From: Burkholderiales bacterium
GTDB lineage: Bacteria; Pseudomonadota; Gammaproteobacteria; Burkholderiales; SG8-41
Direction: 5' to 3'
DNA length: 64,000 bases
Assembly: GCA_035649495.1 (NCBI GenBank)
Contig: DASRJL010000147.1
Span: forward strand, 8,479-72,478
The translations under genes and the position numbers were made by a program. Positions within the stretch are counted from its first letter, which is position 1. Each line of letters starts with the position of its first letter. The notes below the pieces were generated by a model. It had not been told where the DNA came from, made no database searches, and saw nothing but the letters and a program-made list of their open reading frames with translations. Shown here piece after piece: positions 1 to 64,000 of this stretch.

Positions 1-4
1 TTAA

Positions 5-976
5 TTACTCCCGCTGGATCTTCGCGTCCCGAATGACTTTCGTCCACTTCGCGACTTCGCTCACCACCTCTTTGTGCAGCGCTTCGGGCGTGCTGCCGGC
101 GACCTCAATGCCGATGCCATCGAGCTTCGCGCGCAGGTCGGGCAGCTGCAGCACCGGGAGCGTTTCCCGGTTGAGGAGCGTCACGATCGCCTTCGACGTG
201 CCGGCGGGAGCGTAGAGCGCGTAGTCCGTATAGGACTCGAATCCCGGCAATCCGGCCTCGCTCATCGTCGGCACGTCGGGCAGCTGGGCGGACCGATTCT
301 TGCGTGCGACGCCGAGCGCGCGCAGCCTGCCGGCCTTGATGTGGGGGATGTGCGCCGGCAGGCTGTCGATCGCCATCGAAACCCTCCCGTCGATCAGGTC
401 GGGCAGCAGTTGCGTCGTGCCTTTGTACGGTACGTGCAGGATGTTGACCCCGGCCGAAAGCTTGAACAGCTCACCGGTGAGATGGATGAGCCCGCCGACG
501 CCGGAGGAGGCGAAGGTCAGCTGGCCGGGTTTCGACTTCGCGAGCGTGATCAGCTCCTTCACCGAGGTTACGCCGAGGCTCGGCGGAACCACCATGACGA
601 CCGTTCCGAAGCCGATCTTGCTAACCGGATCGAGATCGCGGCTCAGATCGTAGTCGAGCTTGCGGTAATACGCGTGTGTGATTGCGAGGCCGATCACGGG
701 AGCGACGAGGAGCGTGTAGCCGTCGGGCGTCGCTTTCGCCGCGAGCGACGTGCCGAGGGTGCCGGCGGCGCCTGGCCGGTTGTCTATGACGACCGTCTGC
801 CCGAGCCGGGCGCCGAGCTTTTCCCCGACCGTTCGCGCCACGACGTCTACCCCGCCGCCCGGAGGGAAAGGAGCGATGATGCGCACCGGCCGCACCGGGT
901 ACTGCTGGCCGGCGGCCGGTAGCGCGGTCGCTGCCAGCACGACCGCCATGAGAACGAAGGCTCTGGTTACCCGCAT
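5..976 (-). CDS. Bug/TctC-family periplasmic solute-binding protein (tripartite tricarboxylate transporter receptor family)
   Basis: 323-aa ORF. Signal peptide MAVVLAATALPAAG is followed by the family N-terminal signature YPVRPVRIIAPFPPGGGVD, then VIDNRPGAAG and PDGYTLLV. Confidence 0.9.
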   Translation of the reverse strand: MRVTRAFVLMAVVLAATALPAAGQQYPVRPVRIIAPFPPGGGVDVVARTVGEKLGARLGQTVVIDNRPGAAGTLGTSLAAKATPDGYTLLVAPVIGLAITHAYYRKLDYDLSRDLDPVSKIGFGTVVMVVPPSLGVTSVKELITLAKSKPGQLTFASSGVGGLIHLTGELFKLSAGVNILHVPYKGTTQLLPDLIDGRVSMAIDSLPAHIPHIKAGRLRALGVARKNRSAQLPDVPTMSEAGLPGFESYTDYALYAPAGTSKAIVTLLNRETLPVLQLPDLRAKLDGIGIEVAGSTPEALHKEVVSEVAKWTKVIRDAKIQRE

Positions 977-1131
977 CTCGTCACCCCTACCTCGTTACCG
1001 GTATCCTGTTACGGGAGAATCCAGGTACAGCTTGCCACAACCGGTCTCCAGAAACGAGCCGCGCCACACCTGCGATCATGTATCACCGGTCACGTATCAC
1101 GCCGTTGAAGTCGAACCGAAAGGAGACCTCC

Positions 1132-1602
1132 ATGCGCCGCCTGATCAGAACCACTTTATCGCTCGGATTGTGTGCCTTCGCATTGGCCGCAACGAGCGTC
1201 CATGGTCAAACCAAAAACCCGCTCGTGGGCGCCTGGAAGGTCGCCGAGATTGCGAATCCGGGCAGTCCGCCGCTTTCCAATCCGCAGGCCGGGCTCTACC
1301 TGTTCACGCAGAAACACTACAGCGCCGTCCGGCTGAACGGCACCAAGCCGCTGCCGGCCTATCCGTCGAACGACGTCGCCACCGACGCCGACAAGGTTGC
1401 GGTTTTCAACATGCTGTACTTGAACGCCGGCGGCTACACGGTGAGCGGCAACATGCTGACGCTGAGCCCCACGATCGCCAAGAGCGCGTTCGCCATGGAG
1501 CCCGGCCGCACCATCCAGTACGAATTCACCGTGAATGGCGACACGCTGACGCTCGTCCAGAAGCCGAATGGTCCCGGCCTCAAATTCGTCCGCGTCGAGT
1601 AA
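1132..1602 (+). CDS. secreted hypothetical protein, lipocalin-like domain
   Basis: ATG at 1132 is preceded by AAGGAG. Signal peptide LSLGLCAFALAATSVHG. The mature part (GAWKVAEI...YLFTQKHYSAV...TLTLVQ) resembles small lipocalin-like beta-barrel proteins. Function unknown. Confidence 0.6.
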   Translation: MRRLIRTTLSLGLCAFALAATSVHGQTKNPLVGAWKVAEIANPGSPPLSNPQAGLYLFTQKHYSAVRLNGTKPLPAYPSNDVATDADKVAVFNMLYLNAGGYTVSGNMLTLSPTIAKSAFAMEPGRTIQYEFTVNGDTLTLVQKPNGPGLKFVRVE

Positions 1603-1625
1603 CTTTACAGGCACACTCAGACAGG

Positions 1626-2627
1626 ATGAACCCGATGAAATCCATGGATCCGCGCCCTGAGAGGTGCGCCGTACCGGCGCGTGCTTCATGGGTCCTGCTA
1701 TTGTGCTTCTCGGTCATCGCGACTGGCGCGGTAGGCGCGGACGCCTATCCCAGCAGGCCGATCCGCTTCGTCACCGCTGCCGTGGGCGGCGGCAATGACT
1801 TCGCGGCGCGCATCATCGCGCACGGTCTGACAGCCAATCTCGGCCAACAGGTGATCGTCGACAATCGGGGCGGATCGCATATTCCGCAGCTGACGGTCGC
1901 CAAGGGGACTCCGGATGGATACACGATCCTCGTGCAGAACAATACCGTCTGGGTCGCGCCGCTGCTCGAAAAAGTCGGGTACGACCATTTCACGGAGCTC
2001 GTCCCAATCACTCAGACGGCCCGCGCGCCGAACGTCCTGGTGGTGCATCCGTCCCTGCCCGTAAATTCCGTCAAGGAGCTGATCGCTGCCGCAAAGGCCG
2101 CCCCGGGAGACATCAACTACGCCTCTGGCGTGGTGGGCTCGTCGAATTACATCGCCGCCGAGGTTTTCAAGGCCATGGCCGGGGTCAACCTCGTGCGCAT
2201 CGGCTACAAGGGCACGGGCCCGGCGTTGAACGACGTGTTGAGCGGACAGGTGAAGATCATATTCGCGACGACGACTTCCTCAACGCCTCACATAAAGTCC
2301 GGCAGACTGAAGGCGTTGGCCATTACCAGCGCCCAGCCGTCCGCCCTGATGCCGGGAGTGCCGACGGTCGCCGCTTCCGGCGTGCCGGGCTATGCGGCGG
2401 AGGCGATCTACGGGGTGTGGACACCGGCCAAAGTAGCTCCGGCAATCCAGAGCCTCCTGCACCGGGAGATCGTCAAGGTGCTCGAGGCGCCACAGACCCG
2501 CGAGCGCTTTTTCAGCTCGGGCGCGGAAGTCGTCGCCAGCACGCCGCAGGTTTTTGCGGCGGAGATCAAAGCCGAGACGACACGCCTGGACAAGGTCTTC
2601 AAGAGCGCGGGCATACGCGCGAACTAG
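1626..2627 (+). CDS. Bug/TctC-family periplasmic solute-binding protein
   Basis: C-terminal 333 codons of ORF 750..2627. Signal peptide WVLLLCFSVIATGAVGA, then YPSRPIRFVTAAVGGGNDF, VIVDNRGG and PDGYTILV. The upstream part of the ORF is off-frame read-through. Start ATG 1626 is approximate. Confidence 0.85.
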   Translation: MNPMKSMDPRPERCAVPARASWVLLLCFSVIATGAVGADAYPSRPIRFVTAAVGGGNDFAARIIAHGLTANLGQQVIVDNRGGSHIPQLTVAKGTPDGYTILVQNNTVWVAPLLEKVGYDHFTELVPITQTARAPNVLVVHPSLPVNSVKELIAAAKAAPGDINYASGVVGSSNYIAAEVFKAMAGVNLVRIGYKGTGPALNDVLSGQVKIIFATTTSSTPHIKSGRLKALAITSAQPSALMPGVPTVAASGVPGYAAEAIYGVWTPAKVAPAIQSLLHREIVKVLEAPQTRERFFSSGAEVVASTPQVFAAEIKAETTRLDKVFKSAGIRAN

Positions 2628-2642
2628 ATCCGGGCACTATTT

Positions 2643-3122
2643 TTACCGGCCGGCCTGGCGGGGTTCCTTGCTCGCCATGAGCCTGGCGTGCCCGGCTTCC
2701 ATCTCGGCCTTGCTGAGAAACCCGTCCCGGTTGGTATCCATCCGGCTGAACATGGTCCGGGAACCGGCCGCGTGCTCGGCGGCGGTAAGCACGCCGTCGC
2801 GGTTCGTATCGATGGCCCGGATCTTTTCAGCGGCGGACATCTCTCCCTCTGCGGCCTCTTTGCCCGTCACTTTCCGATGCGCGGCCTCCATTTCCCCGGC
2901 GGTGACCCTGCCATCCATGTTCGCGTCCATTGCGTCGAACATTTTTTTCGCGCCGATTGCATGCTCTTCCGGCGACACCTTGCCATCGCCGTTGGTGTCC
3001 ATTGCCATGAACTGCGCGTCGACGCCGGGGGCCTTGGACGTCTCCTGGGCAAAGCCGGGCGATGCCCAGAGTGCCCAGATGAGGGCAAGCGCGTATGCCG
3101 GTTCTGGTCGGTAGCTTTTCAT
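2643..3122 (-). CDS. periplasmic EF-hand calcium-binding protein
   Basis: Signal peptide, then four canonical EF loops: DTNGDGKVS, DANMDGRVT, DTNRDGVLT and DTNRDGFLS. GGAGGA lies upstream of the ATG. Confidence 0.8.
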   Translation of the reverse strand: MKSYRPEPAYALALIWALWASPGFAQETSKAPGVDAQFMAMDTNGDGKVSPEEHAIGAKKMFDAMDANMDGRVTAGEMEAAHRKVTGKEAAEGEMSAAEKIRAIDTNRDGVLTAAEHAAGSRTMFSRMDTNRDGFLSKAEMEAGHARLMASKEPRQAGR

Positions 3123-3407
3123 ATGTCCTCCAGTGTGGTGCGGTGCGAGAAGCCGTACCGGTACGACTCGGACGAGCCTGACGAGTTCAGACCGTGCTGC
3201 ATGCCGCAGTGCCGGAGAAGAGAGTCACCGTGTCAGAATCGACTGACTTTGAGTCACGAGTCATAAGTCGTCATCAGGCCACGCATGATTCCCCGGCGAA
3301 AAGCCATGATTTGCCTCTTTTCCGCCACTTTCTCCGCGTAACCTCGTTTTCTATCGCGCAGGCACATTCTTCGAATTCCCAGCTCGCCCTTCCACGTTCA
3401 TCCTTGC

Positions 3408-4598
3408 ATGCAGATTCATCCACCTCGCCCGCACTGGGATTGTGTTGTAGTCGGCGCGAGCTTTGCCGGTCTTGCCTCGGCGACGGCAATGGCGCGTGCC
3501 GGCCTGCGCGTCGTCGTGCTGGAGAAAAAGGCCGATGTCGGCGAGAAGCTCCACACCACCGGAATCATCGTCAAGGACGCGATCGACGAGATTGCGCTGC
3601 TTGAAGGCCTCCCGATCGAGCTCGTGCACCGGATCAGCGGGGTAAGGCTCTACGCGCCTAACCTGCGGCACGTCGATCTCTCCGCGCCCGGCTACTACTT
3701 TCTCGCGACCGACACGCCGGGTGTCATGCGCTGGCTGGCTGCGAAGACCGAGCGCGCGGGCGCGCGCGTCGTCTGCCGCACGCCATTCGTGCACGCGCGG
3801 CGCATGTATGGCGGTTTCGATCTTGGTGAAGTGGGTACGACGTCCTATCTCGTCGGCGCCGACGGCCCCAATTCCCGGGTAGCGCACGCGCTGGGTCTCG
3901 GGCACAACAGGCAGTTCCTGTTCGGCATCGAGCACGAATATGCGAGTGCGAAGATCGCGGACCCGCACCGAATGCATTGCTTCATCGATCGCGGCATCGC
4001 GCCCGGCTATATCGCCTGGGTCGTCTCGGGCGTGGGCGTAGTCCAGGTCGGCCTGGCGCGGCGCGTGCGCGACGGCCAGTCGACGGCAAGGGCGGCGATG
4101 GCGGCATTTCTCGACAAGATCGCGCCGCTCTTCGATTTCCGGGACATGCGTCCTGCCTCGATCCGGGCCGGCAGGATTCCGTGCGGCGGCGTGGTATCGC
4201 CGGAGGCGGCCGAACGCTCGTTGCTGGTGGGGGACGCCGCGGGCATGGTGTCGCCTCTGACCGCCGGCGGCATACACACTGCACTGAAACACGGCACCGC
4301 CGCCGGCCGCGCCATCGCCGAGTACCTCTGGGGCCGCAAGCCGGATCCGTCCGCGTGGTTTGTCGGCTCGTATCCCCGATTCAGGGTGAAGCGCCTGCTA
4401 CGCTTCGCCTTCGATCGTTTTCAAAGCGATACGCTGTTCAATCTGCTGCTCGGCACGCGGCCTATGCGAGCGGCGGCCAGCATCGTGTATTTCCATCGCA
4501 GAGGTGTTTTCGACCCGACGGACCGGAACGTTCGGGGAATGCAGGAAGAGGGGATTTCCCGGGACAGCGCGTCCCGGTTACCTCGCGTCGACAACTAG
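3408..4598 (+). CDS. FAD-dependent oxidoreductase, geranylgeranyl-reductase-like
   Basis: N-terminal dinucleotide fold VVVGASFAGLASATAMARAGLRVVVLEKK. Also LVGADGPNSRVA and LVGDAAGMVSPLTAGGI. Confidence 0.8.
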   Translation: MQIHPPRPHWDCVVVGASFAGLASATAMARAGLRVVVLEKKADVGEKLHTTGIIVKDAIDEIALLEGLPIELVHRISGVRLYAPNLRHVDLSAPGYYFLATDTPGVMRWLAAKTERAGARVVCRTPFVHARRMYGGFDLGEVGTTSYLVGADGPNSRVAHALGLGHNRQFLFGIEHEYASAKIADPHRMHCFIDRGIAPGYIAWVVSGVGVVQVGLARRVRDGQSTARAAMAAFLDKIAPLFDFRDMRPASIRAGRIPCGGVVSPEAAERSLLVGDAAGMVSPLTAGGIHTALKHGTAAGRAIAEYLWGRKPDPSAWFVGSYPRFRVKRLLRFAFDRFQSDTLFNLLLGTRPMRAAASIVYFHRRGVFDPTDRNVRGMQEEGISRDSASRLPRVDN

Positions 4599-4681
4599 AG
4601 GGCCGGGGCAGACTCGATCAGTCCGCGACATCAGATCGCGCCCGAATTCAGAGTATCGTTAGTGCCTGGAACTGAGTTCCC

Positions 4682-5518
4682 ATGCAAAGAACGAGGGTTC
4701 TACTGATCGCCGCGCTCCTGGCCGTCGGCTGGGCGCCGGCAACGGCGCAGCAGGAGAAGCCGCCCGCCCAGGCGTCGGGTCCGGCGGGCGTCGAGTTGAT
4801 GCCGGCAATTGTGGAGGCGGTTGCAAGAGGCCCGCAGCCCGAGCCGGCAAAAACCACGATCAAGTCCATACGCTCGCAGATAAAGACGTCGAACGTGAAC
4901 GTGCTGGCGGAGCGGTACTACGAGAAACTCGAGAACAACGTGTGGGCCGTCACCGAGGTGATGGGCGCGAAATCGACCGGGGTACGGCGCGCGCTGATGT
5001 GGCACGGCATCGTGGACCTCGCCAGCACCGTCGAGTTTGGCGGACCCGTGAGGACGGGCGGCGTCATTCCGCTGGGCAAGCTGTTTATTCCGTTTTCGAC
5101 GGAGCGCACCTTTACGTCGCAGGGGTTCATGAACGCAACCTCCATCGCCGGAGATTTCGCGGCACTGGCGCTACCTACGCCGGGCGCGGCGTTCGGCTTC
5201 GAGCAAAAGCTCGAAGGCAAGAACACGGTGACGTTCAGCGGCGGCATATTCAGCGGGCCGCGTACTTCCGACCTCAAGGTCGATCGCCGGAACAGGTGCG
5301 TGGTCGGGGAGGAGGCGGAATCAACGGCGATCAGTGTTCATCTGCGTGGTCGCTACTTGCCGGTCACCTGCGAGGGCAGGGACGAGGTCAGCAATACGAG
5401 CCATACGCGCAAATGGGCCTACCTGCTGGACAACAGGCTGTACATTGCAATCAGCAGTGTGACGGGCGGCGGCGTGCCCGAGACGCACGAAATTACCGCG
5501 GTCGAGTACGCGCCCTGA
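4682..5518 (+). CDS. secreted hypothetical protein
   Basis: 278-aa ORF with signal peptide VLLIAALLAVGWAPATAQQ and non-repetitive, protein-like composition. No family recognised. Confidence 0.5.
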   Translation: MQRTRVLLIAALLAVGWAPATAQQEKPPAQASGPAGVELMPAIVEAVARGPQPEPAKTTIKSIRSQIKTSNVNVLAERYYEKLENNVWAVTEVMGAKSTGVRRALMWHGIVDLASTVEFGGPVRTGGVIPLGKLFIPFSTERTFTSQGFMNATSIAGDFAALALPTPGAAFGFEQKLEGKNTVTFSGGIFSGPRTSDLKVDRRNRCVVGEEAESTAISVHLRGRYLPVTCEGRDEVSNTSHTRKWAYLLDNRLYIAISSVTGGGVPETHEITAVEYAP

Positions 5519-5557
5519 TCTTTCAGGCGTGGTCACGGGCGGCTTCGCTGGTATGCA

Positions 5558-5953
5558 TCACCCGGACGGCAGCTCGCTGCCATAGGGTGTCGTGATGATC
5601 TCCAGCAGGTGGCCGCTCGGATCGTCGAAGTAGACGCCGCGGCCGCCGTAGTAGCGGTTGATCTCGCCCTGGCGGCTCTTGCCCGGGTCCGCCCAGTAGG
5701 GCAGGCCGCGCTCCCGGATGCGGCCGAAGATCTGGTCGAACTCGGCCTCGCTCACCAGAAAGGCGTAGTGCTGCGTCTGTACTTCCATGTCCCCGGCCTC
5801 CAGGAAGGCGAGCGTCACCTCGTTGCCGACCTCGACGTCCAGGAAAGGGCCGAAGGGGACGGGCGCGGGCAGGCCGAAGAGCCCGCTGTAGAAGTCGGCG
5901 GCGGCGCGCGGGTCGCGCGAATGGACGATGGTGTGATTGAGCTTGACCGTCAT
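5558..5953 (-). CDS. VOC (glyoxalase/bleomycin-resistance/dioxygenase) family protein
   Basis: Internal ATG of ORF 5558..6406. The 131-aa product MTVKLNHTIVHSRDPRAAADFYSGLFGL...HYAFLV...DPSGHLLEI is typical of single-domain VOC proteins. Confidence 0.75.
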   Translation of the reverse strand: MTVKLNHTIVHSRDPRAAADFYSGLFGLPAPVPFGPFLDVEVGNEVTLAFLEAGDMEVQTQHYAFLVSEAEFDQIFGRIRERGLPYWADPGKSRQGEINRYYGGRGVYFDDPSGHLLEIITTPYGSELPSG

Positions 5954-6007
5954 ACCCGCAAGCGTGCAACCTTTGGCGTAAATTGGCAAGCCGAAGGGAG
6001 CACCGCC

Positions 6008-6409
6008 GTGACCGATCTGACGCCCAATATTCCTCAAGTGGTGGCCGAGGTGCGCGAGCTCTTCGAGCGCTACGAGCAGGCGCTCGTCGACAAGAACGTC
6101 GAAGTCCTGGACGCGACGTTCTGGCGGAGCCCCTACACCGTCCGCTTGACGCCCGTCGAGCACGGCTACGGCTTCGACGAGATCCACGCGCACCGCGTGC
6201 GGCGTCCGCCGGGCCCCGGCACCAAGGAGTCGCGGCGCCGGCTCGAGATCCTCACGCTCGGGCGCGACATCGCCACGGTAAATCTCGAATACAAAGTGCG
6301 CGGCCAGAACCAGATCGGCCGGCAAAGTCAGACCTGGGTGCGCTTTCCCGAGGGATGGAAAGTGGTGAGCGCGCATGTATCGACTGTCGACCCGAGTGCA
6401 CTGCATTGA
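6008..6409 (+). CDS. AtzH-like / SnoaL-like (DUF3225) domain protein
   Basis: The last roughly 133 codons of ORF 5609..6409 (IPQVVAEVRELFERYEQALVDKNVEVLDATFW...GRQSQTWVRFPEGWKVVSAHVS) match the AtzH-like family pattern. The GTG start at 6008 is a guess. Confidence 0.6.
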   Translation: MTDLTPNIPQVVAEVRELFERYEQALVDKNVEVLDATFWRSPYTVRLTPVEHGYGFDEIHAHRVRRPPGPGTKESRRRLEILTLGRDIATVNLEYKVRGQNQIGRQSQTWVRFPEGWKVVSAHVSTVDPSALH

Positions 6410-6444
6410 ATGGAACCGCAGATGAGCGCAGATACAGGCAAATC

Positions 6445-7938
6445 ATGTCGATGACCGGCACGGACATCGCGCAGTATCGCGATGAGCTCGGCGAGCTGAT
6501 CGCCGATTACGTGGTGAACGTTTCCGGCCGGCTCGACGCGCGCGCCGAGCGCGCCGCGAAGGCGGTCGTGATCGATTCGATCGCCGTGGCGATCGCCGCG
6601 CTGCGGCACCCGGCTGCGCAGAACGCGCGCAGGCACGCCTACCGCTTCCCGGCGAGCCGGCAGGGCTGCGTGATCTGGGGGACGCAGCGGCGCGCGATGC
6701 CCGAGCTCGCTGCGCTGACGAACGGCGTGCTGCTGCGGTGCCACGACTACAACGATTTTTTCGTGGGCCTGCGCAACAGCGGCCACACCAGCGATATGCT
6801 GTCCGGAGTGATCGCGGCGGCCGAATGGACCAACGCGCCCGGAAAGAAACTGCTGTCGTCGATCGCCGTCGGCTACGAGATGGTGGGAGCCGCGTTCGAC
6901 GCGTTCTCGACCGCGCCGGGCGGCTGGGACTACACGAACCTGATGCAGCTCGGCGCGACCGCCGCGATCGCGCGCCTGCTCAACCTGAACGCCGATGAGA
7001 CGCGCGAAGCGATGGGCATGACCGTGGTTCCCCATTTCGCCAGCGACGAGATCGAATCGGGGGAGTTGAACCGGCGCGGCGACCTCTCGATGTGGAAGCG
7101 CTTCAACGGGGGCGACGCCGTCAGGAATTCGCTCCAGGCGTGTCTCCTCGCGCAGGTGGGCGTGGAGGCGGCAGTCAGGCCGTTCGGCGGAAAGTGCGGC
7201 TTCATCCGGAAAATGGACATGAAGGACGATCCGGCGCCGGTGCTGCGCGAGCGGCTCGATCCGCGCCGGCCGCTCGGCCGGGTGAACGACGCATTCATGA
7301 AGCGGTGGCCGGTCGGCTCCGTGGCGCAGAGCGCGATCCAGGCGGCACTGCAGGCCCGCTCGCGGATCAAGGACCTGTCCCGGATCCGGCAGATACACGT
7401 ATTCGCCGAGGAAGGCGCCTACGACCACCTCGTAAAGATACGCCAGGACCCGTGGCATCCCATCTCGCGCGAGACGGCGGACCATTCACTCCCCTACATC
7501 GTTGCGGCTGCCGTGCTCGACGGCGCCATCACGGTGCCGAGCTTTGCGCCGAAGCTCGTGCGCAACCGCGAGCGACAGGCGTTCATCAGGAAAGTCACCT
7601 GCGCGCCGGCGCTGGAGCTTGGCTCGCACGCCATGGGGAAGCACAAGCGGGTCGAGATGGGCTACCTGTCGCGCGTCGAGATCGAGCTCGACGACGGCAC
7701 GGTCGTGCACGGCGATGCCCGGCCGTTCCCGGGCCACCACAAGAACCCGTTCTCCGACGCCGACCTGGACGATAAGCTGCGAGAGTGCGTCGAGCCGATC
7801 GCAGGCCCGCAGCGCGCCGCCAGGCTGAGATCGCTCCTGTGGTCCCTGGACAAGGTCAAGAGCACGCGCGAGCTGACCAGCCTCCTCGCGTTCGGCGGCA
7901 GGACGGATATCGACAGCGCCAGGGTGCGCGAGAGATGA
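6445..7938 (+). CDS. MmgE/PrpD (2-methylcitrate dehydratase-like) family protein
   Basis: About 497 aa from ATG 6445. Length and N-terminal pattern (LIADYVVNV...AKAVVIDSIAVAIAAL...NGVLLRCHDYND) are typical of the family. Confidence 0.8.
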   Translation: MSMTGTDIAQYRDELGELIADYVVNVSGRLDARAERAAKAVVIDSIAVAIAALRHPAAQNARRHAYRFPASRQGCVIWGTQRRAMPELAALTNGVLLRCHDYNDFFVGLRNSGHTSDMLSGVIAAAEWTNAPGKKLLSSIAVGYEMVGAAFDAFSTAPGGWDYTNLMQLGATAAIARLLNLNADETREAMGMTVVPHFASDEIESGELNRRGDLSMWKRFNGGDAVRNSLQACLLAQVGVEAAVRPFGGKCGFIRKMDMKDDPAPVLRERLDPRRPLGRVNDAFMKRWPVGSVAQSAIQAALQARSRIKDLSRIRQIHVFAEEGAYDHLVKIRQDPWHPISRETADHSLPYIVAAAVLDGAITVPSFAPKLVRNRERQAFIRKVTCAPALELGSHAMGKHKRVEMGYLSRVEIELDDGTVVHGDARPFPGHHKNPFSDADLDDKLRECVEPIAGPQRAARLRSLLWSLDKVKSTRELTSLLAFGGRTDIDSARVRER

Positions 7939-7978
7939 TAGGGTATCGCCCGAATACAACCCGCAACGGCAGACGGCC

Positions 7979-9259
7979 ATGATGAACGACGAGTCGAACG
8001 TATTCCTGACCCGCACCGGACCTGGCACGCCGATGGGCGAGCTGTTCCGGCGCTACTGGATCCCCGCGCTCCTCGACCAGGAGCTGCCGGAGCGGGACTG
8101 CCCGCCGGTGCGCGTGAAACTGCTCGGAGAGAAGCTGATCGCCTTCCGCGATACGGAGGGCCGGCTCGGGCTGATCGACGAGTTTTGCGCCCACCGCGGC
8201 GTGTCGCTGTGGTTCGGCCGCAACGAGGAGTGCGGGCTGCGCTGCGCGTACCACGGCTGGAAGTACGACGTGAACGGCCAGTGCGTGGACCTGCCTTCCG
8301 AGGCGGAGGCAAGCGGAATGCGCGGGCGCATCAAGCTGAAGTCCTACCCCTGCGTGGAGCTGGGCGGCGTCATCTGGGCTTACATGGGCCCGCCCGGCGA
8401 GCGGCCGCCGCTGCCGAGCTTCGAATGGGTACAGCTCCCTCCGGCGCATCGCGTCGTCACCAAGCGCTGGCAGGAGAGCAACTACCTGCAGGCGGTCGAG
8501 GGCGGCATCGATTCCAGCCACGTCTCGTTCCTGCACCGCGGAGACATGGCTACGGACCCGTTCCACCGCAACACGGGTGGCGCGCGCATGGTCAAGGCTA
8601 CGAAGACGACGTTCGACATTCTCGACGCTCCGGGCGGCCTGCTGATCGGGGCGCGGCGGGACGCGGATCCCGGCCACTACTACTGGCGGATCACGCAGTA
8701 CATCATGCCGTGGTACACGCTGATTCCGCCGTACGCGAGGAACGCGCTGAACGGCCACGCCTGGGTGCCGATAGACGACGAGAACTGCATGGCGTGGTCC
8801 ATGACGTTTCATCCCACCGCGCCCATACCCGAGAAAGACGTGGAGCTCCTCAAGGACGGCAACGGGGTCCATGCAGAGCTGATACCCGGCACCTTTCGTC
8901 CCGTGGCCAACCGCCACAACGACTACCTGATCGATCGCGCCAAGCAGAGAAGCGGCCGCCATTACAACGGCGTCAAGGGGCTCGCGATGCAGGACGCGTC
9001 GGTGCAGGAGAGCATCGGGGCCATCGCGGACCGGACGCAGGAGAATCTCGTCTCCACCGACAACGCCATCATCCTGGCGCGCCAGCGGCTCATGAAGGCA
9101 GCGCAGGAAGTGCGCAACGGCGGCAAGGCGCCAGGGCTCACTCCCGAAGGGCAACTGGTGCGCTCCGCCTCGTTCGTTCTTCCCGCCGATGCCAGTTTCA
9201 AGGAGCGGGCGCTGGACGCGGTGAAGCACCGGCAAGGTGAGCCGCACGTCGCCGTCTGA
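7979..9259 (+). CDS. Rieske [2Fe-2S] aromatic-ring-hydroxylating oxygenase, alpha subunit (phthalate-family type)
   Basis: Rieske motif CAHRGVSLWFGRNEECGLRCAYHGWKY (CxH-x17-CxxH). 426 aa. No reductase or ferredoxin gene is seen nearby. Confidence 0.85.
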   Translation: MMNDESNVFLTRTGPGTPMGELFRRYWIPALLDQELPERDCPPVRVKLLGEKLIAFRDTEGRLGLIDEFCAHRGVSLWFGRNEECGLRCAYHGWKYDVNGQCVDLPSEAEASGMRGRIKLKSYPCVELGGVIWAYMGPPGERPPLPSFEWVQLPPAHRVVTKRWQESNYLQAVEGGIDSSHVSFLHRGDMATDPFHRNTGGARMVKATKTTFDILDAPGGLLIGARRDADPGHYYWRITQYIMPWYTLIPPYARNALNGHAWVPIDDENCMAWSMTFHPTAPIPEKDVELLKDGNGVHAELIPGTFRPVANRHNDYLIDRAKQRSGRHYNGVKGLAMQDASVQESIGAIADRTQENLVSTDNAIILARQRLMKAAQEVRNGGKAPGLTPEGQLVRSASFVLPADASFKERALDAVKHRQGEPHVAV

Positions 9260-9284
9260 CGGCGGCAAGGATGAAGGTGGAAGG

Positions 9285-10265
9285 ATGATCCAACTCGCTC
9301 CCCTCCTGCCGTTCGCTTTCGGAGCGGTCCTGCTGTTCGCCGCGGCGCCGCAGCCGGCCCAGGCGCAGGACTATCCCTCGCGCCCCATCCGGCTCATCGT
9401 GCCGTTCACGCCGGGTACCGCCGCCGATACCTGGGCGAGATTGCTCGGCCCGCACATCTCGCAGCGCTGGAACGTCCCGGTCGTAGTGGATAACCGCAGC
9501 GGCGCCTCCGGCATCATCGGTATGGAGGCCTGCGCCAACGCCAATCCCGACGGCCACACGCTCCTCTTCACTGCGACCGCCTTCGGCACGCTGGCGGCGA
9601 TGAACCCCAAGCTGCCCTACGATCCGCACAAGAGCTTCTCACCGGTGCTGTTGCTGGGCACGAGCCCGTTGACGCTGGTCGTCGCCAACAAGTTTCCGGC
9701 CACGAGCGTGCGCGAGCTGATCGAGCAGGCGCGGAAGCAGCCGGGAGCAATCAATTACGCGACGTCGGGCACGGGCAGCGTGTTTCACCTCACCATGGAA
9801 TGGTTCAAGCTGGAGAACGGAATCAACCTGGTTCACGTTCCGTACAAGGGCATGGCGGGCGTGACGAGCGACCTCGTGGCGGGCCACGTGCAGGCCGGAT
9901 TGATGGTGTTGCAGACCGTCGCACCGCACGCGCAGGGCGGCAGGGTGCGCATGCTGGCCGTGCTGGGGCGCGAGCGGGCGCCGCAGTTTCCGCAGGTGCC
10001 GACGCTCGCCGAATCGGGCATGCCCGGCATGATCGTGGACGCCTGGGCCGGCGTCATGGCGCCCGCGAAGACACCGCGCGCCGCGATCGCGAAGCTGAAC
10101 GCGGAGTTGAACGCCCTCAGCGCGCTGCCGGAAGTGCGGGAGACGCTGGCGAAGCTGGGGATAAGCGCCACGGGCGGATCGCCCGAGACCCTGGACGCGC
10201 TCGTTCGCCGGGAAATCAAGCAGTGGGCGCAGGTCGTGAAGCGCGCCAATATCAAGCCGGAGTAG
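9285..10265 (+). CDS. Bug/TctC-family periplasmic solute-binding protein
   Basis: ATG 9285 follows GAAGGTGGAAGG. Signal peptide, then YPSRPIRLIVPFTPGTAAD, VVVDNRSGASG and PDGHTLLF. Confidence 0.9.
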   Translation: MIQLAPLLPFAFGAVLLFAAAPQPAQAQDYPSRPIRLIVPFTPGTAADTWARLLGPHISQRWNVPVVVDNRSGASGIIGMEACANANPDGHTLLFTATAFGTLAAMNPKLPYDPHKSFSPVLLLGTSPLTLVVANKFPATSVRELIEQARKQPGAINYATSGTGSVFHLTMEWFKLENGINLVHVPYKGMAGVTSDLVAGHVQAGLMVLQTVAPHAQGGRVRMLAVLGRERAPQFPQVPTLAESGMPGMIVDAWAGVMAPAKTPRAAIAKLNAELNALSALPEVRETLAKLGISATGGSPETLDALVRREIKQWAQVVKRANIKPE

Positions 10266-10280
10266 CGAAGGAGGCCTGGC

Positions 10281-11267
10281 GTGGCGCAACGTTCGGTCAG
10301 GCCGATCATCGCGCGCGCCATCGTCGCGGCCGTCACCGGCATGTGCAGCACGCCCGTCGTTGCCGCGGCGCAGGATTACCCCACCAGGCCGGTGCGCGTG
10401 CTGGTGGCCTTCGCGGCCGGAGGTTTCGCCGATTCCACTGCGCGCCTGATCGGGCAGCGGCTTGCCGAGCAACTGGGGCAGCCTTTCGTGATCGACAACC
10501 GCAGCGGGGCAGGCGGCAACATCGCGGCCAAGACTACGGCCGAAGCTGCTCCCGACGGCTACACGCTGCTCGTGCATACCGCTGCGAGCGGCATCAATGC
10601 GACACTCGCCGTGAACCCCGGGTTCGACCTGCTGAAGGATCTCACGCCCGTGGCGAACACGGTATCGGCGGCGGGTCTCTGGATAGTGCTGCCTGCGCAT
10701 CCCGCCGCCAACCTTCAGGATCTCATCCGCATGTCGAAGGGCAAGCGGCTGAATTACGCCACAGCCGGAGTCGGCACGTCTTCGCATATCGCCGGGGACT
10801 ACCTGTTGCGGGTGCTGGCCGGGCTCGACGCGGTTCACATCGCATTCAAAGGCGGAGCCCCGGCGCTGGCCGCGCTGCTCGGCAACCAGGTGGAGCTCCT
10901 TTCAGCGTCGGGGTCTGCCGCGATTCCGTTGATCAAGCAGGGAAGGCTCAAGGCGCTAGGCGTGTCAAGCCTGAAGCGCACGGCGACGTTGCCGGACGTG
11001 CCGACGGTGTCCGAGGCCGGGTTCCCGGGATTCGAGGAGCGCTCGTGGGTGGGATACTTCGCGCCGGCCAGAACGTCCGCCGCCGTCGTCGCCCTGCTCA
11101 ACCGGGAGATCAACCAGGCACTCGCGCACTCCGACGTAAAATCCAGATTCATCGCGCAAGGGATGGAATTGCACCCGGGCTCAGCAGCGGATTTTGCCCG
11201 CTACGTTCGCGCGGAAGTAGCGCTGTGGGCGAAAATCATCAAGACGACGGGGGTGAAAGCGGAATGA
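10281..11267 (+). CDS. Bug/TctC-family periplasmic solute-binding protein
   Basis: GTG start. YPTRPVRVLVAFAAGGFAD, VIDNRSGAGG and PDGYTLLV. Confidence 0.9.
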   Translation: MAQRSVRPIIARAIVAAVTGMCSTPVVAAAQDYPTRPVRVLVAFAAGGFADSTARLIGQRLAEQLGQPFVIDNRSGAGGNIAAKTTAEAAPDGYTLLVHTAASGINATLAVNPGFDLLKDLTPVANTVSAAGLWIVLPAHPAANLQDLIRMSKGKRLNYATAGVGTSSHIAGDYLLRVLAGLDAVHIAFKGGAPALAALLGNQVELLSASGSAAIPLIKQGRLKALGVSSLKRTATLPDVPTVSEAGFPGFEERSWVGYFAPARTSAAVVALLNREINQALAHSDVKSRFIAQGMELHPGSAADFARYVRAEVALWAKIIKTTGVKAE

Positions 11268-11282
11268 AGGTATTTAGACGTC

Positions 11283-11589
11283 CTCTCGAAAACACCATAT
11301 TCCTGTGGACGTAGAGGGTTGACTACACCAATGGTATGCCGACGCTTGCGGGAACTACACGGGTCGTATGATTCATCACAGGTCCTGATTCAACGCATCA
11401 AGTGTGGTGAATCCCGGATTCCAGGCCCTACGCGTTCTCGGGCGCTTGCTGGCGATCGCTCGTACCGTCACCATCCGAGGACCTGAAATTGATGGCACAG
11501 ATTTCGTGCGACACCGAAGATGGAAAGTCGTCCCAGACTCGCGGATGTCCCAGGCAGTCATTTATTAGATAGCTTCCAGAACTTAATCC
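11283..11589 (+). repeat. conserved non-coding element, copy A (paralogous to 36920-37240)
   Basis: Aligns co-linearly with 36920-37240 through long identical blocks: CAATGGTATGCCGACGCTTGCGGGAAC, GTCCTGATTCAACGCATCAAGTG and GACACCGAAGATGGAAAGTCGTCCC. No reading frame is conserved between the copies. Confidence 0.9.
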
Positions 11590-11635
11590 GCAGGTACATA
11601 CACCGCTTCTAACGATTCTTACTTGAGATAAGCCC

Positions 11636-12622
11636 ATGGCGAAACTAGTTGGCGTGTTCCAGGCGGCGCATACCCCGTTCTGCTATCGCAGGCCGGAAGA
11701 CTGGAACCAGGCGCGCAGCGGACGCGCGCTGCGGGCGGACGTGCCGCTCGACGACCTGGAGTCGAATCGCCGCAAGCACGCGCGCGTCCAGGACGGCTTC
11801 GCGGTGCTGCGGCGGAAGCTGGCGGAAGCGGGACCCGATGTGATCGTGGTCTTCGGCGACGACCAGCTGGAGTGCTTCGATTTCAGCAACTATCCTGCTT
11901 TTTCCATCTACGTGGGCGAGGAGTTCGAAGGCACGCTCGCGAGCGAGGACACGCCCATCGGCGGGCTCCCGTCCCAACCGGCGAAGAAGGCGCGGCTCAA
12001 GGGGCACCGGGAACTGGGCGTCGCGCTGCTGACCGGTCTCATGAAGCGGGGAATAGACCCGGCGTTCTGCATGGACATGCCCAAGCCGGAAGAAGGCATC
12101 GGCCACGCCGTCATGCGGCCGGCGCAATCGCTGACGGATCTCAAGACGCCGATCGTGCCGGTCCTGATCAATTGCTACTACGCGCCCCAGCCCACCGCCG
12201 CGCGCTGCTACCAGGTCGGCAGGGCGGTGCGCGAAATCATCGAGGAGCTCCCGGGGAGCCTGCGGATCGCCGTCGTCGGCTCCGGCGGCTTGTGGCATAC
12301 GCCGCGGAAGAAGGGCGCCTGGTTGAACGAGGCCTTCGACGAGGCGCTGCTCGCGCACATGGCGCGGGGCGACATCAAGGCGATGGCCGCCTGCTTCGAT
12401 GAGTACCAGGTTCCGGCGGGCGATGCCAGCCAGGAGATCGGGACTCGCGGAAAGGAAGTCACGGGCATGCCGGGGTTCGGCGGCCCCCAGGGCGGCACGC
12501 GCGAGACGTGCAACTGGATTGCGGCCGCCGGCGTCGTCGAGGGAACCACCGCGACCATCGTGGACCGCGTGCCGATCTACGCTTCACCCATCGACGCGGC
12601 GTTCGCGTACTTCAACCTCTGA
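11636..12622 (+). CDS. class III extradiol ring-cleavage dioxygenase (LigB family)
   Basis: 328 aa. The N-terminus MAKLVGVFQAAHTPF, followed by VIVVFGDDQLECFD...PAFSIYVG, GHAVMRP and VVGSGGLWH, is typical of the LigB / protocatechuate 4,5-dioxygenase beta-subunit fold. Confidence 0.8.
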   Translation: MAKLVGVFQAAHTPFCYRRPEDWNQARSGRALRADVPLDDLESNRRKHARVQDGFAVLRRKLAEAGPDVIVVFGDDQLECFDFSNYPAFSIYVGEEFEGTLASEDTPIGGLPSQPAKKARLKGHRELGVALLTGLMKRGIDPAFCMDMPKPEEGIGHAVMRPAQSLTDLKTPIVPVLINCYYAPQPTAARCYQVGRAVREIIEELPGSLRIAVVGSGGLWHTPRKKGAWLNEAFDEALLAHMARGDIKAMAACFDEYQVPAGDASQEIGTRGKEVTGMPGFGGPQGGTRETCNWIAAAGVVEGTTATIVDRVPIYASPIDAAFAYFNL

Positions 12623-12633
12623 CGAGCCCCGCG

Positions 12634-12688
12634 CTACGAGCCACGAGCTACGGACGACGAAGCAGCAGTCACGATTCACGGGTCACGC
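12634..12688. repeat. tandem heptamer array (8 units)
   Basis: CTACGAG CCACGAG CTACGGA CGACGAA GCAGCA GTCACGA TTCACGG GTCACGC, directly after the LigB stop codon. Confidence 0.85.
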
Positions 12689-12748
12689 CATTGGTCTATC
12701 ATCTACTTGCCGCCTCGTGACTGAGGCACAACCAAAGGGGGAGTTCAT

Positions 12749-13261
12749 ATGAAAACGCTTTTCAGGACTGCGCTTGCCGTGTCGCTTGTCGCTGGTGCCG
12801 CGGGTGTCCAGGCGCAAGGGGTGATCAACAGCCAGCGGCTGTCGGCCGCGCTCGCGAACGAGCTGGTGGGCGAAACGGTCGCCATCTGCGCGAAGCAGGG
12901 CTACAAGGTATGGGCCGTCGTCGTCAATCTCGACGGCGTGCGCCAGGCCCTGCTGCGCGGCGACGGGGCGCCGATCCACTCGCAGGACAACGCGTACTAC
13001 AAGGCGTACTCGGCTGCTTCGCTGACCCTTGGCCGGAACGAGGGCAGCACGAAGGAGATCGCCGACCGGATGGCCAAGAACGCGCCGTCGTCGGTGCCGA
13101 CGACGCCGCTACCGAACGTAACCTATGCGGTCGGCGGGGTGGCGATCAGGGCCGGCGGCAACATCATCGGCGCGATCGGCGTGAGCGGCGCCCCGGGCGG
13201 CCAGTTCGACGAAGCATGCGCCCGCGAGGCCATGGCCAAGATCGAGAGCCGGATGAAGTAA
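12749..13261 (+). CDS. GlcG/HbpS-family haem-binding protein (DUF336)
   Basis: GGGGGAG RBS, a signal peptide and IGAIGVSGAPGGQFDEACAREA. Confidence 0.8.
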   Translation: MKTLFRTALAVSLVAGAAGVQAQGVINSQRLSAALANELVGETVAICAKQGYKVWAVVVNLDGVRQALLRGDGAPIHSQDNAYYKAYSAASLTLGRNEGSTKEIADRMAKNAPSSVPTTPLPNVTYAVGGVAIRAGGNIIGAIGVSGAPGGQFDEACAREAMAKIESRMK

Positions 13262-13363
13262 ACGCGTCTTCCTGCGATTGCGGCTCCCGCTCCGCCGTGA
13301 GCAACGCGGCAGTGGGAGCCTTGTTTTTCCGGTCACGAGTCACCTCCCTGAAAGGATGCCCTC

Positions 13364-13666
13364 ATGCTCTTTGCCATATCCCGCGTAGCCGCGCCGGGGT
13401 TCGCCGAAAATCGTGAAAAAAACCTGCAGCCTCACGTCGACTACCTGCGCAGCCAGAAAAACATCCTGGTCATATCGGGCGCAACGACGAGCGACGACGG
13501 CAAGCAGTACGTCGGCAGCCTGCTGATCGTCAATGTGAAGACGCGAGCCGAAGCCCAGGCTTTCGTGGATGGCGATCCGTTTACCAGGGCCGGCATGTTC
13601 ACGGGCGTCACGATCACGCGCATGAACAAGGGGCAGTTCAATCCGGGGGCAGCGGAGGGGGCGTAG
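13364..13666 (+). CDS. YciI-family protein
   Basis: 100 aa. MLFAI...HVDYL...GSLLIVNVKTRAEAQAFVDGDPF...GVTITRM is the YciI-like pattern. Confidence 0.75.
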   Translation: MLFAISRVAAPGFAENREKNLQPHVDYLRSQKNILVISGATTSDDGKQYVGSLLIVNVKTRAEAQAFVDGDPFTRAGMFTGVTITRMNKGQFNPGAAEGA

Positions 13667-13776
13667 TCGAAGGCGGAAGGCGGAGGATGAGGGGCGCCTG
13701 TCAGCGAATTCATCGGTCGTGCGTTGATTCCCGATGGTGAGGCGCGCTTCAGCGCGTATCGAAACGGGAGAACGTC

Positions 13777-14304
13777 ATGAAATATCAACTGATTTTCGCT
13801 TTGTTCGCGTTCATGCTCTCAGTCCATATTGACGCTGGGGCCAATCAGGTCGCCGAAAATCCGGCGATCGACATGGAGGGCTACCTCGCCGTCTCGATGG
13901 CGGCGGCGAAGCACAGGCAAACCCGCCGGCTGTCGGAAGCGGAGTTCATCCGCATGAGCCGGGAGCCTGGGACCATCGTGCTCGATGCGCGGAGCCGGCA
14001 GAAATTCGACGAGCTGCACATCAAGGGAGCGCTCAACCTGAGCTTTCCCGACATCGCCGTCGCCAGCCTCGCGCGCGCGATACCGGACAGGAGCACGCGT
14101 GTCCTCATCTATTGCAACAACAACTTCCGCGATGCGGAAGGACCGTTTCCGAGCAAGCTCCCGAGCGCATCGTTGAATCTCTCGACCTATATCGCCCTCT
14201 ACAACTACGGCTACCGGAACGTCTACGAGCTCGCGCCGCTCCTCGATATCGAGACTTCTGCGCTGGAATTTGCGACTTCCCGGCAGCCCGTGAAAGCGCA
14301 TTGA
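13777..14304 (+). CDS. secreted rhodanese-domain protein
   Basis: GGGAGA RBS and a signal peptide. Rhodanese pattern IVLDARSRQKFDELHIKGALN with active-site loop VLIYCNNNFRD. Visibly more AT-rich than the neighbouring genes. Confidence 0.75.
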   Translation: MKYQLIFALFAFMLSVHIDAGANQVAENPAIDMEGYLAVSMAAAKHRQTRRLSEAEFIRMSREPGTIVLDARSRQKFDELHIKGALNLSFPDIAVASLARAIPDRSTRVLIYCNNNFRDAEGPFPSKLPSASLNLSTYIALYNYGYRNVYELAPLLDIETSALEFATSRQPVKAH

Positions 14305-14311
14305 TCGTCCG

Positions 14312-15019
14312 ATGCCATCCTCGATTCCCGGCTTGCAGCAGGTTTCGATACTCACGTTCGATATTTTCGGAACGGTGCTCGACCTGACGGGCAGCATCAC
14401 GCCGCCCTCCCGGCGCTTCCTGGAGCGGAAGGGCGCCGCCGTGAGCGCGGAAGTGTTCTGGGACCAGTGGCGGGCGCGGCAGCGCATCGAGCAGTACCAG
14501 GACAGCCTGATGCAGCTGGGGCACGCGGGCTACCTGGAGACGTGCCGCCGCGCTCTCGTCTACTGCCTGCGGCTGAACGCCATCGCGTTTACCGACGCGG
14601 AAGTGCGGGACTTGATGCAGTCGTGGCAGAGCTTGACGCCGCACGCCGACGTGGCGGAAGGCCTCCGCCGCCTGAGGCCGCGCTTCAAGTTGGTCGCCCT
14701 GTCGAACGGCGAGCAGCCGTACCTGGAGCACCTGGAGCGCGAGCGCATGCGCTTCGGCTTCGAAGCGATCATCTCGGTGCAGCGGGCGGGCGTTTTCAAG
14801 CCGCACCCGGCCGTATACCGGACCGGCGCGATGATGCTCGGCGTGGAGCCGCAGCAGATCATGATGGTCGCCGCGCACTCCTTCGACATCATGGGAGCGC
14901 GGGCTTGCGGTTTTCGCGGCGCGTACGTGAACCGCTACCGCCTGCCGTACGAAGAGTCGCCGTATCGTCCGGATGTCGAAACACGCGATTTCATCGAGCT
15001 GGCGGATGTTCTGACTTGA
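14312..15019 (+). CDS. haloacid dehalogenase type II (HAD superfamily)
   Basis: Motif I is FDIFGTVLD. KLVALSNG and KPHPAVY are typical of L-2-haloacid dehalogenases. Confidence 0.8.
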   Translation: MPSSIPGLQQVSILTFDIFGTVLDLTGSITPPSRRFLERKGAAVSAEVFWDQWRARQRIEQYQDSLMQLGHAGYLETCRRALVYCLRLNAIAFTDAEVRDLMQSWQSLTPHADVAEGLRRLRPRFKLVALSNGEQPYLEHLERERMRFGFEAIISVQRAGVFKPHPAVYRTGAMMLGVEPQQIMMVAAHSFDIMGARACGFRGAYVNRYRLPYEESPYRPDVETRDFIELADVLT

Positions 15020-15056
15020 AAGATCGAGCCGCCCGGCATTTCCGGCTCAATCCGCC

Positions 15057-18000
15057 CTAGGAAACCGGGGCGACGAGCTCCGCTTCGATGACCCTGAACA
15101 TATCTTCGAGCCTCTCGGCATCCTTCACGGCACCGCATTCCTTGAACAGCGCCCGCGCCCGGTCTATGTGCTCCTGGCGCGCCGGCGTGCCGGGCTCGTC
15201 GAGGCGGGCGATCTCGCGGTGGGCTATGGCGAGTGCGTAGGGCATGTCGAGACGCGTCGCCCAGTCGAGGCTCTTGACGAAGTAGCGCCGCGCCCGCCGC
15301 GTGCGGCCATCGATGCGCGCGTAGGCGCCGTGCCAGATGTACGACATCGGGCGCGCGGTGGGGTACATGAAGGCAAACATCCTGAATGTCGCTAACGTCG
15401 TCTTCAGCATCCCGCGCTCGGCCTCGGCTCCCTCGGCGCGCCGCATGGCGAACAGGGTGGTCAGCGTTTCGCCGAGTCCATGATAGCCGGCCAGGAGATA
15501 GTAGGAGCAGGTAATCGACTGCTCGATGAAGCGCACCACGCGTTCGGCGGCGAGCCGCGCCTCGCGCACGTCCCCGGCGCGCACGTGCGCCTGCGCCATC
15601 GTCCCGAACGCGAGTATCGCATCGGCGCGCGCGATGGCGTTTGGCCGGTCGCCGTGCTCGGCGAGGAGAGCTTCGAGCAGTCCCCTGGCCTCGGTGTCGC
15701 CGCCCATCGCGAGCGACAGCGCCATGCGTCCCGCGAGCCCCCACAGCTGCACCTGCACGATGCCGCGCCGGCGCCCGACCGCGTAGATTTCCTCGTAACG
15801 CTTCCGCGCCTCGACGAGACGGCCGTGGCGATGACAGCTCACCGCGGCGAGAAACGCGGCCTCGTCCCAGCGTCTGCGGTCGCCGATCGACTCCGCGCGC
15901 GCGATCGATTCGACCATTGCCGCCTCGGCTTCGCGCCAGTGGCCGGCGCCGGCGTGGTACAGGCCGACCAGTTCGTAGATGTACGCCAGCGAAGGCAGGT
16001 GGCCGACCGCCTTGCCCGTTGCGATCGCGAGCCGCTCGTACATGTCGGAGAGCGGGAACAGCAGCATGATCGCCGTCGTTACTATGACGTTCCCGTAGCT
16101 GCGCGCGAGCTCGGGCGAAGCCCCGGCCTCCTCGGCGAGGTTGAGCGCCGTCACGGCGCCGCTCATCGACTGGACCAGGGCATTCTCCATGTAGTAGATC
16201 TGGCACAGCCGCTCGTTCGCCCGCGATGCGTCGAGCAGGAGGCGACTGTGCGGCCCCGGCTCCTTCACGAACCGGCCCGGAAAAAGTCGATGCAGGGTCT
16301 GCACGACCACGGCCTTCATAAGGCGCGTGAAGTGCTGCCACAACGGCCCGGGGGGCGGACGCCCCATGAGCGTCAACGCGCGGTTCAGGTGCTCGCGGCT
16401 CTCGTCCTGCCTGCCGAGCGCGTAGTACGCCTCGCCGAGCTGCTCGTTCCATAGGGCGCGCCGGACCGGGTCGCTCAGGCCGGGGGTTTTCTCGTCGAGC
16501 GCCATCGCCTGGTTGAAGAAGCTGATCGCCTCGTCGTTCGCGTAGCTCGCCACCGCGCGCATGCCGGCCTGCTCGAGGTAACCGATCGCCTTCGCGCTGT
16601 CTTCCGCCTTGGTGTAATGGTGCGCGAGGGTCGGGTACCAGGGCGCGAGATCGGCGGCGTACTCGCTCTCGTACCACACGGCGATCGCGCGGTGCAGCTC
16701 GCGCCGCTGCGCGAACAGCATGAGGTTGTAGGCGACCTGCTGCGTGATGATGTGCTTGAAGATGTAAAGCCGCTCGGGTGCGACGGTCTCGACCTGGGCG
16801 AGATCGACGATCTTGAGGACGTCCAGATGCTCGCCTATGTTCGGCCGCTCGGCCTCGACTGGGTGGACGGAGAGCAGCAGCCGCTCGAGAAAGGTGCGCC
16901 CGACCACGCTCGCGACCTTGAGCGAGAGCTGCTGCTCCGGCGTGAGGCGGTCGATGCGCTCGGAGACGACGCCCTCGACGGTGTCGGGCATCGAGAGCGC
17001 CTGCACGTCGATGCCCGGCGCGATACGGCACTGGCCCTTGTCGATGATGATGTGCCCCGCGTCGCGCAAGGCGTAGGCCATCTCTTCGGTGAAGAAGGGA
17101 TTGCCTCCCGCCTTCTCGCCGATCATGCGGGCGACCGGCTCCGGCAGCGTCTCGATGCCGAGCCGCCGGCAGGCGAGCGCGATCGCTTCCTCGGGCGCGA
17201 GGAGATCGAGCGTTATCTTGACCGCGCCCGGGGTCATGATGATGTAGCCGTACTCGATGGGGACAGGCGGCGGGATGGGCCGCGTCGCGATCACCAGCAG
17301 CAGCGACCTCACGTCGCGCGCGACCAGGCGCGTGAAGGCCCACGAAGCGGAATCCTTCCAGTGCGCGTCCTCGATAATTATGAGTAATGGCGACGCCGTA
17401 TGCCGGAGGATGCCGAGCAGGAGGTCGTGCGTGTTGTCGGCGCGCAATTCGCCTTTCATCTGCGCCGTGATCTCGTTCTCGGGCAGGTCGAGCGGGAAAA
17501 CCACGTTCAGGAGCGGCGCCAGCCTGGAGAGCTCGGGAGCCGGAGCGAGGAGCGACAGCACGTGGTCGCGGCGCGCCTGCGGCTCGGTCACCTGGTCGAG
17601 ACCGAGCAGCGTGCTGAATACGCCGCGCCAGGCATGGTAGGGCGTAGAGCGCTCGATCGAGTCCGCCGCCCCGACTGCCGCGCGCACTCCGGCTGCCCTG
17701 GCGTAGTTCTCGATCTCCTCCAGCAGCCGCGACTTGCCGATCCCGGCCTCACCCTCGATCATCACGATCGCGCCCGCACCGCCTGCCGACAGCACCTGGA
17801 GCTGCGCGGTGAGCGTCGCCAACTCGGCATGGCGACCGACGATGGCATGCTCCGAGCGCCGCCGTGTCACTGTCGCCAGCGCTTGCTCGAGCGGCCGGTA
17901 GACCTGTATCGGTTCCGCCTTGCCCTTGACCCGGATGGGCTCGAGCTTCTCGAAGGCAAACGCTTCAGGCGCGGCGTCGTAGGTAGGCGCATCGCACAGG

Positions 18001-19214
18001 ATCGAATCGGGGGCGGCCTGCATGAGGCGGGCGGCCAGGTTCACCATGTCGCCCATGATCGTGTACTCGCGGCGGCGGGGGCTGCCGACGGAGCCGCAGT
18101 ACGCGCGCCCGGTAGTGACGCCGATCGCGGTTTTCAGGCCGAGCTTCTTCAGGCAGGCGCGGAGCGCGAGCGCCGCCTGCAGGCCGCGCGTCGGGTCGTC
18201 TTCGTGTGCGAGCGGCGGCAGCCCCATCACGCCGATGAACGTCACGCCCTTGTCGTCCACGGAGAGTTTGTTGACGCTGCCCTCGTATTGATAGATCGTG
18301 GTCTGCAGGTCGTGCATCATGCGCTGCGCCTCTTCGAGAGGCGTTGCATGCGTGACGCCCGGGAGGTTCACGAAGAGGACGGTGATGCGCCTCAGCTCGG
18401 CGAACCACCCCGTGTTCCCGGCGCCGAGCCGCGCGCGTATCGCCGCCGGTATGTACGGCAGGAGCTGCTGCGCGGCGGGCGGCGTGAGCGGTGGGACCGA
18501 GAGCGCCACGGGGGGGATCCCGGTCGAAAGCGAGGTCAGGAAGGCGGTCCCATCGTGCGTGCGCTCGCCGGAGCCGGTCTCGCCGATGAGCGCCAGCGCT
18601 TCACGCGAAATGACGACGTCGCCCGGTTTCGCATGATGGCCCGCACGGCCCGCCTGCAGGAACGGCTGGCCCGCGATCAGCAGCTCCCAGCGGCCGAACA
18701 CGCCGCCGACGTGCATGCAGATGGCCGATCCCGCGCCGAGGGCGACCTTGAGCTCGAGCTGGGCGCTCGCGCGGCGGGCGAAATCGCGCAATGCCGACTG
18801 GACCTCGAGCGCGCACTGCGTCGCGCGCCGCGTCGCCACCGCAAGCGTCTCGTCCGCCGTGGCCGGCCACAGGGCGAGCATGGCGTCGCCGGCGAACTTC
18901 ACGATGTCGCCGCCGTGGGCGATGATCACCTCGGCCAGGCAGCCGAAGTAATCGCTGATGACCTTCGACAGCTCCTCCATGCCGACGGCGCCGCGCCCGG
19001 CGAGCTTCTCCGTCAGCGCCGTGAATCCGGAAATATCGGCGAACAGGACGGCCGTCTCGATGTTCTCCGTGATCGGCTCGGTGATCGATCCCGTGCTCGT
19101 CGCCACGCGGCGTATGATGAGCGCGGGCACGAAGCTCGTGCCATGTTCTACAACGGGAGAATCAGCGGGGGTATTCATGTCAGCGCGTGATTGTGCACCG
19201 GCCGTGGCGCTCAT
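15057..19214 (-). CDS. signalling protein: two tandem class III adenylate/guanylate cyclase domains + AAA (P-loop) ATPase + TPR-like repeats
   Basis: Internal start of ORF 15057..19892 (ATG 19214, alternative 19178). CHD1 is AVLFADISGFT...KFAGDAMLALW. CHD2 is TVLFVNLPGVT...GVTTGRAYCGSVG...IMGDMVNLAARL. Walker A is IEGEAGIGKSRL. A long helical repeat region forms the C-terminus. Confidence 0.85.
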   Translation of the reverse strand: MSATAGAQSRADMNTPADSPVVEHGTSFVPALIIRRVATSTGSITEPITENIETAVLFADISGFTALTEKLAGRGAVGMEELSKVISDYFGCLAEVIIAHGGDIVKFAGDAMLALWPATADETLAVATRRATQCALEVQSALRDFARRASAQLELKVALGAGSAICMHVGGVFGRWELLIAGQPFLQAGRAGHHAKPGDVVISREALALIGETGSGERTHDGTAFLTSLSTGIPPVALSVPPLTPPAAQQLLPYIPAAIRARLGAGNTGWFAELRRITVLFVNLPGVTHATPLEEAQRMMHDLQTTIYQYEGSVNKLSVDDKGVTFIGVMGLPPLAHEDDPTRGLQAALALRACLKKLGLKTAIGVTTGRAYCGSVGSPRRREYTIMGDMVNLAARLMQAAPDSILCDAPTYDAAPEAFAFEKLEPIRVKGKAEPIQVYRPLEQALATVTRRRSEHAIVGRHAELATLTAQLQVLSAGGAGAIVMIEGEAGIGKSRLLEEIENYARAAGVRAAVGAADSIERSTPYHAWRGVFSTLLGLDQVTEPQARRDHVLSLLAPAPELSRLAPLLNVVFPLDLPENEITAQMKGELRADNTHDLLLGILRHTASPLLIIIEDAHWKDSASWAFTRLVARDVRSLLLVIATRPIPPPVPIEYGYIIMTPGAVKITLDLLAPEEAIALACRRLGIETLPEPVARMIGEKAGGNPFFTEEMAYALRDAGHIIIDKGQCRIAPGIDVQALSMPDTVEGVVSERIDRLTPEQQLSLKVASVVGRTFLERLLLSVHPVEAERPNIGEHLDVLKIVDLAQVETVAPERLYIFKHIITQQVAYNLMLFAQRRELHRAIAVWYESEYAADLAPWYPTLAHHYTKAEDSAKAIGYLEQAGMRAVASYANDEAISFFNQAMALDEKTPGLSDPVRRALWNEQLGEAYYALGRQDESREHLNRALTLMGRPPPGPLWQHFTRLMKAVVVQTLHRLFPGRFVKEPGPHSRLLLDASRANERLCQIYYMENALVQSMSGAVTALNLAEEAGASPELARSYGNVIVTTAIMLLFPLSDMYERLAIATGKAVGHLPSLAYIYELVGLYHAGAGHWREAEAAMVESIARAESIGDRRRWDEAAFLAAVSCHRHGRLVEARKRYEEIYAVGRRRGIVQVQLWGLAGRMALSLAMGGDTEARGLLEALLAEHGDRPNAIARADAILAFGTMAQAHVRAGDVREARLAAERVVRFIEQSITCSYYLLAGYHGLGETLTTLFAMRRAEGAEAERGMLKTTLATFRMFAFMYPTARPMSYIWHGAYARIDGRTRRARRYFVKSLDWATRLDMPYALAIAHREIARLDEPGTPARQEHIDRARALFKECGAVKDAERLEDMFRVIEAELVAPVS

Positions 19215-19247
19215 GGTAGCGCGATCGCGCCCGTGGAGGATGTCACG

Positions 19248-20378
19248 GTGAGCTACGAAACACCTTATGCGGGGCTGAAGGTCCTGGATCTGAGCCAGGG
19301 CGTCGCCGGCCCCTACGCCGCGATGCTGCTCGCGCAATACGGCGCCGATGTGGTGAAGGTCGAGCCGTACGAGGGCGACTGGTCGCGCATGCTGGGCGTG
19401 CGCTACGGCGACCACACGGCGTTTTCCATAGGCAGCAACCTCGGCAAGCGCGCGATCGCGGTGGACTTGAAGACGACCGAGGGACGCGAGATCGTGAACC
19501 GGCTCGCCCGGAACGCGGACGTCTTCCTCGAGAGCTTCCGGCCGGGCGTGGCCGCGCGGCTGGGGGTGGGTTACGAGGCGATCGCGGCCCTGAGCCCTCG
19601 CGTCATCTATGTATCGATATCCGGCTTCGGACAGACGGGGCCCGAAAGCGCGCGGCCGGCCATGGATCCGATCCTCCAGGCCTTTACCGGCCTGATAGCC
19701 ACGAACCGCGGCCCGGACGGAATTCCGCATCGCGTGCAGCCGATCCTGATGGACATGTCCACTGCGCTCTGCACGTTTCAGGCTCTTGCGACGACGCTGC
19801 ACGCGCGCGGCAGCGAGGCGCGCGGACGCTATCTCGACGTGAGCCTTATCCAGGCGGGAGCGGCGGTTCAGTTCGTCCACATGACGGCTCACTACCTGGA
19901 GCGGGGCAACGTACGGCCGGGTCTGTCACCGGGAGGGAACTGGAAGACGGCCGACGGCTGGATGTACGCGAGCATCCTGCACGACAGCGACTTCGGCAAG
20001 CTCTGCGACGCGCTCGAGGTGCCGCATCTCAAGGACGAGGCCCGCTACGCGACAAGCGACCTGCGCCACCAGCACGCCGCCACCCTGACGCCTGCGCTGC
20101 AGGCGGCGTTTGCCGCCAGGACGATGGCGGAGCTCGGACGGAGGCTCAAGGCCGCGGGCATCATGCACGCGCGCGTGAACACCTATAGCGAGTTCCTCGA
20201 GGAACCGCACGTGGAGGCGTCTGGAATCGTCACCTGGATCGACCAACCGGGCGTGGGAAGGGTGCCTTTCCCGCGCGTGCCGGGTCTCAAGCCTCCGGCA
20301 ACCGGCACACGGCTGGGGACGTCACCGGCTATCGATCAGCACCGCAAGGAGATACTTGCGGAGATCGGACTGGCGTAG
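19248..20378 (+). CDS. CaiB/BaiF family III CoA-transferase
   Basis: GTG 19248 follows GGAGGA. GLKVLDLSQGVAGPYAAMLLAQYGADVVKVEP is the family signature N-terminus. Confidence 0.85.
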   Translation: MSYETPYAGLKVLDLSQGVAGPYAAMLLAQYGADVVKVEPYEGDWSRMLGVRYGDHTAFSIGSNLGKRAIAVDLKTTEGREIVNRLARNADVFLESFRPGVAARLGVGYEAIAALSPRVIYVSISGFGQTGPESARPAMDPILQAFTGLIATNRGPDGIPHRVQPILMDMSTALCTFQALATTLHARGSEARGRYLDVSLIQAGAAVQFVHMTAHYLERGNVRPGLSPGGNWKTADGWMYASILHDSDFGKLCDALEVPHLKDEARYATSDLRHQHAATLTPALQAAFAARTMAELGRRLKAAGIMHARVNTYSEFLEEPHVEASGIVTWIDQPGVGRVPFPRVPGLKPPATGTRLGTSPAIDQHRKEILAEIGLA

Positions 20379-20386
20379 TCGGGGCG

Positions 20387-20414
20387 GCTATGAGCTATGA
20401 GGAGTGAGCTGTGA
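20387..20414 (+). repeat. tandem heptamer array (4 units) spanning the RBS and start of the next gene
   Basis: GCTATGA GCTATGA GGAGTGA GCTGTGA. TGA recurs every 7 nt. The last unit contains the GTG start at 20411. Confidence 0.85.
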
Positions 20415-21244
20415 GCCGCGCGCTGTTGTCCTTGGCGATCCTGGCGGTGAGGTTCTTTTCTTCCCTGGCGGCTTTGGCGGTCCTGGCGGGTTCGCCTTCG
20501 TCTGTCCACGCTCAGACCGGCTCCATCGGCATCGTCATCATGCACGGCAAGGGCGGGCTGCCGACGGGCCTGGTGGCGGGTCTTGCGCGGAACCTCGAAG
20601 GCAGGGGCTATCTGGTCGCCAACCTGGAGATGCCATGGTCCGGAAATCGGAACTATGACGTGCCCGTCGCCAGGGGCGAGGAAGAGGTCGCAGCGGCTGT
20701 CGCCGGCCTGCGCGTCAAGGGGGCGACGAAGGTATTCGTTGCCGGGCATAGCCAGGGCGGCGTGTTTGCGTTGTACCTGGCAGGCAGGCTGACCGTCGAT
20801 GGCACCATCTGCATCGCGCCGGGCGGCAATGTCGACCACTACTTCTTCTGGCCGAAAGTCAGGGATGGCCTTGCCCGCGCCCGTCAGCTCGTCGGGGAGG
20901 GCAAAGGCAGTGAGCCTGCGCCGCTCGACGACTTCGAGGGCGCCAGGGGCTCGTACCAGGTCGTCGCCGTTCCCGCGGCGTACGTGACCTGGTTCGACCC
21001 GGATGGCGCCATGAACATGGAGCGGGCGGCACGCGCCGTGCGTCAGGCGGCCCCGGTGCTGTGGATCGTCCCGCAGCGCGAGGTTCCCGGAATGCGCAAA
21101 ACCAACATACCCACGTTCCGGTCGCTGCCTGCCCATCCCCTGACCCGGCTTTACGAGCCCGACTCGGACCACCGCGGAGCGCCGGGCGCGTCGGTAGACG
21201 AAATAGCGCGCTGGACGAGCGAAGTAGCGGCGTCCTTACGCTAG
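20411..21244 (+). CDS. secreted alpha/beta hydrolase
   Basis: Signal peptide and nucleophile elbow VAGHSQGG. Confidence 0.7.
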   Translation: MSRALLSLAILAVRFFSSLAALAVLAGSPSSVHAQTGSIGIVIMHGKGGLPTGLVAGLARNLEGRGYLVANLEMPWSGNRNYDVPVARGEEEVAAAVAGLRVKGATKVFVAGHSQGGVFALYLAGRLTVDGTICIAPGGNVDHYFFWPKVRDGLARARQLVGEGKGSEPAPLDDFEGARGSYQVVAVPAAYVTWFDPDGAMNMERAARAVRQAAPVLWIVPQREVPGMRKTNIPTFRSLPAHPLTRLYEPDSDHRGAPGASVDEIARWTSEVAASLR

Positions 21245-21301
21245 CAGAGGACGGACAAGGTGCTCCGACCAGTCGTTTCGGAAAACACCTATAATGCCGG
21301 A

Positions 21302-21541
21302 ATGAACCAACCGGACCCGAATTCCCCGCGCAGCCGCCTGCAGGCGCTCCTGGCTATCCCGGAGCGGCAGCGGACGGACGCGCAATGGGACGAAATCAAC
21401 GAGCTGGAGATTCTCCTGGCGCCCGAAAACCGGCAGGGAGCTCCCATGCCCCGGAGCCGGCAGGATGCCGCGGCCGCAGCGGCTCGTCCTGTCCATCCCA
21501 AGCAGAATCGCTGGTCGCGCGGCCGCAAGCGGGGCAGATAG
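21302..21541 (+). CDS. small conserved hypothetical protein with a basic C-terminus
   Basis: MNQPDPNSPRSRLQALLAIPERQRTDAQWDEINELEILLAP followed by an Arg/Lys-rich tail. The start is inferred and no RBS is seen. Confidence 0.45.
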   Translation: MNQPDPNSPRSRLQALLAIPERQRTDAQWDEINELEILLAPENRQGAPMPRSRQDAAAAAARPVHPKQNRWSRGRKRGR

Positions 21542-21594
21542 TCGGCGCGTAGCGTCTTCCGGTGAGCGGCGCGCCACTCTCGGGGGGAGGGGAA

Positions 21595-23742
21595 ATGTCG
21601 AGCACGCTACCCGTACGGCGTCTTGCATGCGCTTGCCTGGTCGCAGCGCTGGCAGGATCTCTCGCCGCCTGGACCCCGCAGGCCGCGGCGCGTGTAACCC
21701 GCATCGTCATCGACACCCGGGTTACGCCGGCCTTCCCGTTCAGCGAGGGCGGCGGACACCAGGCCTTCGGAGCGGCCGGACTCTACGAGACCATCGCGGG
21801 CCGCGCCTTCGGCGAGCTGGATCCGGCCGATCCCCGCAACGCGATCATCCAGGACATCACGCTCGCGCCGAGAAACGCGAACGGCAGAGTCGAGTACGTA
21901 GCGAGCTTCTACCTCGTCAAGCCGGTCGACATGGCAAAGGCGAGCGGGCTCATGTGGCACGACGTGCCGAACCGCGGCCGGCGGGTCACCATCCCCGCGG
22001 CGGAGCGCAGCGCAGGAGACGTCGGACTCTCCAGCGGCTGGCAGGGTGACAACGCCGGCAACACGGTCCCGGGCATCGCCAACGACTGGGTGACCGTGCC
22101 GGTCGCGAAGAATCCCGACGGCTCGCCGATCACCGGGCAGGTGCTTGCCCGTATCGTGAATCGCAGCGGCCCGGAATCGCAGCCTCTAATCGTCCAGACC
22201 AACCCGCTGCCGTACAAGCCGCTCACGCTCGATACCGCGCGCGCCACACTGGTCACGCACGCGCACGAAACGGTCGACGGCATCGTGAAGGGCGTGAACC
22301 GGGTGCCCACCTCGGACTGGGCATGGGCGAAGTGCGGCGGGGCGCACCCGCCGTTTCCGGGCACGCCCGATGCCGGGCACATCTGCCTCAAGAACGGCTT
22401 CGATCCGAAGCTGCTCTACCAGGTGGTATTCACGGCCCGGGACCCGTACGTGCTGGGAGCAGGCTTTGCCGCGTTCCGGGACGTCGGCTCGTTCTTCAAG
22501 CACGCGAAGCAGGACGACTTCGGAACTCCCAACCCGCTCGCGGAAGGCGGCGGCATCCGGTGGTCCATCACGCGCGGCAGATCGCAATCGGGCAATTTCG
22601 TGCGGGGCTTTCTGCACCTGGGCTTCAACCAGGACGAGGCCGGCCGCCAGGTCTACGACGGCGCGTGGCCCATCATCGCGGGGCGGCGCATCGGCATGAA
22701 TTTCCGGTGGGCGCAGCCCGACGGCGTGCTGGAGCTGTACCAGGCCGGCAGCGAGGGGCCGCAGTGGTGGGTGTCCTGGCCCGACAAGGTGCGCGGTTTG
22801 CCGGCGCGAAGCATACTGGACCGCTGCAGCGCTACGAAGACGTGCCCGAAGATCATCGAGCATTTCGGCTCCGCGGAAGTGTGGGGCCTCAAGCTCACGC
22901 CGGAATGGGTCGGCACGGCCGCGGACGCCGACATCCCGCTCCCCGACAACGTGCGACGCTACTACATTCCCGGTTCCGCGCACGGCGGGGGCGCGGGGGG
23001 CTTCAATTCCAGTCTCGCCGGCACGACTCTTCCGCCGCCGGATTGCCCGGGAAATAATTTCGGCACCGCGGTGCTGAATGCGAACCCGCTGCCGCACGAC
23101 CAGACCTACAACGCGCTGCGCTTCCATTTCCGCAATTGGGTCGTGAGCGGCACGCCGCCGCCCGCGAGCCGCTACCCGACGCTGGCGGAAAAGCAGCTCG
23201 TCGATCCGACGCGAGAAGCCATGGGATTTCCGGCGCTTCCGGGCCTGCCGTCCGCGGTGCCCGGCAACTTCATCATGCCCGTGCTGGATTACGATTTCGG
23301 TCCCGATTTCAACTACAGCGACGGCTCCGGGGTGCCCACAGTGGTGCCGCCGAAGATCAAGCGGGTCATTAAGATGCTGGTGCCGAAGGTGGACGCGGAC
23401 GGCAACGAGATGGGCGGCGTGCCCGTCGTGCTGCGCGATGCGCCGCTCGGCACCTACCTCGGCTGGAACGTCACGGCCGGCGGCGCGCGCCCGTTCCACG
23501 AGGGACAGATCTGCAACTACATGGGCGGCATGATTCCGTTCGCGCGCACGCGGGCGGAGCGCCTGTCCACGAACGATCCGCGGCTGTCGCTGGAAGAGCG
23601 CTACGGCAATCACGCCGGCTACCTCAAGGCGGTGCGGGCGGCGGCCGAGAACGCGATACGGCAGGGGTTTCTGCTGCAGGCCGATGCCGATGCGCTGATC
23701 AGGCAGGCGGCCCAGAGCAATGTTCTAAAGGGTGATGAATAG
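21595..23742 (+). CDS. large secreted hypothetical protein (~715 aa)
   Basis: ATG 21595 follows GGGGGGAGGGG. Signal peptide LACACLVAALAGSLAAWTPQAAA. The sequence is long and non-repetitive. Family not confidently recognised; it may be an alpha/beta-hydrolase-domain protein. Confidence 0.7.
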   Translation: MSSTLPVRRLACACLVAALAGSLAAWTPQAAARVTRIVIDTRVTPAFPFSEGGGHQAFGAAGLYETIAGRAFGELDPADPRNAIIQDITLAPRNANGRVEYVASFYLVKPVDMAKASGLMWHDVPNRGRRVTIPAAERSAGDVGLSSGWQGDNAGNTVPGIANDWVTVPVAKNPDGSPITGQVLARIVNRSGPESQPLIVQTNPLPYKPLTLDTARATLVTHAHETVDGIVKGVNRVPTSDWAWAKCGGAHPPFPGTPDAGHICLKNGFDPKLLYQVVFTARDPYVLGAGFAAFRDVGSFFKHAKQDDFGTPNPLAEGGGIRWSITRGRSQSGNFVRGFLHLGFNQDEAGRQVYDGAWPIIAGRRIGMNFRWAQPDGVLELYQAGSEGPQWWVSWPDKVRGLPARSILDRCSATKTCPKIIEHFGSAEVWGLKLTPEWVGTAADADIPLPDNVRRYYIPGSAHGGGAGGFNSSLAGTTLPPPDCPGNNFGTAVLNANPLPHDQTYNALRFHFRNWVVSGTPPPASRYPTLAEKQLVDPTREAMGFPALPGLPSAVPGNFIMPVLDYDFGPDFNYSDGSGVPTVVPPKIKRVIKMLVPKVDADGNEMGGVPVVLRDAPLGTYLGWNVTAGGARPFHEGQICNYMGGMIPFARTRAERLSTNDPRLSLEERYGNHAGYLKAVRAAAENAIRQGFLLQADADALIRQAAQSNVLKGDE

Positions 23743-23823
23743 TAGTGATGAGAAAGTGATGAGTACTGGTGATGGGTTCATCACTATTTTTCATCACCAT
23801 CATCCATCACCAGTTCCCATCAC
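23732..23823. repeat. GTGATG x4 / CATCAC x4 inverted word array
   Basis: GTGATG at 23732, 23745, 23756 and 23769, then CATCAC at 23779, 23792, 23805 and 23818 with a 13-nt period. The array ends 21 nt before ATG 23845. Confidence 0.9.
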
Positions 23824-23844
23824 CCCTCAGCAACTCCGCCAGGC

Positions 23845-25404
23845 ATGGGCACCGACGTCCTGATCGTCGGCGCCGGACCGACCGGTCTGATGCTCGCCAA
23901 CCAGCTCGCCCGGCGCGGCGTGCACCCGCTGATCGTCGATCGGCATTCCGGACCCGCGCAGCAGACGCGCGCCATGGCCGTGCACGCGCGCACGCTCGAG
24001 ATCTACTCGAGTTTGGGCATCTCCGAGCGCGCGCTCGATCTTGGCAAGCGCGGCAACGGCGCCAACATGTGGGCGGAAGGGCGATGGATGGCGCGCATCC
24101 CGCTGGGCGACATCGGGAAGGGCGTCAGTCCGTTTCCCTTCGTGCTCATGCTGGGGCAGGACGAAAACGAGCGAATACTGGGTGATCGCCTGCGCGGGCT
24201 GGGCGTGGACGTGCAGTGGAACACGGAGCTGACCGCTTTGCGGCAGGAGCGCGAGCAGGTCACGGCAACGCTCAGGCAGCCCGACGGCACGGAGCGCAGG
24301 ATCACCGCGGCGTTCGTCGGGGGCTGCGATGGATCGCGCAGCGCCGTGCGCGAGCTCTCCGGCATCACGTTTCCCGGCGCCCCGTACGAGCACGTTTTTT
24401 TCGTCGCCGATACCGAAGCGGCCGGGCGCATGGTGCCGGACGAGCTGAACGTCTACCTGTGGCGCGACGGCTTCCACCTGTTCTTTCCGATGCGCGGGAC
24501 GGATCGCTGGCGCGTCATCGGCATCCTGCCCAGGTCCCTGAGGGGACGGGACGATCTCGCGTTCGATGAAGTGATTCCCGCGGTGCGTCGGGAGGCGGGC
24601 ACGGAACTCGCGTTCAAGTCGTGCGACTGGTTCTCGACCTACCGCATCCATCACCGCTGCGCCGTGCGGTTTCGCGACCGCCGTTGTTTCCTGCTGGGAG
24701 ACGCCGCGCACGTGCACAGCCCGATGGGCGGGCAGGGCATGAACACCGGGCTGCAGGACGCGTACAACCTGGCCTGGAAGCTCGCTCTCGTCGTGAACGG
24801 GCGCGCGGACGCGGCCCTCCTCGACACCTACGAGGAGGAGCGCATTCCGGTCGCACAGCGCCTGCTCGGCACCACCGACCGGGCGTTCAGGCTGCTGGTT
24901 TCCGACGTCTGGATCGCGGGGATTTTCCGCACGAGCCTCTTCCCGCGCCTCGCGGCGTTTGCGATGACAAAGGAACCCGCTCGGCAGCTGGCGTTCCGCA
25001 CCCTCTCGCAAACCGGTATCAGCTACCCGCGAAGTTCCCTGTCGCAGGCAATGCCGGATCTGCCCGAAGGCGCGCCGCGCGCGGGCGACCGCTTCCCCTG
25101 GCTGACGCTCGAGTTCGGCGGCGGTCCGGAGGACTTGTTCGAGAGGCTGGACGACACGCGCTTCAACCTGCTCGCGATCGGACAACGCGCGGACGCCGTC
25201 GAAACGGCGGGCTACGGCGACCTTCTGCGCATCCACGCCATAGCCGAGAATCCCGGCAACGCGAAAGAGCTCGCCCGCGTGCATATGACGGGGCCCGCGT
25301 ACTACCTGCTGCGCCCCGACGGCCACGTCGGCCTGTGCGGCGGGCGTCTCGAGGCCGGCGCCGTGCATCGCTATCTTTCCGGCCATCACATCAAATCCCG
25401 ATAG
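23845..25404 (+). CDS. FAD-dependent aromatic-ring monooxygenase (PheA/TfdB family)
   Basis: VLIVGAGPTGLMLANQLARRG, GCDGSRSAVRE and LLGDAAHVHSPMGGQGMNTGLQDAYNLAWKL. Confidence 0.85.
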   Translation: MGTDVLIVGAGPTGLMLANQLARRGVHPLIVDRHSGPAQQTRAMAVHARTLEIYSSLGISERALDLGKRGNGANMWAEGRWMARIPLGDIGKGVSPFPFVLMLGQDENERILGDRLRGLGVDVQWNTELTALRQEREQVTATLRQPDGTERRITAAFVGGCDGSRSAVRELSGITFPGAPYEHVFFVADTEAAGRMVPDELNVYLWRDGFHLFFPMRGTDRWRVIGILPRSLRGRDDLAFDEVIPAVRREAGTELAFKSCDWFSTYRIHHRCAVRFRDRRCFLLGDAAHVHSPMGGQGMNTGLQDAYNLAWKLALVVNGRADAALLDTYEEERIPVAQRLLGTTDRAFRLLVSDVWIAGIFRTSLFPRLAAFAMTKEPARQLAFRTLSQTGISYPRSSLSQAMPDLPEGAPRAGDRFPWLTLEFGGGPEDLFERLDDTRFNLLAIGQRADAVETAGYGDLLRIHAIAENPGNAKELARVHMTGPAYYLLRPDGHVGLCGGRLEAGAVHRYLSGHHIKSR

Positions 25405-25465
25405 CTCTCCGCGGCGCGCCGGTCCGGCGCTGCGTTCGACCGCGGGAACTACTCCTTCGTGCCGG

Positions 25466-25485
25466 GATTCCAACAATCTGGAATC
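25466..25485. promoter_or_regulatory. perfect 7-bp inverted repeat, candidate operator
   Basis: GATTCCA-ACAATC-TGGAATC, about 90 nt upstream of the DUF6496-like gene. Confidence 0.3.
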
Positions 25486-25572
25486 TGCATCACCCCCTGT
25501 CGTCTATCGGCGACTGGGCAAGCAGGTTTTCGCCCGGGACGGGCCGTAGTCGAAGTTCATTGGAGGAGAAGC

Positions 25573-25770
25573 ATGGCCAGGTACGGCAGGTTGGCTGCGA
25601 AGAAAGTGAGGAGGGCGATGCACGAGCGCAAGCGTGGAACCTTGCACAGCGGGCGCTCGGGCAGGAAGGTGACGAGCAGGAAGCAGGCCATAGCGATCGG
25701 CCTGTCAGAGGCGCGCCGGGCGGGCGGCAAGGTGCCGCGCCGGAACCCCGCCCGCGAGCGGGCCGCGTGA
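25573..25770 (+). CDS. small basic protein, DUF6496-like
   Basis: GGAGGAG RBS. KKVRRAMHERKRGTLHSGRSGRKVTSRKQAIAIGLSEARRAG matches the pattern I recall for this stress-associated small-protein family. Confidence 0.65.
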   Translation: MARYGRLAAKKVRRAMHERKRGTLHSGRSGRKVTSRKQAIAIGLSEARRAGGKVPRRNPARERAA

Positions 25771-25786
25771 CAGAAAGGAGTAGACG

Positions 25787-26224
25787 ATGAAGATCCATGA
25801 AATCATGACGAAAGAGGTTTTCGTTGCCGGTCCGACCCAATCCATCCGCGAAGCCGCGCGGATGATGGCCCAGTACGACACGGGGGCGCTGCCGGTAGGC
25901 GACGACGACAGGCTCCTGGGAGTCATCACCGATCGGGACATCGCGGTCCGCGCGGTCGCGCTGGGCAAATCGCTCGACACGCCGGTGAGCGAAGTGATGA
26001 GCAGGGAAATCCTCTACTGTTTCGAGGACGAAGACGTGGAGCACGTCACGCGGAACATGGGGGACAACAAGGTGCGCCGGCTCCCGGTCATGAACCGGCA
26101 GAAACGCCTGGTGGGCATAATCTCGATAGGCGATCTCTCTCACAACGCCCGACCCGCCGTCACAGGCAACGCCGTGGCGGAAATCTCGCAGGCCGGCGGC
26201 GCGCACAGCCAGAGCACGCATTAA
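25787..26224 (+). CDS. CBS-domain pair protein
   Basis: AAAGGAG RBS. MKIHEIMTKEVFVAGP...LPVGDDDRLLGVITDRDI...VRRLPVMNRQKRLVGIISIGDL. Confidence 0.85.
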   Translation: MKIHEIMTKEVFVAGPTQSIREAARMMAQYDTGALPVGDDDRLLGVITDRDIAVRAVALGKSLDTPVSEVMSREILYCFEDEDVEHVTRNMGDNKVRRLPVMNRQKRLVGIISIGDLSHNARPAVTGNAVAEISQAGGAHSQSTH

Positions 26225-26227
26225 AAG

Positions 26228-26367
26228 CCGTCAGGCGTCCGCAACACCCGTCAGGGGTCATGGGTCAGCGGTCAGGCGTGCCAGAATCTGTTAAGGTCAT
26301 GCGCGCCTGACGCTTAACGCTTAACGCCTGACGGGTTCTCGCGCGCATGACCCATGACCCCTGACAG
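26228..26367. repeat. CGTCAGG-word nested inverted repeat between convergent genes
   Basis: Left arm is CCGTCAGGCG..CCGTCAGGGGTCATGGGTCAGCGGTCAGGCG. Right arm is GCGCCTGACG..CGCCTGACGG..CATGACCCATGACCCCTGACAGG. Confidence 0.85.
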
Positions 26368-26379
26368 GTTCTCGTGGCG

Positions 26380-27432
26380 TCAGCGGACCAGCCTGAACTT
26401 GTGCACCCGGCGGCCCCAGTTGGTTTCGGCCACGTAGAGATCGCCCTTCGAGTCCACGGCGAGGCTGTGGCCGTGCGTAAAGCTGCCGAGCTGGTGCCCG
26501 GGACGGCCGAAGCTCGACAGGATGGCTCCGCTCGCGTGGTCGAGGATGTGCACCTGCTCGTTCCGTCCATTCATCACGTACAGGTACTTCTGATCGCGGT
26601 CCGGTGAGAATGCCGTCCACCACGCCGTGCCGCGCTTGTCCGGCAGCGCCGGGGTCCCCGTGCGCACCCAGATGTTGCGCTTGAAATTTCCCATCTTGTC
26701 GAACACCTGCACGCGGTCGCCCTGCCGGTCGCCGATGTAAACGAGGCCGGCGTTGCTGATCGCGACGCTGTGTACGACCTCCGCGAACGCGCCGCCTACC
26801 CCGGCCTCCATTTCCTCCGGCGTCGCCTGCCGTCCCCACTGGCGCAGGAACTTGCCGTTCTTGTCGAATACGATCACGCGCCGGTTGCCGTAGCCGTCGG
26901 CGAAATAGACATCGCCGTTTTCCGGATCGCAGGCGATGCCCGCGGGCTTGTTGAGCCGGTCCTTGCCCGCATTCAGGTTCTTGCTCTTCCTGGTGCCGTC
27001 CACCGTGTCGAACTGGCCTTTCGTGCCGATCTGGACCAGGAGCTTGCCGTCGTAGGTGTACTTCTGGACCATGCCGTCGCCGTTCGCCGTGATCCAGACG
27101 TTGTTGTCGTGATCGACGGCGCAGCTGTGCGGCGTCGAGGGAAGTACGTCCCAATCGCCCCACGAGCCGATCAGGGTGCCGTCCCGGTCGAAAATCATCA
27201 CCGCCGGCGCCCGGGTGCAGGTTTCCTTCTCCTCCTCCGTGATATCGCCGCGGTTCACGACGAGCACGTGATCGTTGTGGTCCACGTAGACGCAGGCGAG
27301 CTGCCCGGCGATCCAGCCCTCCGGCAGCGGCTTGGGCCACGCGGGATCGATCTCGAAGCGCGGGGCGGTCGAGACGGAAGCGACGGGGCGGAGGGGGGCG
27401 GTCGCGGTGGAAGTGCCGGAGCTGGTGGTCAT
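26380..27432 (-). CDS. NHL-repeat beta-propeller protein (peptidylamidoglycolate-lyase-like)
   Basis: 350 aa with repeated blades (VAISNAGLVYIGDRQGDRVQVFD, DLYVAETNWGRRVHKF). Confidence 0.7.
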   Translation of the reverse strand: MTTSSGTSTATAPLRPVASVSTAPRFEIDPAWPKPLPEGWIAGQLACVYVDHNDHVLVVNRGDITEEEKETCTRAPAVMIFDRDGTLIGSWGDWDVLPSTPHSCAVDHDNNVWITANGDGMVQKYTYDGKLLVQIGTKGQFDTVDGTRKSKNLNAGKDRLNKPAGIACDPENGDVYFADGYGNRRVIVFDKNGKFLRQWGRQATPEEMEAGVGGAFAEVVHSVAISNAGLVYIGDRQGDRVQVFDKMGNFKRNIWVRTGTPALPDKRGTAWWTAFSPDRDQKYLYVMNGRNEQVHILDHASGAILSSFGRPGHQLGSFTHGHSLAVDSKGDLYVAETNWGRRVHKFRLVR

Positions 27433-27521
27433 ATGGCCTCTCTCAATGTGGACAGGACAATCTATACCGAAGTCCGCACCCGCACAACGAGGGAGTAGAC
27501 TTTGGCCAAAGGGAGGACCTC

Positions 27522-28691
27522 ATGAACGATGCCGTAGATCTCGCCAGTCCCAGCGCCGCTGCCACGCAGGAATTTCCACTTGCTCAAGCCACTCCGCGCG
27601 AGCTGGGCTTTCACGAGCCGGCGCTGGCGCGCCTGCGCAAGCTGATCCAGTCGCATATCGCCGAGGGACGCTACCCGGGCGCGCAGATCGCGCTTGCCCG
27701 GCACGGCCGTCTGGCGCTGTTCGAATCATTCGGCAAGGCCGCGATCGCGCCCGAAGCGGCCGCGGCCGCCGATACGCTGTGGCTCCTCTTTTCGAACACC
27801 AAAGTCATCACGGCGACCGGGATCTGGGCGCTAGTCGAGGACGGATTGCTGCGATTCTCCGACCGCGTCGCCGAGCACATCCCCGAATACGCGCGCCATG
27901 GAAAGGGCGACATCACGGTCGCACAGGTCCTGAGCCACCGCGCGGGCTATCCGAGCCAGGTTGTCTCCTCTGCCGCGTGGACCGACCACCAGGAAATGCG
28001 CCGCCAGGTGTGCGAATTCACGCTCGAATGGACGCCTGGCACACGGCTCGCCTATCACGGAAGCGCAGCGCACTGGACCGCCGCTGCACTGATCGAAGCC
28101 GTGGCCAAGGTCGATTACCGGGACTTCCTGCGGCAGCGGATCATGGAGCCGCTGGGCCTGGCGCGCGAGGTCTACGTCGGCCTGCCGGATGCGCAACACG
28201 GCCGCGCCGCCATGATGTACGAGCCGGGGCCCGACGGCAGCCAGCGTCCGCTGGCGGAACAGAACACCGCGCCCCATCGCCGCGCGGGTATCCCGAGCAG
28301 CGGCGGCTATGCGACCGCCCGCGGCATGGCGGCGCTGTACCAGATGATGGTGAACTTCGGCCGCCTGAACGGCACGCGTCTGTTCTCGCGGCGCCTGATC
28401 GAGTTCGTCACTCGCAATCACACCGGCGACATGCTCGATGAAACGATGGGCATGCCCATGCATCGCGGGTTGGGCGTGCACGTGCGCGGCGCCACCGAAA
28501 CGATACGCGGCCTGGGCAGCCTCGCCTCCCCGCGGACTTACGGGCACGGCGGCGTCGGCTCATCGTATTGCTGGGGCGATCCGGATTCCGGCGTGTCGTT
28601 CGCCTACATCACCAACAGCAAAGTGCCCGACCCGTGGCACAGCGTGCGGCTCGATCTGGTAGCGAACATCGTGCATTCGGCGATCGATTAG
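27522..28691 (+). CDS. serine hydrolase, beta-lactamase/esterase (class C-like) family
   Basis: SxxK motif in LFSNTKVITA. 389 aa. YGHGG near the C-terminus. Confidence 0.8.
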   Translation: MNDAVDLASPSAAATQEFPLAQATPRELGFHEPALARLRKLIQSHIAEGRYPGAQIALARHGRLALFESFGKAAIAPEAAAAADTLWLLFSNTKVITATGIWALVEDGLLRFSDRVAEHIPEYARHGKGDITVAQVLSHRAGYPSQVVSSAAWTDHQEMRRQVCEFTLEWTPGTRLAYHGSAAHWTAAALIEAVAKVDYRDFLRQRIMEPLGLAREVYVGLPDAQHGRAAMMYEPGPDGSQRPLAEQNTAPHRRAGIPSSGGYATARGMAALYQMMVNFGRLNGTRLFSRRLIEFVTRNHTGDMLDETMGMPMHRGLGVHVRGATETIRGLGSLASPRTYGHGGVGSSYCWGDPDSGVSFAYITNSKVPDPWHSVRLDLVANIVHSAID

Positions 28692-28800
28692 AAGCAAGCA
28701 CCAAGCACCAAATCCCAAATCACAAACGCGTTTGGAATTTGATGCTTTCGCATTGGTGCTTGTTTGAGACTTGAGGCTTGTAATTTGGAATCTGCTATCT
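28692..28800. repeat. AT-rich CACCAAG/CCAAAT word inverted repeat
   Basis: GAAGCAAGCACCAAGCACCAAATCCCAAATCACAAACGCGTTTGGAATTTGATGC...CATTGGTGCTTG...TAATTTGGAATC. Confidence 0.8.
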
Positions 28801-29606
28801 ACAAAGTCCGCGCGCACAACTCGTCCACTGCGTCCGAGAACCGGATGCACAGCGACGATGTAGCCCGCCGCTACGGATTTCAGGGCGGACTGGTTCCGGG
28901 CGTGACCGTGTTCGGCTACATGACCCGGCCGGTGGTGGCACACTACGGCGTTGAATGGCTTGCGCGCGGCTGGGCGGAAGTGAGTTTCGCGAAGCCCGCG
29001 TACGAAGGGGAGGAGCTTGCGGTCAGCCTGTCGGCCGGCGGCGACGGGCGGGGTGCCGGGCACTCACTGACTTGCACGAACGGAGCGGGCGTCGAACTGG
29101 CACGCATGCAGGCGGGAATGCCTGCCGCGGGCGTTACGCCGGACCCCCGGGCTTCGATTGCCCCCGCGCCGCCACTGGCGGAGCGCCCCGAAGCGACGCC
29201 GGACCTGATGGTGGTCGGTGCGCCGTTCCCCGCGCTCGACTGGCGTCCGACGGCGAACGACAACCTGGTGTGGTGCGAGGACGTGTGCGACGACCTGCCG
29301 CTGTACCGCGAAGGCGATGCGCCGTATCTCCATCCGGGCTTCGTGCTGCGGCAGGCGAACTTCGTTCTCAGGAACCGCTTCCTCCTGCCGGCATGGATAC
29401 ATACGGCCAGCCGCATTACGCACCACGAAGCGCTGCGGGCCGGGAACGCCTATGAGGTGAGAGCGATCCCCGAAGAAAAATGGCAGCGCAAGGGGCACGA
29501 GTTCGTGCGCCTGTATGTTGCCATCCGGGCCGGCGCACAAGTCGCGGTCGAGATTCTCCACACGGCCATATACCGGCCGCGGCAGGCAGAGGGGTCGTCC
29601 GGATAG
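28764..29606 (+). CDS. MaoC-like (hot-dog fold) domain protein
   Basis: NRMHSDDVARRYGFQGGLVPGVTVFGY is the MaoC dehydratase N-terminal pattern. The start is uncertain: TTG 28764 or TTG 28785, both inside the repeat. Confidence 0.65.
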   Translation: MRLEACNLESAIYKVRAHNSSTASENRMHSDDVARRYGFQGGLVPGVTVFGYMTRPVVAHYGVEWLARGWAEVSFAKPAYEGEELAVSLSAGGDGRGAGHSLTCTNGAGVELARMQAGMPAAGVTPDPRASIAPAPPLAERPEATPDLMVVGAPFPALDWRPTANDNLVWCEDVCDDLPLYREGDAPYLHPGFVLRQANFVLRNRFLLPAWIHTASRITHHEALRAGNAYEVRAIPEEKWQRKGHEFVRLYVAIRAGAQVAVEILHTAIYRPRQAEGSSG

Positions 29607-29625
29607 GACTACAATCGTGAGAGCC

Positions 29626-29877
29626 ATGGCCAAGCGCGTCAGAAAAAAACCGGTGCGGCCGATCGGCACCCGTCGGGACTACGAAGGCGCGTCCGCCGTC
29701 GCGAAGCGCCTGTCCCGCGAGAACCCCAGGGATTCCGAGGCCGAGTTGCGCCTGCAGTCGCTGCTCCGCGAGCTGGACAAGTATGACGAGACGACGGAGG
29801 AAGACGAGAACGAGGACGGCCGGACCGACTACGACTCGGCCGGACCCCGCCGCCGGTGGTCGGACGACGAGCAGTAG
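29626..29877 (+). CDS. small hypothetical protein (basic N-terminus, acidic C-terminus)
   Basis: 83 aa from ATG 29626. PIGTRRDYEGASAVAKRL...SEAELRLQSLLRELDKYDE resembles the N-terminal segment of HigA/COG5499-type antitoxins, but no HTH follows. Confidence 0.4.
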   Translation: MAKRVRKKPVRPIGTRRDYEGASAVAKRLSRENPRDSEAELRLQSLLRELDKYDETTEEDENEDGRTDYDSAGPRRRWSDDEQ

Positions 29878-30055
29878 CGGGACGAGCAGGGGTCTGTCCC
29901 GGTTCGGCGACTCGAGCGTGATGCTGGCATGATTCTGGGCGCGGATGATGTGGCCCACCTCGAGGCGGTTTCGGAGACGCTGCCCTCGCGACCGATGATG
30001 ATTTCGGTTATCTTTGTCATCCTCCAAATACTTAGAAATCATAGGAGTGTTGAGT

Positions 30056-32506
30056 ATGGTTAACATCGAATCGACCCCCCAGATGGCGGCCAAGGTCTAC
30101 GAGACCATGGCGAAGAACCTCAAGGTGGTGCGTCGCCGCCTCGGTAAGCCTTTGACTTTGGCGGATAAAGTCTTATTGGGGCATCTCGACGACCCGGAAA
30201 CCCAGGATCTGGAACCGGGCAAGAGCTACCTCTTCCTCCGGCCCGACCGGGTGGTATTCCAGGACGTGCTGGGGCAGACCGGCCTCTTGCAGTTCATGCA
30301 GACGCGGCGCGACCACGTCGCGGTCCCGACCACCGTACACTGCGACCACCTGATACAGGCGCGCGTCGAAGGCAGCCAGGACTTGCGCGAGTCGCTCGCG
30401 GAGAACACCGAGATCTACGATTTTCTGCGCTCGGCTGCCGCGAAGTATGGCGCGGGCTTCTGGGGACCCGGCGCCGGGATCATCCACCAGGTCGTCCTGG
30501 AGAACTACGCTTTCCCCGGCACGCTCATCATCGGCACGGACTCGCACACTCCCAACGCCGGCGGGCTCGGCGCGTGCTCGGTCGGAGTCGGCGGCGCGGA
30601 CGCCGTGGAGACCATCGCCGGCCTGCCCTGGGAACTCCTGTACCCCAAGCATATCGCCGTCTACCTGACCGGGAAGCTCTCCGGCTGGACGGCCCCCAAG
30701 GACGTGATCCTGTACGTCGCGGGCCAGTTGACCGTATCCGGCGCCACGAATGCGATCGTCGAGTACATCGGTCCCGGCGCGCGCACGATCAGCGCTACGG
30801 GCAAGGCCACCATCACCAACATGGGAGCGGAAATCGGCGCGACCACGTCGATGTTCCCGGCCGACGAGCACATGTCCAAGTACCTGCGCGCGACCGGACG
30901 CGCCGGGCTCGTGGGGCCCATGGAAAAAAACCTGGACCTGCTCCAGCCGGACCCCGAAGTCGAAGCCGATCCGGAGAAATACTACGACCGCGTGGTCAGG
31001 CTCGATCTCTCGACGCTCGAGCCGCACCTCGTGGGGCCGCATTCGCCCGATCGTGCGCGCCCGATATCGAAGCTCGCTGCCGAGGTAAAGGACCCGGCCA
31101 ACAAGTTCATCGATGAAATCTCGAGCACGCTGATCGGCAGCTGCACCAACTCCTCGTACGAGGACATGTCGCGTTCCGCGGACGTCGCGGAGCAGGCGAA
31201 GGCGCGTGGGGTCAAGACGGCGGTGCCGTTCCTCGTCACGCCCGGGTCGGAGCAGGTGCGCGCCACGATAGAGCGCGACGGCCAGATGCAGTCGCTGAAG
31301 GACATCAACGGCACCGTGCTCGCGAACGCCTGCGGTCCGTGCATCGGGCAATGGCGCAGGGCGAAGGAAGTGGCCGAGAAGCCGAATACCATCGTCACCT
31401 CGTACAACCGCAATTTTCCGGCGCGGAACGACGGCCAGGCGACCACGATGAACTTTATCGGGAGCCCCGAGATCGTGACGGCGCTGGCGCTGGCCGGGAG
31501 GCTTTCGTTCAACCCCATGACGGATACGCTGACCGGCGCCGACGGCCAGCCGTTCAAGTTGAACCCGCCGAAAGTCGCGCCCGAAGTGCCCGCGAAGAAT
31601 TTCGACCGCGGCAACGCTAACTACATTGCGCCGCCCAGGGACGGAAGCAAGATCAAGCTCTCCGTCGATCCCAACAGCAAGCGCCTGCAGCTCATGCAGC
31701 CGTGGTCTCCGTGGGACGGGAAGGACTATCTCGACATGCCCGTGCTGTTGAAGACCAAGGGCAAGACCACGACCGACCACATCTCGCCGGCCGGCCCGTG
31801 GCTGAGTCTCCGCGGCCACCTCGACCGGTTCAGCGACAACCTGTGCATGGGCGCCATCAACGCCTACACGGGCGAGGCGGGCAAGGTGAAGAACGTGGTG
31901 ACGGGGACTACCGGCGAAATGGTGTCCAAGGTCGCGCGGGACTACAAGTCCCGCGGCATCAAGTGGGTGATCGTCGGCGACGCCAACTACGGTGAAGGCA
32001 GCAGCCGGGAGCATGCGGCACTCTGCCCGCGCCTGCTGGGCGGTGTCGCCGTCATCGTTCGCAGCTTTGCGCGCATTCACGAGTCAAACCTCAAGAAGCA
32101 GGGACTGCTCGCGCTGACGTTCCAGAGCCCGGCCGATTACGACCGCCTGCGTGAGGAGGACCGCCTGAGCCTGGTCGATCTCAAGAATCTGGCGCCGGGC
32201 AAGCCGGTCGAGTGCATCGTCAAGCACGCCGACGGCACCATGGAGACGCTGAAGCTGAACCACACGTTCAGCGGGCCGCAGCTCGACTGGTTCCGCAAGG
32301 GCTCCGCCTTGAACCTGTTCCATGGCGGCGCCGGAGAAGCCGTGGCGAAGAAGAAGGCTGCGGCGGCAAAGGCGAAGGCTGCTCCGAAGGCGAAACCTGC
32401 CCCGAAGAAAAAGGTCGCGGCGATGAAGAAGCCCGCCAAATCGGCCAAGGCGAGCAGGAAGGTCGCGAAGAAGAAGGGGGCGAAAAAGAAGGCCGCCAAG
32501 AAGTAG
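30056..32506 (+). CDS. aconitate hydratase (mitochondrial-type, ~760-aa core) with a C-terminal Lys/Ala-rich histone-H1-like tail
   Basis: ATG 30056 follows AGGAG. IIHQVVLENYAFPGTLIIGTDSHTPNAGGLG, LIGSCTNSSYEDM and NACGPCIGQW are aconitase Fe-S ligand regions. The last 53 codons are AKKKAAAAKAKAAPKAKPAPKKK... Confidence 0.9.
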   Translation: MVNIESTPQMAAKVYETMAKNLKVVRRRLGKPLTLADKVLLGHLDDPETQDLEPGKSYLFLRPDRVVFQDVLGQTGLLQFMQTRRDHVAVPTTVHCDHLIQARVEGSQDLRESLAENTEIYDFLRSAAAKYGAGFWGPGAGIIHQVVLENYAFPGTLIIGTDSHTPNAGGLGACSVGVGGADAVETIAGLPWELLYPKHIAVYLTGKLSGWTAPKDVILYVAGQLTVSGATNAIVEYIGPGARTISATGKATITNMGAEIGATTSMFPADEHMSKYLRATGRAGLVGPMEKNLDLLQPDPEVEADPEKYYDRVVRLDLSTLEPHLVGPHSPDRARPISKLAAEVKDPANKFIDEISSTLIGSCTNSSYEDMSRSADVAEQAKARGVKTAVPFLVTPGSEQVRATIERDGQMQSLKDINGTVLANACGPCIGQWRRAKEVAEKPNTIVTSYNRNFPARNDGQATTMNFIGSPEIVTALALAGRLSFNPMTDTLTGADGQPFKLNPPKVAPEVPAKNFDRGNANYIAPPRDGSKIKLSVDPNSKRLQLMQPWSPWDGKDYLDMPVLLKTKGKTTTDHISPAGPWLSLRGHLDRFSDNLCMGAINAYTGEAGKVKNVVTGTTGEMVSKVARDYKSRGIKWVIVGDANYGEGSSREHAALCPRLLGGVAVIVRSFARIHESNLKKQGLLALTFQSPADYDRLREEDRLSLVDLKNLAPGKPVECIVKHADGTMETLKLNHTFSGPQLDWFRKGSALNLFHGGAGEAVAKKKAAAAKAKAAPKAKPAPKKKVAAMKKPAKSAKASRKVAKKKGAKKKAAKK

Positions 32507-32510
32507 GTGC

Positions 32511-32540
32511 GTGACCCGTGACCGGTGACCAGTGACCGGT
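32511..32540 (+). repeat. GTGAC-N2 tandem heptamer array (30-mer identical to 34647-34676)
   Basis: GTGACCC GTGACCG GTGACCA GTGACCG GT, 4 nt after the aconitase stop codon. Confidence 0.95.
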
Positions 32541-32573
32541 AAAAAAGGCCCGCAATCGCGGGCCTTTTCGTTT
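32541..32573. terminator. bidirectional intrinsic terminator
   Basis: A6-GGCCCGC-AATC-GCGGGCC-TTTT between convergent genes (aconitase on +, SDR on -). Confidence 0.8.
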
Positions 32574-32598
32574 CAGGACGAATTAACGGAGATAACCC

Positions 32599-33390
32599 CT
32601 ACAGCACTGAACGCACCAATCCCCCGTCCACGAGCATGGTCGTCCCGGTGATGTAGCTCGCTCGTCCCGAGGCGAGGAAAGCCACCAGGTACGCCAGCTC
32701 CTTGGGCTCGCCGACGCGTCCCACCGCAGTCTCGGCCGCCCGCTCCGCGAGCGCCTCTTCCACCGAGATGCCTTTTTCCTTGGCCCGCGACGTGACGTTC
32801 GAGAGCATGCGCTCCGAAAGGATCGAGCCGGGACACACGTTGTTGACCAGAATGCCGTCGCGTCCCACCTCGTCGGCGAGGCTTTTCGCCCATGCCACCA
32901 CCCCCATGCGCGTCGCGCCCGAGAGCGCGAGGTTGGGGATCGGCTGGTAGACGGTGCTCGCGAGGATGTTGATGATGCGCGCGCCGCCCGCCTTCTTGAG
33001 ATGCGGCAGCGCTTCCCGCGCCATGCGCGCGAAGAAGAGCAGCGAGCGCTGCACGGCGGTGGCCCACTGCTCCTCGCTCGCGTTCTGCGCATAGGCAAGG
33101 GGAGGGCCGCCGGAATTGCTGACGAGGACGTCGAGCCGCCCGAATTTGCCGGCCGCGGCCGCGATGAATTCCCGGACCGTTTCGTTCCGGTCGAGGTCGC
33201 CGGCAAATGCCAGCACCTCGACGCCCGTCGCGTCGCGGATCTCCTTCGCTGCCTTCTCGATGTCCGGCTTCGAGCGGCTGCACATCGCCACGTTCGCGCC
33301 TTCGCCGGCCAGCACTTCCGCGCACGCGCGCCCCAGCCCCTTGCTCGCGCCGCCGACGATGGCGGTCTTGCCTTTCAGCATCAAGTCCAT
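32599..33390 (-). CDS. SDR-family oxidoreductase (3-oxoacyl-ACP reductase-like)
   Basis: ATG 33390 follows AAGGA. KTAIVGGASKGLGRACAEVLAGEGANVAM (TGxxxGxG). Confidence 0.85.
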   Translation of the reverse strand: MDLMLKGKTAIVGGASKGLGRACAEVLAGEGANVAMCSRSKPDIEKAAKEIRDATGVEVLAFAGDLDRNETVREFIAAAAGKFGRLDVLVSNSGGPPLAYAQNASEEQWATAVQRSLLFFARMAREALPHLKKAGGARIINILASTVYQPIPNLALSGATRMGVVAWAKSLADEVGRDGILVNNVCPGSILSERMLSNVTSRAKEKGISVEEALAERAAETAVGRVGEPKELAYLVAFLASGRASYITGTTMLVDGGLVRSVL

Positions 33391-33407
33391 GCTTTTCCTT
33401 TCAACAA

Positions 33408-33550
33408 GTGATGTACGCTGGCGCGGTGATGTACGGCTTCGCCAGTGATGTACGCTATCGCAGTGATGTACGGCTTCGCCAGGTGATGTGCCGCCAGCGA
33501 TTCTCATCACCACTTTTCATCACCACTATCTCATCACCATCATTCATCAC
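33408..33550. repeat. GTGATGTACG x5 (18-20 nt period) followed by CATCAC x4 (13-14 nt period)
   Basis: GTGATG at 33408, 33426, 33445, 33463 and 33483. CATCAC at 33505, 33518, 33532 and 33545. The array fills the divergent intergenic region between 33390 (-) and 33571 (+). Confidence 0.9.
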
Positions 33551-33570
33551 GTCTAGGGTAGCATCTACCG

Positions 33571-34650
33571 ATGTTCGACGAACACAAACCCCTCGAAATC
33601 GCGGACCAGGGATGCTTTTTTGCCGGTGGGCGCTACGCGGAGACCGACGACGGCCGCGTCATCCTGGGGCAGATGTACGTGCAGTATCAGGTGCCCCGGA
33701 CGCGCCGGCACCCGCATCCGGTGGTCATGATTCACGGCGGCGGCCAGACCGGCGTCAATTTCCTCTCCACCCCGGACGGGCGCCGCGGCTGGGCGGACTA
33801 CTTCGTGGCAAACGGGTTCACGGTCTACGTCGTCGATCAGCCGGCGCGCGGGCGCTCGGGATTTTTCACCAGGGGCTATGGCGATGCCGCTCGCCGGAAT
33901 GCGGACGCTATTGCGGAACGGTTCACGGCTCCCGAAATCGGCAAGCGCTGGCCGCAGGCCGGGCTGCACACGCAATGGCCGGGAACCGGAGTCGCGGGCG
34001 ATCCCGCGTTCGATCAGTTCTACGCGTCCCAGGTGGAGAGTATGTCCGACATCGCCGCCCTCGAGCGCATGATGCGCGAAGCGGGCGCTGCGCTCCTCGA
34101 CCGCATCGGCCCCGCGATCCTGCTGACGCATTCGCAGAGCGGCCCCTTCGGCTGGACGATCGCCGACGCACGGCCGCAGGCGGTACGGGCGATACTCGCG
34201 ATCGAGCCCAACGGCGCACCCGTGCGCGAGGTCGAGTTCACGGGCCCGCCCGGCTGGTTCGAGGACGGCCTGGTCACCCGACCGTGGGGCATCACCCGCG
34301 GCCCGCTCGCTTTCACTCCAGCGGCCGCGGCGCCGTCCGATCTCAAGTTCGAGAGACAGGCCGAGCCGGACGGTCCGGGCCTCGTCTGCTGCTGGCTGCA
34401 GGCGGGCCCGGCGCGGCAACTCGCGAATCTCCGCGGAATCCCCGTGTTGATCCTGACTTCCGAGGCCTCCTATCACGCGGCGTACGACCACTGCACCTCG
34501 CGGTTCCTGCGGCAGGCGGGGGTCGAGCACGACTTCGTCCGTCTTGCCGACGTCGGGATCCGCGGCAACGGCCACATGATGATGCTCGAGAAGAACAATC
34601 TCGAGATCGCGGCGTTTCTTCAGAAGTGGATCGAGGCGAAACTCCCGTGA
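33571..34650 (+). CDS. alpha/beta-fold hydrolase
   Basis: PVVMIHGGGQTG and LLTHSQSGPFG (nucleophile elbow variant). 359 aa. Confidence 0.75.
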   Translation: MFDEHKPLEIADQGCFFAGGRYAETDDGRVILGQMYVQYQVPRTRRHPHPVVMIHGGGQTGVNFLSTPDGRRGWADYFVANGFTVYVVDQPARGRSGFFTRGYGDAARRNADAIAERFTAPEIGKRWPQAGLHTQWPGTGVAGDPAFDQFYASQVESMSDIAALERMMREAGAALLDRIGPAILLTHSQSGPFGWTIADARPQAVRAILAIEPNGAPVREVEFTGPPGWFEDGLVTRPWGITRGPLAFTPAAAAPSDLKFERQAEPDGPGLVCCWLQAGPARQLANLRGIPVLILTSEASYHAAYDHCTSRFLRQAGVEHDFVRLADVGIRGNGHMMMLEKNNLEIAAFLQKWIEAKLP

Positions 34651-34676
34651 CCCGTGACCGGTGACCAGTGACCGGT
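34647..34676 (+). repeat. GTGAC-N2 tandem heptamer array (30-mer identical to 32511-32540)
   Basis: GTGACCCGTGACCGGTGACCAGTGACCGGT. Its first TGA (34648-34650) is the stop codon of the hydrolase gene. Confidence 0.95.
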
Positions 34677-34680
34677 CGCT

Positions 34681-35019
34681 CTACTCACCATCCGGCAGCG
34701 CCCCGGCCTTCGTCTTGAAGCTCACGAAGCGGGTTCCGTCCTCCAGCGCGATCTGCTCGTGCTCCTGGTCGCTCAAGATCAACGCCACTTCGCCCGGGCC
34801 GATGTCGCGGGTCTCGTCGCCTACCCGCATCCTCAGCCGTCCGGAGATGACGAGCATCATCTGCTCGCTCTTGTGGTGGTGCGGTTTCGCCCCGGTGCCC
34901 TTCGGTTCCGTGTAGTAGCCGATCTCGAGCTCGTCGCCGGCGATGGTCGGACCGTGGGCGGTGGAATGGCCCGGGGCGACTATGGCGCCCGGTATTTCGT
35001 CCAGCTTGAAAAATGGCAT
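34681..35019 (-). CDS. cupin-domain protein
   Basis: GGGAGGA RBS. 112 aa. GAKPHHHKSEQMMLVISGRLRMRVGDE...GPGEVALI is the cupin motif pair. Confidence 0.8.
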   Translation of the reverse strand: MPFFKLDEIPGAIVAPGHSTAHGPTIAGDELEIGYYTEPKGTGAKPHHHKSEQMMLVISGRLRMRVGDETRDIGPGEVALILSDQEHEQIALEDGTRFVSFKTKAGALPDGE

Positions 35020-35049
35020 GGTTCCTCCCTCAGCTCGAAACTTGAAACT

Positions 35050-35838
35050 TCAAACTGCAATTCCGCCAAGGAATTGCAGCATAGCGCGATTGACCGGCCC
35101 GGGCGCCTCGAACTGCACCCAGTGGCCCGCGTGAGGTATGAGGTCCACGCGCACGTCGGACCTGGCCGCGCGCGCGGTGTCGGCACGCGCCCGGACGTCG
35201 GGGTATACCAGCACGTCCCGCTCGCCCCATATCATCTGCACCGGGCACAGAATGCGGGCGAGCGTTGGCGGCATGATGTTGCTGAGGCTGAAGTGCCGCC
35301 CATCGAAGCGCGTGCGGCGGACGTTGGCGAGATGGAGATCGACGGCCTCCTCGGTGATATTGCCAGGATCGGCGATCATGAGGACTGCCAGATTGTGGCG
35401 CAGCACTTTGCGCAAGGAGCCCGGTCCGGACGCTTCGGGAGGGAACTGCCGCAAGTCCAGTGCGACGGGCGATCTGCCGAATCCGCCGGCGCCCAGCAGC
35501 GAGAGTCCGCTGACCCGCGTCCCCAGGCTGGCTGCACACAGGGCAGCGATCACCGCACCGAACGAAAACCCCGCGAGCTTCACCGGTTGCTTGCGGGCGA
35601 TCTCGGCCACGGCCGCCGCAACCAGCGCCACATAGTCGTCGTTGGGGGTGTCTTTCGCCACTACCGGCGAATCGCCGTAGCCGGGCATGTCGAGCAGGTG
35701 CAGCGTGAACCGGCCCGCCAGCGCATCGATGTTGCGCGTCCAGTGGTTCCAGGAACCCATGCCGCCGTGGACCAGGACGAGGGGCTCGCCGGCGCCGGTG
35801 ATGCGCGCAGCGAGGCCCGAGATGGTTGTCTTCTTCAT
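35050..35838 (-). CDS. alpha/beta hydrolase (meta-cleavage-product-hydrolase-like)
   Basis: PLVLVHGGMGSWNHW and KLAGFSFGA (GxSxG). 262 aa. Confidence 0.8.
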   Translation of the reverse strand: MKKTTISGLAARITGAGEPLVLVHGGMGSWNHWTRNIDALAGRFTLHLLDMPGYGDSPVVAKDTPNDDYVALVAAAVAEIARKQPVKLAGFSFGAVIAALCAASLGTRVSGLSLLGAGGFGRSPVALDLRQFPPEASGPGSLRKVLRHNLAVLMIADPGNITEEAVDLHLANVRRTRFDGRHFSLSNIMPPTLARILCPVQMIWGERDVLVYPDVRARADTARAARSDVRVDLIPHAGHWVQFEAPGPVNRAMLQFLGGIAV

Positions 35839-35914
35839 CTGCCCTGAGAAAATGGTGGATTATCCGGGTGCCGGGCCGATTCGTCACGCGGGTTCGTATG
35901 GTAGTGTTGCGAAT

Positions 35915-36910
35915 ATGAGCTTGAAGCTGCGCAGATTGGGAGTCGTCGGAGGTTTCCTGTGCTGTGCCGGTGCGCTGGCGGCGCCGTTGCTCGCGGCTGC
36001 CGCCGATCCGGCGTACCCCGTGCGGCCGGTGCGCATCATCGCGCCGTTTCCGCCGGGCTCGGGGGTGGACATCATCGCGCGCGTAATAGGGCAGGCGTTG
36101 ACGGATGCCTGGAAGCAGACGTTCGTCGTGGAGAACCGGCCGGGCGCAGGCGGCACGATAGGCTCGGATCTCGCCGCCAAGGCGCCACCCGACGGCTACA
36201 CGCTCCTGCTCGGCAACGTGAGCACGCTCGCGATCGGACCCCATCTCTATCGCAACCTGCCATACGACCCGCTGCGCGATTTCGCGCCGATCACGCACAT
36301 CACGTCGATGGGGAGTGTGCTGCTCGTCCATCCGTCCGTGCCGGCGCGCTCGATGAAGGAGCTCGTCGCCCTCGCCCGCGCGAAGCCGCGCTCGCTCACC
36401 TATGCCTCCGCGGGCAGCGGGACCACTACGCACCTCGGCATGGAGCTCCTCAAGTCCATGGCGAAGATCGACATGGTGCACGTTCCGTACAAGGGCAGCG
36501 CTGCGGCGCTGACCGACCTCATTGCAGGCCATCTCCAGGTAATGATGTCGACCATCGCCACGTCGCAGGGGCACGTCAAGGCGGGCAAGCTGCGGGCACT
36601 GGGCGTAACGACCCTCAAGCGAATGGATCTACTTCCCGACGTGCCCTCCATCAACGAAGCGCTGTTCCCGGGATTCGAAGTGATCGTGTGGCAGTCCATG
36701 GTGGCGCCGGCGCGCACGCCGGAGGCGATCGTCATGCGGCTCAACGCGGAGATCGTGCGAATTCTGCGCACGCCCGCGATGAAGGAGCACCTGACGAACC
36801 AGGGACTGGAGGCGGTGGGCAACTCGCCGAAGGAGTTTGGCGAGTTCATCAAATCGGAAAACGCGAAATGGGCGAAAGTGGTAAGAATATCCGGAGCAAC
36901 GGTTGACTAG
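35915..36910 (+). CDS. Bug/TctC-family periplasmic solute-binding protein
   Basis: Internal ATG 35915 of ORF 35687..36910. Signal peptide, then YPVRPVRIIAPFPPGSGVD, VVENRPGAGG and PDGYTLLL. Confidence 0.9.
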   Translation: MSLKLRRLGVVGGFLCCAGALAAPLLAAAADPAYPVRPVRIIAPFPPGSGVDIIARVIGQALTDAWKQTFVVENRPGAGGTIGSDLAAKAPPDGYTLLLGNVSTLAIGPHLYRNLPYDPLRDFAPITHITSMGSVLLVHPSVPARSMKELVALARAKPRSLTYASAGSGTTTHLGMELLKSMAKIDMVHVPYKGSAAALTDLIAGHLQVMMSTIATSQGHVKAGKLRALGVTTLKRMDLLPDVPSINEALFPGFEVIVWQSMVAPARTPEAIVMRLNAEIVRILRTPAMKEHLTNQGLEAVGNSPKEFGEFIKSENAKWAKVVRISGATVD

Positions 36911-36919
36911 CTAGAAGCC

Positions 36920-37240
36920 ATCTCGAAAAGACCCGTTTCCTATGCAAGGTGGAGGGTTGACTACATCAATGGTATGCCGACGCTTGCGGGAACCGCCAGG
37001 GTTGTGTGATTCATCACACGTCCTGATTCAACGCATCAAGTGGTGTGAATTACGGATTCCAAGTCCCACGCGTTCTCCGGCAAGTGCTGGCGACGCTTGT
37101 ATCGTCGCCATCCGACACCCCGAACTTGATGGCACTGATTTCGTGGGACACCGAAGATGGAAAGTCGTCCCGGGACTCGCCGGGACTCGCGGATGTCTTA
37201 GACGGTCGTTCATGAGATAGCTTCTGGAAGCTCAATTCCC
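36920..37240 (+). repeat. conserved non-coding element, copy B (paralogous to 11283-11589)
   Basis: Co-linear with copy A. Contains a 12-nt tandem duplication (GGGACTCGCC GGGACTCGCG) that copy A lacks. Confidence 0.9.
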
Positions 37241-37255
37241 GGATGGGTGATTGAA

Positions 37256-37732
37256 ATGAGCCAATCGGAATCGAAGTGGAAGTTTCACGGCGTGCGGGTC
37301 GTGCATGCGAACGAGCTCGACCCGAACACGGCGCAGACGCCGGGGATGAATCGCGCGGCGGCGATTACTCATGCGCGCGCAGGGGCGGAGAAGCTGTGGG
37401 CCGGCACCGTGGTGATCCATCCCAAGGCAAAGACCGGCGCGCACCACCACGGCCCGGTGGAAAGCGTGATCTACGTCGTGAGCGGCCGCGCGCGGATGCG
37501 CTGGGGCGACAAGCTCGAATTCGTGGCCGAGGCCGGACCCGGCGATTTCATCTACGTGCCCCCGTACGTGCCGCACCAGGAGATCAACGCGAACGACGAC
37601 GAGCCGCTCTCGTGCGTGCTGGTGCGAAGCGGCCAGGAGCCGGTGGTGGTCAACCTCGACATCCCGGTGGTGGAGAGGCCCGAGGAGGTGCACTGGGTGG
37701 ACAACATCCATCCGGCGCCCAAACCACAGTGA
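37256..37732 (+). CDS. cupin-domain protein
   Basis: KTGAHHHGPVESVIYVVSGRARMRWG...GPGDFIYVPPYVPHQEIN. Start is ATG 37256 (alternative GTG 37247). Confidence 0.8.
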   Translation: MSQSESKWKFHGVRVVHANELDPNTAQTPGMNRAAAITHARAGAEKLWAGTVVIHPKAKTGAHHHGPVESVIYVVSGRARMRWGDKLEFVAEAGPGDFIYVPPYVPHQEINANDDEPLSCVLVRSGQEPVVVNLDIPVVERPEEVHWVDNIHPAPKPQ

Positions 37733-37748
37733 CCGGGCGCGTCGAGGG

Positions 37749-37780
37749 GCGGAGCAGGGGCCCCGGTTTCCGGGGATGCG
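37749..37780. repeat. 32-nt repeat with CCCCGG-TTT-CCGGGG hairpin (identical to 48493-48524)
   Basis: GCGGAGCAGGGGCCCCGGTTTCCGGGGATGCG, 17 nt after the cupin stop codon. Confidence 0.9.
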
Positions 37781-37855
37781 ACCCCCGGTGACGCGTGGGG
37801 CGGCCGACCATGATGTCTCCGATTTTCGTGTTGCCTTGGCAGAGGCCGCCGTCCA

Positions 37856-38314
37856 GTGACTGGTATAGAGCAAACTGGTGAGCGGTGTGTGACGGGACCG
37901 GTCACGGGTCACGAGTCACGAGTCACGCCCTCCGGATTTTCTCTGTTCCCTCGACACCGTGTCCTGCGCATTGCGGCGGTGATCTGGTTGGTGCTGGCTG
38001 CGGCACTGCTCGTCGTGATGCTGCTGCGGCCCGAGATGCAGGCAGGCGAGCGACGGGCCCTTTCCGTACTGATGCCGCTCTACTTCATGAGTTTGCCGCT
38101 GGGTCATGCCGGGCTGCTGGCGGTCGGCAGGCTGAAGGTGGAGCTTTATTGGAACAACGAGTTCGTGCCCGCGGTTTTTACCGAGGGCATGGTGCTGTGG
38201 ATCCTGCTGATGCTGCTGGGTTACGTGCAATGGTTTCTTCTGCTGCCAATGATCTCCGGGAGGATCCGCCGGCTGGGACACGCGTACTCCGCCTGGAGGG
38301 TCTCGGCAAAGTAG
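37856..38314 (+). CDS. hypothetical membrane protein
   Basis: Three hydrophobic segments (IAAVIWLVLAAALLVVMLL, LSVLMPLYFMSLPLGHAGLLAV, MVLWILLMLLGYVQWFLLLPMI). The start is uncertain because the 5' end overlaps a heptamer array. Confidence 0.45.
   Translation: MTGIEQTGERCVTGPVTGHESRVTPSGFSLFPRHRVLRIAAVIWLVLAAALLVVMLLRPEMQAGERRALSVLMPLYFMSLPLGHAGLLAVGRLKVELYWNNEFVPAVFTEGMVLWILLMLLGYVQWFLLLPMISGRIRRLGHAYSAWRVSAK
37899..37926 (-). repeat. GTGAC-N2 tandem heptamer array (reverse orientation)
   Basis: CGGTCAC GGGTCAC GAGTCAC GAGTCAC. Confidence 0.9.
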
Positions 38315-38347
38315 TGCGGTTTCAGAAATTTAGCAAAGGAGAGCTTT

Positions 38348-38758
38348 ATGGGAGCCAGAATCAGACACATCGCCATCGCCACGCAGGATCCCGACAAGGT
38401 CGCGAGCTTCTTCAAGCAGGCTTTCGGGCTGCAGCAGGTCGGGGTGGCCAACTCGGACCTTGCTACCGGCTATTTCCTGACCGACGGCTACTTGAACCTC
38501 GCCATTCTCAAGTTCAAGAACGACTACGCCGCGTATACGGAAGGGGGACCACGTTACGAGGGTCTGCACCACATCGGCTTCAAGGTCGACAGCCTTGAAG
38601 AAGCGCGCAAGCAGGTAGAGGGCGCCGGAGGGTCGTTCAAACCCATGGGCGGCAAGACGACCGGCCAGGGACTGGTCGACGCCGAGGTGAAATTCTATCT
38701 GCCGAACGAGGTGCGGATCGACATCTCGGAAAAGGGGTGGATGACCCTCACCATGTGA
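38348..38758 (+). CDS. VOC (glyoxalase) family protein
   Basis: AAGGAG RBS. IRHIAIATQDPDKVASFFKQAFGL...GLHHIGFKVDSLEEA. Confidence 0.8.
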   Translation: MGARIRHIAIATQDPDKVASFFKQAFGLQQVGVANSDLATGYFLTDGYLNLAILKFKNDYAAYTEGGPRYEGLHHIGFKVDSLEEARKQVEGAGGSFKPMGGKTTGQGLVDAEVKFYLPNEVRIDISEKGWMTLTM

Positions 38759-38878
38759 CGGCTGCGCGAACGCTCGCCGCGATCGTCAAACATTGTCCCC
38801 TCCTGCCATCGCGCGCGTCGCTGGCTTGCTCGCGCGGGTGATCGGGACACGTTGGGTGAAACAGACACGGTTCGACTT

Positions 38879-39130
38879 ATGACTACTCAAAAGATCGTGG
38901 GCGGCACGGCGCATAAACTGCCGGCAGACTTCCGGAAAGCCATCGAGTCCAACGCCGCTGCGAAGAGCGTCTGGACCGATATCACCCCTCTGGCGCGAAA
39001 CGAGTGGATCTGTTGGGTGACATCTGCCAAGAAAGAAGAGACTAGAAAACGCCGCATCGAGGTCGGCATCGATAAGCTGCGCGGAGGCATGCGTAGGCCG
39101 TGCTGTTGGCCCGGATGCCCGCACCGCTGA
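38879..39130 (+). CDS. YdeI/OmpD-associated family protein
   Basis: LPADFRKAIESNAAAKSVWTDITPLARNEWICWVTSAKKEETRKRRIEVGIDKL. Confidence 0.65.
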   Translation: MTTQKIVGGTAHKLPADFRKAIESNAAAKSVWTDITPLARNEWICWVTSAKKEETRKRRIEVGIDKLRGGMRRPCCWPGCPHR

Positions 39131-39266
39131 GGACTGGGACGGATGAACCTATGCGAACGCCGCCTGACCATGCGCTGCAGCGAACCCGGCCATCGCGTTC
39201 CGGTTGCAATCCACGCCTCCCGCGAGCCGGGTCGCTGAGCTTGGGGCGTTAGGTACTGGGAAGAGA

Positions 39267-39581
39267 ATGGCGGAATACTCGAAGAAAGAGCGCGTCGAAC
39301 TGCGCCGCCTTGCATCGCAGGCGTACGAGCGCGAGCTCGGAAGCCATCTTGCGGAATTGGACAAATCGTTCTCCGAATGGCGCAACGGAACACTATCGAG
39401 TTCAGATCTGTCGCAAAAGATCCACGAGTTTCACCAGCATGCGGCGCGAGACGTTTGGTCGATGTACCAAACACCGCACGAGGCGATGCTGGTTACTCGG
39501 GCGCTCGAGTTGGGTATCCTTCGAGACGCTGAAGTGCCGGCAACGCTCCGGGAAAAACTGAAGGCGAAAGCGGTTTTCTGA
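39267..39581 (+). CDS. hypothetical protein
   Basis: 104-aa ORF from ATG 39267 with balanced, helical-looking composition. No family recognised. Confidence 0.4.
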   Translation: MAEYSKKERVELRRLASQAYERELGSHLAELDKSFSEWRNGTLSSSDLSQKIHEFHQHAARDVWSMYQTPHEAMLVTRALELGILRDAEVPATLREKLKAKAVF

Positions 39582-40080
39582 TGTCTCCGGCCAAACTTCC
39601 TAGCCTCGACAGGGGCGGGTGGTCGGGGGCGGGCTCGTGGGCCCACTCCAAAAGAAGGTAGGGACGTGCGGAAAGCCACCGTCCTGCTGTTCTCGATCGA
39701 CTGTGGCTGATTGACAATTCCTCGCGCATGGGTTGGGCGTGGGCTCGGCGACCGTGGAGGCGTCCGAGCAGTCGCAGACCGGCTCGGGAATTCGGGCGAG
39801 CACTGTCGAACCACACAGATGCAGCCATTGGCACAACCTATACGCGTAGACGGCGCGAACAAGAACGACGGCAGTGCGTGAGTTGCGCAGACCGCCGAGC
39901 CGCCGAGCCGGTCGAGCAGCGCAGGATGAAACCGCAACGAGCTTGCGAGGCCGCGGCGCCGATTCGGGCGACGAGACCATGTCCAACCCGGGCGCTCCTT
40001 CTCTCCCATAACCGCAATTGCTCCTAGTCCGACCCGGGTCTATAGTGCCCTGACATCGAACGAAAGCGGGGGTTCAGGTT

Positions 40081-41136
40081 ATGGAATTCGGCATTTTCAA
40101 CCTGATGGGCGCGCGCGATCCGAGTACGTCGGCGGCGCAGGTATTCGGCGAGGTCGCCGAGCAGACGAAGCTGGCCGACGAGCTGGGGTATTCGATCGCG
40201 TGGTTCGCCGAGCATCATTTCTCGAACTACTGCCTGTGCGCATCGCCCCTGCTGATGGTGACGCACTGCGCGTCGATGACGAAGAAGATCCGGCTCGGCA
40301 CCGCCGTGGTCGTCGTGCCTTTGTACAACCCGGCGCGCCTGCTCGCCGAGATTGCCACGGCCGACGCCTTGTCGAACGGGCGGCTCGTGCTCGGGATCGG
40401 CGCCGGTTACCAGCCCTACGAATTCGAGCGCTTCGGCGTCGATCTCAAGCAGAACCTCGAGATGACGAACGAGTTCAGCGACATCCTCGACCTCGCTTTC
40501 AGCAGGGATTTTTTCAGCTACAACGGCAAGCACTACCGCATGCCGGAAACGCACATCCCGGCGCGGCCGGTGCAGAAGCCGCTGCCGATCTACGTCGCCG
40601 GTCATACGCAGGCGATGTTCCGCGCCGCCGCGCAGCACGGTTACCGGGTGCTGACGTCGGGACGGACCGGCGGCGCCAAGCTGCTGGCCGAGCAGTACGC
40701 CGATCTGGTTGCCGCGTTTGCCGCCGAGAACGTGCCGGTGTCCCGCGCGCATATGACCGTGAACCGCTTTGCCCACATCACCAATAGCCGCGACGAGGCG
40801 ATGCGCTTCGCGGAGAACGCGCGCTATCAGTCGCGGCTCGCGTCGAGCCTGAGGCGCCGGAAGGAGGTCATGCAGGGCACGGTTCTCGTCGACGTGCCGT
40901 TCCCCGACGAGCCGACGCTGGAGACCATCTGCGACAACCTGCTGATCGGCGACGTCGAGACGGTCGCGGAGAGGCTCGTCGGCGAGATCCATGCGGGCAA
41001 GCCCGTGCACGTGTGCTTTTCGTTCAAGGTCGGCAACACGCCGCACAAGGCCGCGATGCGCTCGATGGAGCTGATGATAGGCGAGGTCAAGCCGCGGGTC
41101 GAAAAGGCGCTCGGGCCGCTCGCGCAGGTCGCTTAG
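40081..41136 (+). CDS. LLM-class (luciferase-like) flavin-dependent oxidoreductase
   Basis: MEFGIFNLMG...LGYSIAWFAEHHFSNY...RLVLGIGAGY. Confidence 0.85.
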   Translation: MEFGIFNLMGARDPSTSAAQVFGEVAEQTKLADELGYSIAWFAEHHFSNYCLCASPLLMVTHCASMTKKIRLGTAVVVVPLYNPARLLAEIATADALSNGRLVLGIGAGYQPYEFERFGVDLKQNLEMTNEFSDILDLAFSRDFFSYNGKHYRMPETHIPARPVQKPLPIYVAGHTQAMFRAAAQHGYRVLTSGRTGGAKLLAEQYADLVAAFAAENVPVSRAHMTVNRFAHITNSRDEAMRFAENARYQSRLASSLRRRKEVMQGTVLVDVPFPDEPTLETICDNLLIGDVETVAERLVGEIHAGKPVHVCFSFKVGNTPHKAAMRSMELMIGEVKPRVEKALGPLAQVA

Positions 41137-41157
41137 ACTCACCCCTCGACACTCGTC

Positions 41158-42096
41158 ATGACCGTGCACGTCGGATACCTGCTGCCAACCCGCGAGTCGG
41201 TCATGGAGGGCCGCCCCCAGGCGGAGCCGCTGCTCAATCTTGCCGAGCGGGCGGAAGGGCTCGGCTACGATTCCGTCTGGGTAGGCGATTCCGTGCTCGC
41301 CCGCCCGCGCCACGAGCCGCTCACGCTGCTCGCCGGCGTCGCGGCAAGAACGAGGCACGTGAAGCTCGGCACGGCCGTGCTGCTGCCGGCGCTCCGCAAC
41401 CCCGTGCTGCTCGCTCATCAGGTCGCCACTCTCGACCAGGTGAGCTCGGGCCGGCTCATACTCGGCGTCGGCATCGCTACCGACGTTCCCAACATCCGCG
41501 CCGAGTTCCGCTCAGTGGGAGTGCCGTTCGAGAAGCGCGTCGGCACGTTGATGGAAGGCATGCGCCTCTGCAAGGCGCTGTGGGCCGGGAAACCGGTGGA
41601 CTGGGACGGCCGCTGGCACGTCGAGCAGGGCGTGATCGGACCGACGCCGCACCAGCCGGGCGGACCGCCTATCTGGGGCGGGGGCTCGGCTCCCGCTGCG
41701 CTCGAGCGGGCGGCGCGGCATTTCGACGGCTGGTTCCCGAACGGGCCCGATGCGAAGCGCTGGGGCGAGCAGTGGCGCCAGGTGCAGGCCATGGCGCGCG
41801 AGGCCGGGCGCAAGCCGGGGGCGCCGGAAGCGGCGCTCTACCTGACGCTCGCGGTCGACGAAAACGCGGCCAGGGCAGGTGAGCGAATGGACGATTTTCT
41901 GTCGGCGTATTACGGCCAACGCCCCGACGTCATGAAAAAGCGTCAGGCCTGCTTTTCGGGCCCGGCCGCGGCGGCGGCGGAATGGCTGAACGGCTACGTG
42001 CAGGAAGGCGCCGGCTACCTCGTCCTGCGCTTTGCCGGCGACCATGAACGCCACCTGGAAACCTTCGCGAAAGTCCGAGAGAAGTTAGGAAAATGA
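41158..42096 (+). CDS. LLM-class F420/flavin-dependent oxidoreductase
   Basis: LGYDSVWVGDSVLARPR...LGTAVLLPALRNPVLLAHQVATLDQVSSGRLILGVG. Confidence 0.85.
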   Translation: MTVHVGYLLPTRESVMEGRPQAEPLLNLAERAEGLGYDSVWVGDSVLARPRHEPLTLLAGVAARTRHVKLGTAVLLPALRNPVLLAHQVATLDQVSSGRLILGVGIATDVPNIRAEFRSVGVPFEKRVGTLMEGMRLCKALWAGKPVDWDGRWHVEQGVIGPTPHQPGGPPIWGGGSAPAALERAARHFDGWFPNGPDAKRWGEQWRQVQAMAREAGRKPGAPEAALYLTLAVDENAARAGERMDDFLSAYYGQRPDVMKKRQACFSGPAAAAAEWLNGYVQEGAGYLVLRFAGDHERHLETFAKVREKLGK

Positions 42097-42235
42097 ATGA
42101 GTCAGAGGGTTCGATCTTCGCCTGATCCAATTTGAGCGTCGCGCGTGCCAACAGCGGGGCGCAAATGCAGCGCTCCCTTTACCAAGAATCGACCTCCGGG
42201 TGCTATGGATCGAAAACCTGGAAAGGAGAAATGCC

Positions 42236-42700
42236 ATGAATAAGCCTCTGACCTCTGCTGAAGCCGTTGCGCAGCAGGATATGAAGCTGCTGAAATCGTT
42301 CCGCAGCACGACACCCTTTGCTCCCGGACGGCGGCCGTTCTTCAAGTACCGCGACCTGGGGCTCGAGGCCGCCACCGGCGGACGCATGCGCGCGTACCAG
42401 AACAACTCCATCGCCGGCATGACGGAGCCGACCGGCTGGCACTACCACACCTGCGAAATGCAGTTCGTCTACGTGCTGAAAGGGAAGCTCGTCATCGAGT
42501 TCGAGGACGGCACCGTGGGGACCTTCACCGCCGGCGATTCGTTCTTCATTCCCGGCGGCGTGCGCCACAACGAGATCTATGTCTCGGAGGACAAGGAAGC
42601 GCTCGAAGTCTCGGTGCCCGGCAAGATCGGGACGGTGAACTGCGAGCGGCCGGCAGATCTGCCGGAGAAATTGCGCGAAGTGAGCAACGAGCGGCCGTAA
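42236..42700 (+). CDS. cupin-domain protein
   Basis: ATG 42236 follows GGAAAGGAGAA. GWHYHTCEMQFVYVLKGKLVIEFEDG...AGDSFFIPGGVRHNE. Confidence 0.8.
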   Translation: MNKPLTSAEAVAQQDMKLLKSFRSTTPFAPGRRPFFKYRDLGLEAATGGRMRAYQNNSIAGMTEPTGWHYHTCEMQFVYVLKGKLVIEFEDGTVGTFTAGDSFFIPGGVRHNEIYVSEDKEALEVSVPGKIGTVNCERPADLPEKLREVSNERP

Positions 42701-42760
42701 AAACCGGAGACGACCCCAGGCTCGCGGTCAGGGGATGGCTTCGGCTGTCCCCGGTTTTTA
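42699..42760. repeat. 62-nt hairpin element, copy 1 (terminator-like)
   Basis: AAAAACCGGAGAC-N36-GTCCCCGGTTTTT, starting within the stop codon of the cupin gene. Confidence 0.85.
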
Positions 42761-42795
42761 CGAAGCTGCCCTGCCTTGCTTCGTTCGTTGGTTTT

Positions 42796-42857
42796 AAAAA
42801 CCGGGGACGACCCCCGGCTCGTGGCCAGAGGATCACCTGGCTGTCCCCGGTTTTTAC
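42796..42857. repeat. 62-nt hairpin element, copy 2 (terminator-like)
   Basis: AAAAACCGGGGAC-N36-GTCCCCGGTTTTT, 97 nt downstream of copy 1 and ending 2 nt before the stop of the convergent gene. Confidence 0.85.
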
Positions 42858-42859
42858 GT

Positions 42860-43993
42860 TCAGTGCAGGTTGTATAGTCTCGCGGCGTTGCCGACGAGGA
42901 CCTGCTTGCGCTCGGCGTCGGGCACGCCGTCGAAAGCGCGCGCGATCGCGCGGCGGCTTTCCGGCCAGGTGGACGTGCTCTGCGGAAAGTTCGTGCTCCA
43001 GAGAAGCTTGTCGACTCCGATGTGTTGACGGGTCTTCAGCCCCGTCGTATCGAACCATCCGGTGATGTGGCAACTGCGCTTGAAAAGCTGCGACGGCAAC
43101 AGGTCGTAGCCCTCGGTGTGCAGGCGCTGGCGCTCGAATTGATGGTCGGCCAGTTCCAGCTCGTAGGCGCCCCAGGCGAGCGACGTCTCGGCGAATATCA
43201 CCTTTAGTTTCGGAAAGCGCTCCAGGATGCGCGCATACAGAAAGTTCGCCATCACCAGCACCGCGCTCGCCGGGCGCGTGATCGCTTCCATCGTCGAGGT
43301 GATTTCCGGCGAGAACCCGGCATAGGGCGGGAACTCGATCTCGCGCGTCACGCCCGAGTGGAAGCACACGGGCACGTTGAGCTCCTGGCACGTCGCCCAC
43401 AGCGGATCGTAAACGGGCTCGTTGATGTGCGGCACGTCGCGCAGCATCATCGGCACCGAGGGCATGACCACGCCACGGTGTCCCTTGCCCACCGCGCGCC
43501 TGATCTCGGCCGCCATGGCGTCGATCGGCGCCAGCGGGACGATGCACTGCGGGATGAAGCGCTTGCTGACCGAGGCCCATTCCTCGATCAGAAAATCGTT
43601 GTACGCCTGCACGCAAGCCAACTCGAGCTCCGGATCCGTGAGCCGGCCGAAGGTCTCGCCCGCCCGTCCCGCGATGGACGGATACAGGACGGAATAATCC
43701 ACGCCATCCACATCCATCGCCGCCAGGCGCTCGCGGGGCGTATAGGCGACGCTGGGCACTTCCTCCCAGCGCTGCGGCTCCCGGGCGCGGTCGGCCATGG
43801 CCGCGCCAGCGATTGCCACGCTCGCCAGATCGATCTTCTTCCCGTCAACCACCCAGCGCTCGGTGCCATCGGGCTGACGCTCGATGTGCGGGATGCGCTC
43901 GCCCCACTTCGCCTTCGACATGCGCTTCGTCCAGACCTCCGGGTGCTCCTGGACGTGATCGTCGGCGCTGATGAATCCGTATTTGAGTTCCAT
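42860..43993 (-). CDS. amidohydrolase-2 family protein (ACMSD/LigW-like metal-dependent hydrolase or decarboxylase)
   Basis: MELKYGFISADDHVQE...ACVQAYNDFLIEEW...GHRGVVMP. 377 aa. Confidence 0.8.
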   Translation of the reverse strand: MELKYGFISADDHVQEHPEVWTKRMSKAKWGERIPHIERQPDGTERWVVDGKKIDLASVAIAGAAMADRAREPQRWEEVPSVAYTPRERLAAMDVDGVDYSVLYPSIAGRAGETFGRLTDPELELACVQAYNDFLIEEWASVSKRFIPQCIVPLAPIDAMAAEIRRAVGKGHRGVVMPSVPMMLRDVPHINEPVYDPLWATCQELNVPVCFHSGVTREIEFPPYAGFSPEITSTMEAITRPASAVLVMANFLYARILERFPKLKVIFAETSLAWGAYELELADHQFERQRLHTEGYDLLPSQLFKRSCHITGWFDTTGLKTRQHIGVDKLLWSTNFPQSTSTWPESRRAIARAFDGVPDAERKQVLVGNAARLYNLH

Positions 43994-44026
43994 GTGTTTG
44001 TGCCAGGCCTTGATGGAAGAGAGCGA

Positions 44027-44090
44027 CAGAACTCACAGAGAACACAGAGAAAGGCGCCGCGCGCGCGCTTCCTCTGTGGTCTGCGTGTCC
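44027..44090. repeat. CACAGAG-word inverted repeat
   Basis: CACAGAGAACACAGAGAAAGG-(GC-rich loop)-CTTCCTCTGTGGTCTGCGTG between two same-strand amidohydrolase genes. Confidence 0.8.
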
Positions 44091-44109
44091 TATCGGGTTT
44101 CGACGGGTA

Positions 44110-45276
44110 TCAGTTGAGCCCGTAGGTGCGCACCGCGTTGCCGTAGCACAGCTGCTTGCGCTCGGCATCGGGCACGCCCTTCAGGCAACGCTCGACGAAA
44201 TCCTTGGACTCGGGAAAGGTCGACGTGGAATGCGGGAAGTCCGATTCCCACATGATGTTGTCCAGGCCGATCTCGTGGCGCAGCTCGATGCCCGCGCGCT
44301 CGAACCAGAAATTCATGCTCATCTGGCGCTTGAAGAGCTCGGAGGGCCGCGTCTTGAGACCCTGCGTCCACAAGTGGCGGCGTTCCCATTCGTGATCGCA
44401 GACCTCCAGCATGTAGGGTACCCAGCCGATGCCCGTCTCCGCGCACACCCAGCGCGATTTCGGGAACCGGTCGAGCACGCCGGAGAAGATGAGGTTCGGC
44501 ACGAACTGCGCCTGGACCGAGAACCCGCCGGCCGGCCCCATCGCCTGTCCCTGGTTGGGGGTGTAGCCCTTCCAGCGCGGAACCCTGATGGCTATGCCCG
44601 CGCCCGCGTGCCAATGGATGGGCACGCTGAGATCCTGGCAGGTCGCCCACAGCGGATCCCACCACGGATCGTTGAAGTGCTTGAGGCCCTTCTTCACCAT
44701 GCTTGGCTCCGCCAGCATGACGATGCCGCGATGGCCTTTCTTGACGGCGCGTCGCACTTCCTCCGTCATGGACTCGATCGTGCCCAGGTACGGAATGAGT
44801 GCGAGCGGGATATAGCGATCGCTGTGCTGGCGCCACTCGGCCAGCGCGTCGTTGTAGGCCTGCACGCAGGCGAGTTCGAACTCGGCGTCGCCCTGGAAGA
44901 ACGTAGCGCTCTGCACCGGGTCGTTGGGGAACAGCACTTCGCCGTCGACGCCGTCGTTGTCGAGGCCCTTCAGGCGCTCGGCCGGGTCGTAGACGATCGA
45001 CGGCACTTCGTCCCAGCGCTGCGGAAAGGTCTTGCGCAGGGGATCGCCCATCACGGTGGGACAGTTCACGGTGCCGCGTTCTCCCACCACCTTGCCGTTC
45101 ACGAACCAGCGCTCGACCGGCTTGTCGGCGGCGCGGATCATGTGCTCCTTGTCGGTCGTCTCGCGGAGCTGGGGAATCTTGTCGCCCCACTTCGCCTTCG
45201 ACATGCGGCTCGTCCACGTGTCCTTGTCCAACTGCGCGTGCGAATCGCAACTGATGAGCCCGTACTGGATCTTCAT
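44110..45276 (-). CDS. amidohydrolase-2 family protein, tandem paralog of 42860-43993
   Basis: AAGGAGG RBS. MKIQYGLISCDSHAQ...ACVQAYNDALAEW...GHRGIVML. Confidence 0.8.
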   Translation of the reverse strand: MKIQYGLISCDSHAQLDKDTWTSRMSKAKWGDKIPQLRETTDKEHMIRAADKPVERWFVNGKVVGERGTVNCPTVMGDPLRKTFPQRWDEVPSIVYDPAERLKGLDNDGVDGEVLFPNDPVQSATFFQGDAEFELACVQAYNDALAEWRQHSDRYIPLALIPYLGTIESMTEEVRRAVKKGHRGIVMLAEPSMVKKGLKHFNDPWWDPLWATCQDLSVPIHWHAGAGIAIRVPRWKGYTPNQGQAMGPAGGFSVQAQFVPNLIFSGVLDRFPKSRWVCAETGIGWVPYMLEVCDHEWERRHLWTQGLKTRPSELFKRQMSMNFWFERAGIELRHEIGLDNIMWESDFPHSTSTFPESKDFVERCLKGVPDAERKQLCYGNAVRTYGLN

Positions 45277-45424
45277 GATCTGGACCTCCTTACCATTGAG
45301 TTGAGCAAGTATAAGCCTGCGCCGGCCACCGGCAAAACGGAATTCCCTATGTCAGGCGGCCCGCTGGAGACGTTACCTGGCAGTCCACATTACGTGCAAA
45401 AGGACCCGGTCAGTTGGGCGGTCC

Positions 45425-45452
45425 CGGTCACCGGTCACTGGTCACTGGTCAC
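45425..45452 (-). repeat. GTGAC-N2 tandem heptamer array
   Basis: The minus strand reads TAA-A-GTGACCA GTGACCA GTGACCG GTGACCG, immediately after the stop of the TctC gene. Confidence 0.9.
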
Positions 45453-45453
45453 T

Positions 45454-46434
45454 TTACTTGGCCATTCCCAGCTCGGTGAGTATCTGCTTCAGCTCCACGT
45501 GCTCCGCATCCAGCTTGCGCCGGGTATCCGCGGGGCCGGAGTAGATGTTTTCCCAGAAATTCTCCTGCAGATCCGCTTTCCAGTCCTCGGTCTGGGCCAG
45601 CTTGCGAAACACGCCGTCCCAGTACGCGACCTGCGCGGGCGTGATGCCTTTCGCGGCCATGATGCCGCGCCAGCCGACCACGGTCACGTCGACGCCGACC
45701 TCCTTCCAGGTGGGCACCTCGGCGAACGGGGCTCCCATGCGGCGCGGACCCGTGATGACCAGGGTGCGCATCTTCCCCTGCCGCAGGTGATCGACCATGT
45801 TGGAGAGGCCGGTGTTGATGGCGCCGACGTGCCCGCCCAGCAGCGCCATGCTGGTCTGGCCGCCGCCGGCGAAGCTCGCGATCTTCACGCGCTTGAAGTC
45901 GACGCCGCCCCGCTTGAGCGCCGCTATCAGCGAGGTGTAGTTGCTGCCGCCGACGCCGGAGACGCCGAACGAGACCGCGTCCGGGCTCTTCACCAGCCGG
46001 TCCAGCATGTCGCGCGCGGACTGTATCGCGGAGCCCGCGGGCACGTTGACGCCGTAGTTATCGGCAAGGAGCATCGCCAGCGGCGTGAAGTCGGTGTAGT
46101 TGTAGGCGGTAAGGCCGGTGAGATGGTTGCTGATTGCCGCGCTGGTCGACAGCAGCAGGACGTGGGGATCGCCCGGCAGGGAGTGGAGCTGGTTCAACGC
46201 GATCGTGCCGTTGCCGCCGGGCCGGTTGACGACGTTTACCGGCACTTCCACGAGCTTGTATTTCTGGAACAGGCGCTGGATATCGCGAGCGGTGCGGTCG
46301 CTGGTTCCGCCGGGCGCGTTGGGCGCGATCAGCGTGAGGGCCCGGTTGGGCTTCCAGCTCTCCTGCGCGAGCGCCGGAGCAGCCGCTATCCCGGCGGCGC
46401 AAAGTACCGGTAACAGGGTCTTCAGCAGCGTCAC
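45454..46434 (-). CDS. Bug/TctC-family periplasmic solute-binding protein
   Basis: GTG start. Signal peptide, then ALTLIAPNAPGGTSDRTARD and VVNRPGGNG. A divergent family member. Confidence 0.8.
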   Translation of the reverse strand: MTLLKTLLPVLCAAGIAAAPALAQESWKPNRALTLIAPNAPGGTSDRTARDIQRLFQKYKLVEVPVNVVNRPGGNGTIALNQLHSLPGDPHVLLLSTSAAISNHLTGLTAYNYTDFTPLAMLLADNYGVNVPAGSAIQSARDMLDRLVKSPDAVSFGVSGVGGSNYTSLIAALKRGGVDFKRVKIASFAGGGQTSMALLGGHVGAINTGLSNMVDHLRQGKMRTLVITGPRRMGAPFAEVPTWKEVGVDVTVVGWRGIMAAKGITPAQVAYWDGVFRKLAQTEDWKADLQENFWENIYSGPADTRRKLDAEHVELKQILTELGMAK

Positions 46435-46512
46435 ATCAGCGTGCGGTGCGCGTCACCGGGGGTCACATCCCCACGAAGAAACCGTGGGGCCCCTGTTCCG
46501 CCCCTCGACGCG

Positions 46513-47010
46513 TTACTTATCACGCTTTTCAACTTGCGGGCTCGGAATGACACGACGGATGTCGCGAGTCATCTTCACCGCGGTCTCGATGCCGCGGTAG
46601 TAGCCGGGGATGTACGAGCTTTCCTTGTAGCCCAGCACGCGGTAGAAAGTGCGGGCGGCGAAATTGTTGACGCGCAGCTCCAGGGTGATCGTGGTGATCC
46701 CCGCGACGAGGGCCGATTCCTCGAGCCACGCGATCATGTGCCTGCCGATGCCGCAGCGCTGGTGGGAGGGCTTGACCGCGAACAGGCTCAAGTGGGCCGA
46801 GGTATCGCCGAATTCCATGATCGCGAATCCCACGAGGTGCTGCTTTACGTCCGCGACCAGCACGCCGGTCTCGCGCGCCTTGATCGCCTTCGCGACGCGA
46901 TCGGGCGGCCATGACCAGCCGCGCAGCCCGACCTCGATCAGGTAGCGCGACATGACAGCGATCTCGTAGGCGTCAGCCGGAACGCCTAGTCTGTAGGTGG
47001 GGCTGGGCAT
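46513..47010 (-). CDS. GNAT-family N-acetyltransferase (RimI-like)
   Basis: ATG 47010 lies 10 nt after GGGAGG. LFAVKPSHQRCGIGRHMIAWLEE...RVNNFAARTFYRVLGY. Confidence 0.8.
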   Translation of the reverse strand: MPSPTYRLGVPADAYEIAVMSRYLIEVGLRGWSWPPDRVAKAIKARETGVLVADVKQHLVGFAIMEFGDTSAHLSLFAVKPSHQRCGIGRHMIAWLEESALVAGITTITLELRVNNFAARTFYRVLGYKESSYIPGYYRGIETAVKMTRDIRRVIPSPQVEKRDK

Positions 47011-47066
47011 GCGTTTCGAACCTCCCAGCCTCAATAATGCCTGACGTGCTGCTGTCCGGGAAGGGC

Positions 47067-47636
47067 TCAGGCCTTACCGGCCTTCGGTATGAACCTGAGA
47101 GCCACGCCATTGTTACAGTAGCGCTTGCCGGTGGGCGGCGGGCCGTCGTCGAACAGGTGCCCGTGATGGCCGCCGCAGCGAATGCAGTGGTACTCGGTGC
47201 GCGGGTAGATCAGCTTGTGATCGGTGGTGGTCCCGAAAACGCCGGGAATCGTGGTGAAGAAGCTCGGCCAGCCGGTGCCGCTGTCGAATTTCATGGCCGA
47301 GGTGAAGAGCGGCAGATCGCACCCGGCACAGGCGAACACGCCTTCGCGTTTCTCCCGGTCCAGCGGGCTCGTTCCCGCCCGCTCCGTGCCTTCCTCGCGC
47401 AGCACGCTGTACGCGGGCGCCGGCAACCGCTTGCGCCACTCTTCCTTCGAGAGCTTCAGCGGCTCGGTCGACAGGGGCGGCTTGACGCCCTCCGCCAGGA
47501 GCAGCTTCCAGTTCTTCTGCAGTTCCTCGATGCCCTTCATGTCCTTGACCGTCGATTGGGCCGCCGTGCCACGCCCGGTGAAGATATTCCACAACGCCGC
47601 GGCCAGCGCGCCCTGCAGCAATCCTCGTCTTCCCAT
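47067..47636 (-). CDS. msrB: peptide-methionine (R)-S-oxide reductase with Tat-like signal
   Basis: GAGGAGAG RBS. N-terminal MGRRGLLQGALAAA. SelR core is GVFACAGCDLPLF...GWPSF...RTEYHCIRCGGHHGHLFDDGP. Confidence 0.9.
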   Translation of the reverse strand: MGRRGLLQGALAAALWNIFTGRGTAAQSTVKDMKGIEELQKNWKLLLAEGVKPPLSTEPLKLSKEEWRKRLPAPAYSVLREEGTERAGTSPLDREKREGVFACAGCDLPLFTSAMKFDSGTGWPSFFTTIPGVFGTTTDHKLIYPRTEYHCIRCGGHHGHLFDDGPPPTGKRYCNNGVALRFIPKAGKA

Positions 47637-47995
47637 GCGCTCTCCTCGATTTTCGGTGAATGATAGCGCACTTACGGATCAGCGCCGTCGTTGGATGCGG
47701 CGCCTTGCCGGGAGAAAGCGCGGAAAATTGGTGCGGCGCGGCAGCCGTTTATTTTTTCCGTTCTGTAACCGATTGCACATCGTACGGTCGCATGATCGCA
47801 GTATGCTCACCGTCACCGAAAATTCATCGGCACTTTTTTCCGGACTGTGGTGTCAGACAAATCTGGCAGCGTAAAGCGAGAGAAGCGAAGTACGATGCAC
47901 AAGACGCTGCGGAGTTGTGGCATTTCCGCAACGCAAGTTGTCAATAGACCAAGTCGTTCGTCACCAAAGCACGCTACCTTCAGGAGGACCACGAC

Positions 47996-48370
47996 ATGTT
48001 CGTATTAGCGGCTCGACTTCAGGCAGCGCACCGCAACCAGGACGAGAAAGGGCGCACCGATGGGTTCGTGCTTCCCGCCACGACCAGCGTCCGCTCTCTT
48101 GCCCGCTTCTATGGATTCACAAGCCCGCTCGTGGACAAGGACCTGTCGATTGGCGACTACGTGGCAAGCACGTGCGGCGGGCTGCCGCGGGTCGGCCAGC
48201 GAACGGGGTGGGGACGCGCCGAGCTGGTGATAACGGAAGTCAACGGGCGCTCCGTCAGCAAGGTCCGCCTCAGCTTATTGCCGCTCCGGGACCGCCGCCT
48301 GTCGTTCACCGAGATACCCCCCCGCAATCCCAAGCGCCGGGTGCAGGATCGGGGCGCGTCGGAGCGTTGA
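47996..48370 (+). CDS. hypothetical protein
   Basis: 124-aa ORF with AGGAGG 8 nt upstream of the ATG. No family recognised. Confidence 0.45.
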   Translation: MFVLAARLQAAHRNQDEKGRTDGFVLPATTSVRSLARFYGFTSPLVDKDLSIGDYVASTCGGLPRVGQRTGWGRAELVITEVNGRSVSKVRLSLLPLRDRRLSFTEIPPRNPKRRVQDRGASER

Positions 48371-48414
48371 GCTAGCAAGTCCCTACCCCTTGGACGGGGG
48401 AGGTTGTTTCTTGG

Positions 48415-48480
48415 CTACAGTGTTGCTTCGCTGCCCAGTATTACAGTGCACTCGCTGGACAGCACACCACCATTCCCGTG
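48415..48480 (-). pseudogene. orphan C-terminal fragment of a thiolase paralog
   Basis: The last 21 codons plus stop encode HGNGGVLSSECTVILGSEATL. The C-terminus of the intact thiolase at 48686 is HGNGGVLSSECTVILGSESTL. The nucleotide sequences differ mainly at synonymous sites. Homology stops abruptly upstream. Confidence 0.7.
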
Positions 48481-48492
48481 GACGCCGGAGCC

Positions 48493-48524
48493 GCGGAGCA
48501 GGGGCCCCGGTTTCCGGGGATGCG
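48493..48524. repeat. 32-nt repeat with CCCCGG-TTT-CCGGGG hairpin (identical to 37749-37780)
   Basis: GCGGAGCAGGGGCCCCGGTTTCCGGGGATGCG, at the point where the thiolase-fragment homology breaks. Confidence 0.9.
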
Positions 48525-48685
48525 CCCCGGCCTCGGTCTCCGGAACGGTGGTGCGGGACGGGGCGCAAAGCCGCTGCGCCGCGTACACTTCCACTTGCCG
48601 GGGCCGCTCGCTGCTCCCGCACCCTGCTCGCGCACACCGAGTCGCAGCGGCACCGCGTAGGCGGCCGACCGCACGGGCCCAATGG

Positions 48686-49837
48686 CTATAGCGTGGATTC
48701 ACTACCGAGTATGACAGTGCATTCGCTCGACAATACCCCTCCGTTACCGTGCGCGAGGGACACGTTGCAGTCCTTGACCTGACGCTGTCCGCAGTCGCCG
48801 CGCACCTGCCGCACCGCCTCGATCAGAACCAGCAGCCCGTACATGCCCGGGTGGCAATAGGAAAGGCCGCCGCCGCTCGTGTTTACCGCGAGCTTGCCGC
48901 CGGGCGCGATGGCGCCGTTCGCAACGAAGCGCCCCCCCTCGCCCTTGGGGCAGAACCCCAGGTCCTCGAGGAACAGGATGGGCGTGATCGTGAACGCATC
49001 GTAGAGCGAGAGCATCCTCACGTCCGAGGGCTTCAAGCCGGCCATCTTGAACGCCTGCCGCCCTGACTCGGCTGCCGCAGTCACTGTCAGGTCGGGCATG
49101 TTGGAAATCGTGGCGTGGCCGATGGATTCTCCGACCCCCAGCACGTAAGCCGCTTTCTTCTTCAACGACTTCGCGCGCGCGGCGGAGGTGATGATGATCG
49201 CGCCCCCGCCGTCGGTCACCAGGCAGCAGTCGCGGACCGTGAACGGGTAGCTCACCATGCGCGCATTCAGGACCTGCTCGATCGTGAGCGGCTCCTTCTC
49301 CCACGCCACGGGGTTCATCAATGCCCATTTGCGCGCTGCGACGGCCACTTCCGCGAGATGCTCCCGCGTCGTGCCGAACTCGTGCATGTGCCGCGAAGCC
49401 GCCAGCGCGTAGGCGCTCGACGGGAGAAAGGGGCGGTACGGGGACTCGTAATAGAGGAATTCGCGGGAGCTGGCCGCGGCGCGCGTAACCGAGCGCTGCG
49501 TGCTGCCGTAGGCGATCACCGCCACTTCCGCGTCGCCGTTCTCGATGGCGGTCTGCGCGTGCGCGAGGTGCGCCATGAAGGAAGACCCGCCGACGATCGT
49601 GCTGTCGTAGTAGCGCGGCTTGATGCGCAGGTACTCGCACAACTGCAGCACACCCATGCGTGACTGGGAATGCGACGCGAAAACGGCGTCGATATCGGAG
49701 AGCTTCAGCCCGCAGTCCTCCAGCGCCCGCAAGGTCGCCTGCGCCATCAGGTCGGTCGGGCTCATTTCGGGCGCGACCAGCCCGAGATCGGATTCGGCGG
49801 CGCCCACCACCGCCACGCTGCCTCTCTTGCGGCTCAT
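48686..49837 (-). CDS. thiolase-like protein (SCP-x / lipid-transfer type, DUF35-partnered)
   Basis: 383 aa. VAVVGAAESDLG...CCLVTDGGGAII...SGGGLSYCHPGMYG. The start overlaps the upstream DUF35 gene stop (ATGA). Confidence 0.85.
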   Translation of the reverse strand: MSRKRGSVAVVGAAESDLGLVAPEMSPTDLMAQATLRALEDCGLKLSDIDAVFASHSQSRMGVLQLCEYLRIKPRYYDSTIVGGSSFMAHLAHAQTAIENGDAEVAVIAYGSTQRSVTRAAASSREFLYYESPYRPFLPSSAYALAASRHMHEFGTTREHLAEVAVAARKWALMNPVAWEKEPLTIEQVLNARMVSYPFTVRDCCLVTDGGGAIIITSAARAKSLKKKAAYVLGVGESIGHATISNMPDLTVTAAAESGRQAFKMAGLKPSDVRMLSLYDAFTITPILFLEDLGFCPKGEGGRFVANGAIAPGGKLAVNTSGGGLSYCHPGMYGLLVLIEAVRQVRGDCGQRQVKDCNVSLAHGNGGVLSSECTVILGSESTL

Positions 49838-50220
49838 CGGGATCCCTCCACGGCGGTGAATACGGGGTAGGGCGGCTGCTTCTCGTCACCCGCGGTCATG
49901 CGCACCTTGACCCGCATGCCGATCTTTACCTGCATCGGGTCGATGTCCTCGACACGGCTCATCATGCGGAAGCCTTCGTCGAGATCGACCAGCGCGACGT
50001 TCCAGGGCTTCTGGTCCTTCGCACCGTGCACGACCGTCGTGGCGTGCACCGTACCCAGGCCCTTCGATACCCGCCATTCGAGCTTCCCGCCCGTCACGGG
50101 CGCGGCGGCGCGCGGAAAGAATACCGGCTTGCCGTCCTCGGTCACCTGGTAGGCCAGCTCCCCCTTCTTGCAGTGCTCTATGTATACGCCCAGAGGCGAT
50201 TTTGCGAACTCGTTAGGCAT
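49834..50220 (-). CDS. DUF35 OB-fold / zinc-ribbon acyl-CoA-associated protein
   Basis: AGGGAG RBS. 128 aa. GTVHATTVVH...NVALVDLDEGFRMMSRVEDIDPMQVKIGMRVKV. Confidence 0.8.
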   Translation of the reverse strand: MPNEFAKSPLGVYIEHCKKGELAYQVTEDGKPVFFPRAAAPVTGGKLEWRVSKGLGTVHATTVVHGAKDQKPWNVALVDLDEGFRMMSRVEDIDPMQVKIGMRVKVRMTAGDEKQPPYPVFTAVEGSR

Positions 50221-50241
50221 GAATTACTCCCTTTCAAAGAA

Positions 50242-50324
50242 GTGACACGTGACACGTGACTCGTGACCGGCAAGCGAGATCGAGGGGTGCAGTTACGAGT
50301 CACGGGTCACCGGTCACGGGTCAC
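50242..50324. repeat. inverted pair of heptamer arrays (GTGAC-N2 x4 ... GTCAC-N2 x5)
   Basis: GTGACAC GTGACAC GTGACTC GTGACCG, a 22-nt spacer, then GTTACGA GTCACGG GTCACCG GTCACGG GTCAC. Confidence 0.9.
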
Positions 50325-50328
50325 TCCA

Positions 50329-51309
50329 TTATTGAAGTCCCTTGATATTTGCCGCCGCAATGACCTTCCGCCACTTGGCAATCTCATCCCGCAGAAAGGC
50401 CGCGTACTCTGCGGTAGCGCTGCCGACCGGATCCGAGCCGTCGGCCTTCAGGCGCTCGATCAGCTCCGGCGATTTCACGATCTTCACGACGTCGGCGTTG
50501 ATCTTTCCCACCACCTCTTTCGGCGTGCGGGCGGGCGCGGTGAGGCCGTTCCACGCCACGGCCTGGAAGCCTTTGAGTCCCGATTCGTCCAGCGTCGGCA
50601 GATCGGGCAGGGCGCCGGCGCGCTTCAGGCTGGTGACGGCGAGCGCGCGGAGCCTCCCGGACTTGATGAACGGCATCGCCGAGGTGAGGCCGTTGTACAC
50701 CAGGTCGACGTGGCCGCCGACGAGGTCGGTCAGCGCGGGCGCGTTGCCCTTGTAGGGGATGTGCACCATTTTCACGCCGGCCATCGAATTGAACAGCTCG
50801 CCGGCAAGATGATTCGAGCCGCCGCTGCCCGAGGAGCCGTAATTGAGCTTGCCCGGTTTCGATTTGGCGAGCGCGACCAACTCCTTGATCGATTTCGCCG
50901 GCACGCTGGGGTTTACGACCACGACGAGCGGCGTGGTGTTGATCAGCGTGATCGGTTCGAAGTCCTTCGCCGGATCGTAGGGCAGCTTCGTGGTTGTGAG
51001 GCTTGGCACGATCGTGAACGGAGCCGGCGTGACGAGGAGCATGTAGCCGTCGGGCGGGGCCTTGGCGACGAGGTCGGTACCGATCACCGTGCTGCCGCCG
51101 GGACGGTTGTCGACCAGCACCGGCTGGCCCCACGCCTCGTTCAGCTTCTGGGCGACCGTGCGACCGATGATGTCGGTGCTGCCGCCGGGAGCGAAAGGCA
51201 CGATCAGCCGGACGGCTTTGGTCGGGTACTGCTGTGCATCAACGCTTCCTGCTGTGAGAAGCACCATCGCAAGAGATGTAACGGTCCTGCCGAATATCCA
51301 CTTTTCCAT
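50329..51309 (-). CDS. Bug/TctC-family periplasmic solute-binding protein
   Basis: Signal peptide, then YPTKAVRLIVPFAPGGSTD, LVDNRPGGS and PDGYMLLV. Confidence 0.9.
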   Translation of the reverse strand: MEKWIFGRTVTSLAMVLLTAGSVDAQQYPTKAVRLIVPFAPGGSTDIIGRTVAQKLNEAWGQPVLVDNRPGGSTVIGTDLVAKAPPDGYMLLVTPAPFTIVPSLTTTKLPYDPAKDFEPITLINTTPLVVVVNPSVPAKSIKELVALAKSKPGKLNYGSSGSGGSNHLAGELFNSMAGVKMVHIPYKGNAPALTDLVGGHVDLVYNGLTSAMPFIKSGRLRALAVTSLKRAGALPDLPTLDESGLKGFQAVAWNGLTAPARTPKEVVGKINADVVKIVKSPELIERLKADGSDPVGSATAEYAAFLRDEIAKWRKVIAAANIKGLQ

Positions 51310-51343
51310 TTGTATTTCTCGGCGACCTCGGCGTCTTGGCGGT

Positions 51344-53464
51344 TTAGTTCTTCAAAACGATGAGCGCGTCGGCAGCGACCACCCCGCGCTCGCGCACGAA
51401 CAGCGGGTTGACGTCGATCTCCGCGATGCGGTCGGCGTGGTCCGCGGCGAGCAGCGACAGCCGCGCGAGCGTGTCCGCGAGCGCGGCCACGTCCAGCGCG
51501 GGCCGTCCGCGGTAGCCCGTCAGCATCGCCGCGCCCCGGATTTCCCCGATCATTTCCCGCGCGGTGTCCGTGCCGAACGGCGCGAAACGGTGGGTCACGT
51601 CCTTCATCAGCTCGGTGAAAATGCCGCCGAGGCCGAAGGTGACGACTGGCCCGAACGTCGCATCGTTGACGACGCCCGCGATGACTTCGACTCCCGCGGC
51701 CATCTCCTGCACCAGCACGCCGTCGATGCGCGCGCCCGCCTTGTGACGCTTCGCGGCGGCCACGACCTCGCGCGCCGCCTGCTTCAGGCCCGCGAGGTCG
51801 TTGATGCCCAGCTTTACGCCGCCCGCCTCGGTCTTGTGCGGAATGTCCGCGGACTCGATCTTGACGGCGACCGGGAACGTGAAAGGCGATTCCTTGAGCG
51901 CTTCGATTTCCGCCGGCTGGAGCAGCTTGCCGCGCACGACCGGCAGGCCGTACTGCTCCAGCACCTGCCGGGAGCGATGCTCTCCGAGCGTGGCGGCACC
52001 AAAGGGTAGATCGAGCGCCTGGCGGACGAGGGCACGCTCAAGCGTCTTTCCCGCGCGGCTCCGGTAAGCGCGGCATTTGTCGGAAAACTCGGTCAGAGCC
52101 GCGAGCGCACGGGCGGCCCGTCCCGAGCCGACTATGCACGGTACCCCGTTCCCCTCCAGGTACTCGAGCACGTCGCCGTTGTCGGTGGGAGAGGTAGGCC
52201 AATCGACGATGCAAGGCTTGCTCGACCCGCTCAGCAGCTTGAGCAGGTTTTCCGACCAGACGCGCGCCGACTTGCCGCGCGGCGTGCGGACGACCAGCTG
52301 ATCTATGTTCGGGTCGTTCAGAACCAGCTCGACCGCTTTCCCGTAGGAGGCGAAGGCGTCGTTGTAGCCGTTCGCAGTGGCGTCGACCGGGTTGGCGGAG
52401 GACGCGTACGAGACCAGCGTTTTCTTGAGCTCGGCAGTCGTCGCCTCGGCGAACTCCGGAAGCCGCAGGCCGCTTTCGATGCAGCGGTCTGCCAGCAGGA
52501 CGCCGGCGCCGCCCGAAAGCGTCAGCACGCCCACGCCGTTGCCCGCTGGCCGCTTGCCCGTGTGAAAGACCTTGGCGACATCCACGAGATCGTCCACGTC
52601 GGGGATCTCTACCAGTCCGCCGCGCCTGAAGGCCGCCCGGTACAGTTCGTATCCGGAAGTAAGCCGCGCCGAATGCGAGGTCGCGGCCTTGCTGCCGACG
52701 TCGGTATTGCCGACCTTCCAGACGAGTACCGGCTTGCCCAGTTCCAGCGCACGCTCGCCGATATCCAGCAGGCGCCGCCCGTCGCTGATCGCTTCCATGA
52801 ACGCCACCACGACCTCGACATCGTCGCGCTCGATGAGATCGGCAATCCAGTCGAGCAGCGTGAGATCGGCCTCGTTTCCGGTGGAAATCGCATAGTTGCA
52901 GCCCACCCCGAAGTGGGCCGCTATCGCCACCACGCCGAAGCCGAAGCCGCCGCTCTGCGTGACCATCGCCATCGGTCCCGCCTTCAGCGTCTTCAACTGC
53001 GCCGTTCCGCCGAAGCCGATGCGGGCGTTGTCCTTGAGATTGATGATGCCCAGGCAGTTCGGGCCGACCATGCGCACGTTCGCCTTGCGCGCGGTCTCTA
53101 TGAGATTCTCCTGGAGCGCCCTGCCTTCCGCGCCGATCTCGCTGAAGCCGCCAGCGAGCACGAGGGCGAACGGGATGCCCGCCTTGCCGCATTGCTCTAT
53201 CGCCCCCGCCACGTTCGCCGCGGAAAGGGCGATCAACGCCACGTCGCAGGGTTTCGGCACGGCCATCAGATCGGGATAGCAGGTGAGTCCCTTGACCTCG
53301 TTGTAGCGCGGGTTCACCGGATAGATCTTCCCGGTGTAGCCGAAGTCGGTCAGCAGGGAGAGCGTCTGTCCTCCGATGCGCGCCGCGTCGCTCGAAACGC
53401 CGACGACGGCGATGGCGCGCGGGTTGAGAAAGCGGGAAAGATCGGTGCGGGATGTGTCGGGCAT
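51344..53464 (-). CDS. ADP-forming acyl-CoA synthetase (acetate--CoA ligase family; CoA-binding + ATP-grasp)
   Basis: Internal ATG 53464 (TGATG overlap with the upstream gene). LNPRAIAVVGVSSDAARIGG, GPNCLGIIN and a C-terminal ATP-grasp region. Confidence 0.85.
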   Translation of the reverse strand: MPDTSRTDLSRFLNPRAIAVVGVSSDAARIGGQTLSLLTDFGYTGKIYPVNPRYNEVKGLTCYPDLMAVPKPCDVALIALSAANVAGAIEQCGKAGIPFALVLAGGFSEIGAEGRALQENLIETARKANVRMVGPNCLGIINLKDNARIGFGGTAQLKTLKAGPMAMVTQSGGFGFGVVAIAAHFGVGCNYAISTGNEADLTLLDWIADLIERDDVEVVVAFMEAISDGRRLLDIGERALELGKPVLVWKVGNTDVGSKAATSHSARLTSGYELYRAAFRRGGLVEIPDVDDLVDVAKVFHTGKRPAGNGVGVLTLSGGAGVLLADRCIESGLRLPEFAEATTAELKKTLVSYASSANPVDATANGYNDAFASYGKAVELVLNDPNIDQLVVRTPRGKSARVWSENLLKLLSGSSKPCIVDWPTSPTDNGDVLEYLEGNGVPCIVGSGRAARALAALTEFSDKCRAYRSRAGKTLERALVRQALDLPFGAATLGEHRSRQVLEQYGLPVVRGKLLQPAEIEALKESPFTFPVAVKIESADIPHKTEAGGVKLGINDLAGLKQAAREVVAAAKRHKAGARIDGVLVQEMAAGVEVIAGVVNDATFGPVVTFGLGGIFTELMKDVTHRFAPFGTDTAREMIGEIRGAAMLTGYRGRPALDVAALADTLARLSLLAADHADRIAEIDVNPLFVRERGVVAADALIVLKN

Positions 53465-54336
53465 CACCGAACCTCCGCACGGCCGTTGCTCAGCACCGTC
53501 ACCCCGCGCGCGGGGACCGTGGCCTTGAAGGAAACGACGTTGCCGTCTTTCCACATCTCCGTGCGTATCGTCTCGCCGGGATAGACCGGGGAGGAGAACC
53601 GTCCCTCCATGGACACGAAGCGCGCCGGATCGTAGCCGCACAGGGTCTTGAGTATCGCGTGGCCGGCGACGCCGAAGGTGCCGCGCCCGTGCAGTATCGG
53701 CATCTTGAAGCCCACTTTCTGCGCGTGCACCGGATCGGCGTGCAGCGGATTGTAGTCGCCGGAGAGCCGGTAGATGAGCGCGGCCTGCGGCAGGGTCGGA
53801 AGATCGCAGACGAACTGCGGTGACGTTTCGGGTACCGGAGGCAATTGCTTCGTGGGCCCCGACGGTCCCCCGAAGCCGCCGTCGGCGCGGGCGAACGTCG
53901 TGGACGTGAGCGTGCAGACGACTTCACCGGTTTTTTTGTCCCGCACCGCGCTCTCGGTCATGATCAGGGCGCCCTTGCCCTGGCCCTTGTCGAAGACGCC
54001 GGTGATGCGCGTCTTGCCGAGCAAGTCCCCCTCCACCGGCAGCGGCTTCATGATGCGGAAGCCCTGCTCGCCGTGCACGGTGTGGCTCGCGGTGACGCCC
54101 AACTCGGGACGCTTCGAGTGCCAGCTCCCCTCGGAGCTCCCGGCGTAGCCCAATATGATCGCCATCGTCGGCAGCGCCTCGAGATTCTTCTCGTAGACGA
54201 ACTTGAGCTGATCCGCATCGCACGGATCGGCCCCGAGCCCGACTCCCAGCGCGTAGAGCATCGTGTCTTTCCGGGTGAGGTGCTGCTCGGCCTCGGGAAT
54301 GTCGAAGCTCATGAGTTTTTCGTAGGCGAGTGCCAT
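53464..54336 (-). CDS. MaoC-family (R)-specific enoyl-CoA hydratase, double hot-dog
   Basis: ATG 54336. ALIYRLSGDYNPLHADPVHAQKVGFKMPILHG. Confidence 0.8.
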   Translation of the reverse strand: MALAYEKLMSFDIPEAEQHLTRKDTMLYALGVGLGADPCDADQLKFVYEKNLEALPTMAIILGYAGSSEGSWHSKRPELGVTASHTVHGEQGFRIMKPLPVEGDLLGKTRITGVFDKGQGKGALIMTESAVRDKKTGEVVCTLTSTTFARADGGFGGPSGPTKQLPPVPETSPQFVCDLPTLPQAALIYRLSGDYNPLHADPVHAQKVGFKMPILHGRGTFGVAGHAILKTLCGYDPARFVSMEGRFSSPVYPGETIRTEMWKDGNVVSFKATVPARGVTVLSNGRAEVR

Positions 54337-54445
54337 GTTCGTCCTTGGTCCGGGAGTGAGGATCAATATGCGGAATCGCGAAGAACCGTGTTTCGTCTGG
54401 ATGATACCCCGCAAAAGGAAACCCTTGTCGATCCTGACCGCGTTC

Positions 54446-55573
54446 CTAGCTGAACCGGTCGAGCCGGAAGCGCGAGATGTCGTGCCGCGTCGCCCCCGTG
54501 ATGGCGATGTCGGCCAGGATCTCGCCGATCACGGGCGCAAACTTGAAGCCGTGGCCGGAGCAGGGCGAGGCGACGATGATGTCCGGCGCGCCCGGCATCC
54601 GGTCGACGATGAAATCCCCATCCGGCGTCACGGTGTAGAGGCAGGTCCTGGCAGCCACCAGCTCGCCGTTGGCCGCCGGGATGTGGTCGACGAGCGCGGC
54701 GCGGATCATGGCCTCGTCGGCCGCTGAGACACCGCGGTCGTAACGATCCGGCTCGACGGCCTCGTCGGCATGGTGGTGCTTGGCGACTTTTACGGTGTCG
54801 TCGCCATGCGGCGGAAAACCGTAGTGCACGCCGTGGCGGTTTTCGAGGAGAAATACCGGAAAGCGCTCCGGCGCGAAGGGCGCCGCCTCGACCGGCCGGA
54901 ACCACGCCATGACCTGACGCGTGACACGGAGTTGCACCGGGAGATCGGGCAGAAGCTGCTTCACCCACGGCCCCGCGGAGACGATCACCTTGTCCGCTTC
55001 GATGTCGTCCTGTCCGATTGCCAGGCGCACGCCATTGCCGCGTGGCGTGATTGAATCCACCCTCGTCCCGGTGCGGATTTCCGCTCCTGCAGCTTTCGCG
55101 AGCCTAAGCTGTGCCTCGATCGCCGGCTCGGGCGTGACGAATCCGCCATCGGGTTGCACCACGCCGACGTAGTCGGGCGGAATCCGGAAGGCGGGGAACC
55201 GATCCATCAGCACCGCCGCTTTCAGGACTTCGTGCGGCAAACCGTGCGCGCGCGACGCGAGGAGGGTGCCGGGCACCACCGTGCCTCGCGGCGGTCCGAT
55301 CTCTGCGATGCCCGTAATGTGCAGGAGCCTCCGGCCGCTCGCCGCCTCGAGCTCGCGCCACAACTCGTAGGTCCGGCGCAGAAGCGGTACGTAAGACGGA
55401 TGCTCGAAGTAGCCCAGCCGGATGACGCGCGTCTCTCCGTGCGAGGAGCCCCTGTCGTGGCCGGGCACGAAGCGCTCGATGCCAATCGCGCGCGCGCCGC
55501 GCCGCGCGAGGGCGCACAGTGTTGCGCTGCCCATCGCGCCGAGGCCGACAACGGCTACGTCGTATCTCGCCAT
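54446..55573 (-). CDS. monomeric sarcosine oxidase / N-methyltryptophan oxidase-like FAD oxidoreductase
   Basis: YDVAVVGLGAMGSATLCALARRG and the C-terminal SPCSGHGFKFAPVIGEILADI (flavinylation-site-like Cys). Confidence 0.8.
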   Translation of the reverse strand: MARYDVAVVGLGAMGSATLCALARRGARAIGIERFVPGHDRGSSHGETRVIRLGYFEHPSYVPLLRRTYELWRELEAASGRRLLHITGIAEIGPPRGTVVPGTLLASRAHGLPHEVLKAAVLMDRFPAFRIPPDYVGVVQPDGGFVTPEPAIEAQLRLAKAAGAEIRTGTRVDSITPRGNGVRLAIGQDDIEADKVIVSAGPWVKQLLPDLPVQLRVTRQVMAWFRPVEAAPFAPERFPVFLLENRHGVHYGFPPHGDDTVKVAKHHHADEAVEPDRYDRGVSAADEAMIRAALVDHIPAANGELVAARTCLYTVTPDGDFIVDRMPGAPDIIVASPCSGHGFKFAPVIGEILADIAITGATRHDISRFRLDRFS

Positions 55574-55577
55574 TCAG

Positions 55578-55605
55578 GTGACCAGTGACCGGTGACCAGT
55601 GACCA
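55578..55605 (+). repeat. GTGAC-N2 tandem heptamer array
   Basis: GTGACCA GTGACCG GTGACCA GTGACCA, starting 4 nt upstream of the start codon of the minus-strand oxidase gene. Confidence 0.9.
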
Positions 55606-55681
55606 GCATAATACGGGCTGGACCTGTTATTGCGGCGCGCTAGAATAGCCGCCTCGCGGCATACCTGAAACGGAGGAGCAC

Positions 55682-56611
55682 GTGCACGGATCGCTGGACG
55701 ACCTGAAAGTCGAAGTCGACATGCTCGCGCCCGGCGGGGAGCGCCTCGTCGGCAAGAACCCGCCGCTCGATATCATCGCGCGCGACATCATCTTTGGTGA
55801 AGGTCCCGTGTGGGACGCGCCCAGGAAGCAGCTCTATTTCACCGACATCATCGGCGACACCATCTGGAAATGGAAGCAGAAGGGCGGGCTGGAGGCCGTG
55901 ATGATGCCCTCCGTCAAGGCCGACGGGCTGGCGCTCGACCTGGAGTATCGCGTGGTCGTCGCCGGCTGGGGCGGACGCACCGTGTTCCGCATCGAGAAGG
56001 ACGGCTCGCACACCACGCTCATGGACAGCTGGGAAGGCAAGAAGCTGAACAGCCCCAACGACATCATCGTGAGCAAGGACGGCGCGATCTGGTTCACCGA
56101 CCCGGTGGGCGGGCTCTTCAACGTCGGGATGGTGGGCCCGGATATGCAGCGCTACCACGACAAGCAGCCCGTCTACCGCATTGCTCCCGACGGCAAGCAG
56201 ATCAGCCTCATGATCGACGACATCGTCTATCCCAACGGGCTGTGTTTCTCGCCGGACGAGAAGCTCCTCTACGTGAACTGCAGCCGCGAGCGCCTGATCC
56301 GCGTCTACGACGTGAAGCCCGGCGCCAGCAGTCACCTCGGCAAGGGGCGCCTCTTCTTCCAGTACGGCGGACCCGAGCGCGGCGTCCCCGACGGCATGAA
56401 GTGCGACGTCGAGGGCAACGTCTGGTGCACCGGCCCCGGCGGTATCTTCGTGCACGATCCCGCGGGCAAGGTGCTCGCGCGCGTGAGAACGCCCGGCCAC
56501 CATCCCACCAACTTCGCGTGGGGCGACGACGACTGGAAATCGCTCTACATCACCAACATCGGCTCGGTGGTGCGCATCCGCGCGAATATCGCGGGCGTGC
56601 CGGGGAGATGA
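55682..56611 (+). CDS. SMP-30/gluconolactonase/LRE-family protein
   Basis: FGEGPVWDAPRKQLYFTDI, NSPNDIIVSKDGAIWFTDP and PNGLCFSPDEKLLYV. GTG start is uncertain. Confidence 0.8.
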   Translation: MHGSLDDLKVEVDMLAPGGERLVGKNPPLDIIARDIIFGEGPVWDAPRKQLYFTDIIGDTIWKWKQKGGLEAVMMPSVKADGLALDLEYRVVVAGWGGRTVFRIEKDGSHTTLMDSWEGKKLNSPNDIIVSKDGAIWFTDPVGGLFNVGMVGPDMQRYHDKQPVYRIAPDGKQISLMIDDIVYPNGLCFSPDEKLLYVNCSRERLIRVYDVKPGASSHLGKGRLFFQYGGPERGVPDGMKCDVEGNVWCTGPGGIFVHDPAGKVLARVRTPGHHPTNFAWGDDDWKSLYITNIGSVVRIRANIAGVPGR

Positions 56612-56630
56612 TTGGCTACCAGCTTCGAGC

Positions 56631-56659
56631 TTGACATCGTGAACGACTCTCTCAATATC
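56631..56659 (+). promoter_or_regulatory. candidate sigma70-type promoter
   Basis: Perfect TTGACA (56631-56636), a 17-nt spacer, then AATATC. It lies 57 nt upstream of ATG 56716. Confidence 0.3.
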
Positions 56660-56715
56660 CGCTTCAAGCTGGCGGCTCGCAGCCCGCGGCTGGGAGCTTT
56701 CCGAAGGAAACAATC

Positions 56716-57600
56716 ATGACCTGGAATTTCGAGCTCGTGGCCGGACCGTACAAGGGAAAAACCGGCGGCCTGGCGTGGGATGGCAAGGGAATGCTGTTCA
56801 GCGTGGTGCAGGAGGAGCGGATCATGCGATACGACCCCGCCAGCGGAAAGGCGGAGGTGTTCCGCCCGTACACCGGCCGCACCAATGGCCTGGCGATGGC
56901 AAAGGACGGAACGGTGTACGGCGCGCAGGAAGGCGGGCGCCGCGTCGTGCACTACCTGAAGGACGGCTCCACTGCGCCCATGCCCGATTTGCTGGACGGA
57001 CATCATCACAACCAGCCGACGGACTTGATCGTCGACAGCAAGGGGCGCGTGTGGTTCGCGGATGCGTACAACGCGCAGCTTCCGTACGGCCCGCCGGTCT
57101 ATCCCATGCTGGAGCACGCCTCCGTGCTGCGCCTGGAGCAGGTGAACGACGGCTGGCGGGTCGTGCGCGTCACGCACGACACGGGCGGTCCCCGCGCGGT
57201 GCTGCTGTCGAAGGACGAGAAAACGCTGTTCGTCGCGGACGGCGACGCGGAGCGCGGCAACCTGCAGCGGCTGTGCTCCTATCCGGTCCGACCCGAGGGC
57301 GACCTGGGGCCGGTCAAGGTGATGATCGATTTCGTGGTGGTCGAGCGCGGCATCGAAGGCATGTGCCTGGACAGCGAGGGGAACATCATCGCGTGCGCCG
57401 GCTGGAAGAAGGCCGGTGCCGGACCCAACCTCTACGTGATCTCGCCGTCGGGAACGATACTCGAAACGCATCCCGCGCCCGCCGACATGCCGATGCGCGT
57501 CGCGTTCGGGGACTCGGGATTGGGCAGCCTGTACCTCACGACCGGTGACGGGCAGCTTTTCCGGTCGAAGGACACGGGACGGAAGGGCTTGGCGCGCTGA
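56716..57600 (+). CDS. SMP-30/gluconolactonase/LRE-family protein (tandem paralog)
   Basis: AAGGA RBS. NQPTDLIVDSKGRVWFAD and IEGMCLDSEGNIIAC. Confidence 0.75.
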   Translation: MTWNFELVAGPYKGKTGGLAWDGKGMLFSVVQEERIMRYDPASGKAEVFRPYTGRTNGLAMAKDGTVYGAQEGGRRVVHYLKDGSTAPMPDLLDGHHHNQPTDLIVDSKGRVWFADAYNAQLPYGPPVYPMLEHASVLRLEQVNDGWRVVRVTHDTGGPRAVLLSKDEKTLFVADGDAERGNLQRLCSYPVRPEGDLGPVKVMIDFVVVERGIEGMCLDSEGNIIACAGWKKAGAGPNLYVISPSGTILETHPAPADMPMRVAFGDSGLGSLYLTTGDGQLFRSKDTGRKGLAR

Positions 57601-57912
57601 CGGCCTCCGGCTAACCCGGGGCTGCCCTCAGGCTCCGTTGGAGTGCAGGCCCGCCGATTCGCCGAAGAGCCTCGAGGAGCATGCGAAGTGCGGCGGCTTC
57701 CCGGCCAACCGCATCTCGCGCGTGCGCGCGATCATGGATCCCACGACGGCGGAAGCCTGACTCGCCGCCCTGCCTGCTGCCGCGGATTCCCGGTTCGGGA
57801 CCGCGGTGGCGGGTCTGTCGCGCGGCAAGGACCTCGCAAGAGAGTGATATATTCGCGAGTCCGGCAACATCCGTGAGCCCTTTCCCGCAGGGAGAGGGCA
57901 AAATCGAGGACC

Positions 57913-58890
57913 GTGCGACTTCTCCGCCCAACAGCAAACCTGCTTGCCGCAGCGCTCGCTGCGATGCTGATGCAGTCCGGCGAGATTGAAGCGCAAGCCT
58001 ATCCAACCCGTCCGATCCGTATCATCGCGCTCTCTTCACCCGGTTCCGGGCCGGATATCGTCGGGCGCCTGCTCGGCCAGCGATTCACGGAGGCGTGGGG
58101 CCAGCAGGTGATCGTGGATACACGCCCGGGCGCGAGCGGCATCATCGGCTCGGAGATCGCCGCGAAGGCGGCGCCTGACGGCCAGACGCTGGTGATCATC
58201 ACCTCCCAGGCCGTCATCGTTTCAGTGATGTACCAGAAGCTCACCTATGACCTCAACCGCGACTTCGCGCCCATCGGCCTCGTCGCGTGGACGCCGTTCA
58301 TACTCGCGGTTCACCCGTCCGTGCCCGCGACAACCGTGAAGGATTTGATCGCCCACGCGAAAGCGCACCCGGGAAAGCTGCGCTACGGGTCGGGCGGTAC
58401 CGGCTCGCCGCCGCACCTGTCGGTGGAGATGTTCAGGACGATGGCGGGAATCGACGTCCTGCACGTGCCGTACAAGGGCATAACGCCCGCGATGACCGAC
58501 ACGATCGCCAACCAGGTGCAGATGATCATCTCCGTCGTGCCGGCGATACTGCCGACGGTCAAGTCGGGCAGGTTGAGGGCGCTCGGCGTCACGAGCGCGA
58601 AGCGCGCGCCGCTCGTGCCGGACGTGCCCACGATCGCGGAGACGGTGCCGGGCTACGAATTCATAGGGTGGTACAGCCTTGCCGCGCCTGCGAAGACGCC
58701 GGCCGCCGTGCTCGACAAGATCAACGCCGAGCTTGCCCAGGCGCTCAAGACCCCTGAATTCCGCGAGCGCCTGTCCGGGCTGGGCGCCGTGCCGCTCGGC
58801 TCGACGCGGCAGGAGCTGGCGGCGTACATCAAGGAGCAGTCGGTCAAGATGGACGCGGCGGTGAAGGCTTCGGGGGCGAAGCCGGAGTGA
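57913..58890 (+). CDS. Bug/TctC-family periplasmic solute-binding protein
   Basis: GTG start. YPTRPIRIIALSSPGSGPD, IVDTRPGASG and PDGQTLVI. Confidence 0.9.
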   Translation: MRLLRPTANLLAAALAAMLMQSGEIEAQAYPTRPIRIIALSSPGSGPDIVGRLLGQRFTEAWGQQVIVDTRPGASGIIGSEIAAKAAPDGQTLVIITSQAVIVSVMYQKLTYDLNRDFAPIGLVAWTPFILAVHPSVPATTVKDLIAHAKAHPGKLRYGSGGTGSPPHLSVEMFRTMAGIDVLHVPYKGITPAMTDTIANQVQMIISVVPAILPTVKSGRLRALGVTSAKRAPLVPDVPTIAETVPGYEFIGWYSLAAPAKTPAAVLDKINAELAQALKTPEFRERLSGLGAVPLGSTRQELAAYIKEQSVKMDAAVKASGAKPE

Positions 58891-58906
58891 GGCAATTCGA
58901 GAAGGA

Positions 58907-58987
58907 GTGACACGTGACAGGTGACACGTGTCTCGAAAATGCCGTATTCCTCCAATCGCAGGTGACGAGTCACGGGTCACGAGTCAC
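58907..58987. repeat. inverted pair of heptamer arrays (GTGAC-N2 x3 ... GTCAC-N2 x3)
   Basis: GTGACAC GTGACAG GTGACAC GTG, a 31-nt spacer, then GTGACGA GTCACGG GTCACGA GTCAC. The architecture matches 50242-50324. Confidence 0.9.
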
Positions 58988-59016
58988 TTCTTGTATTGAT
59001 CGAAGGAGCAATGAAT

Positions 59017-59172
59017 ATGGCAGACGGAATAAAGCCTGTACGCAGAGTCGTCATCGGCAACGACGCGCAGGGGCGATCCTGCGTGCTGTTCGACAGCGCG
59101 GCGCCCAACGTGAACGCCAACGCGTTCAAGAAGGGCACGGCGATGACCGACGTCTGGGTGCGCGAGTCGTGA
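59017..59172 (+). pseudogene. 51-codon N-terminal fragment of a cupin-family gene, stop overlapping the next start (TGATG)
   Basis: AAGGAG upstream. MADGIKPVRRVVIGNDAQGRSCVLFDSAAPNVNANAFKKGTAMTDVWVRES matches the N-terminus of roughly 170-aa cupin proteins but ends before the cupin barrel. Confidence 0.4.
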
Positions 59173-60119
59173 TGGCGCGCTTCGTCACCCTTGGCCTGCT
59201 GCTGGCCGCGCTCCTGCCGGGGGTCCGTGCGGCCGACTGGCCGACCAGGCCGGTGCGGTGGGTGATCGGCCCGGCGCCCGACGTGCTGCCGCGCATGTTG
59301 GGCCAGAAGCTGGCCGAAGCGTGGGGACAGCAGATCGTCGTGGATCAGCGCCCGGGAGCGGCCGGCATCATCGCCGCGGAGACCGTCGCGAAAGCGCCGG
59401 CGGACGGCTATACCTGGCTCATGACCACCGGCGCGAACACGACCCTGGTGGGTCTCTACCCGAAACTGCCTTACGACCTGGTCCGCGACCTGGCGCCCGT
59501 CACCTTGATGGCGACGATACCGTTCGTGCTGGTAGTGCACCCGTCGGTGCCGGCGGCGACGCTGCAGGAGTTCATCAAGCTCGCCCAGGCCCGGCCGGGC
59601 AAGCTGAATTACGCTTCGGGCGGCACCGGCACGACCTCGCATCTCGCGGGCGAGATGTTCAAGAGCATGGCGAAAGTCGACGTCGTGCACGTTCCGTACA
59701 AGGGCGTCGGGCCGGGGGTGGTCGACCTGCTGGGCGGCCAGGTGCAGATGATGTTCGCGATCATGCAGGGCGCCATGCCGCACGTGAAAGCGGGCAAGCT
59801 GAAGGCGCTCGCGGTTTCCAGCGCGAAGCGCACGGCGACGGCGCCAGAGGTGCCCACCATCGCCGAATCCGGCGTTCCAGGCTATGAATTCATTTCGTGG
59901 AACGCGGTCCACGTTCCCGCGGCCACGCCCAGGGCAATCGTCGCCACCATCAACCGGGAGATCGGCAGGATCCTGGCCATGCCGGACGTGAAACAGCGGA
60001 TGTTCGACCTGGGGCTGGAGGTCGCGGGCGGCCCGCCCGAACGGCTCGGCGAGCTGGTCAGGTCGGACATCGCGAAGTGGAGTAAGGTGATCAAGGAAGT
60101 CGGCGTAAAGGTCGACTAA
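59172..60119 (+). CDS. Bug/TctC-family periplasmic solute-binding protein (divergent N-terminal motif)
   Basis: Signal peptide LGLLLAALLPGVRA, then WPTRPVRWVIGPAPDVLPR (not the usual PFxxGG motif), VVDQRPGAAG and ADGYTWLM. Confidence 0.8.
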   Translation: MARFVTLGLLLAALLPGVRAADWPTRPVRWVIGPAPDVLPRMLGQKLAEAWGQQIVVDQRPGAAGIIAAETVAKAPADGYTWLMTTGANTTLVGLYPKLPYDLVRDLAPVTLMATIPFVLVVHPSVPAATLQEFIKLAQARPGKLNYASGGTGTTSHLAGEMFKSMAKVDVVHVPYKGVGPGVVDLLGGQVQMMFAIMQGAMPHVKAGKLKALAVSSAKRTATAPEVPTIAESGVPGYEFISWNAVHVPAATPRAIVATINREIGRILAMPDVKQRMFDLGLEVAGGPPERLGELVRSDIAKWSKVIKEVGVKVD

Positions 60120-60128
60120 GCACATTGG

Positions 60129-60279
60129 CCATGGAATCACACGGAGAATGGCCAAGGTCAAATTCAAATTCATTTGCCACGGAATCACACGGAAGGGCAC
60201 GGAAGTTGAAAACCGCCATGGCCCTTTATCGGGGTTCTGTTCTTGATTTTCGTCCGTGTGTTTCAGTGTGTTTCCGTGG
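60129..60279. repeat. CACGGAA-word inverted repeat
   Basis: CCATGGAATCACACGGAG...CCACGGAATCACACGGAAGGGCACGGAAG...TTCGTCCGTGTGTTTCAGTGTGTTTCCGTGG. Confidence 0.8.
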
Positions 60280-60318
60280 CTGAAGTGGATCTTCAGATCT
60301 TAGACAGGAGCAACAGAA

Positions 60319-62013
60319 ATGCCAAAGATGACGGGATCGCGATTGTTTGCCGAGGTACTGAAAGGCTACGGCGTGACGCACGTGTTCTTCGTGCCGACCA
60401 TATTGATGGACGCGCTGGCCGAAGCGGACAGCCTCGGCATACAGAAGATACTCACGCACGGTGAGAAAGCCGCCGTCTACATGGCCGATGGCTACGCCCG
60501 CGCGAAGAACGCGCCCGGCGTGTGCCTCGCCCAGCAGATCGGCGCGTCCAATCTCGCGGCGGGCTTGCGCGATCCGTTCATGGCGCACACGCCGCTCATC
60601 GCCATCACCGGGGGGCCGCAGTCCGGCTGGCGGTATCGGAGTGCGTATCAGGAGGTGGAGGACTTCGATCAGTTCGACGCCGTGACCAAGCGCAATCTGT
60701 ACCTCGACGACATAGCGCGACTGCCTGACCTGCTGCGGCAGATGTTCCGCATCGCGACCTCAGGTGCGCCCGGCCCGGTCCACCTGCGGCTCAAGGGCTC
60801 GCACGGCCAGGGCATCGAGATGGAGGCGGAGCTGCAGGCGGCCGTCGAGACGCAGTTCGCGACCGTTCCGCCGTTCCGCCCCGTGGCGGAAGCGGCCCGC
60901 GTGCGCGCGGCGGTGGACATGCTCGCCAAGGCGCAGAAACCCGTCATCGTGGCGGGCGGCGGCGTCATGTCCTCGCAGGCACAGGCAGAGCTGGTAGTGC
61001 TCGCGGAAAAGCTCCAGGTGCCGGTGGCAACGTCGCTGACTGCGAAGGGTGCCATTTCCGACCTGCATCCGTTGTCCGCAGGCGTGTGCGGGACCTACTC
61101 GCGGGCCTGCGCCAACAAGGTCGTGTCCGAGGCGGATCTCGTGTTCTTCGTCGGCAATCACGCCGGCGGCCAGTTGACGACCAACTACCGGATACCGGCG
61201 GCGGGGACGCCCGTGATTCAGCTCGACCTCGATCCCGAGCAACTGGGGCGCAACTACTCCAATGCGGTTTCGCTGCACGGGGATGCGAAGGCGACGCTCG
61301 CTGCAATGGCGGATGCGGCGCAGCGCAAGACGCCCGAGGCGGCGGCGTGGACCGGGCGCGTGCAGCAACTCGTATCGGAGTGGCGCACGAACGCGGAGAA
61401 AATGCGCCAGTCGGACGCCATCCCGATGCGCCCGGAACGCATCTGCAAGGAGGTGACCGACGCGCTGCCGGCCGATGGCGTGCTCGTCTCCGACACCGGT
61501 CACGCGGGCATGTGGACGGGACAGATGGTCGACATCACCAAGCCCGGGCAGCGTTACATACGCTGCGAAGGGTCGCTCGGCTGGGGACTGCCCGGCGCGA
61601 TGGGCGTCAAGTGCGCGCTGCCGGACAAGCCGGTGGTGCTCTTCACGGGCGACGGTGGCCTCTACTACCACATGACCGAGCTGGAAACCGCGGCGCGTCA
61701 CAACATCAATCTGGTGGTCGTGATCAACAACAACAGCTCGCTCAACCAGGAAATACCGCTCGTCAACGCGGCCTACAAGGAAAAGCGCGACACCAAGTCC
61801 GGTGAAATGTGGCGCTTCTCCAAGAACGCGGACCTCGCCAAGGTGGCACAGGCGTTCGGGTGCGAGGCGTTCCGCGTGGAGAAGCCGGCGCAATTGAAGG
61901 AGCTGCTGCCGAAAGCGTTCGCCATGGGTAAGCCGGTCGTGCTCGACTGCATCAGCGAAGAGCAGGCGCTCGCGCCGACGGCGTGGCAGCCCGGCGCGGG
62001 GGGCGGCCACTAG
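60319..62013 (+). CDS. thiamine-pyrophosphate-dependent enzyme (acetolactate-synthase-large-subunit-like)
   Basis: AGGAG RBS. 564 aa. TPP motif is GDGGLYYHMTELETAARHNINLVVVINNN. Confidence 0.85.
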   Translation: MPKMTGSRLFAEVLKGYGVTHVFFVPTILMDALAEADSLGIQKILTHGEKAAVYMADGYARAKNAPGVCLAQQIGASNLAAGLRDPFMAHTPLIAITGGPQSGWRYRSAYQEVEDFDQFDAVTKRNLYLDDIARLPDLLRQMFRIATSGAPGPVHLRLKGSHGQGIEMEAELQAAVETQFATVPPFRPVAEAARVRAAVDMLAKAQKPVIVAGGGVMSSQAQAELVVLAEKLQVPVATSLTAKGAISDLHPLSAGVCGTYSRACANKVVSEADLVFFVGNHAGGQLTTNYRIPAAGTPVIQLDLDPEQLGRNYSNAVSLHGDAKATLAAMADAAQRKTPEAAAWTGRVQQLVSEWRTNAEKMRQSDAIPMRPERICKEVTDALPADGVLVSDTGHAGMWTGQMVDITKPGQRYIRCEGSLGWGLPGAMGVKCALPDKPVVLFTGDGGLYYHMTELETAARHNINLVVVINNNSSLNQEIPLVNAAYKEKRDTKSGEMWRFSKNADLAKVAQAFGCEAFRVEKPAQLKELLPKAFAMGKPVVLDCISEEQALAPTAWQPGAGGGH

Positions 62014-62039
62014 CGAGGCCGCGATAGCGCAGCGCCAGG

Positions 62040-62381
62040 TCAGGCGGCCTGCAGGCGCGCCTGCGCGCTCGCCCAGTCGTTGAGGATCGGGACTATGGCG
62101 TCTATGCCGGCGGTTTCCAGGATCTTGCGCACCATTTCGTTGGGCGCGACCAGGACCATCCTGCCGCCCCGCCCCGCTTGCGCGCGCGCCGCGGTCAGCA
62201 GCGTGCGCAGCCCGATGGAGGCGACGAACGACACGTTAGAGAGGTCGACGGCGAGCTTGAGCGGCTGGGTCGAGGTCGCGAAAGCGAACTGCTGGTCTAT
62301 CGCCCGGGTCCCTTCGAGGTCCATGCGGCCAGCCAGGCTGATACGGGTGAGCTTGTCGTCCTGCTCTACGGTCATGTTCAT
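62040..62381 (-). CDS. STAS-domain protein (anti-sigma-factor antagonist family)
   Basis: 113 aa. LAVDLSNVSFVASIGLRTLLTAARAQAGRGGRMVLVAPNEMVRKILETAGID. Confidence 0.8.
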   Translation of the reverse strand: MNMTVEQDDKLTRISLAGRMDLEGTRAIDQQFAFATSTQPLKLAVDLSNVSFVASIGLRTLLTAARAQAGRGGRMVLVAPNEMVRKILETAGIDAIVPILNDWASAQARLQAA

Positions 62382-62592
62382 GCGCTTGCTCCGGGTCCCG
62401 GGAATCAGAGCGCGATGATAGGCAGCGTGCTATTACAGTTCCGTTACAGCACCGTCAGCCGTCAGGGGGGTCAGGCGTCGATTCAGCGCGCCCGCCGGCC
62501 AGCACGGGTCCTGATGCCGCAGGATTTCCGGCGGGCGGCGTGGCACGCGCTCTTGGTGCGACGCGCGTAGTCGCGACAGCGCCGGCCGGTCT

Positions 62593-63831
62593 TCATTGGC
62601 TTTTCCGGAAGAGCACGATGCGGTTCGAGTTCGTGCCGAGCTTGTTGTTCGACACCCCCCAGATATTGGCGGTCTTGGTGAAGCGCTGCGCGTTGATGAG
62701 GATCGCCTCGCAGGAGAACCCGGCGTAGATACCGAGCGGAGCGACGACTTCCTCCAGCTTGACCGCGCCGCGGCGTACCTCGCCGACTTCGAACGCGACC
62801 CAGCCGCCGGGCCGTGTGACGCGGTACAGTTCCGCGAAGACCGGGGTCATCGCCGCGGCCCAGTCCTCCACCTCCCGCGCCATCGTGATGCGGCCCGAGA
62901 TCGCTTCGGCGTCCAGGCTGTTGAACCAGCAGCGCAGCCAGTTGTCGCGGGCGTACTGGACGACATCCAGGAAAGGCGGAGAAGTCACGGTCAGTTGCAC
63001 GCTGCCGGCGGGGATGTCCGCGGTTGCGCCGGCGTCCCGGGAGATGAGCAGCGCGTCGTCCGCCGCCTTGCGCAGCCACCACCGCTCCGCCGCGGAGAGC
63101 CGGCCCTGCAGCTGCATGGTTTTCTTGAGGATGAGGGCGCGGATGTCGCGGTAGCCCGGCTCCTGCCGCAGCCGGGCGTTGATGCGGACCTGGTCTTCCT
63201 GCGTGACGGCCTGGTTGGGCGGCAGCGTGTAGACCGAGAAGAAGCCCGGCGAGTGTCCCGTCAGCCGGTTGGTCGCCACCATCCGGATCCAGCGGTCGGC
63301 GGCGTCCTCGGCGCCGCTCTGCGCGCGGCGATAGAGATACTCGCGCAGGCCGAGGATCTCGTACTCGGTATCCGGATGAAAGAACATGGAGAGATCCAGC
63401 CCGCTCTTCGGGCGCGCCGCGAAGCGCAGCGATCGGAGCCGCGCATCTATCTCCGTTACGCTCGGCAGCTCCAGGCGCGGATAGGTCAGTATGGCCGAGA
63501 GCGGGTTGACGTCGTTGGCGATGACGTTCCGCCCGTGCAGAGCCGCCTCGACCGCGGTCGTCCCGCGCCCGCTGAACGGGTCGTACACCACGTCGCCTTC
63601 GTCGGTCAGCCGCCCGATGAAGTACGCGGGAAGCTGCGGCTTGAAGCAGGCGCGGTAGGAGATCTCGTGGACAGGGCTCGCCTGCCGCTGGCGGCTGGTC
63701 CAGAACTCGGCCTCGTAGACCGGAACAGATAAAGAATCCGAAGTCTCAGTGGATTCTTGTCTGGCTCGGGAGCTGCGCGGGCGCGAAACCTCTAATGCCC
63801 GCGTGGCGCTGCGGGGTGCCAGTCCTAGCAT
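62593..63831 (-). CDS. DNA methyltransferase (N6A/N4C amino-methyltransferase family)
   Basis: ATG 63831 lies 7 nt after GGAGG. SAM-binding motif VYDPFSGRGTTAVEA is followed about 200 aa later by catalytic-type motif VTSPPFLD. Confidence 0.8.
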   Translation of the reverse strand: MLGLAPRSATRALEVSRPRSSRARQESTETSDSLSVPVYEAEFWTSRQRQASPVHEISYRACFKPQLPAYFIGRLTDEGDVVYDPFSGRGTTAVEAALHGRNVIANDVNPLSAILTYPRLELPSVTEIDARLRSLRFAARPKSGLDLSMFFHPDTEYEILGLREYLYRRAQSGAEDAADRWIRMVATNRLTGHSPGFFSVYTLPPNQAVTQEDQVRINARLRQEPGYRDIRALILKKTMQLQGRLSAAERWWLRKAADDALLISRDAGATADIPAGSVQLTVTSPPFLDVVQYARDNWLRCWFNSLDAEAISGRITMAREVEDWAAAMTPVFAELYRVTRPGGWVAFEVGEVRRGAVKLEEVVAPLGIYAGFSCEAILINAQRFTKTANIWGVSNNKLGTNSNRIVLFRKSQ

Positions 63832-63933
63832 CACGATTCCTCCAGTGGGGTACTCGGAGGGATCGTACCTTCTTTGCCGTTCTAGTACAAGTACTTAAAT
63901 CAATGACTTAGCGTAAAGTACAGGCTCTTTCGC

Positions 63934-64000
63934 CTATTTTGCTGCGATTTCAAGACTTTCGTCGAGCAATTCCATCCAATGCCGGACCGGCAACGCGGTC
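63934..64000 (-). CDS. 3' end of an unidentified gene running off the window
   Basis: The minus-strand frame reads ...TALPVRHWMELLDESLEIAAK-stop (TAG at 63934-63936). Only 22 codons are visible and the context is AT-rich. Confidence 0.25.
   Translation of the reverse strand, partial: TALPVRHWMELLDESLEIAAK

Follow-up and report, generated by a model that had tools for sequence, protein, structure and literature searches.

A conserved 300-nt spacer beside ring-cleavage and cupin genes is very probably a decayed MITE moved by an IS427-group insertion sequence

Introduction

Why should a non-coding sequence of about 300 nt occur twice in one bacterial genome, each time between a TctC gene and an oxygenase-type gene, and be better conserved than the genes on its two sides? 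This question is raised by two intergenic spacers, here called copies A and B, in a 64-kb stretch of DNA analysed as a whole and referred to below as the window. An initial annotation of the window, made by reading the sequence, left four options for them: a long structured 5' leader, a shared cis-regulatory region co-controlling two oxygenase-type genes, an sRNA gene, or a non-autonomous mobile element.

Small intergenic elements bounded by terminal inverted repeats can resemble conserved regulatory spacers, as the MITE described here does. The Correia element of Neisseria and the RUP element of Streptococcus pneumoniae, for instance, insert at TA and are often co-transcribed with their neighbours. 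They measure 100-155 bp, number from tens to hundreds of copies and have documented effects through promoters, IHF sites or RNase III, of which no counterpart was found here. In this study we have compared the two spacers with further copies, with the corresponding junctions of related genomes and with an insertion sequence (IS) that shares their ends, and we have examined the coding, RNA and regulatory readings of the same DNA.

Results

Two similar spacers between dissimilar genes

Copies A and B align on the same strand with 80.6% identity over 314 columns (BLASTN, E ~1e-80), and the 64-kb window contains no third copy detectable by BLASTN. The initial annotation had estimated by eye an end-to-end identity of about three quarters to four fifths, which agrees with this measurement, and the identical blocks that it listed are found in both copies. 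The two spacers are thus real, but their limits, set here by the terminal repeats, differ from those first given: copy A ends 59 nt before the start codon of the LigB-type dioxygenase gene and copy B 31 nt before that of the cupin gene, instead of 16-47 nt before the genes. Pfam assignments confirm the flanking genes as annotated, with TctC upstream on both occasions, LigB after A and cupin after B (Table 1). The gene order is Rieske/LigXa, TctC, TctC, copy A, LigB, HbpS-like and YCII at site A, and hydrolase, an unknown ORF, TctC, copy B and cupin at site B.

The spacers have a G+C content of ~53%, versus ~67% in the adjoining genes. Copy A is 100% identical in six conspecific contigs (L001-L006), and copy B is 100% identical in the conspecific contig L010. 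A tandem duplication of CCGGGACTCG is private to copy B, the other three copies being gapped there in the alignment; it had been described with a 12-nt unit, and TRF confirms the duplication with a unit of 10 nt. The GGCGACG...CGTCGCC hairpin pointed out in B exists and is specific to that copy.

Identity between the TctC proteins beside copies A and B reaches only 38.7%, and at the DNA level their genes share only short patches of 65-75% identity. The likeness of A and B is therefore confined to the spacers, in line with the early remark that the flanking DNA has no comparable similarity, and no duplicated segment is involved; a segmental duplication of TctC plus spacer was ruled out on this protein identity of 39%.

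Table 1. Coordinates of the MITE copies, their termini and neighbouring genes, and of the partner IS. Positions without a contig name refer to the window.
Feature	Position	Strand	Evidence or remark
MITE copy A, 300 bp	11277..11576	+	aligns with copies B, C and D
MITE copy B, 311 bp	36914..37224	+	aligns with copy A
MITE copy C	L008:5329-5617	minus	20-mer scan, alignment
MITE copy D	L007:1953-2247		20-mer scan, alignment
Left TA of copy A (target-site duplication)	11275..11276	.	read from sequence
Left terminal repeat of copy A, GACGTCCTCTCGAAAACACC, decayed	11277..11296	+	10/20 versus own right end
Right terminal repeat of copy A, ...TTATTAGATAGCTTC	11557..11576	+	alignment, IS-end match
Left TA of copy B	36912..36913	.	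read from sequence
Left terminal repeat of copy B, GAAGCCATCTCGAAAAGACC	36914..36933	+	IS left-end match
Right terminal repeat of copy B, reverse complement GAAGCTATCTCATGAACGAC	37205..37224	+	
Tandem duplication in copy B, 10-nt unit CCGGGACTCG, 2.1 copies	37170..37190	+	TRF
TctC gene, left of copy A	10281-11267		Pfam
LigB-type dioxygenase gene, right of copy A	11636-12622		Pfam
TctC gene, left of copy B	ends 36910		Pfam
Cupin gene, right of copy B	37256-37732		Pfam
IS insertion TA, inside CTAG of TctC stop (GAC TAG)	36908..36909	.	conspecific L010
Complete IS, 850 bp	L015:587-1436		identical to L016 copy
Complete IS, 850 bp	L016:80-929		identical to L015 copy

Further copies in unrelated contexts

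Further copies were sought by an exact scan of a metagenome collection, using as query a 20-mer from the longest shared block. Two contigs matched, with one new copy each (C and D), and these are 80-84% identical to A and B, copy A being 84% identical to C and 80% identical to D. The four copies are 289-311 bp long. A count of four, coming from a single exact 20-mer scan, is a lower bound, and it is low for a MITE. The 20-mer scan of a genome collection gave one chance match, in a Desulfocapsa MAG (L009) and restricted to those 20 nt, while blastn against the PLSDB plasmids and a scan of viral contigs returned no match to the element.

Copy C occupies the entire gap between convergent CMD-like and alpha/beta-hydrolase genes. 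Copy D follows a group-1 glycosyltransferase gene and precedes an ORF without Pfam match, and no pair of neighbouring genes recurs among the four copies. The placement between TctC and oxygenase-type genes emphasised in the initial annotation holds for A and B and fails for C and D; counting copies and recording their flanking genes had been proposed there as a check, and the unrelated contexts of the two extra copies mean that the TctC/oxygenase link is an accident of this window. In the four-copy alignment 61 of the 84 variable columns are private to one copy, a star-like pattern, and each copy lies ~8-10% from the consensus.

Orthologous junctions in relatives

Orthologues of the LigB gene were gathered by a protein search with LigB. 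At the TctC-LigB junction of L011 (TctC 89% and LigB 90% identical) the spacer is 185 nt long and unrelated to the element, and in L012, a 776-kb contig (TctC 78% and LigB 85% identical), it is 48 nt long and lacks the element. In L013 a different gene lies 47 nt upstream of LigB. Since the element is missing from the relatives' orthologous junctions, the copy at site A is specific to this lineage. The polarity would be that of an insertion and not of a loss, judging from two relatives whose spacers are otherwise unalignable. No precise same-species empty site of the MITE was found. The LigB homologues P0005 and P0006 (L018-L020), where LigB lies just 15 nt downstream of a TctC gene, were considered as empty sites and rejected, the upstream TctC being 31% identical and non-orthologous.

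Termini and target sites

The four-copy alignment has sharp borders with terminal inverted repeats, GAAGCCATCTC...GAGATAGCTTC. These termini are ~20 bp long with the consensus GAAsCyATCTC...: the left end of the copies reads G-A-A-G-C-C-A-T-C-T-C and comes directly after TA, usually within CTAG, and the right end reads G-A-G-A-T-A-G-s-T-T-C and precedes either TA or a dinucleotide derived from it by one transition. Over the first 11 nt the inverted repeats agree at 10/11 positions in B and 9/11 in C, with 13/20 overall in both (for B, right end GAAGCTATCTCATGAACGAC against its own left end). Those of A and D are badly decayed, with 10/20 and 8/20 respectively; the left end of copy A, GACGTCCTCTCGAAAACACC, can be aligned with those of B and C, which are intact.

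Every copy retains the left TA, and copy C alone has an intact TA on both sides. The partner on the right reads CA in A (11577-11578), TG in B (37225-37226) and CA in D, each one transition away from TA. Moreover, all four copies have their TA or CTAG site at or beside the stop codon of the left gene, and all four share the orientation of that gene. In A the left TA stands 7 nt after TGA, the arrangement is TAG-C-TA in B and TAA-C-TA in C, and in D the upstream TAG stop codon is itself formed by the TA together with the element's first G. At 289-311 bp, and without transposase or coding capacity, the element falls within the ~50-1000 bp expected of a MITE.

An IS5-family partner shares the termini

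Contig L010, retrieved via the cupin protein, follows the window from 36907 onward with 99.9% identity. Before this position it lacks the TctC gene and reads ...GTGTTTTTGAGATAGCTTC-TA-G-C-TA-GAAGCCATCTC..., so that an IS end with MITE-like terminal sequence (GAAGCTATCTCAAAAACAC...) stands head to head with copy B. Read on its own strand, this end is followed by ATG-ARREELTDEQWEIVEPLIPE... (ATG-ARREELTDEQW...), the start of a transposase gene, and the peptide it encodes corresponds to the beginning of Pfam DUF4096, 'putative transposase of IS4/5 family' (E 6.5e-5). L010 breaks off within the IS (L010:1-141), which is thus an insertion polymorphism relative to the window at 36908-36909.

A search with this peptide returned three fragmentary proteins, and contigs L015 and L016 hold the complete IS. 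The two copies occupy different sites, are each flanked by TA and have inverted repeats matching at 16/20 positions. ORF A (DUF4096) and ORF B (DDE_Tnp_1) overlap at GCGAAAAAGGGGG, where frame 0 gives way to frame -1; the two ORFs being in different frames, a -1 frameshift is needed for the IS transposase. The frameshift-corrected transposase scores 249.9 bits against NCBIfam NF033580 (IS5 family; cut-off 110) and covers positions 2-258 of 258. The nearest plasmid-borne transposases are IS5-family proteins of Leptospira weilii and Deinococcus, at most 63% identical, and a PLSDB blastn with the IS end or the IS DNA gave no match.

The left end of copy B, GAAGCCATCTCGAAAAGACC, matches the IS left end, GAAGCTATCTCAAAAACACT, at 16/20 positions (18/21 by BLAST including the preceding A), and the first 12 nt of its right end, GAAGCTATCTCATGAACGAC, are identical to the IS left end. 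Compared at their exact termini, MITE and IS agree at 19/21 positions on the left and 27/34 on the right, and the MITE left end agrees with the reverse complement of the IS right end at 22/25. The MITE interior, ~260 bp, has no similarity to the IS. The initial annotation had recognised neither a named RNA nor an IS end in the element, and had made its novelty hinge on this; the former holds, as no Rfam family matches, but an IS terminus has now been found, in an IS5-family IS of the same bacterial population.

Other origins were considered and rejected. A deletion derivative of the IS retaining internal sequence is ruled out, as only the termini match; in copy D 12 nt agree with the sequence at the transposase start codon, no more than chance would give. 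An origin of the IS200/IS605 type (PATE), prompted by the constant CTAG of the left flank, is rejected in view of the true inverted repeats, the TA duplications and the IS5-family partner. An integron attC site was ruled out by eye, the R''/R' core sites being absent.

A related IS lies at L017:321-1104; its transposase shows 69-73% identity, and its left end, GAAGCAGTCTCATAAATGCC, resembles the MITE right end. At L021:620-820 (P0123) the left end of a related IS survives as a truncated remnant, which belongs to a different organism and is uninformative for the MITE. Judging from L017 and L021, the IS lineage is widespread.

Coding, RNA and regulatory readings

Homology to known RNAs was searched with Rfam, over the whole window at gathering scores and over the four copies at permissive E-values of 1-10, and yielded noise only, the noise match being raiA-hairpin at 13.8 bits versus a cut-off of 43.7. 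This agrees with the earlier statement that the element was not recognised as any named riboswitch or sRNA. Folding was compared with that of shuffled sequences: copy B is more stable on both strands (z -3.6 and -2.8), and copy A has no excess stability (z +0.25 and +0.77). In RNAalifold the covariation term is positive, that is, a penalty, on either strand (+1.8 and +1.7 kcal/mol), with 1/74 and 2/82 compensatory pairs, so the covariation proposed as a check for a structured RNA receives no support. Differences between A and B that had seemed to preserve pairing do not bear this out: both-side changes occur in 0/38 pairs, counting the pairs proposed earlier, the terminal stem and the GTGTGAT/ATCACAC palindrome. 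The covariation score was reached or exceeded in 500 of 500 shuffles, with the low power that four sequences afford. Neither a sigma-70-like promoter nor an intrinsic terminator was found in the element.

The distribution of variable sites is close to uniform (dispersion index 0.71, p 0.38), and the longest invariant run, 22 nt, is marginally above chance (p 0.026). The block ACACCGAAGATGGAAAGTCGTC is invariant in the four copies, and a block of ~45 nt, TTGATGGCAC...GGAAAGTCGTC, is almost invariant among them.

It is quite improbable that the ~260-bp interior carries a travelling function as an sRNA, a 3'-UTR processing or stability element, or a protein-binding site (the GTGTGATTCATCACAC palindrome). 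Such a function would fit the co-orientation of all four copies with the gene ending at their left border, the long invariant blocks, the better-than-shuffled folding of copy B and the near-perfect 7+2+7 palindrome retained in B and C. However, that palindrome is degraded in A and D, copy A lacks excess folding stability, compensatory changes are absent and the covariation score does not rise above that of shuffled controls; variable sites are unclustered overall, and there is neither an Rfam match nor a promoter or terminator consensus. The shared orientation itself, for the three copies between same-direction genes, has a chance probability of 0.125-0.25. Adoption of the interior by the host as cargo, in the form of a transposon-borne sRNA or a 3'-UTR module acting on the transcript of the left gene, is decidedly improbable; the co-orientation of the four copies and the near-invariant ~45-nt block would follow from it.

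The leading idea of the initial annotation was that both oxygenase-type genes are co-regulated through the element, as a conserved structured 5' leader, riboswitch or shared operator region. This is very unlikely indeed. In the window A and B do lie downstream of TctC and upstream of a ring-cleavage or cupin gene, on its strand, but copy C, between convergent genes, is upstream of nothing and so cannot be a 5' leader or promoter region. Copy D, as seen above, has a glycosyltransferase gene and an ORF without Pfam match as neighbours, the orthologous LigB genes of relatives have upstream spacers of 15-185 nt without the element, and the ends of the element are IS termini; Rfam matches and covariation are lacking here too. 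As for a decayed small protein gene (pseudogene) or a real small ORF, we find it scarcely credible. Individual copies have ORFs of 55-92 aa, the candidates being one of 92 aa in copy B and, on the minus strand of A and of B, one of 61 aa, and a frame M(A/M)(L/Q)IS(C/W)(D/N)TEDGKSS is open in 4/4 copies across the invariant block. Yet no frame is open throughout the four copies, as indels shift the frames, a concatenated six-frame consensus query against 5.8 billion proteins found no match at E <= 0.01, and gene callers called nothing in the element in L001-L005 or L010. The short shared frame is conserved only because its nucleotides are invariant, and its C-terminal part is out of frame in copy A. 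The element is thus non-coding, as was first proposed.

Discussion

The element described here has sharp borders and terminal inverted repeats, shares its termini with an IS, is dispersed over unrelated contexts and is absent from orthologous sites in relatives. Taken together, these observations make it highly probable that A and B are decayed copies of a non-coding MITE family moved by an IS of the IS427 group. Of the four options offered at the outset, the mobile element stands, on the IS ends, the contexts of C and D and the absence in relatives, and the leader, the cis-regulatory region and the sRNA do not. The MITE family is new and low-copy, and the kind of element is already known. We infer that it was mobilised in trans by the IS, that TA or CTAG is preferred as target, and that the element has no host function.

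In the mechanism that we propose, the IS transposase would be made by a -1 frameshift joining the DUF4096 ORF to the DDE ORF, and would bind the terminal repeats of the MITE in trans. The MITE would then be inserted at TA, preferably in CTAG or YTAR, with duplication of the TA. In a genome of ~65% G+C, tolerated TA/CTAG sites would cluster at stop codons and in short spacers, and TA/CTAG targeting in such a high-GC genome, combined with selection against insertions within genes, would explain why every copy begins at or beside a stop codon. Owing to the element's first G, insertion in the TA of a TAG stop codon would rebuild TAG; copy D and the IS insertion at the TctC stop next to copy B both show this arrangement. 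Copies A and B would be two old insertions, independent of each other, and the spacers would be more alike than the TctC genes on account of age, the TctC paralogues having diverged in the distant past and the copies being far more recent.

Bacterial type II MITEs whose only likeness to IS5-family elements lies in the terminal inverted repeats are already known (PMC4596501). Examples are BrickBuilt, MITE293 and MITE700 of Porphyromonas gingivalis, with ISPg1, ISPg3, ISPg4 and ISPg9, and the Neisseria ATR element with ISNme1 (PMC4596501). Like these, the present element is small, intergenic and without transposase, its interior is unrelated to the IS, its repeats match a co-resident IS5-family IS, and target-site duplications are often degenerate. 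It differs from them in its unrelated sequence, in its 4 copies so far versus a typical 10-20, and in the TA duplication. Its host also sets it apart, being an uncultured high-GC soil/rhizosphere bacterium; the closest taxon-labelled LigB homologue comes from a Betaproteobacteria MAG.

Elements of the IS427 group, such as IS1248, ISPaes1 and ISPpa6 of Paracoccus, measure 832-865 bp and have 13-21 bp inverted repeats and two overlapping ORFs with a frameshift motif; their direct repeats are 2 bp long, and 4 bp in one element (PMC3281130). The partner IS resembles them in its 850 bp, its ~20-bp repeats (16/20), its 2-bp direct repeat and its DUF4096-then-DDE order of ORFs. The MITE itself, unlike IS427-group elements, is a non-autonomous derivative.

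Our work removes a false lead: a conserved 300-nt spacer near aromatic-degradation genes is read here as mobile DNA and not as a new riboswitch or sRNA. The definition of the MITE family and of its 850-bp partner IS should aid annotation and explain contig breaks in these metagenomes. It also suggests how TA/CTAG-targeting elements would accumulate exactly at stop codons in high-GC genomes, with TAG rebuilt. Furthermore, polymorphism of the IS between 99.9% identical contigs suggests that it was recently active, and this polymorphism could serve as a strain marker.

Other repeats

Several other repeats were observed. In L012 (20428-20707) another non-coding element, of 280 bp, begins at the TAG stop of a TctC gene. 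Its left end, CTAGAAGCGATCTCCAAAACTCC, resembles that of the MITE (23/27), its right end reads ...AGGTTC, and TA is present on both sides; its interior is unrelated and contains inverted ACACAGATRA arrays. It may represent a second MITE family using a related transposase.

Short intergenic tandem arrays of 3-5 units of 7 nt, GTGACNN or NNGTCAC, are found throughout the genome. In the window they occur at 1076-1106, 12622-12652, 26250-26365, 32510-32540, 34644-34676, 37901-37927, 45419-45453, 50242-50324, 55578-55606 and 58907-58987, and in related genomes at L011:4996-5030, L012:3657 and L013:89. They often directly follow a stop codon, or form inverted pairs ~50 nt apart (50242/50295 and 58907/58961), and they may be a lineage-specific REP-like or terminator-like class of repeats. 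Both complete IS copies lie in or next to 7-nt arrays containing CTAG (L015:480-586 and L016:932-955), with the units CTAGTCC, CTAGTCT and CTGGTCT; CTAG-containing 7-nt arrays may be preferred targets of the IS.

A complex tandem array at 33407-33550 of the window has 18-nt and 37-nt units containing AGTGATGTACG, with a 13-nt TCATCACCACTTT array behind it; its location is the intergenic region between the divergent genes for an SDR (32599-33513, minus) and a hydrolase (33571-34650). Finally, a 41-nt repeat at 37744-37784 and 48488-48528, 93% identical and containing the palindrome GGGGCCCCGGTTTCCGGGGA, has the appearance of a common terminator-type hairpin placed after two genes.

Follow-up and report, generated by a model that had tools for sequence, protein, structure and literature searches.

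GTGACCV arrays of an uncultured soil Burkholderiales lineage: a new sequence family within the bacterial class of intergenic heptameric repeats

The stretch of 64,000 nucleotides analysed here (the window) contains the 30-mer GTGACCCGTGACCGGTGACCAGTGACCGGT in two identical copies, at 32511-32540 and 34647-34676, as originally predicted and as an exact sequence match bears out. The first copy, on the plus strand, begins 4 nt past the aconitase TAG (32504-32506) and is a single four-unit module, designated allele A, composed of GTGACCC, GTGACCG, GTGACCA and GTGACCG followed by GT. Directly 3' of it is a bidirectional intrinsic-terminator-like hairpin (32541-32573) with an A-tract, a GGCCCGC/GCGGGCC stem and a T-tract. 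In the second copy, also on the plus strand, an alpha/beta-hydrolase ORF (33571-34650) ends at the first TGA (34648-34650), again in agreement with the prediction; the array occupies the entire 30-nt intergenic space and the stop of a convergent cupin gene (34681) lies 4 nt beyond its end. The question raised by this locus is what kind of element fills such spaces, and what makes and keeps it. The GTGACCV arrays are a new sequence family within a known, unexplained class of bacterial intergenic heptameric repeats (STRR or Xanthomonas type), and the host of the family is an uncultured soil Burkholderiales lineage. The original prediction knew of no named repeat family with this consensus, which holds for the sequence family; the class had already been described.

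Five further sites that had been listed as tandem copies of the same word are real. Two are four-unit arrays on the minus strand. One, at 37899-37926 (GTGACTC, GTGACTC, GTGACCC, GTGACCG), precedes the next ORF on the plus strand by about 50 nt and has no significant fold; the other, at 45425-45452 (GTGACCA, GTGACCA, GTGACCG, GTGACCG), is in sense orientation 1 nt after the stop of the minus-strand TctC gene 45454-46434, and its 28-mer is also found in L148. A third four-unit array (55578-55605, plus strand) is located in a divergent intergenic region, where 4 nt separate its end from the ATG (55573) of a minus-strand DAO oxidoreductase gene, such that the DAO mRNA has a leader with GGUCAC units and without a Shine-Dalgarno (SD) sequence. 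The Pfam DAO domain begins at residue 5 of the ORF starting at 55573; the start of this gene had been called 39 nt short. The two remaining sites each consist of two inverted arrays. At 50242-50324, GTGAC is on the plus strand in 50242-50267 and on the minus strand in 50299-50324, and the convergent pair is flanked by a TctC stop (50329) and an OB-fold gene start (50220). At 58907-58987 the plus-strand arm is 58907-58930 and the minus-strand arm 58961-58987; the pair lies 16 nt past the stop of the TctC gene 57913-58890 and precedes the following TctC gene.

The smaller sites are more varied. An array is present at 12634-12688, as claimed, but not as a simple GTGAC tandem: it is part of a degenerate composite (12622-12688) of CGAGCYA-type units followed by GTCACGA, TTCACGG and GTCACGC, directly 3' of the stop of a LigB-family gene and without a stable fold. 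Three TCAC-core units (GTATCAC, CGGTCAC, GTATCAC) are on the minus strand at 1079-1101, about 30 nt ahead of the start of an ORF, and decayed units (GAGTCAC, GAGTCAT, AAGTCGT) on the same strand at 3252-3275. A two-unit remnant on the minus strand at 13332-13343, reading GTCACGAGTCAC on the plus strand, precedes the start of the YCII gene (13364) by 20 nt and adds to the sites listed earlier. Two runs had been mistaken for GTGAC: that given as 13671-13697 is a plus-strand GAAGGCG-type run of a distinct family (13669-13697), just past the YCII gene stop, and that at 62450-62480 is of GTCAG type (CCGTCAG, CCGTCAG and further units). Other heptamer families are a convergent composite between two convergent genes (26250-26366), with a GTCAGGG-type arm, an ACGCTTA core and a CATGACC arm; a CAAGCAC/CAAATCC array with an imperfect inverted partner at the stop of a beta-lactamase-family gene (28690-28765); and a GAAACTT-type array between two minus-strand genes (35034-35060).

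The enrichment over shuffled sequence is pronounced. The three-unit GTGACNN run GTGACNNGTGACNNGTGAC has 16 matches in the window against 0.00 expected from shuffles, and GTGACNNGTGAC has 26 against 0.18. In an unbiased lag-7 scan for arrays of at least three units, compared with other periods, the window yielded 14 arrays of period 7, four of period 5, one of period 6 and none of periods 8-15; among tandem periods of at least 6, enrichment was confined to period 7. All period-7 arrays of the window are intergenic or clip a stop codon, which supports the earlier claim that they lie outside or at the edges of coding sequences. Across 168 kb of DNA from the lineage there are 62 arrays of period 7, compared with 10 of period 5, four of period 6, two of period 8 and none of periods 9-12, and 58 of the 62 are in the non-coding 13% (p ~1e-46), as delimited by gene calls from a home-made caller that were checked in part with Pfam. 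Many unrelated period-7 units co-occur with GTGACCV in this lineage. An excess of period 7 across many bacteria was reported by Mrazek et al. (2007), as cited in PMC4679880 and PMC4692102.

Within the GTGACCV unit, positions 1-5 are fixed (96-100%) and C occupies position 6 in 77-88% of cases; position 7 varies among C, G and A, with T in 0 of 147 units. The module has the form (GTGACCV)x4+GT, about 30 nt, and is present singly or as convergent pairs. The modal number of units is four (27 arrays with four units, seven with three and three with six); as 16 extra loci were picked up through the 30-mer itself, the arrays not found through it are given separately (11, seven and two, respectively). 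Rfam gave no matches at gathering thresholds over the whole window, and a literature search gave none to the unit strings. A scan of genome contigs revealed GTGACNNx4 arrays in many phyla among the matches listed. A role in restriction-modification, or as a decoy, was considered and rejected, since the DNA outside the arrays shows no avoidance of GTGAC, GTCAC or GGTNACC.

It had been proposed that the orientation of the arrays relative to neighbouring genes is not uniform, which is wrong. The GTGAC strand reads away from the gene in all 25 arrays located within 20 nt of a gene boundary, and the same inward polarity is found in 12 of 12 boundary-proximal arrays that did not come from the 30-mer scan. 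The G-richer strand therefore reads from the nearest boundary into the spacer, such that the mRNA carries GUGACC just past a stop and GGUCAC just before a start; GUGAC follows the stop in 20/20 cases and GGUCAC precedes the start in 5/5. Paired GTGAC arrays are always convergent. The other heptamer families of the lineage, with or without stop codons, are also G-rich-inward (Fisher p = 0.0075). Neighbouring arrays in this lineage are G-rich-first in 13 cases and C-rich-first in one; in other phyla (119 loci) the numbers are 54 to 6, and 22 to 3 for neighbours that are unrelated and non-complementary.

Convergent GTGAC pairs fold as long bulged hairpins. The pair at 50242-50324 (-45.4 kcal/mol, z = -4.0) forms a bulged hairpin in the minus-strand transcript, followed by UUCUUU and the ribosome-binding site of the next gene, and that at 58907-58987 (-39.2 kcal/mol, z = -2.9) forms a hairpin in the plus-strand transcript. 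The composite at 26250-26366 is a very stable hairpin (-76 to -77 kcal/mol, z = -7 to -8). By contrast, the module at 32511-32540 alone has a weak 6-bp stem at most, and for the single modules at 45415-45460 and 55570-55615 the fold is no more stable than that of shuffled sequence (z = -0.6). The earlier idea of hairpin or terminator modules thus applies to the inverted pairs but not to single modules. Even for the pairs, the two arms are different alleles, mismatched at spacer positions 6 and 7, and some neighbouring arrays are non-complementary, so hairpin formation cannot be the whole story. A simple terminator/promoter scan, which is uninformative for long-loop hairpins, gave one -35-like GTGACC box with CATAAT at 55585-55612, overlapping the 55578 array.

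The exact 30-mer was found in 20 soil metagenome stretches representing 17 distinct flanking contexts, and the flanks of 18 copies have only a weak GC dinucleotide in common. Compared with their flanks, the arrays have 10-20x the contig depth, together with many loose ends that depart from the consensus, which indicates that they are multi-copy in read depth. Unit-number polymorphism between strains, suggested as a check by the original prediction, was not seen: six assemblies at 99.07-99.95% identity have no array differences (31-284 array bp per comparison), and aligned contigs have no indels at arrays. Like contingency-locus SSRs, the arrays are short tandem units that could slip; unlike them, they lack unit-number variation between strains, have heterogeneous units and as a rule are not in the 5' ends of ORFs or between -35 and -10 boxes. 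Relatives whose aconitase identity is 82-90% either lack the arrays or have other heptamers in their place. One such relative, L125, keeps the 32541-32573 hairpin, and in it the stretch from stop to hairpin reads GAAGACG, GAAGGAG and CGG, with no GTGAC array. Array-bearing contigs were present in four soil metatranscriptome runs, as unstranded Logan contigs in which DNA carry-over is possible.

The consensus units of the cyanobacterial STRRs are CCCCAGT, TTGGTCA and CAACAGT, and we know of no description of a polarity rule for them. They resemble the present arrays in that several intergenic heptamer families coexist and intercistronic hairpins are possible (e.g. hupS-hupL); GTGACCA arrays occur in Scytonema contigs. 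They differ in phylum and in that the G+C content of the GTGACCV host is much higher. Roles in transcript stability or translational coupling have been proposed for them.

The closest architecture is that of the G-rich heptamers of Xanthomonas and Nostoc (GGGAATC, GGGGAYT; Rehm et al. 2015), which are mostly of four units, heterogeneous, and have fixed and free positions (PMC4692102). In Xanthomonas there are 70-75 convergent pairs, and the repeats are transcribed, under-represented in ORFs and variable between close species; up to 50 bp past a stop, or overlapping it, they occupy the sense strand, and up to 50 bp ahead of an ORF the antisense strand (PMC4692102). The GTGACCV arrays share the heterogeneous 7-nt unit, the four-unit length, the convergent pairs, the avoidance of ORFs, the variability among relatives and the sense-after-stop, antisense-before-ORF placement, in an uncultured soil Burkholderiales lineage rather than in Xanthomonas or Nostoc. 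GGGAATC has no stop codon, whereas the G-rich strand of GTGACCV has TGA in three frames. The favoured explanation for the Xanthomonas/Nostoc family is G-quadruplex formation (PMC4692102). This was rejected for GTGACCV: the unit has no G-tracts, the longest run being GG at unit junctions, and G-quadruplexes therefore cannot apply.

The best explanation, to which we assign a probability of about 0.5, is a slippage-born, copy-dispersed and selection-filtered module whose pairs act like REP hairpins. Arrays would originate when replication slips, or sequence is duplicated, in a 7-nt register, through a process that acts on many unrelated units, both here and in lineages scattered over other phyla. 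The unit with the greatest success would then have been spread or homogenised as a 30-nt module by some copying process; among the approximately 56 genes of the window, none was found for a copying enzyme. Selection would retain only harmless copies. Closure of all three frames by the G-rich strand would keep arrays out of ORFs; the same strand, being GUG- and SD-like, would be kept off start codons (avoidance of spurious initiation), and the C-rich strand would never be left naked past a stop (Rho avoidance). Convergent pairs would give bulged hairpins of 25-30 bp in transcripts and, by analogy with REP/BIME elements, probably act as 3'-end or intercistronic stabiliser or attenuator structures, for example after TctC binding-protein genes. 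The three-frame TGA is probably a side effect, and a minor fail-safe at most. The original suggestion of a slippage product agrees with the co-occurrence of period-7 arrays of many unrelated units, but slippage alone accounts neither for the identical heterogeneous 30-mer in 17 contexts nor for the constant four units and the lack of T at position 7.

A bolder reading, considerably less probable though foremost among the alternatives, is that an unrecognised, sequence-independent system writes or selects boundary arrays of about four units in a 7-nt register, G-rich arm first, with a patchy distribution across phyla. Its examples would include the arrays described here and those of Xanthomonas, cyanobacteria, Thermomicrobiales, Synergistia, Dialister and Acidobacteria. 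If true, this would imply a transferable determinant (an enzyme or a binding protein) or a common property of the transcription or translation machinery, and not G-quadruplexes, stop codons or simple slippage.

A primary function in RNA is somewhat less likely again. Here the arrays would be positively selected cis-elements, either GUGACC (3' UTR) and GGUCAC (5' leader) platforms for an RNA-binding protein with a footprint of about 7 nt per subunit (Csp, S1 or HutP-like) or paired processing or stabiliser hairpins. HutP recognises UAG-N4 repeats, which have a period of 7. The strict polarity relative to mRNA features speaks for such elements, as do the conserved core with position 7 free, the constant four units, the strong hairpins after binding-protein genes and the arrays that adjoin start codons without an SD sequence; comparable proposals exist for the TAACTGA and STRR arrays. 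However, close relatives lose or replace the arrays while the neighbouring genes are unchanged, and no candidate protein was found. Moreover, many unrelated heptamer units have the same placement, so one sequence-specific reader cannot explain them all.

The arrays might instead be double-stranded DNA sites for a cooperative heptad-reading protein of the ribbon-helix-helix (RHH) type, with a nucleoid-organising or global regulatory role, which we consider improbable. The model would be omega/ParB of plasmid pSM19035, whose heptad is WATCACW, which the (G/A)TCAC core of the arrays resembles; a TCAC-containing core is presumably common to both. The omega sites are likewise contiguous 7-bp units in direct and inverted arrangements, and their minimum functional array is four contiguous heptads (PMC9499535). 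The modal GTGACCV array has four contiguous 7-bp units, arrangements are both direct and convergent, and the 55578 array overlaps the -35-like GTGACC box that precedes CATAAT. Yet omega, a known protein, acts at a few plasmid promoter and centromere sites, whereas GTGACCV probably has hundreds of chromosomal sites; most arrays are after stops or between convergent genes and not at promoters, and many unrelated units co-occur. A polarity that tracks gene boundaries would be needless for a symmetric nucleoid site, and Pfam identified no RHH or other candidate gene among the approximately 56 genes of the window.

Equally improbable is a mobile element of REP/RAYT or MITE type, in which the 30-nt module is copied by a dedicated transposase-like enzyme. 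The identical heterogeneous 30-mer in 17 unrelated contexts and the multi-copy read depth are what such an element would give. The arrays are also, like REP/BIME elements, high-copy extragenic modules of about 30 nt, often in inverted pairs that give transcript hairpins and often following a binding-protein gene that stands first in a transport operon, where protection of the mRNA 3' end is plausible. The original proposal of a REP-like family therefore stands as regards a dispersed, non-coding, multi-copy repeat, but the single module is a direct tandem array that is neither palindromic nor folding and has no GTAG/CGTC tag, and REP elements do not have its internal period of 7 nt. Terminal inverted repeats, a target-site duplication and conserved flanks are likewise absent from the 30-mer in its 17 contexts, and no RAYT (Y1-transposase) or other transposase gene was identified with Pfam among the approximately 56 window genes. 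The acn site in L125 looks like a replacement rather than an insertion, and the co-occurring arrays of many other units point to a general period-7 process.

Translational fail-safes are less probable still. In this proposal at least three GUGACNN units put UGA in every frame past the stop, catching read-through or frameshifted ribosomes. The arithmetic of the original prediction, that a period of 7 places TGA in all three frames, is correct, and the TGA strand is sense in 20/20 stop-proximal arrays, 0-16 nt past the stop, with several arrays overlapping the stop codon; by manual tally, about half of the other post-stop heptamer families carry sense-strand stops. There is a precedent in the TAACTGA arrays of the Beggiatoaceae (MacGregor 2015), intergenic arrays of 2-6 units whose forward strand is closed by stops in each frame; they may overlap the upstream stop codon, adjoin starts while seemingly replacing the SD sequence, and almost lack inverted pairs, with one indirect repeat (PMC4679880). 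The GTGACCV arrays share the three-frame stops, the stop overlap and the start-adjoining arrays without an SD sequence. The stop-bearing strand of TAACTGA is, however, sense immediately upstream of starts, whereas start-proximal GTGACCV arrays are opposite: they keep the inward polarity in 5/5 cases, with the TGA strand antisense. The stop-free families AGTCGAA, GAGACTG, GAGTTNC and GTCAGGG hold the same positions, as does the Xanthomonas GGGAATC, which is stop-free on both strands (PMC4692102), and relatives manage without arrays. Since one extra stop would suffice, four units and convergent partners are unnecessary. Sense-strand stops are thus a true property of post-stop arrays but not the organising principle.

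Neutral local microsatellites, each born and kept independently by slippage, are very improbable and were already disfavoured: many bacteria are known to carry the period-7 excess as a mutational signature and turnover between relatives is rapid, but unit order is identical at many loci, array length has a narrow four-unit mode and not a decaying distribution, six strains have no unit-number polymorphism, position 7 is non-random and polarity is strict.

Heptameric intergenic repeats were noticed decades ago, as STRRs, and have been shown to be the commonest long SSR class in bacteria. Arrays of this kind fragment assemblies built from short reads and can lead to wrong gene starts, of which the DAO gene is an example. 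GTGACCV, which is unable to form G-quadruplexes, reproduces the architecture that these structures explained in Xanthomonas, and the G-rich-first rule spans unrelated units and phyla in the loci examined; this argues for an explanation of the heptamer class that is independent of the unit, and it provides a rule on polarity that is sharp and testable.

The 30-mer GTGACCCGTGACCGGTGACCAGTGACCGGT occurs identically at 32511-32540 and 34647-34676, as originally noted; the first copy starts 4 nt downstream of the aconitase TAG, and the first TGA of the second (34648-34650) is indeed the stop codon of an alpha/beta-hydrolase ORF. In the window, three consecutive GTGACNN units number 16 against 0.00 in shuffled sequence, and two units 26 against 0.18. 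A lag-7 self-similarity scan, blind to unit sequence and counting arrays of at least three units, gave 14 arrays at period 7 compared with four at period 5, one at period 6 and none at periods 8-15. The GTGAC/GTCAC core is present in 10 of these 14 and the remainder have unrelated units (GTCAGGG, ACGCTTA, CAAGCAC and GAAACTT). Of the shorter runs reported previously, those at 13671 and 62450 belong to other heptamer families and not GTGAC.

The window genes are mostly for aromatic and acid catabolism, with thirteen TctC (Bug-family) paralogues scattered over 5-60119 among ring-cleavage, hydrolase and CoA-ligase genes, and a 1357-aa adenylate-cyclase/AAA/TPR protein encoded at 15057-19130. Non-heptamer repeats are also found. 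The divergent spacer between an SDR (minus) and a hydrolase (plus) gene (33400-33555) contains four to five GTGATGTAC boxes spaced by 18-19 nt (37-nt period), followed by four TCATCACCA boxes at 13-nt spacing, and resembles an array of operators or iterons. The aconitase gene ends (32330-32506) in 15- and 18-nt tandem repeats that give the protein a C-terminal tail rich in Lys, Ala and Pro (…AKKKAAAAKAKAAPKAKPAPKKKVAAMKKPAKSAKASRKVAKKKGAKKKAAKK); the tail length varies among homologues and metagenome contigs have alternative joints there.

Based on 147 units from the window and related contigs, the unit is GTGACCV, with positions 1-5 fixed in 98-100%, C at position 6 in 88%, and C, G or A, never T, at position 7. 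The modal array, also among those found independently of the 30-mer, is four units plus GT (~30 nt), and five such single modules are in the window (32511, 34647, 37899, 45425 and 55578). Exact protein matches of the window come from soil and rhizosphere metagenomes, and among named aconitase homologues the closest are those of Burkholderiales and Betaproteobacteria MAGs. Logan contigs from four metagenomes, aligned to 32300-34900, are 10-20 times deeper at both arrays than in the flanks; contigs end at the arrays, and many loose ends carry unrelated flanks. By exact matching, the 30-mer is present in 20 stretches of JGI metagenome contigs, which represent 17 different flanking contexts after deduplication, one being the aconitase site. 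Independent local slippage could not repeat this specific four-unit order, and the 30-nt module has therefore been copied or homogenised between loci. A RAYT-like mobiliser of the module is of lower probability; none of the window genes encodes a transposase, RAYT or RHH protein.

Gene calls by codon usage covered 168 kb (87% coding), made up of the window with its 8-kb extension plus the 30-mer loci, and placed 58 of 62 period-7 arrays in the 13% that is non-coding; arrays at periods 5, 6, 8 and 9-12 numbered 10, 4, 2 and 0. One of only four overlapping predicted coding sequence, a CCTGACG/GTCAGGC array ~270 nt past the window end (L001 13953-13985), lies in stop-free orientation within a called Fer4/CCG-domain (GlcF-like) gene. 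The GTGAC strand reads from the gene boundary into the spacer in all 25 boundary-proximal (≤20 nt) GTGAC arrays, and in 12/12 of those ascertained without the 30-mer. Twenty of the 25 follow a stop codon at a distance of 0-16 nt and put GUGAC in the mRNA, and five lie 4-11 nt before the start of an opposite-strand gene, where the leader carries GGUCAC. Three start-proximal genes whose N-termini are judged true from conserved motifs (DAO oxidoreductase, MobB-like and TctA-like) lack a Shine-Dalgarno (SD) sequence. The DAO start is the ATG at 55573, 4 nt from the array, as shown by a Rossmann motif and a Pfam DAO domain from residue 5; the public gene call has it at 55534. GTGAC pairs are all convergent, the G-richer strand also reads inward in the other heptamer families of the lineage (Fisher p = 0.0075), and neighbouring arrays have the G-richer arm first in 13 cases and the C-richer in one.

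In the 55578 array, GTGACC of unit three (sharing 4/6 bases with the -35 consensus TTGACA) and CATAAT 16 nt downstream form a sigma-70-like match (55585-55612) directed at the SGL gene (55682). Two intercistronic spacers in related contigs (L142 234-309 and L147 6331-6426) consist wholly of two unrelated heptamer arrays, in the order stop, G-rich array (GAAGGCG or GTGATGA), GGTCAC array, 5-7 nt, start; the downstream genes (TctA-like, MobB-like) start without an SD sequence.

None of the five single modules folds significantly better than shuffles, the adjacent terminator (32541-32573) being set aside. The convergent pairs at 50242-50324 (-45.4 kcal/mol, z = -4.0) and 58907-58987 (-39.2 kcal/mol, z = -2.9) are predicted to form long bulged hairpins in the flanking TctC transcripts, as are composites of other families at 26240-26375 (z = -7 to -8) and 28685-28800 (z = -2.4) to form long hairpins. 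Between the arms of each GTGAC pair, five-base cores are paired and the two spacer positions mostly mismatched, because the arms are different 'alleles'. Rfam had no match in the window.

The proposed strain comparison revealed no array differences among six independent assemblies (99.07-99.95% identity), ruling out hypermutable contingency loci. In relatives whose aconitase is 82-90% identical, period-7 arrays number 0-3 per 6-22 kb and are built of other units (GGAACAA/CCTTGAA in L151, nine of GGGGTCA in L154). In the relative L125, the post-aconitase terminator is kept and the stop-terminator spacer is GAAGACG GAAGGAG CGG, replacing the GTGAC module, while the orthologous TctC/OB-fold spacer has only decayed 7-periodic sequence. 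Differing content at kept positions indicates that the arrays turn over in place.

Species-representative genomes were also scanned for four GTGACNN units, and the matches listed include Acidobacteriota, cyanobacteria, Dialister, Chloroflexota, Verrucomicrobiota and others. The 119 loci listed (815 kb) hold 322 period-7 arrays, compared with 42, 24, 18, 7 and 4 at periods 5, 6, 8, 9 and 10, and 68 loci also have non-GTGAC heptamer arrays. Neighbouring arrays in these loci are G-rich-first in 54 cases and C-rich-first in 6 (23 to 3 for pairs without a GTGAC arm; 22 to 3 for non-complementary neighbours). Some of these loci have 9-12 arrays per 8 kb, mostly complementary pairs whose unit differs from spacer to spacer. 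A Thermomicrobiales MAG contig, L036, is a much denser 'heptamer bloom' than the window: its 8 kb hold twelve period-7 arrays, most of them in complementary G-rich-first pairs of spacer-specific units (GCAAGTG, AGCCGGT twice, GGAAGGC and CAAGTGA).

The GTGACCV arrays are a new family of an already known class of intergenic heptameric repeats. PMC4679880 and PMC4692102 credit Mrazek et al. (2007) with heptanucleotide SSR over-representation in bacteria and a proposed origin by polymerase slippage. The GGGAATC arrays of Xanthomonas, mostly of four units with heterogeneous positions, include 70-75 convergent pairs, have the sense strand ≤50 bp after stops and the antisense strand ≤50 bp before ORFs, are transcribed and vary between species (Rehm et al., PMC4692102). 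In unit number, unit heterogeneity, pairing, placement and variability this is the architecture of the GTGACCV arrays, although the GGGAATC unit has no stop codon whereas GTGACCV gives TGA in three frames. GGGAATC-type units also occur at L001 14942-14964 (minus strand CGGGAAT CGGGATT CAGGATT), 24 nt from a stop. For TAACTGA arrays, stops in all three frames and replacement of the SD sequence were already noted (MacGregor, PMC4679880), and STRR hairpins lie between cyanobacterial cistrons. GTGACC unit strings were not found in the literature searched.

We favour a process generating arrays in a 7-nt register, combined with copying or homogenisation of the 30-nt module and selective filtering of orientation. 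For an RHH-type heptad-binding protein, the functional minimum is four contiguous heptads (PMC9499535); such a protein would suit arrays of modally four units and is given a lower probability, as is a dedicated RNA-binding factor. In a check of a restriction-modification or decoy role, GTSAC and GGTNACC proved not to be avoided outside arrays. Fail-safe stops are likewise less probable: three-frame TGA was correctly noted and orientation after stops fits such a role, but the three-frame TGA cannot be the organising principle because arrays at start codons, stop-free units and GGGAATC all share this geometry. The G-quadruplexes offered for Xanthomonas are impossible for GTGACCV arrays. Under the favoured combination, a general process would generate arrays in the 7-nt register and a successful module would then be copied or homogenised. 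Selection may keep GUG-/SD-like G-rich arrays away from starts and naked C-rich RNA out of the ribosome-free stretch after stops, and convergent pairs may have the role, or at least the behaviour, of REP-like transcript hairpins.
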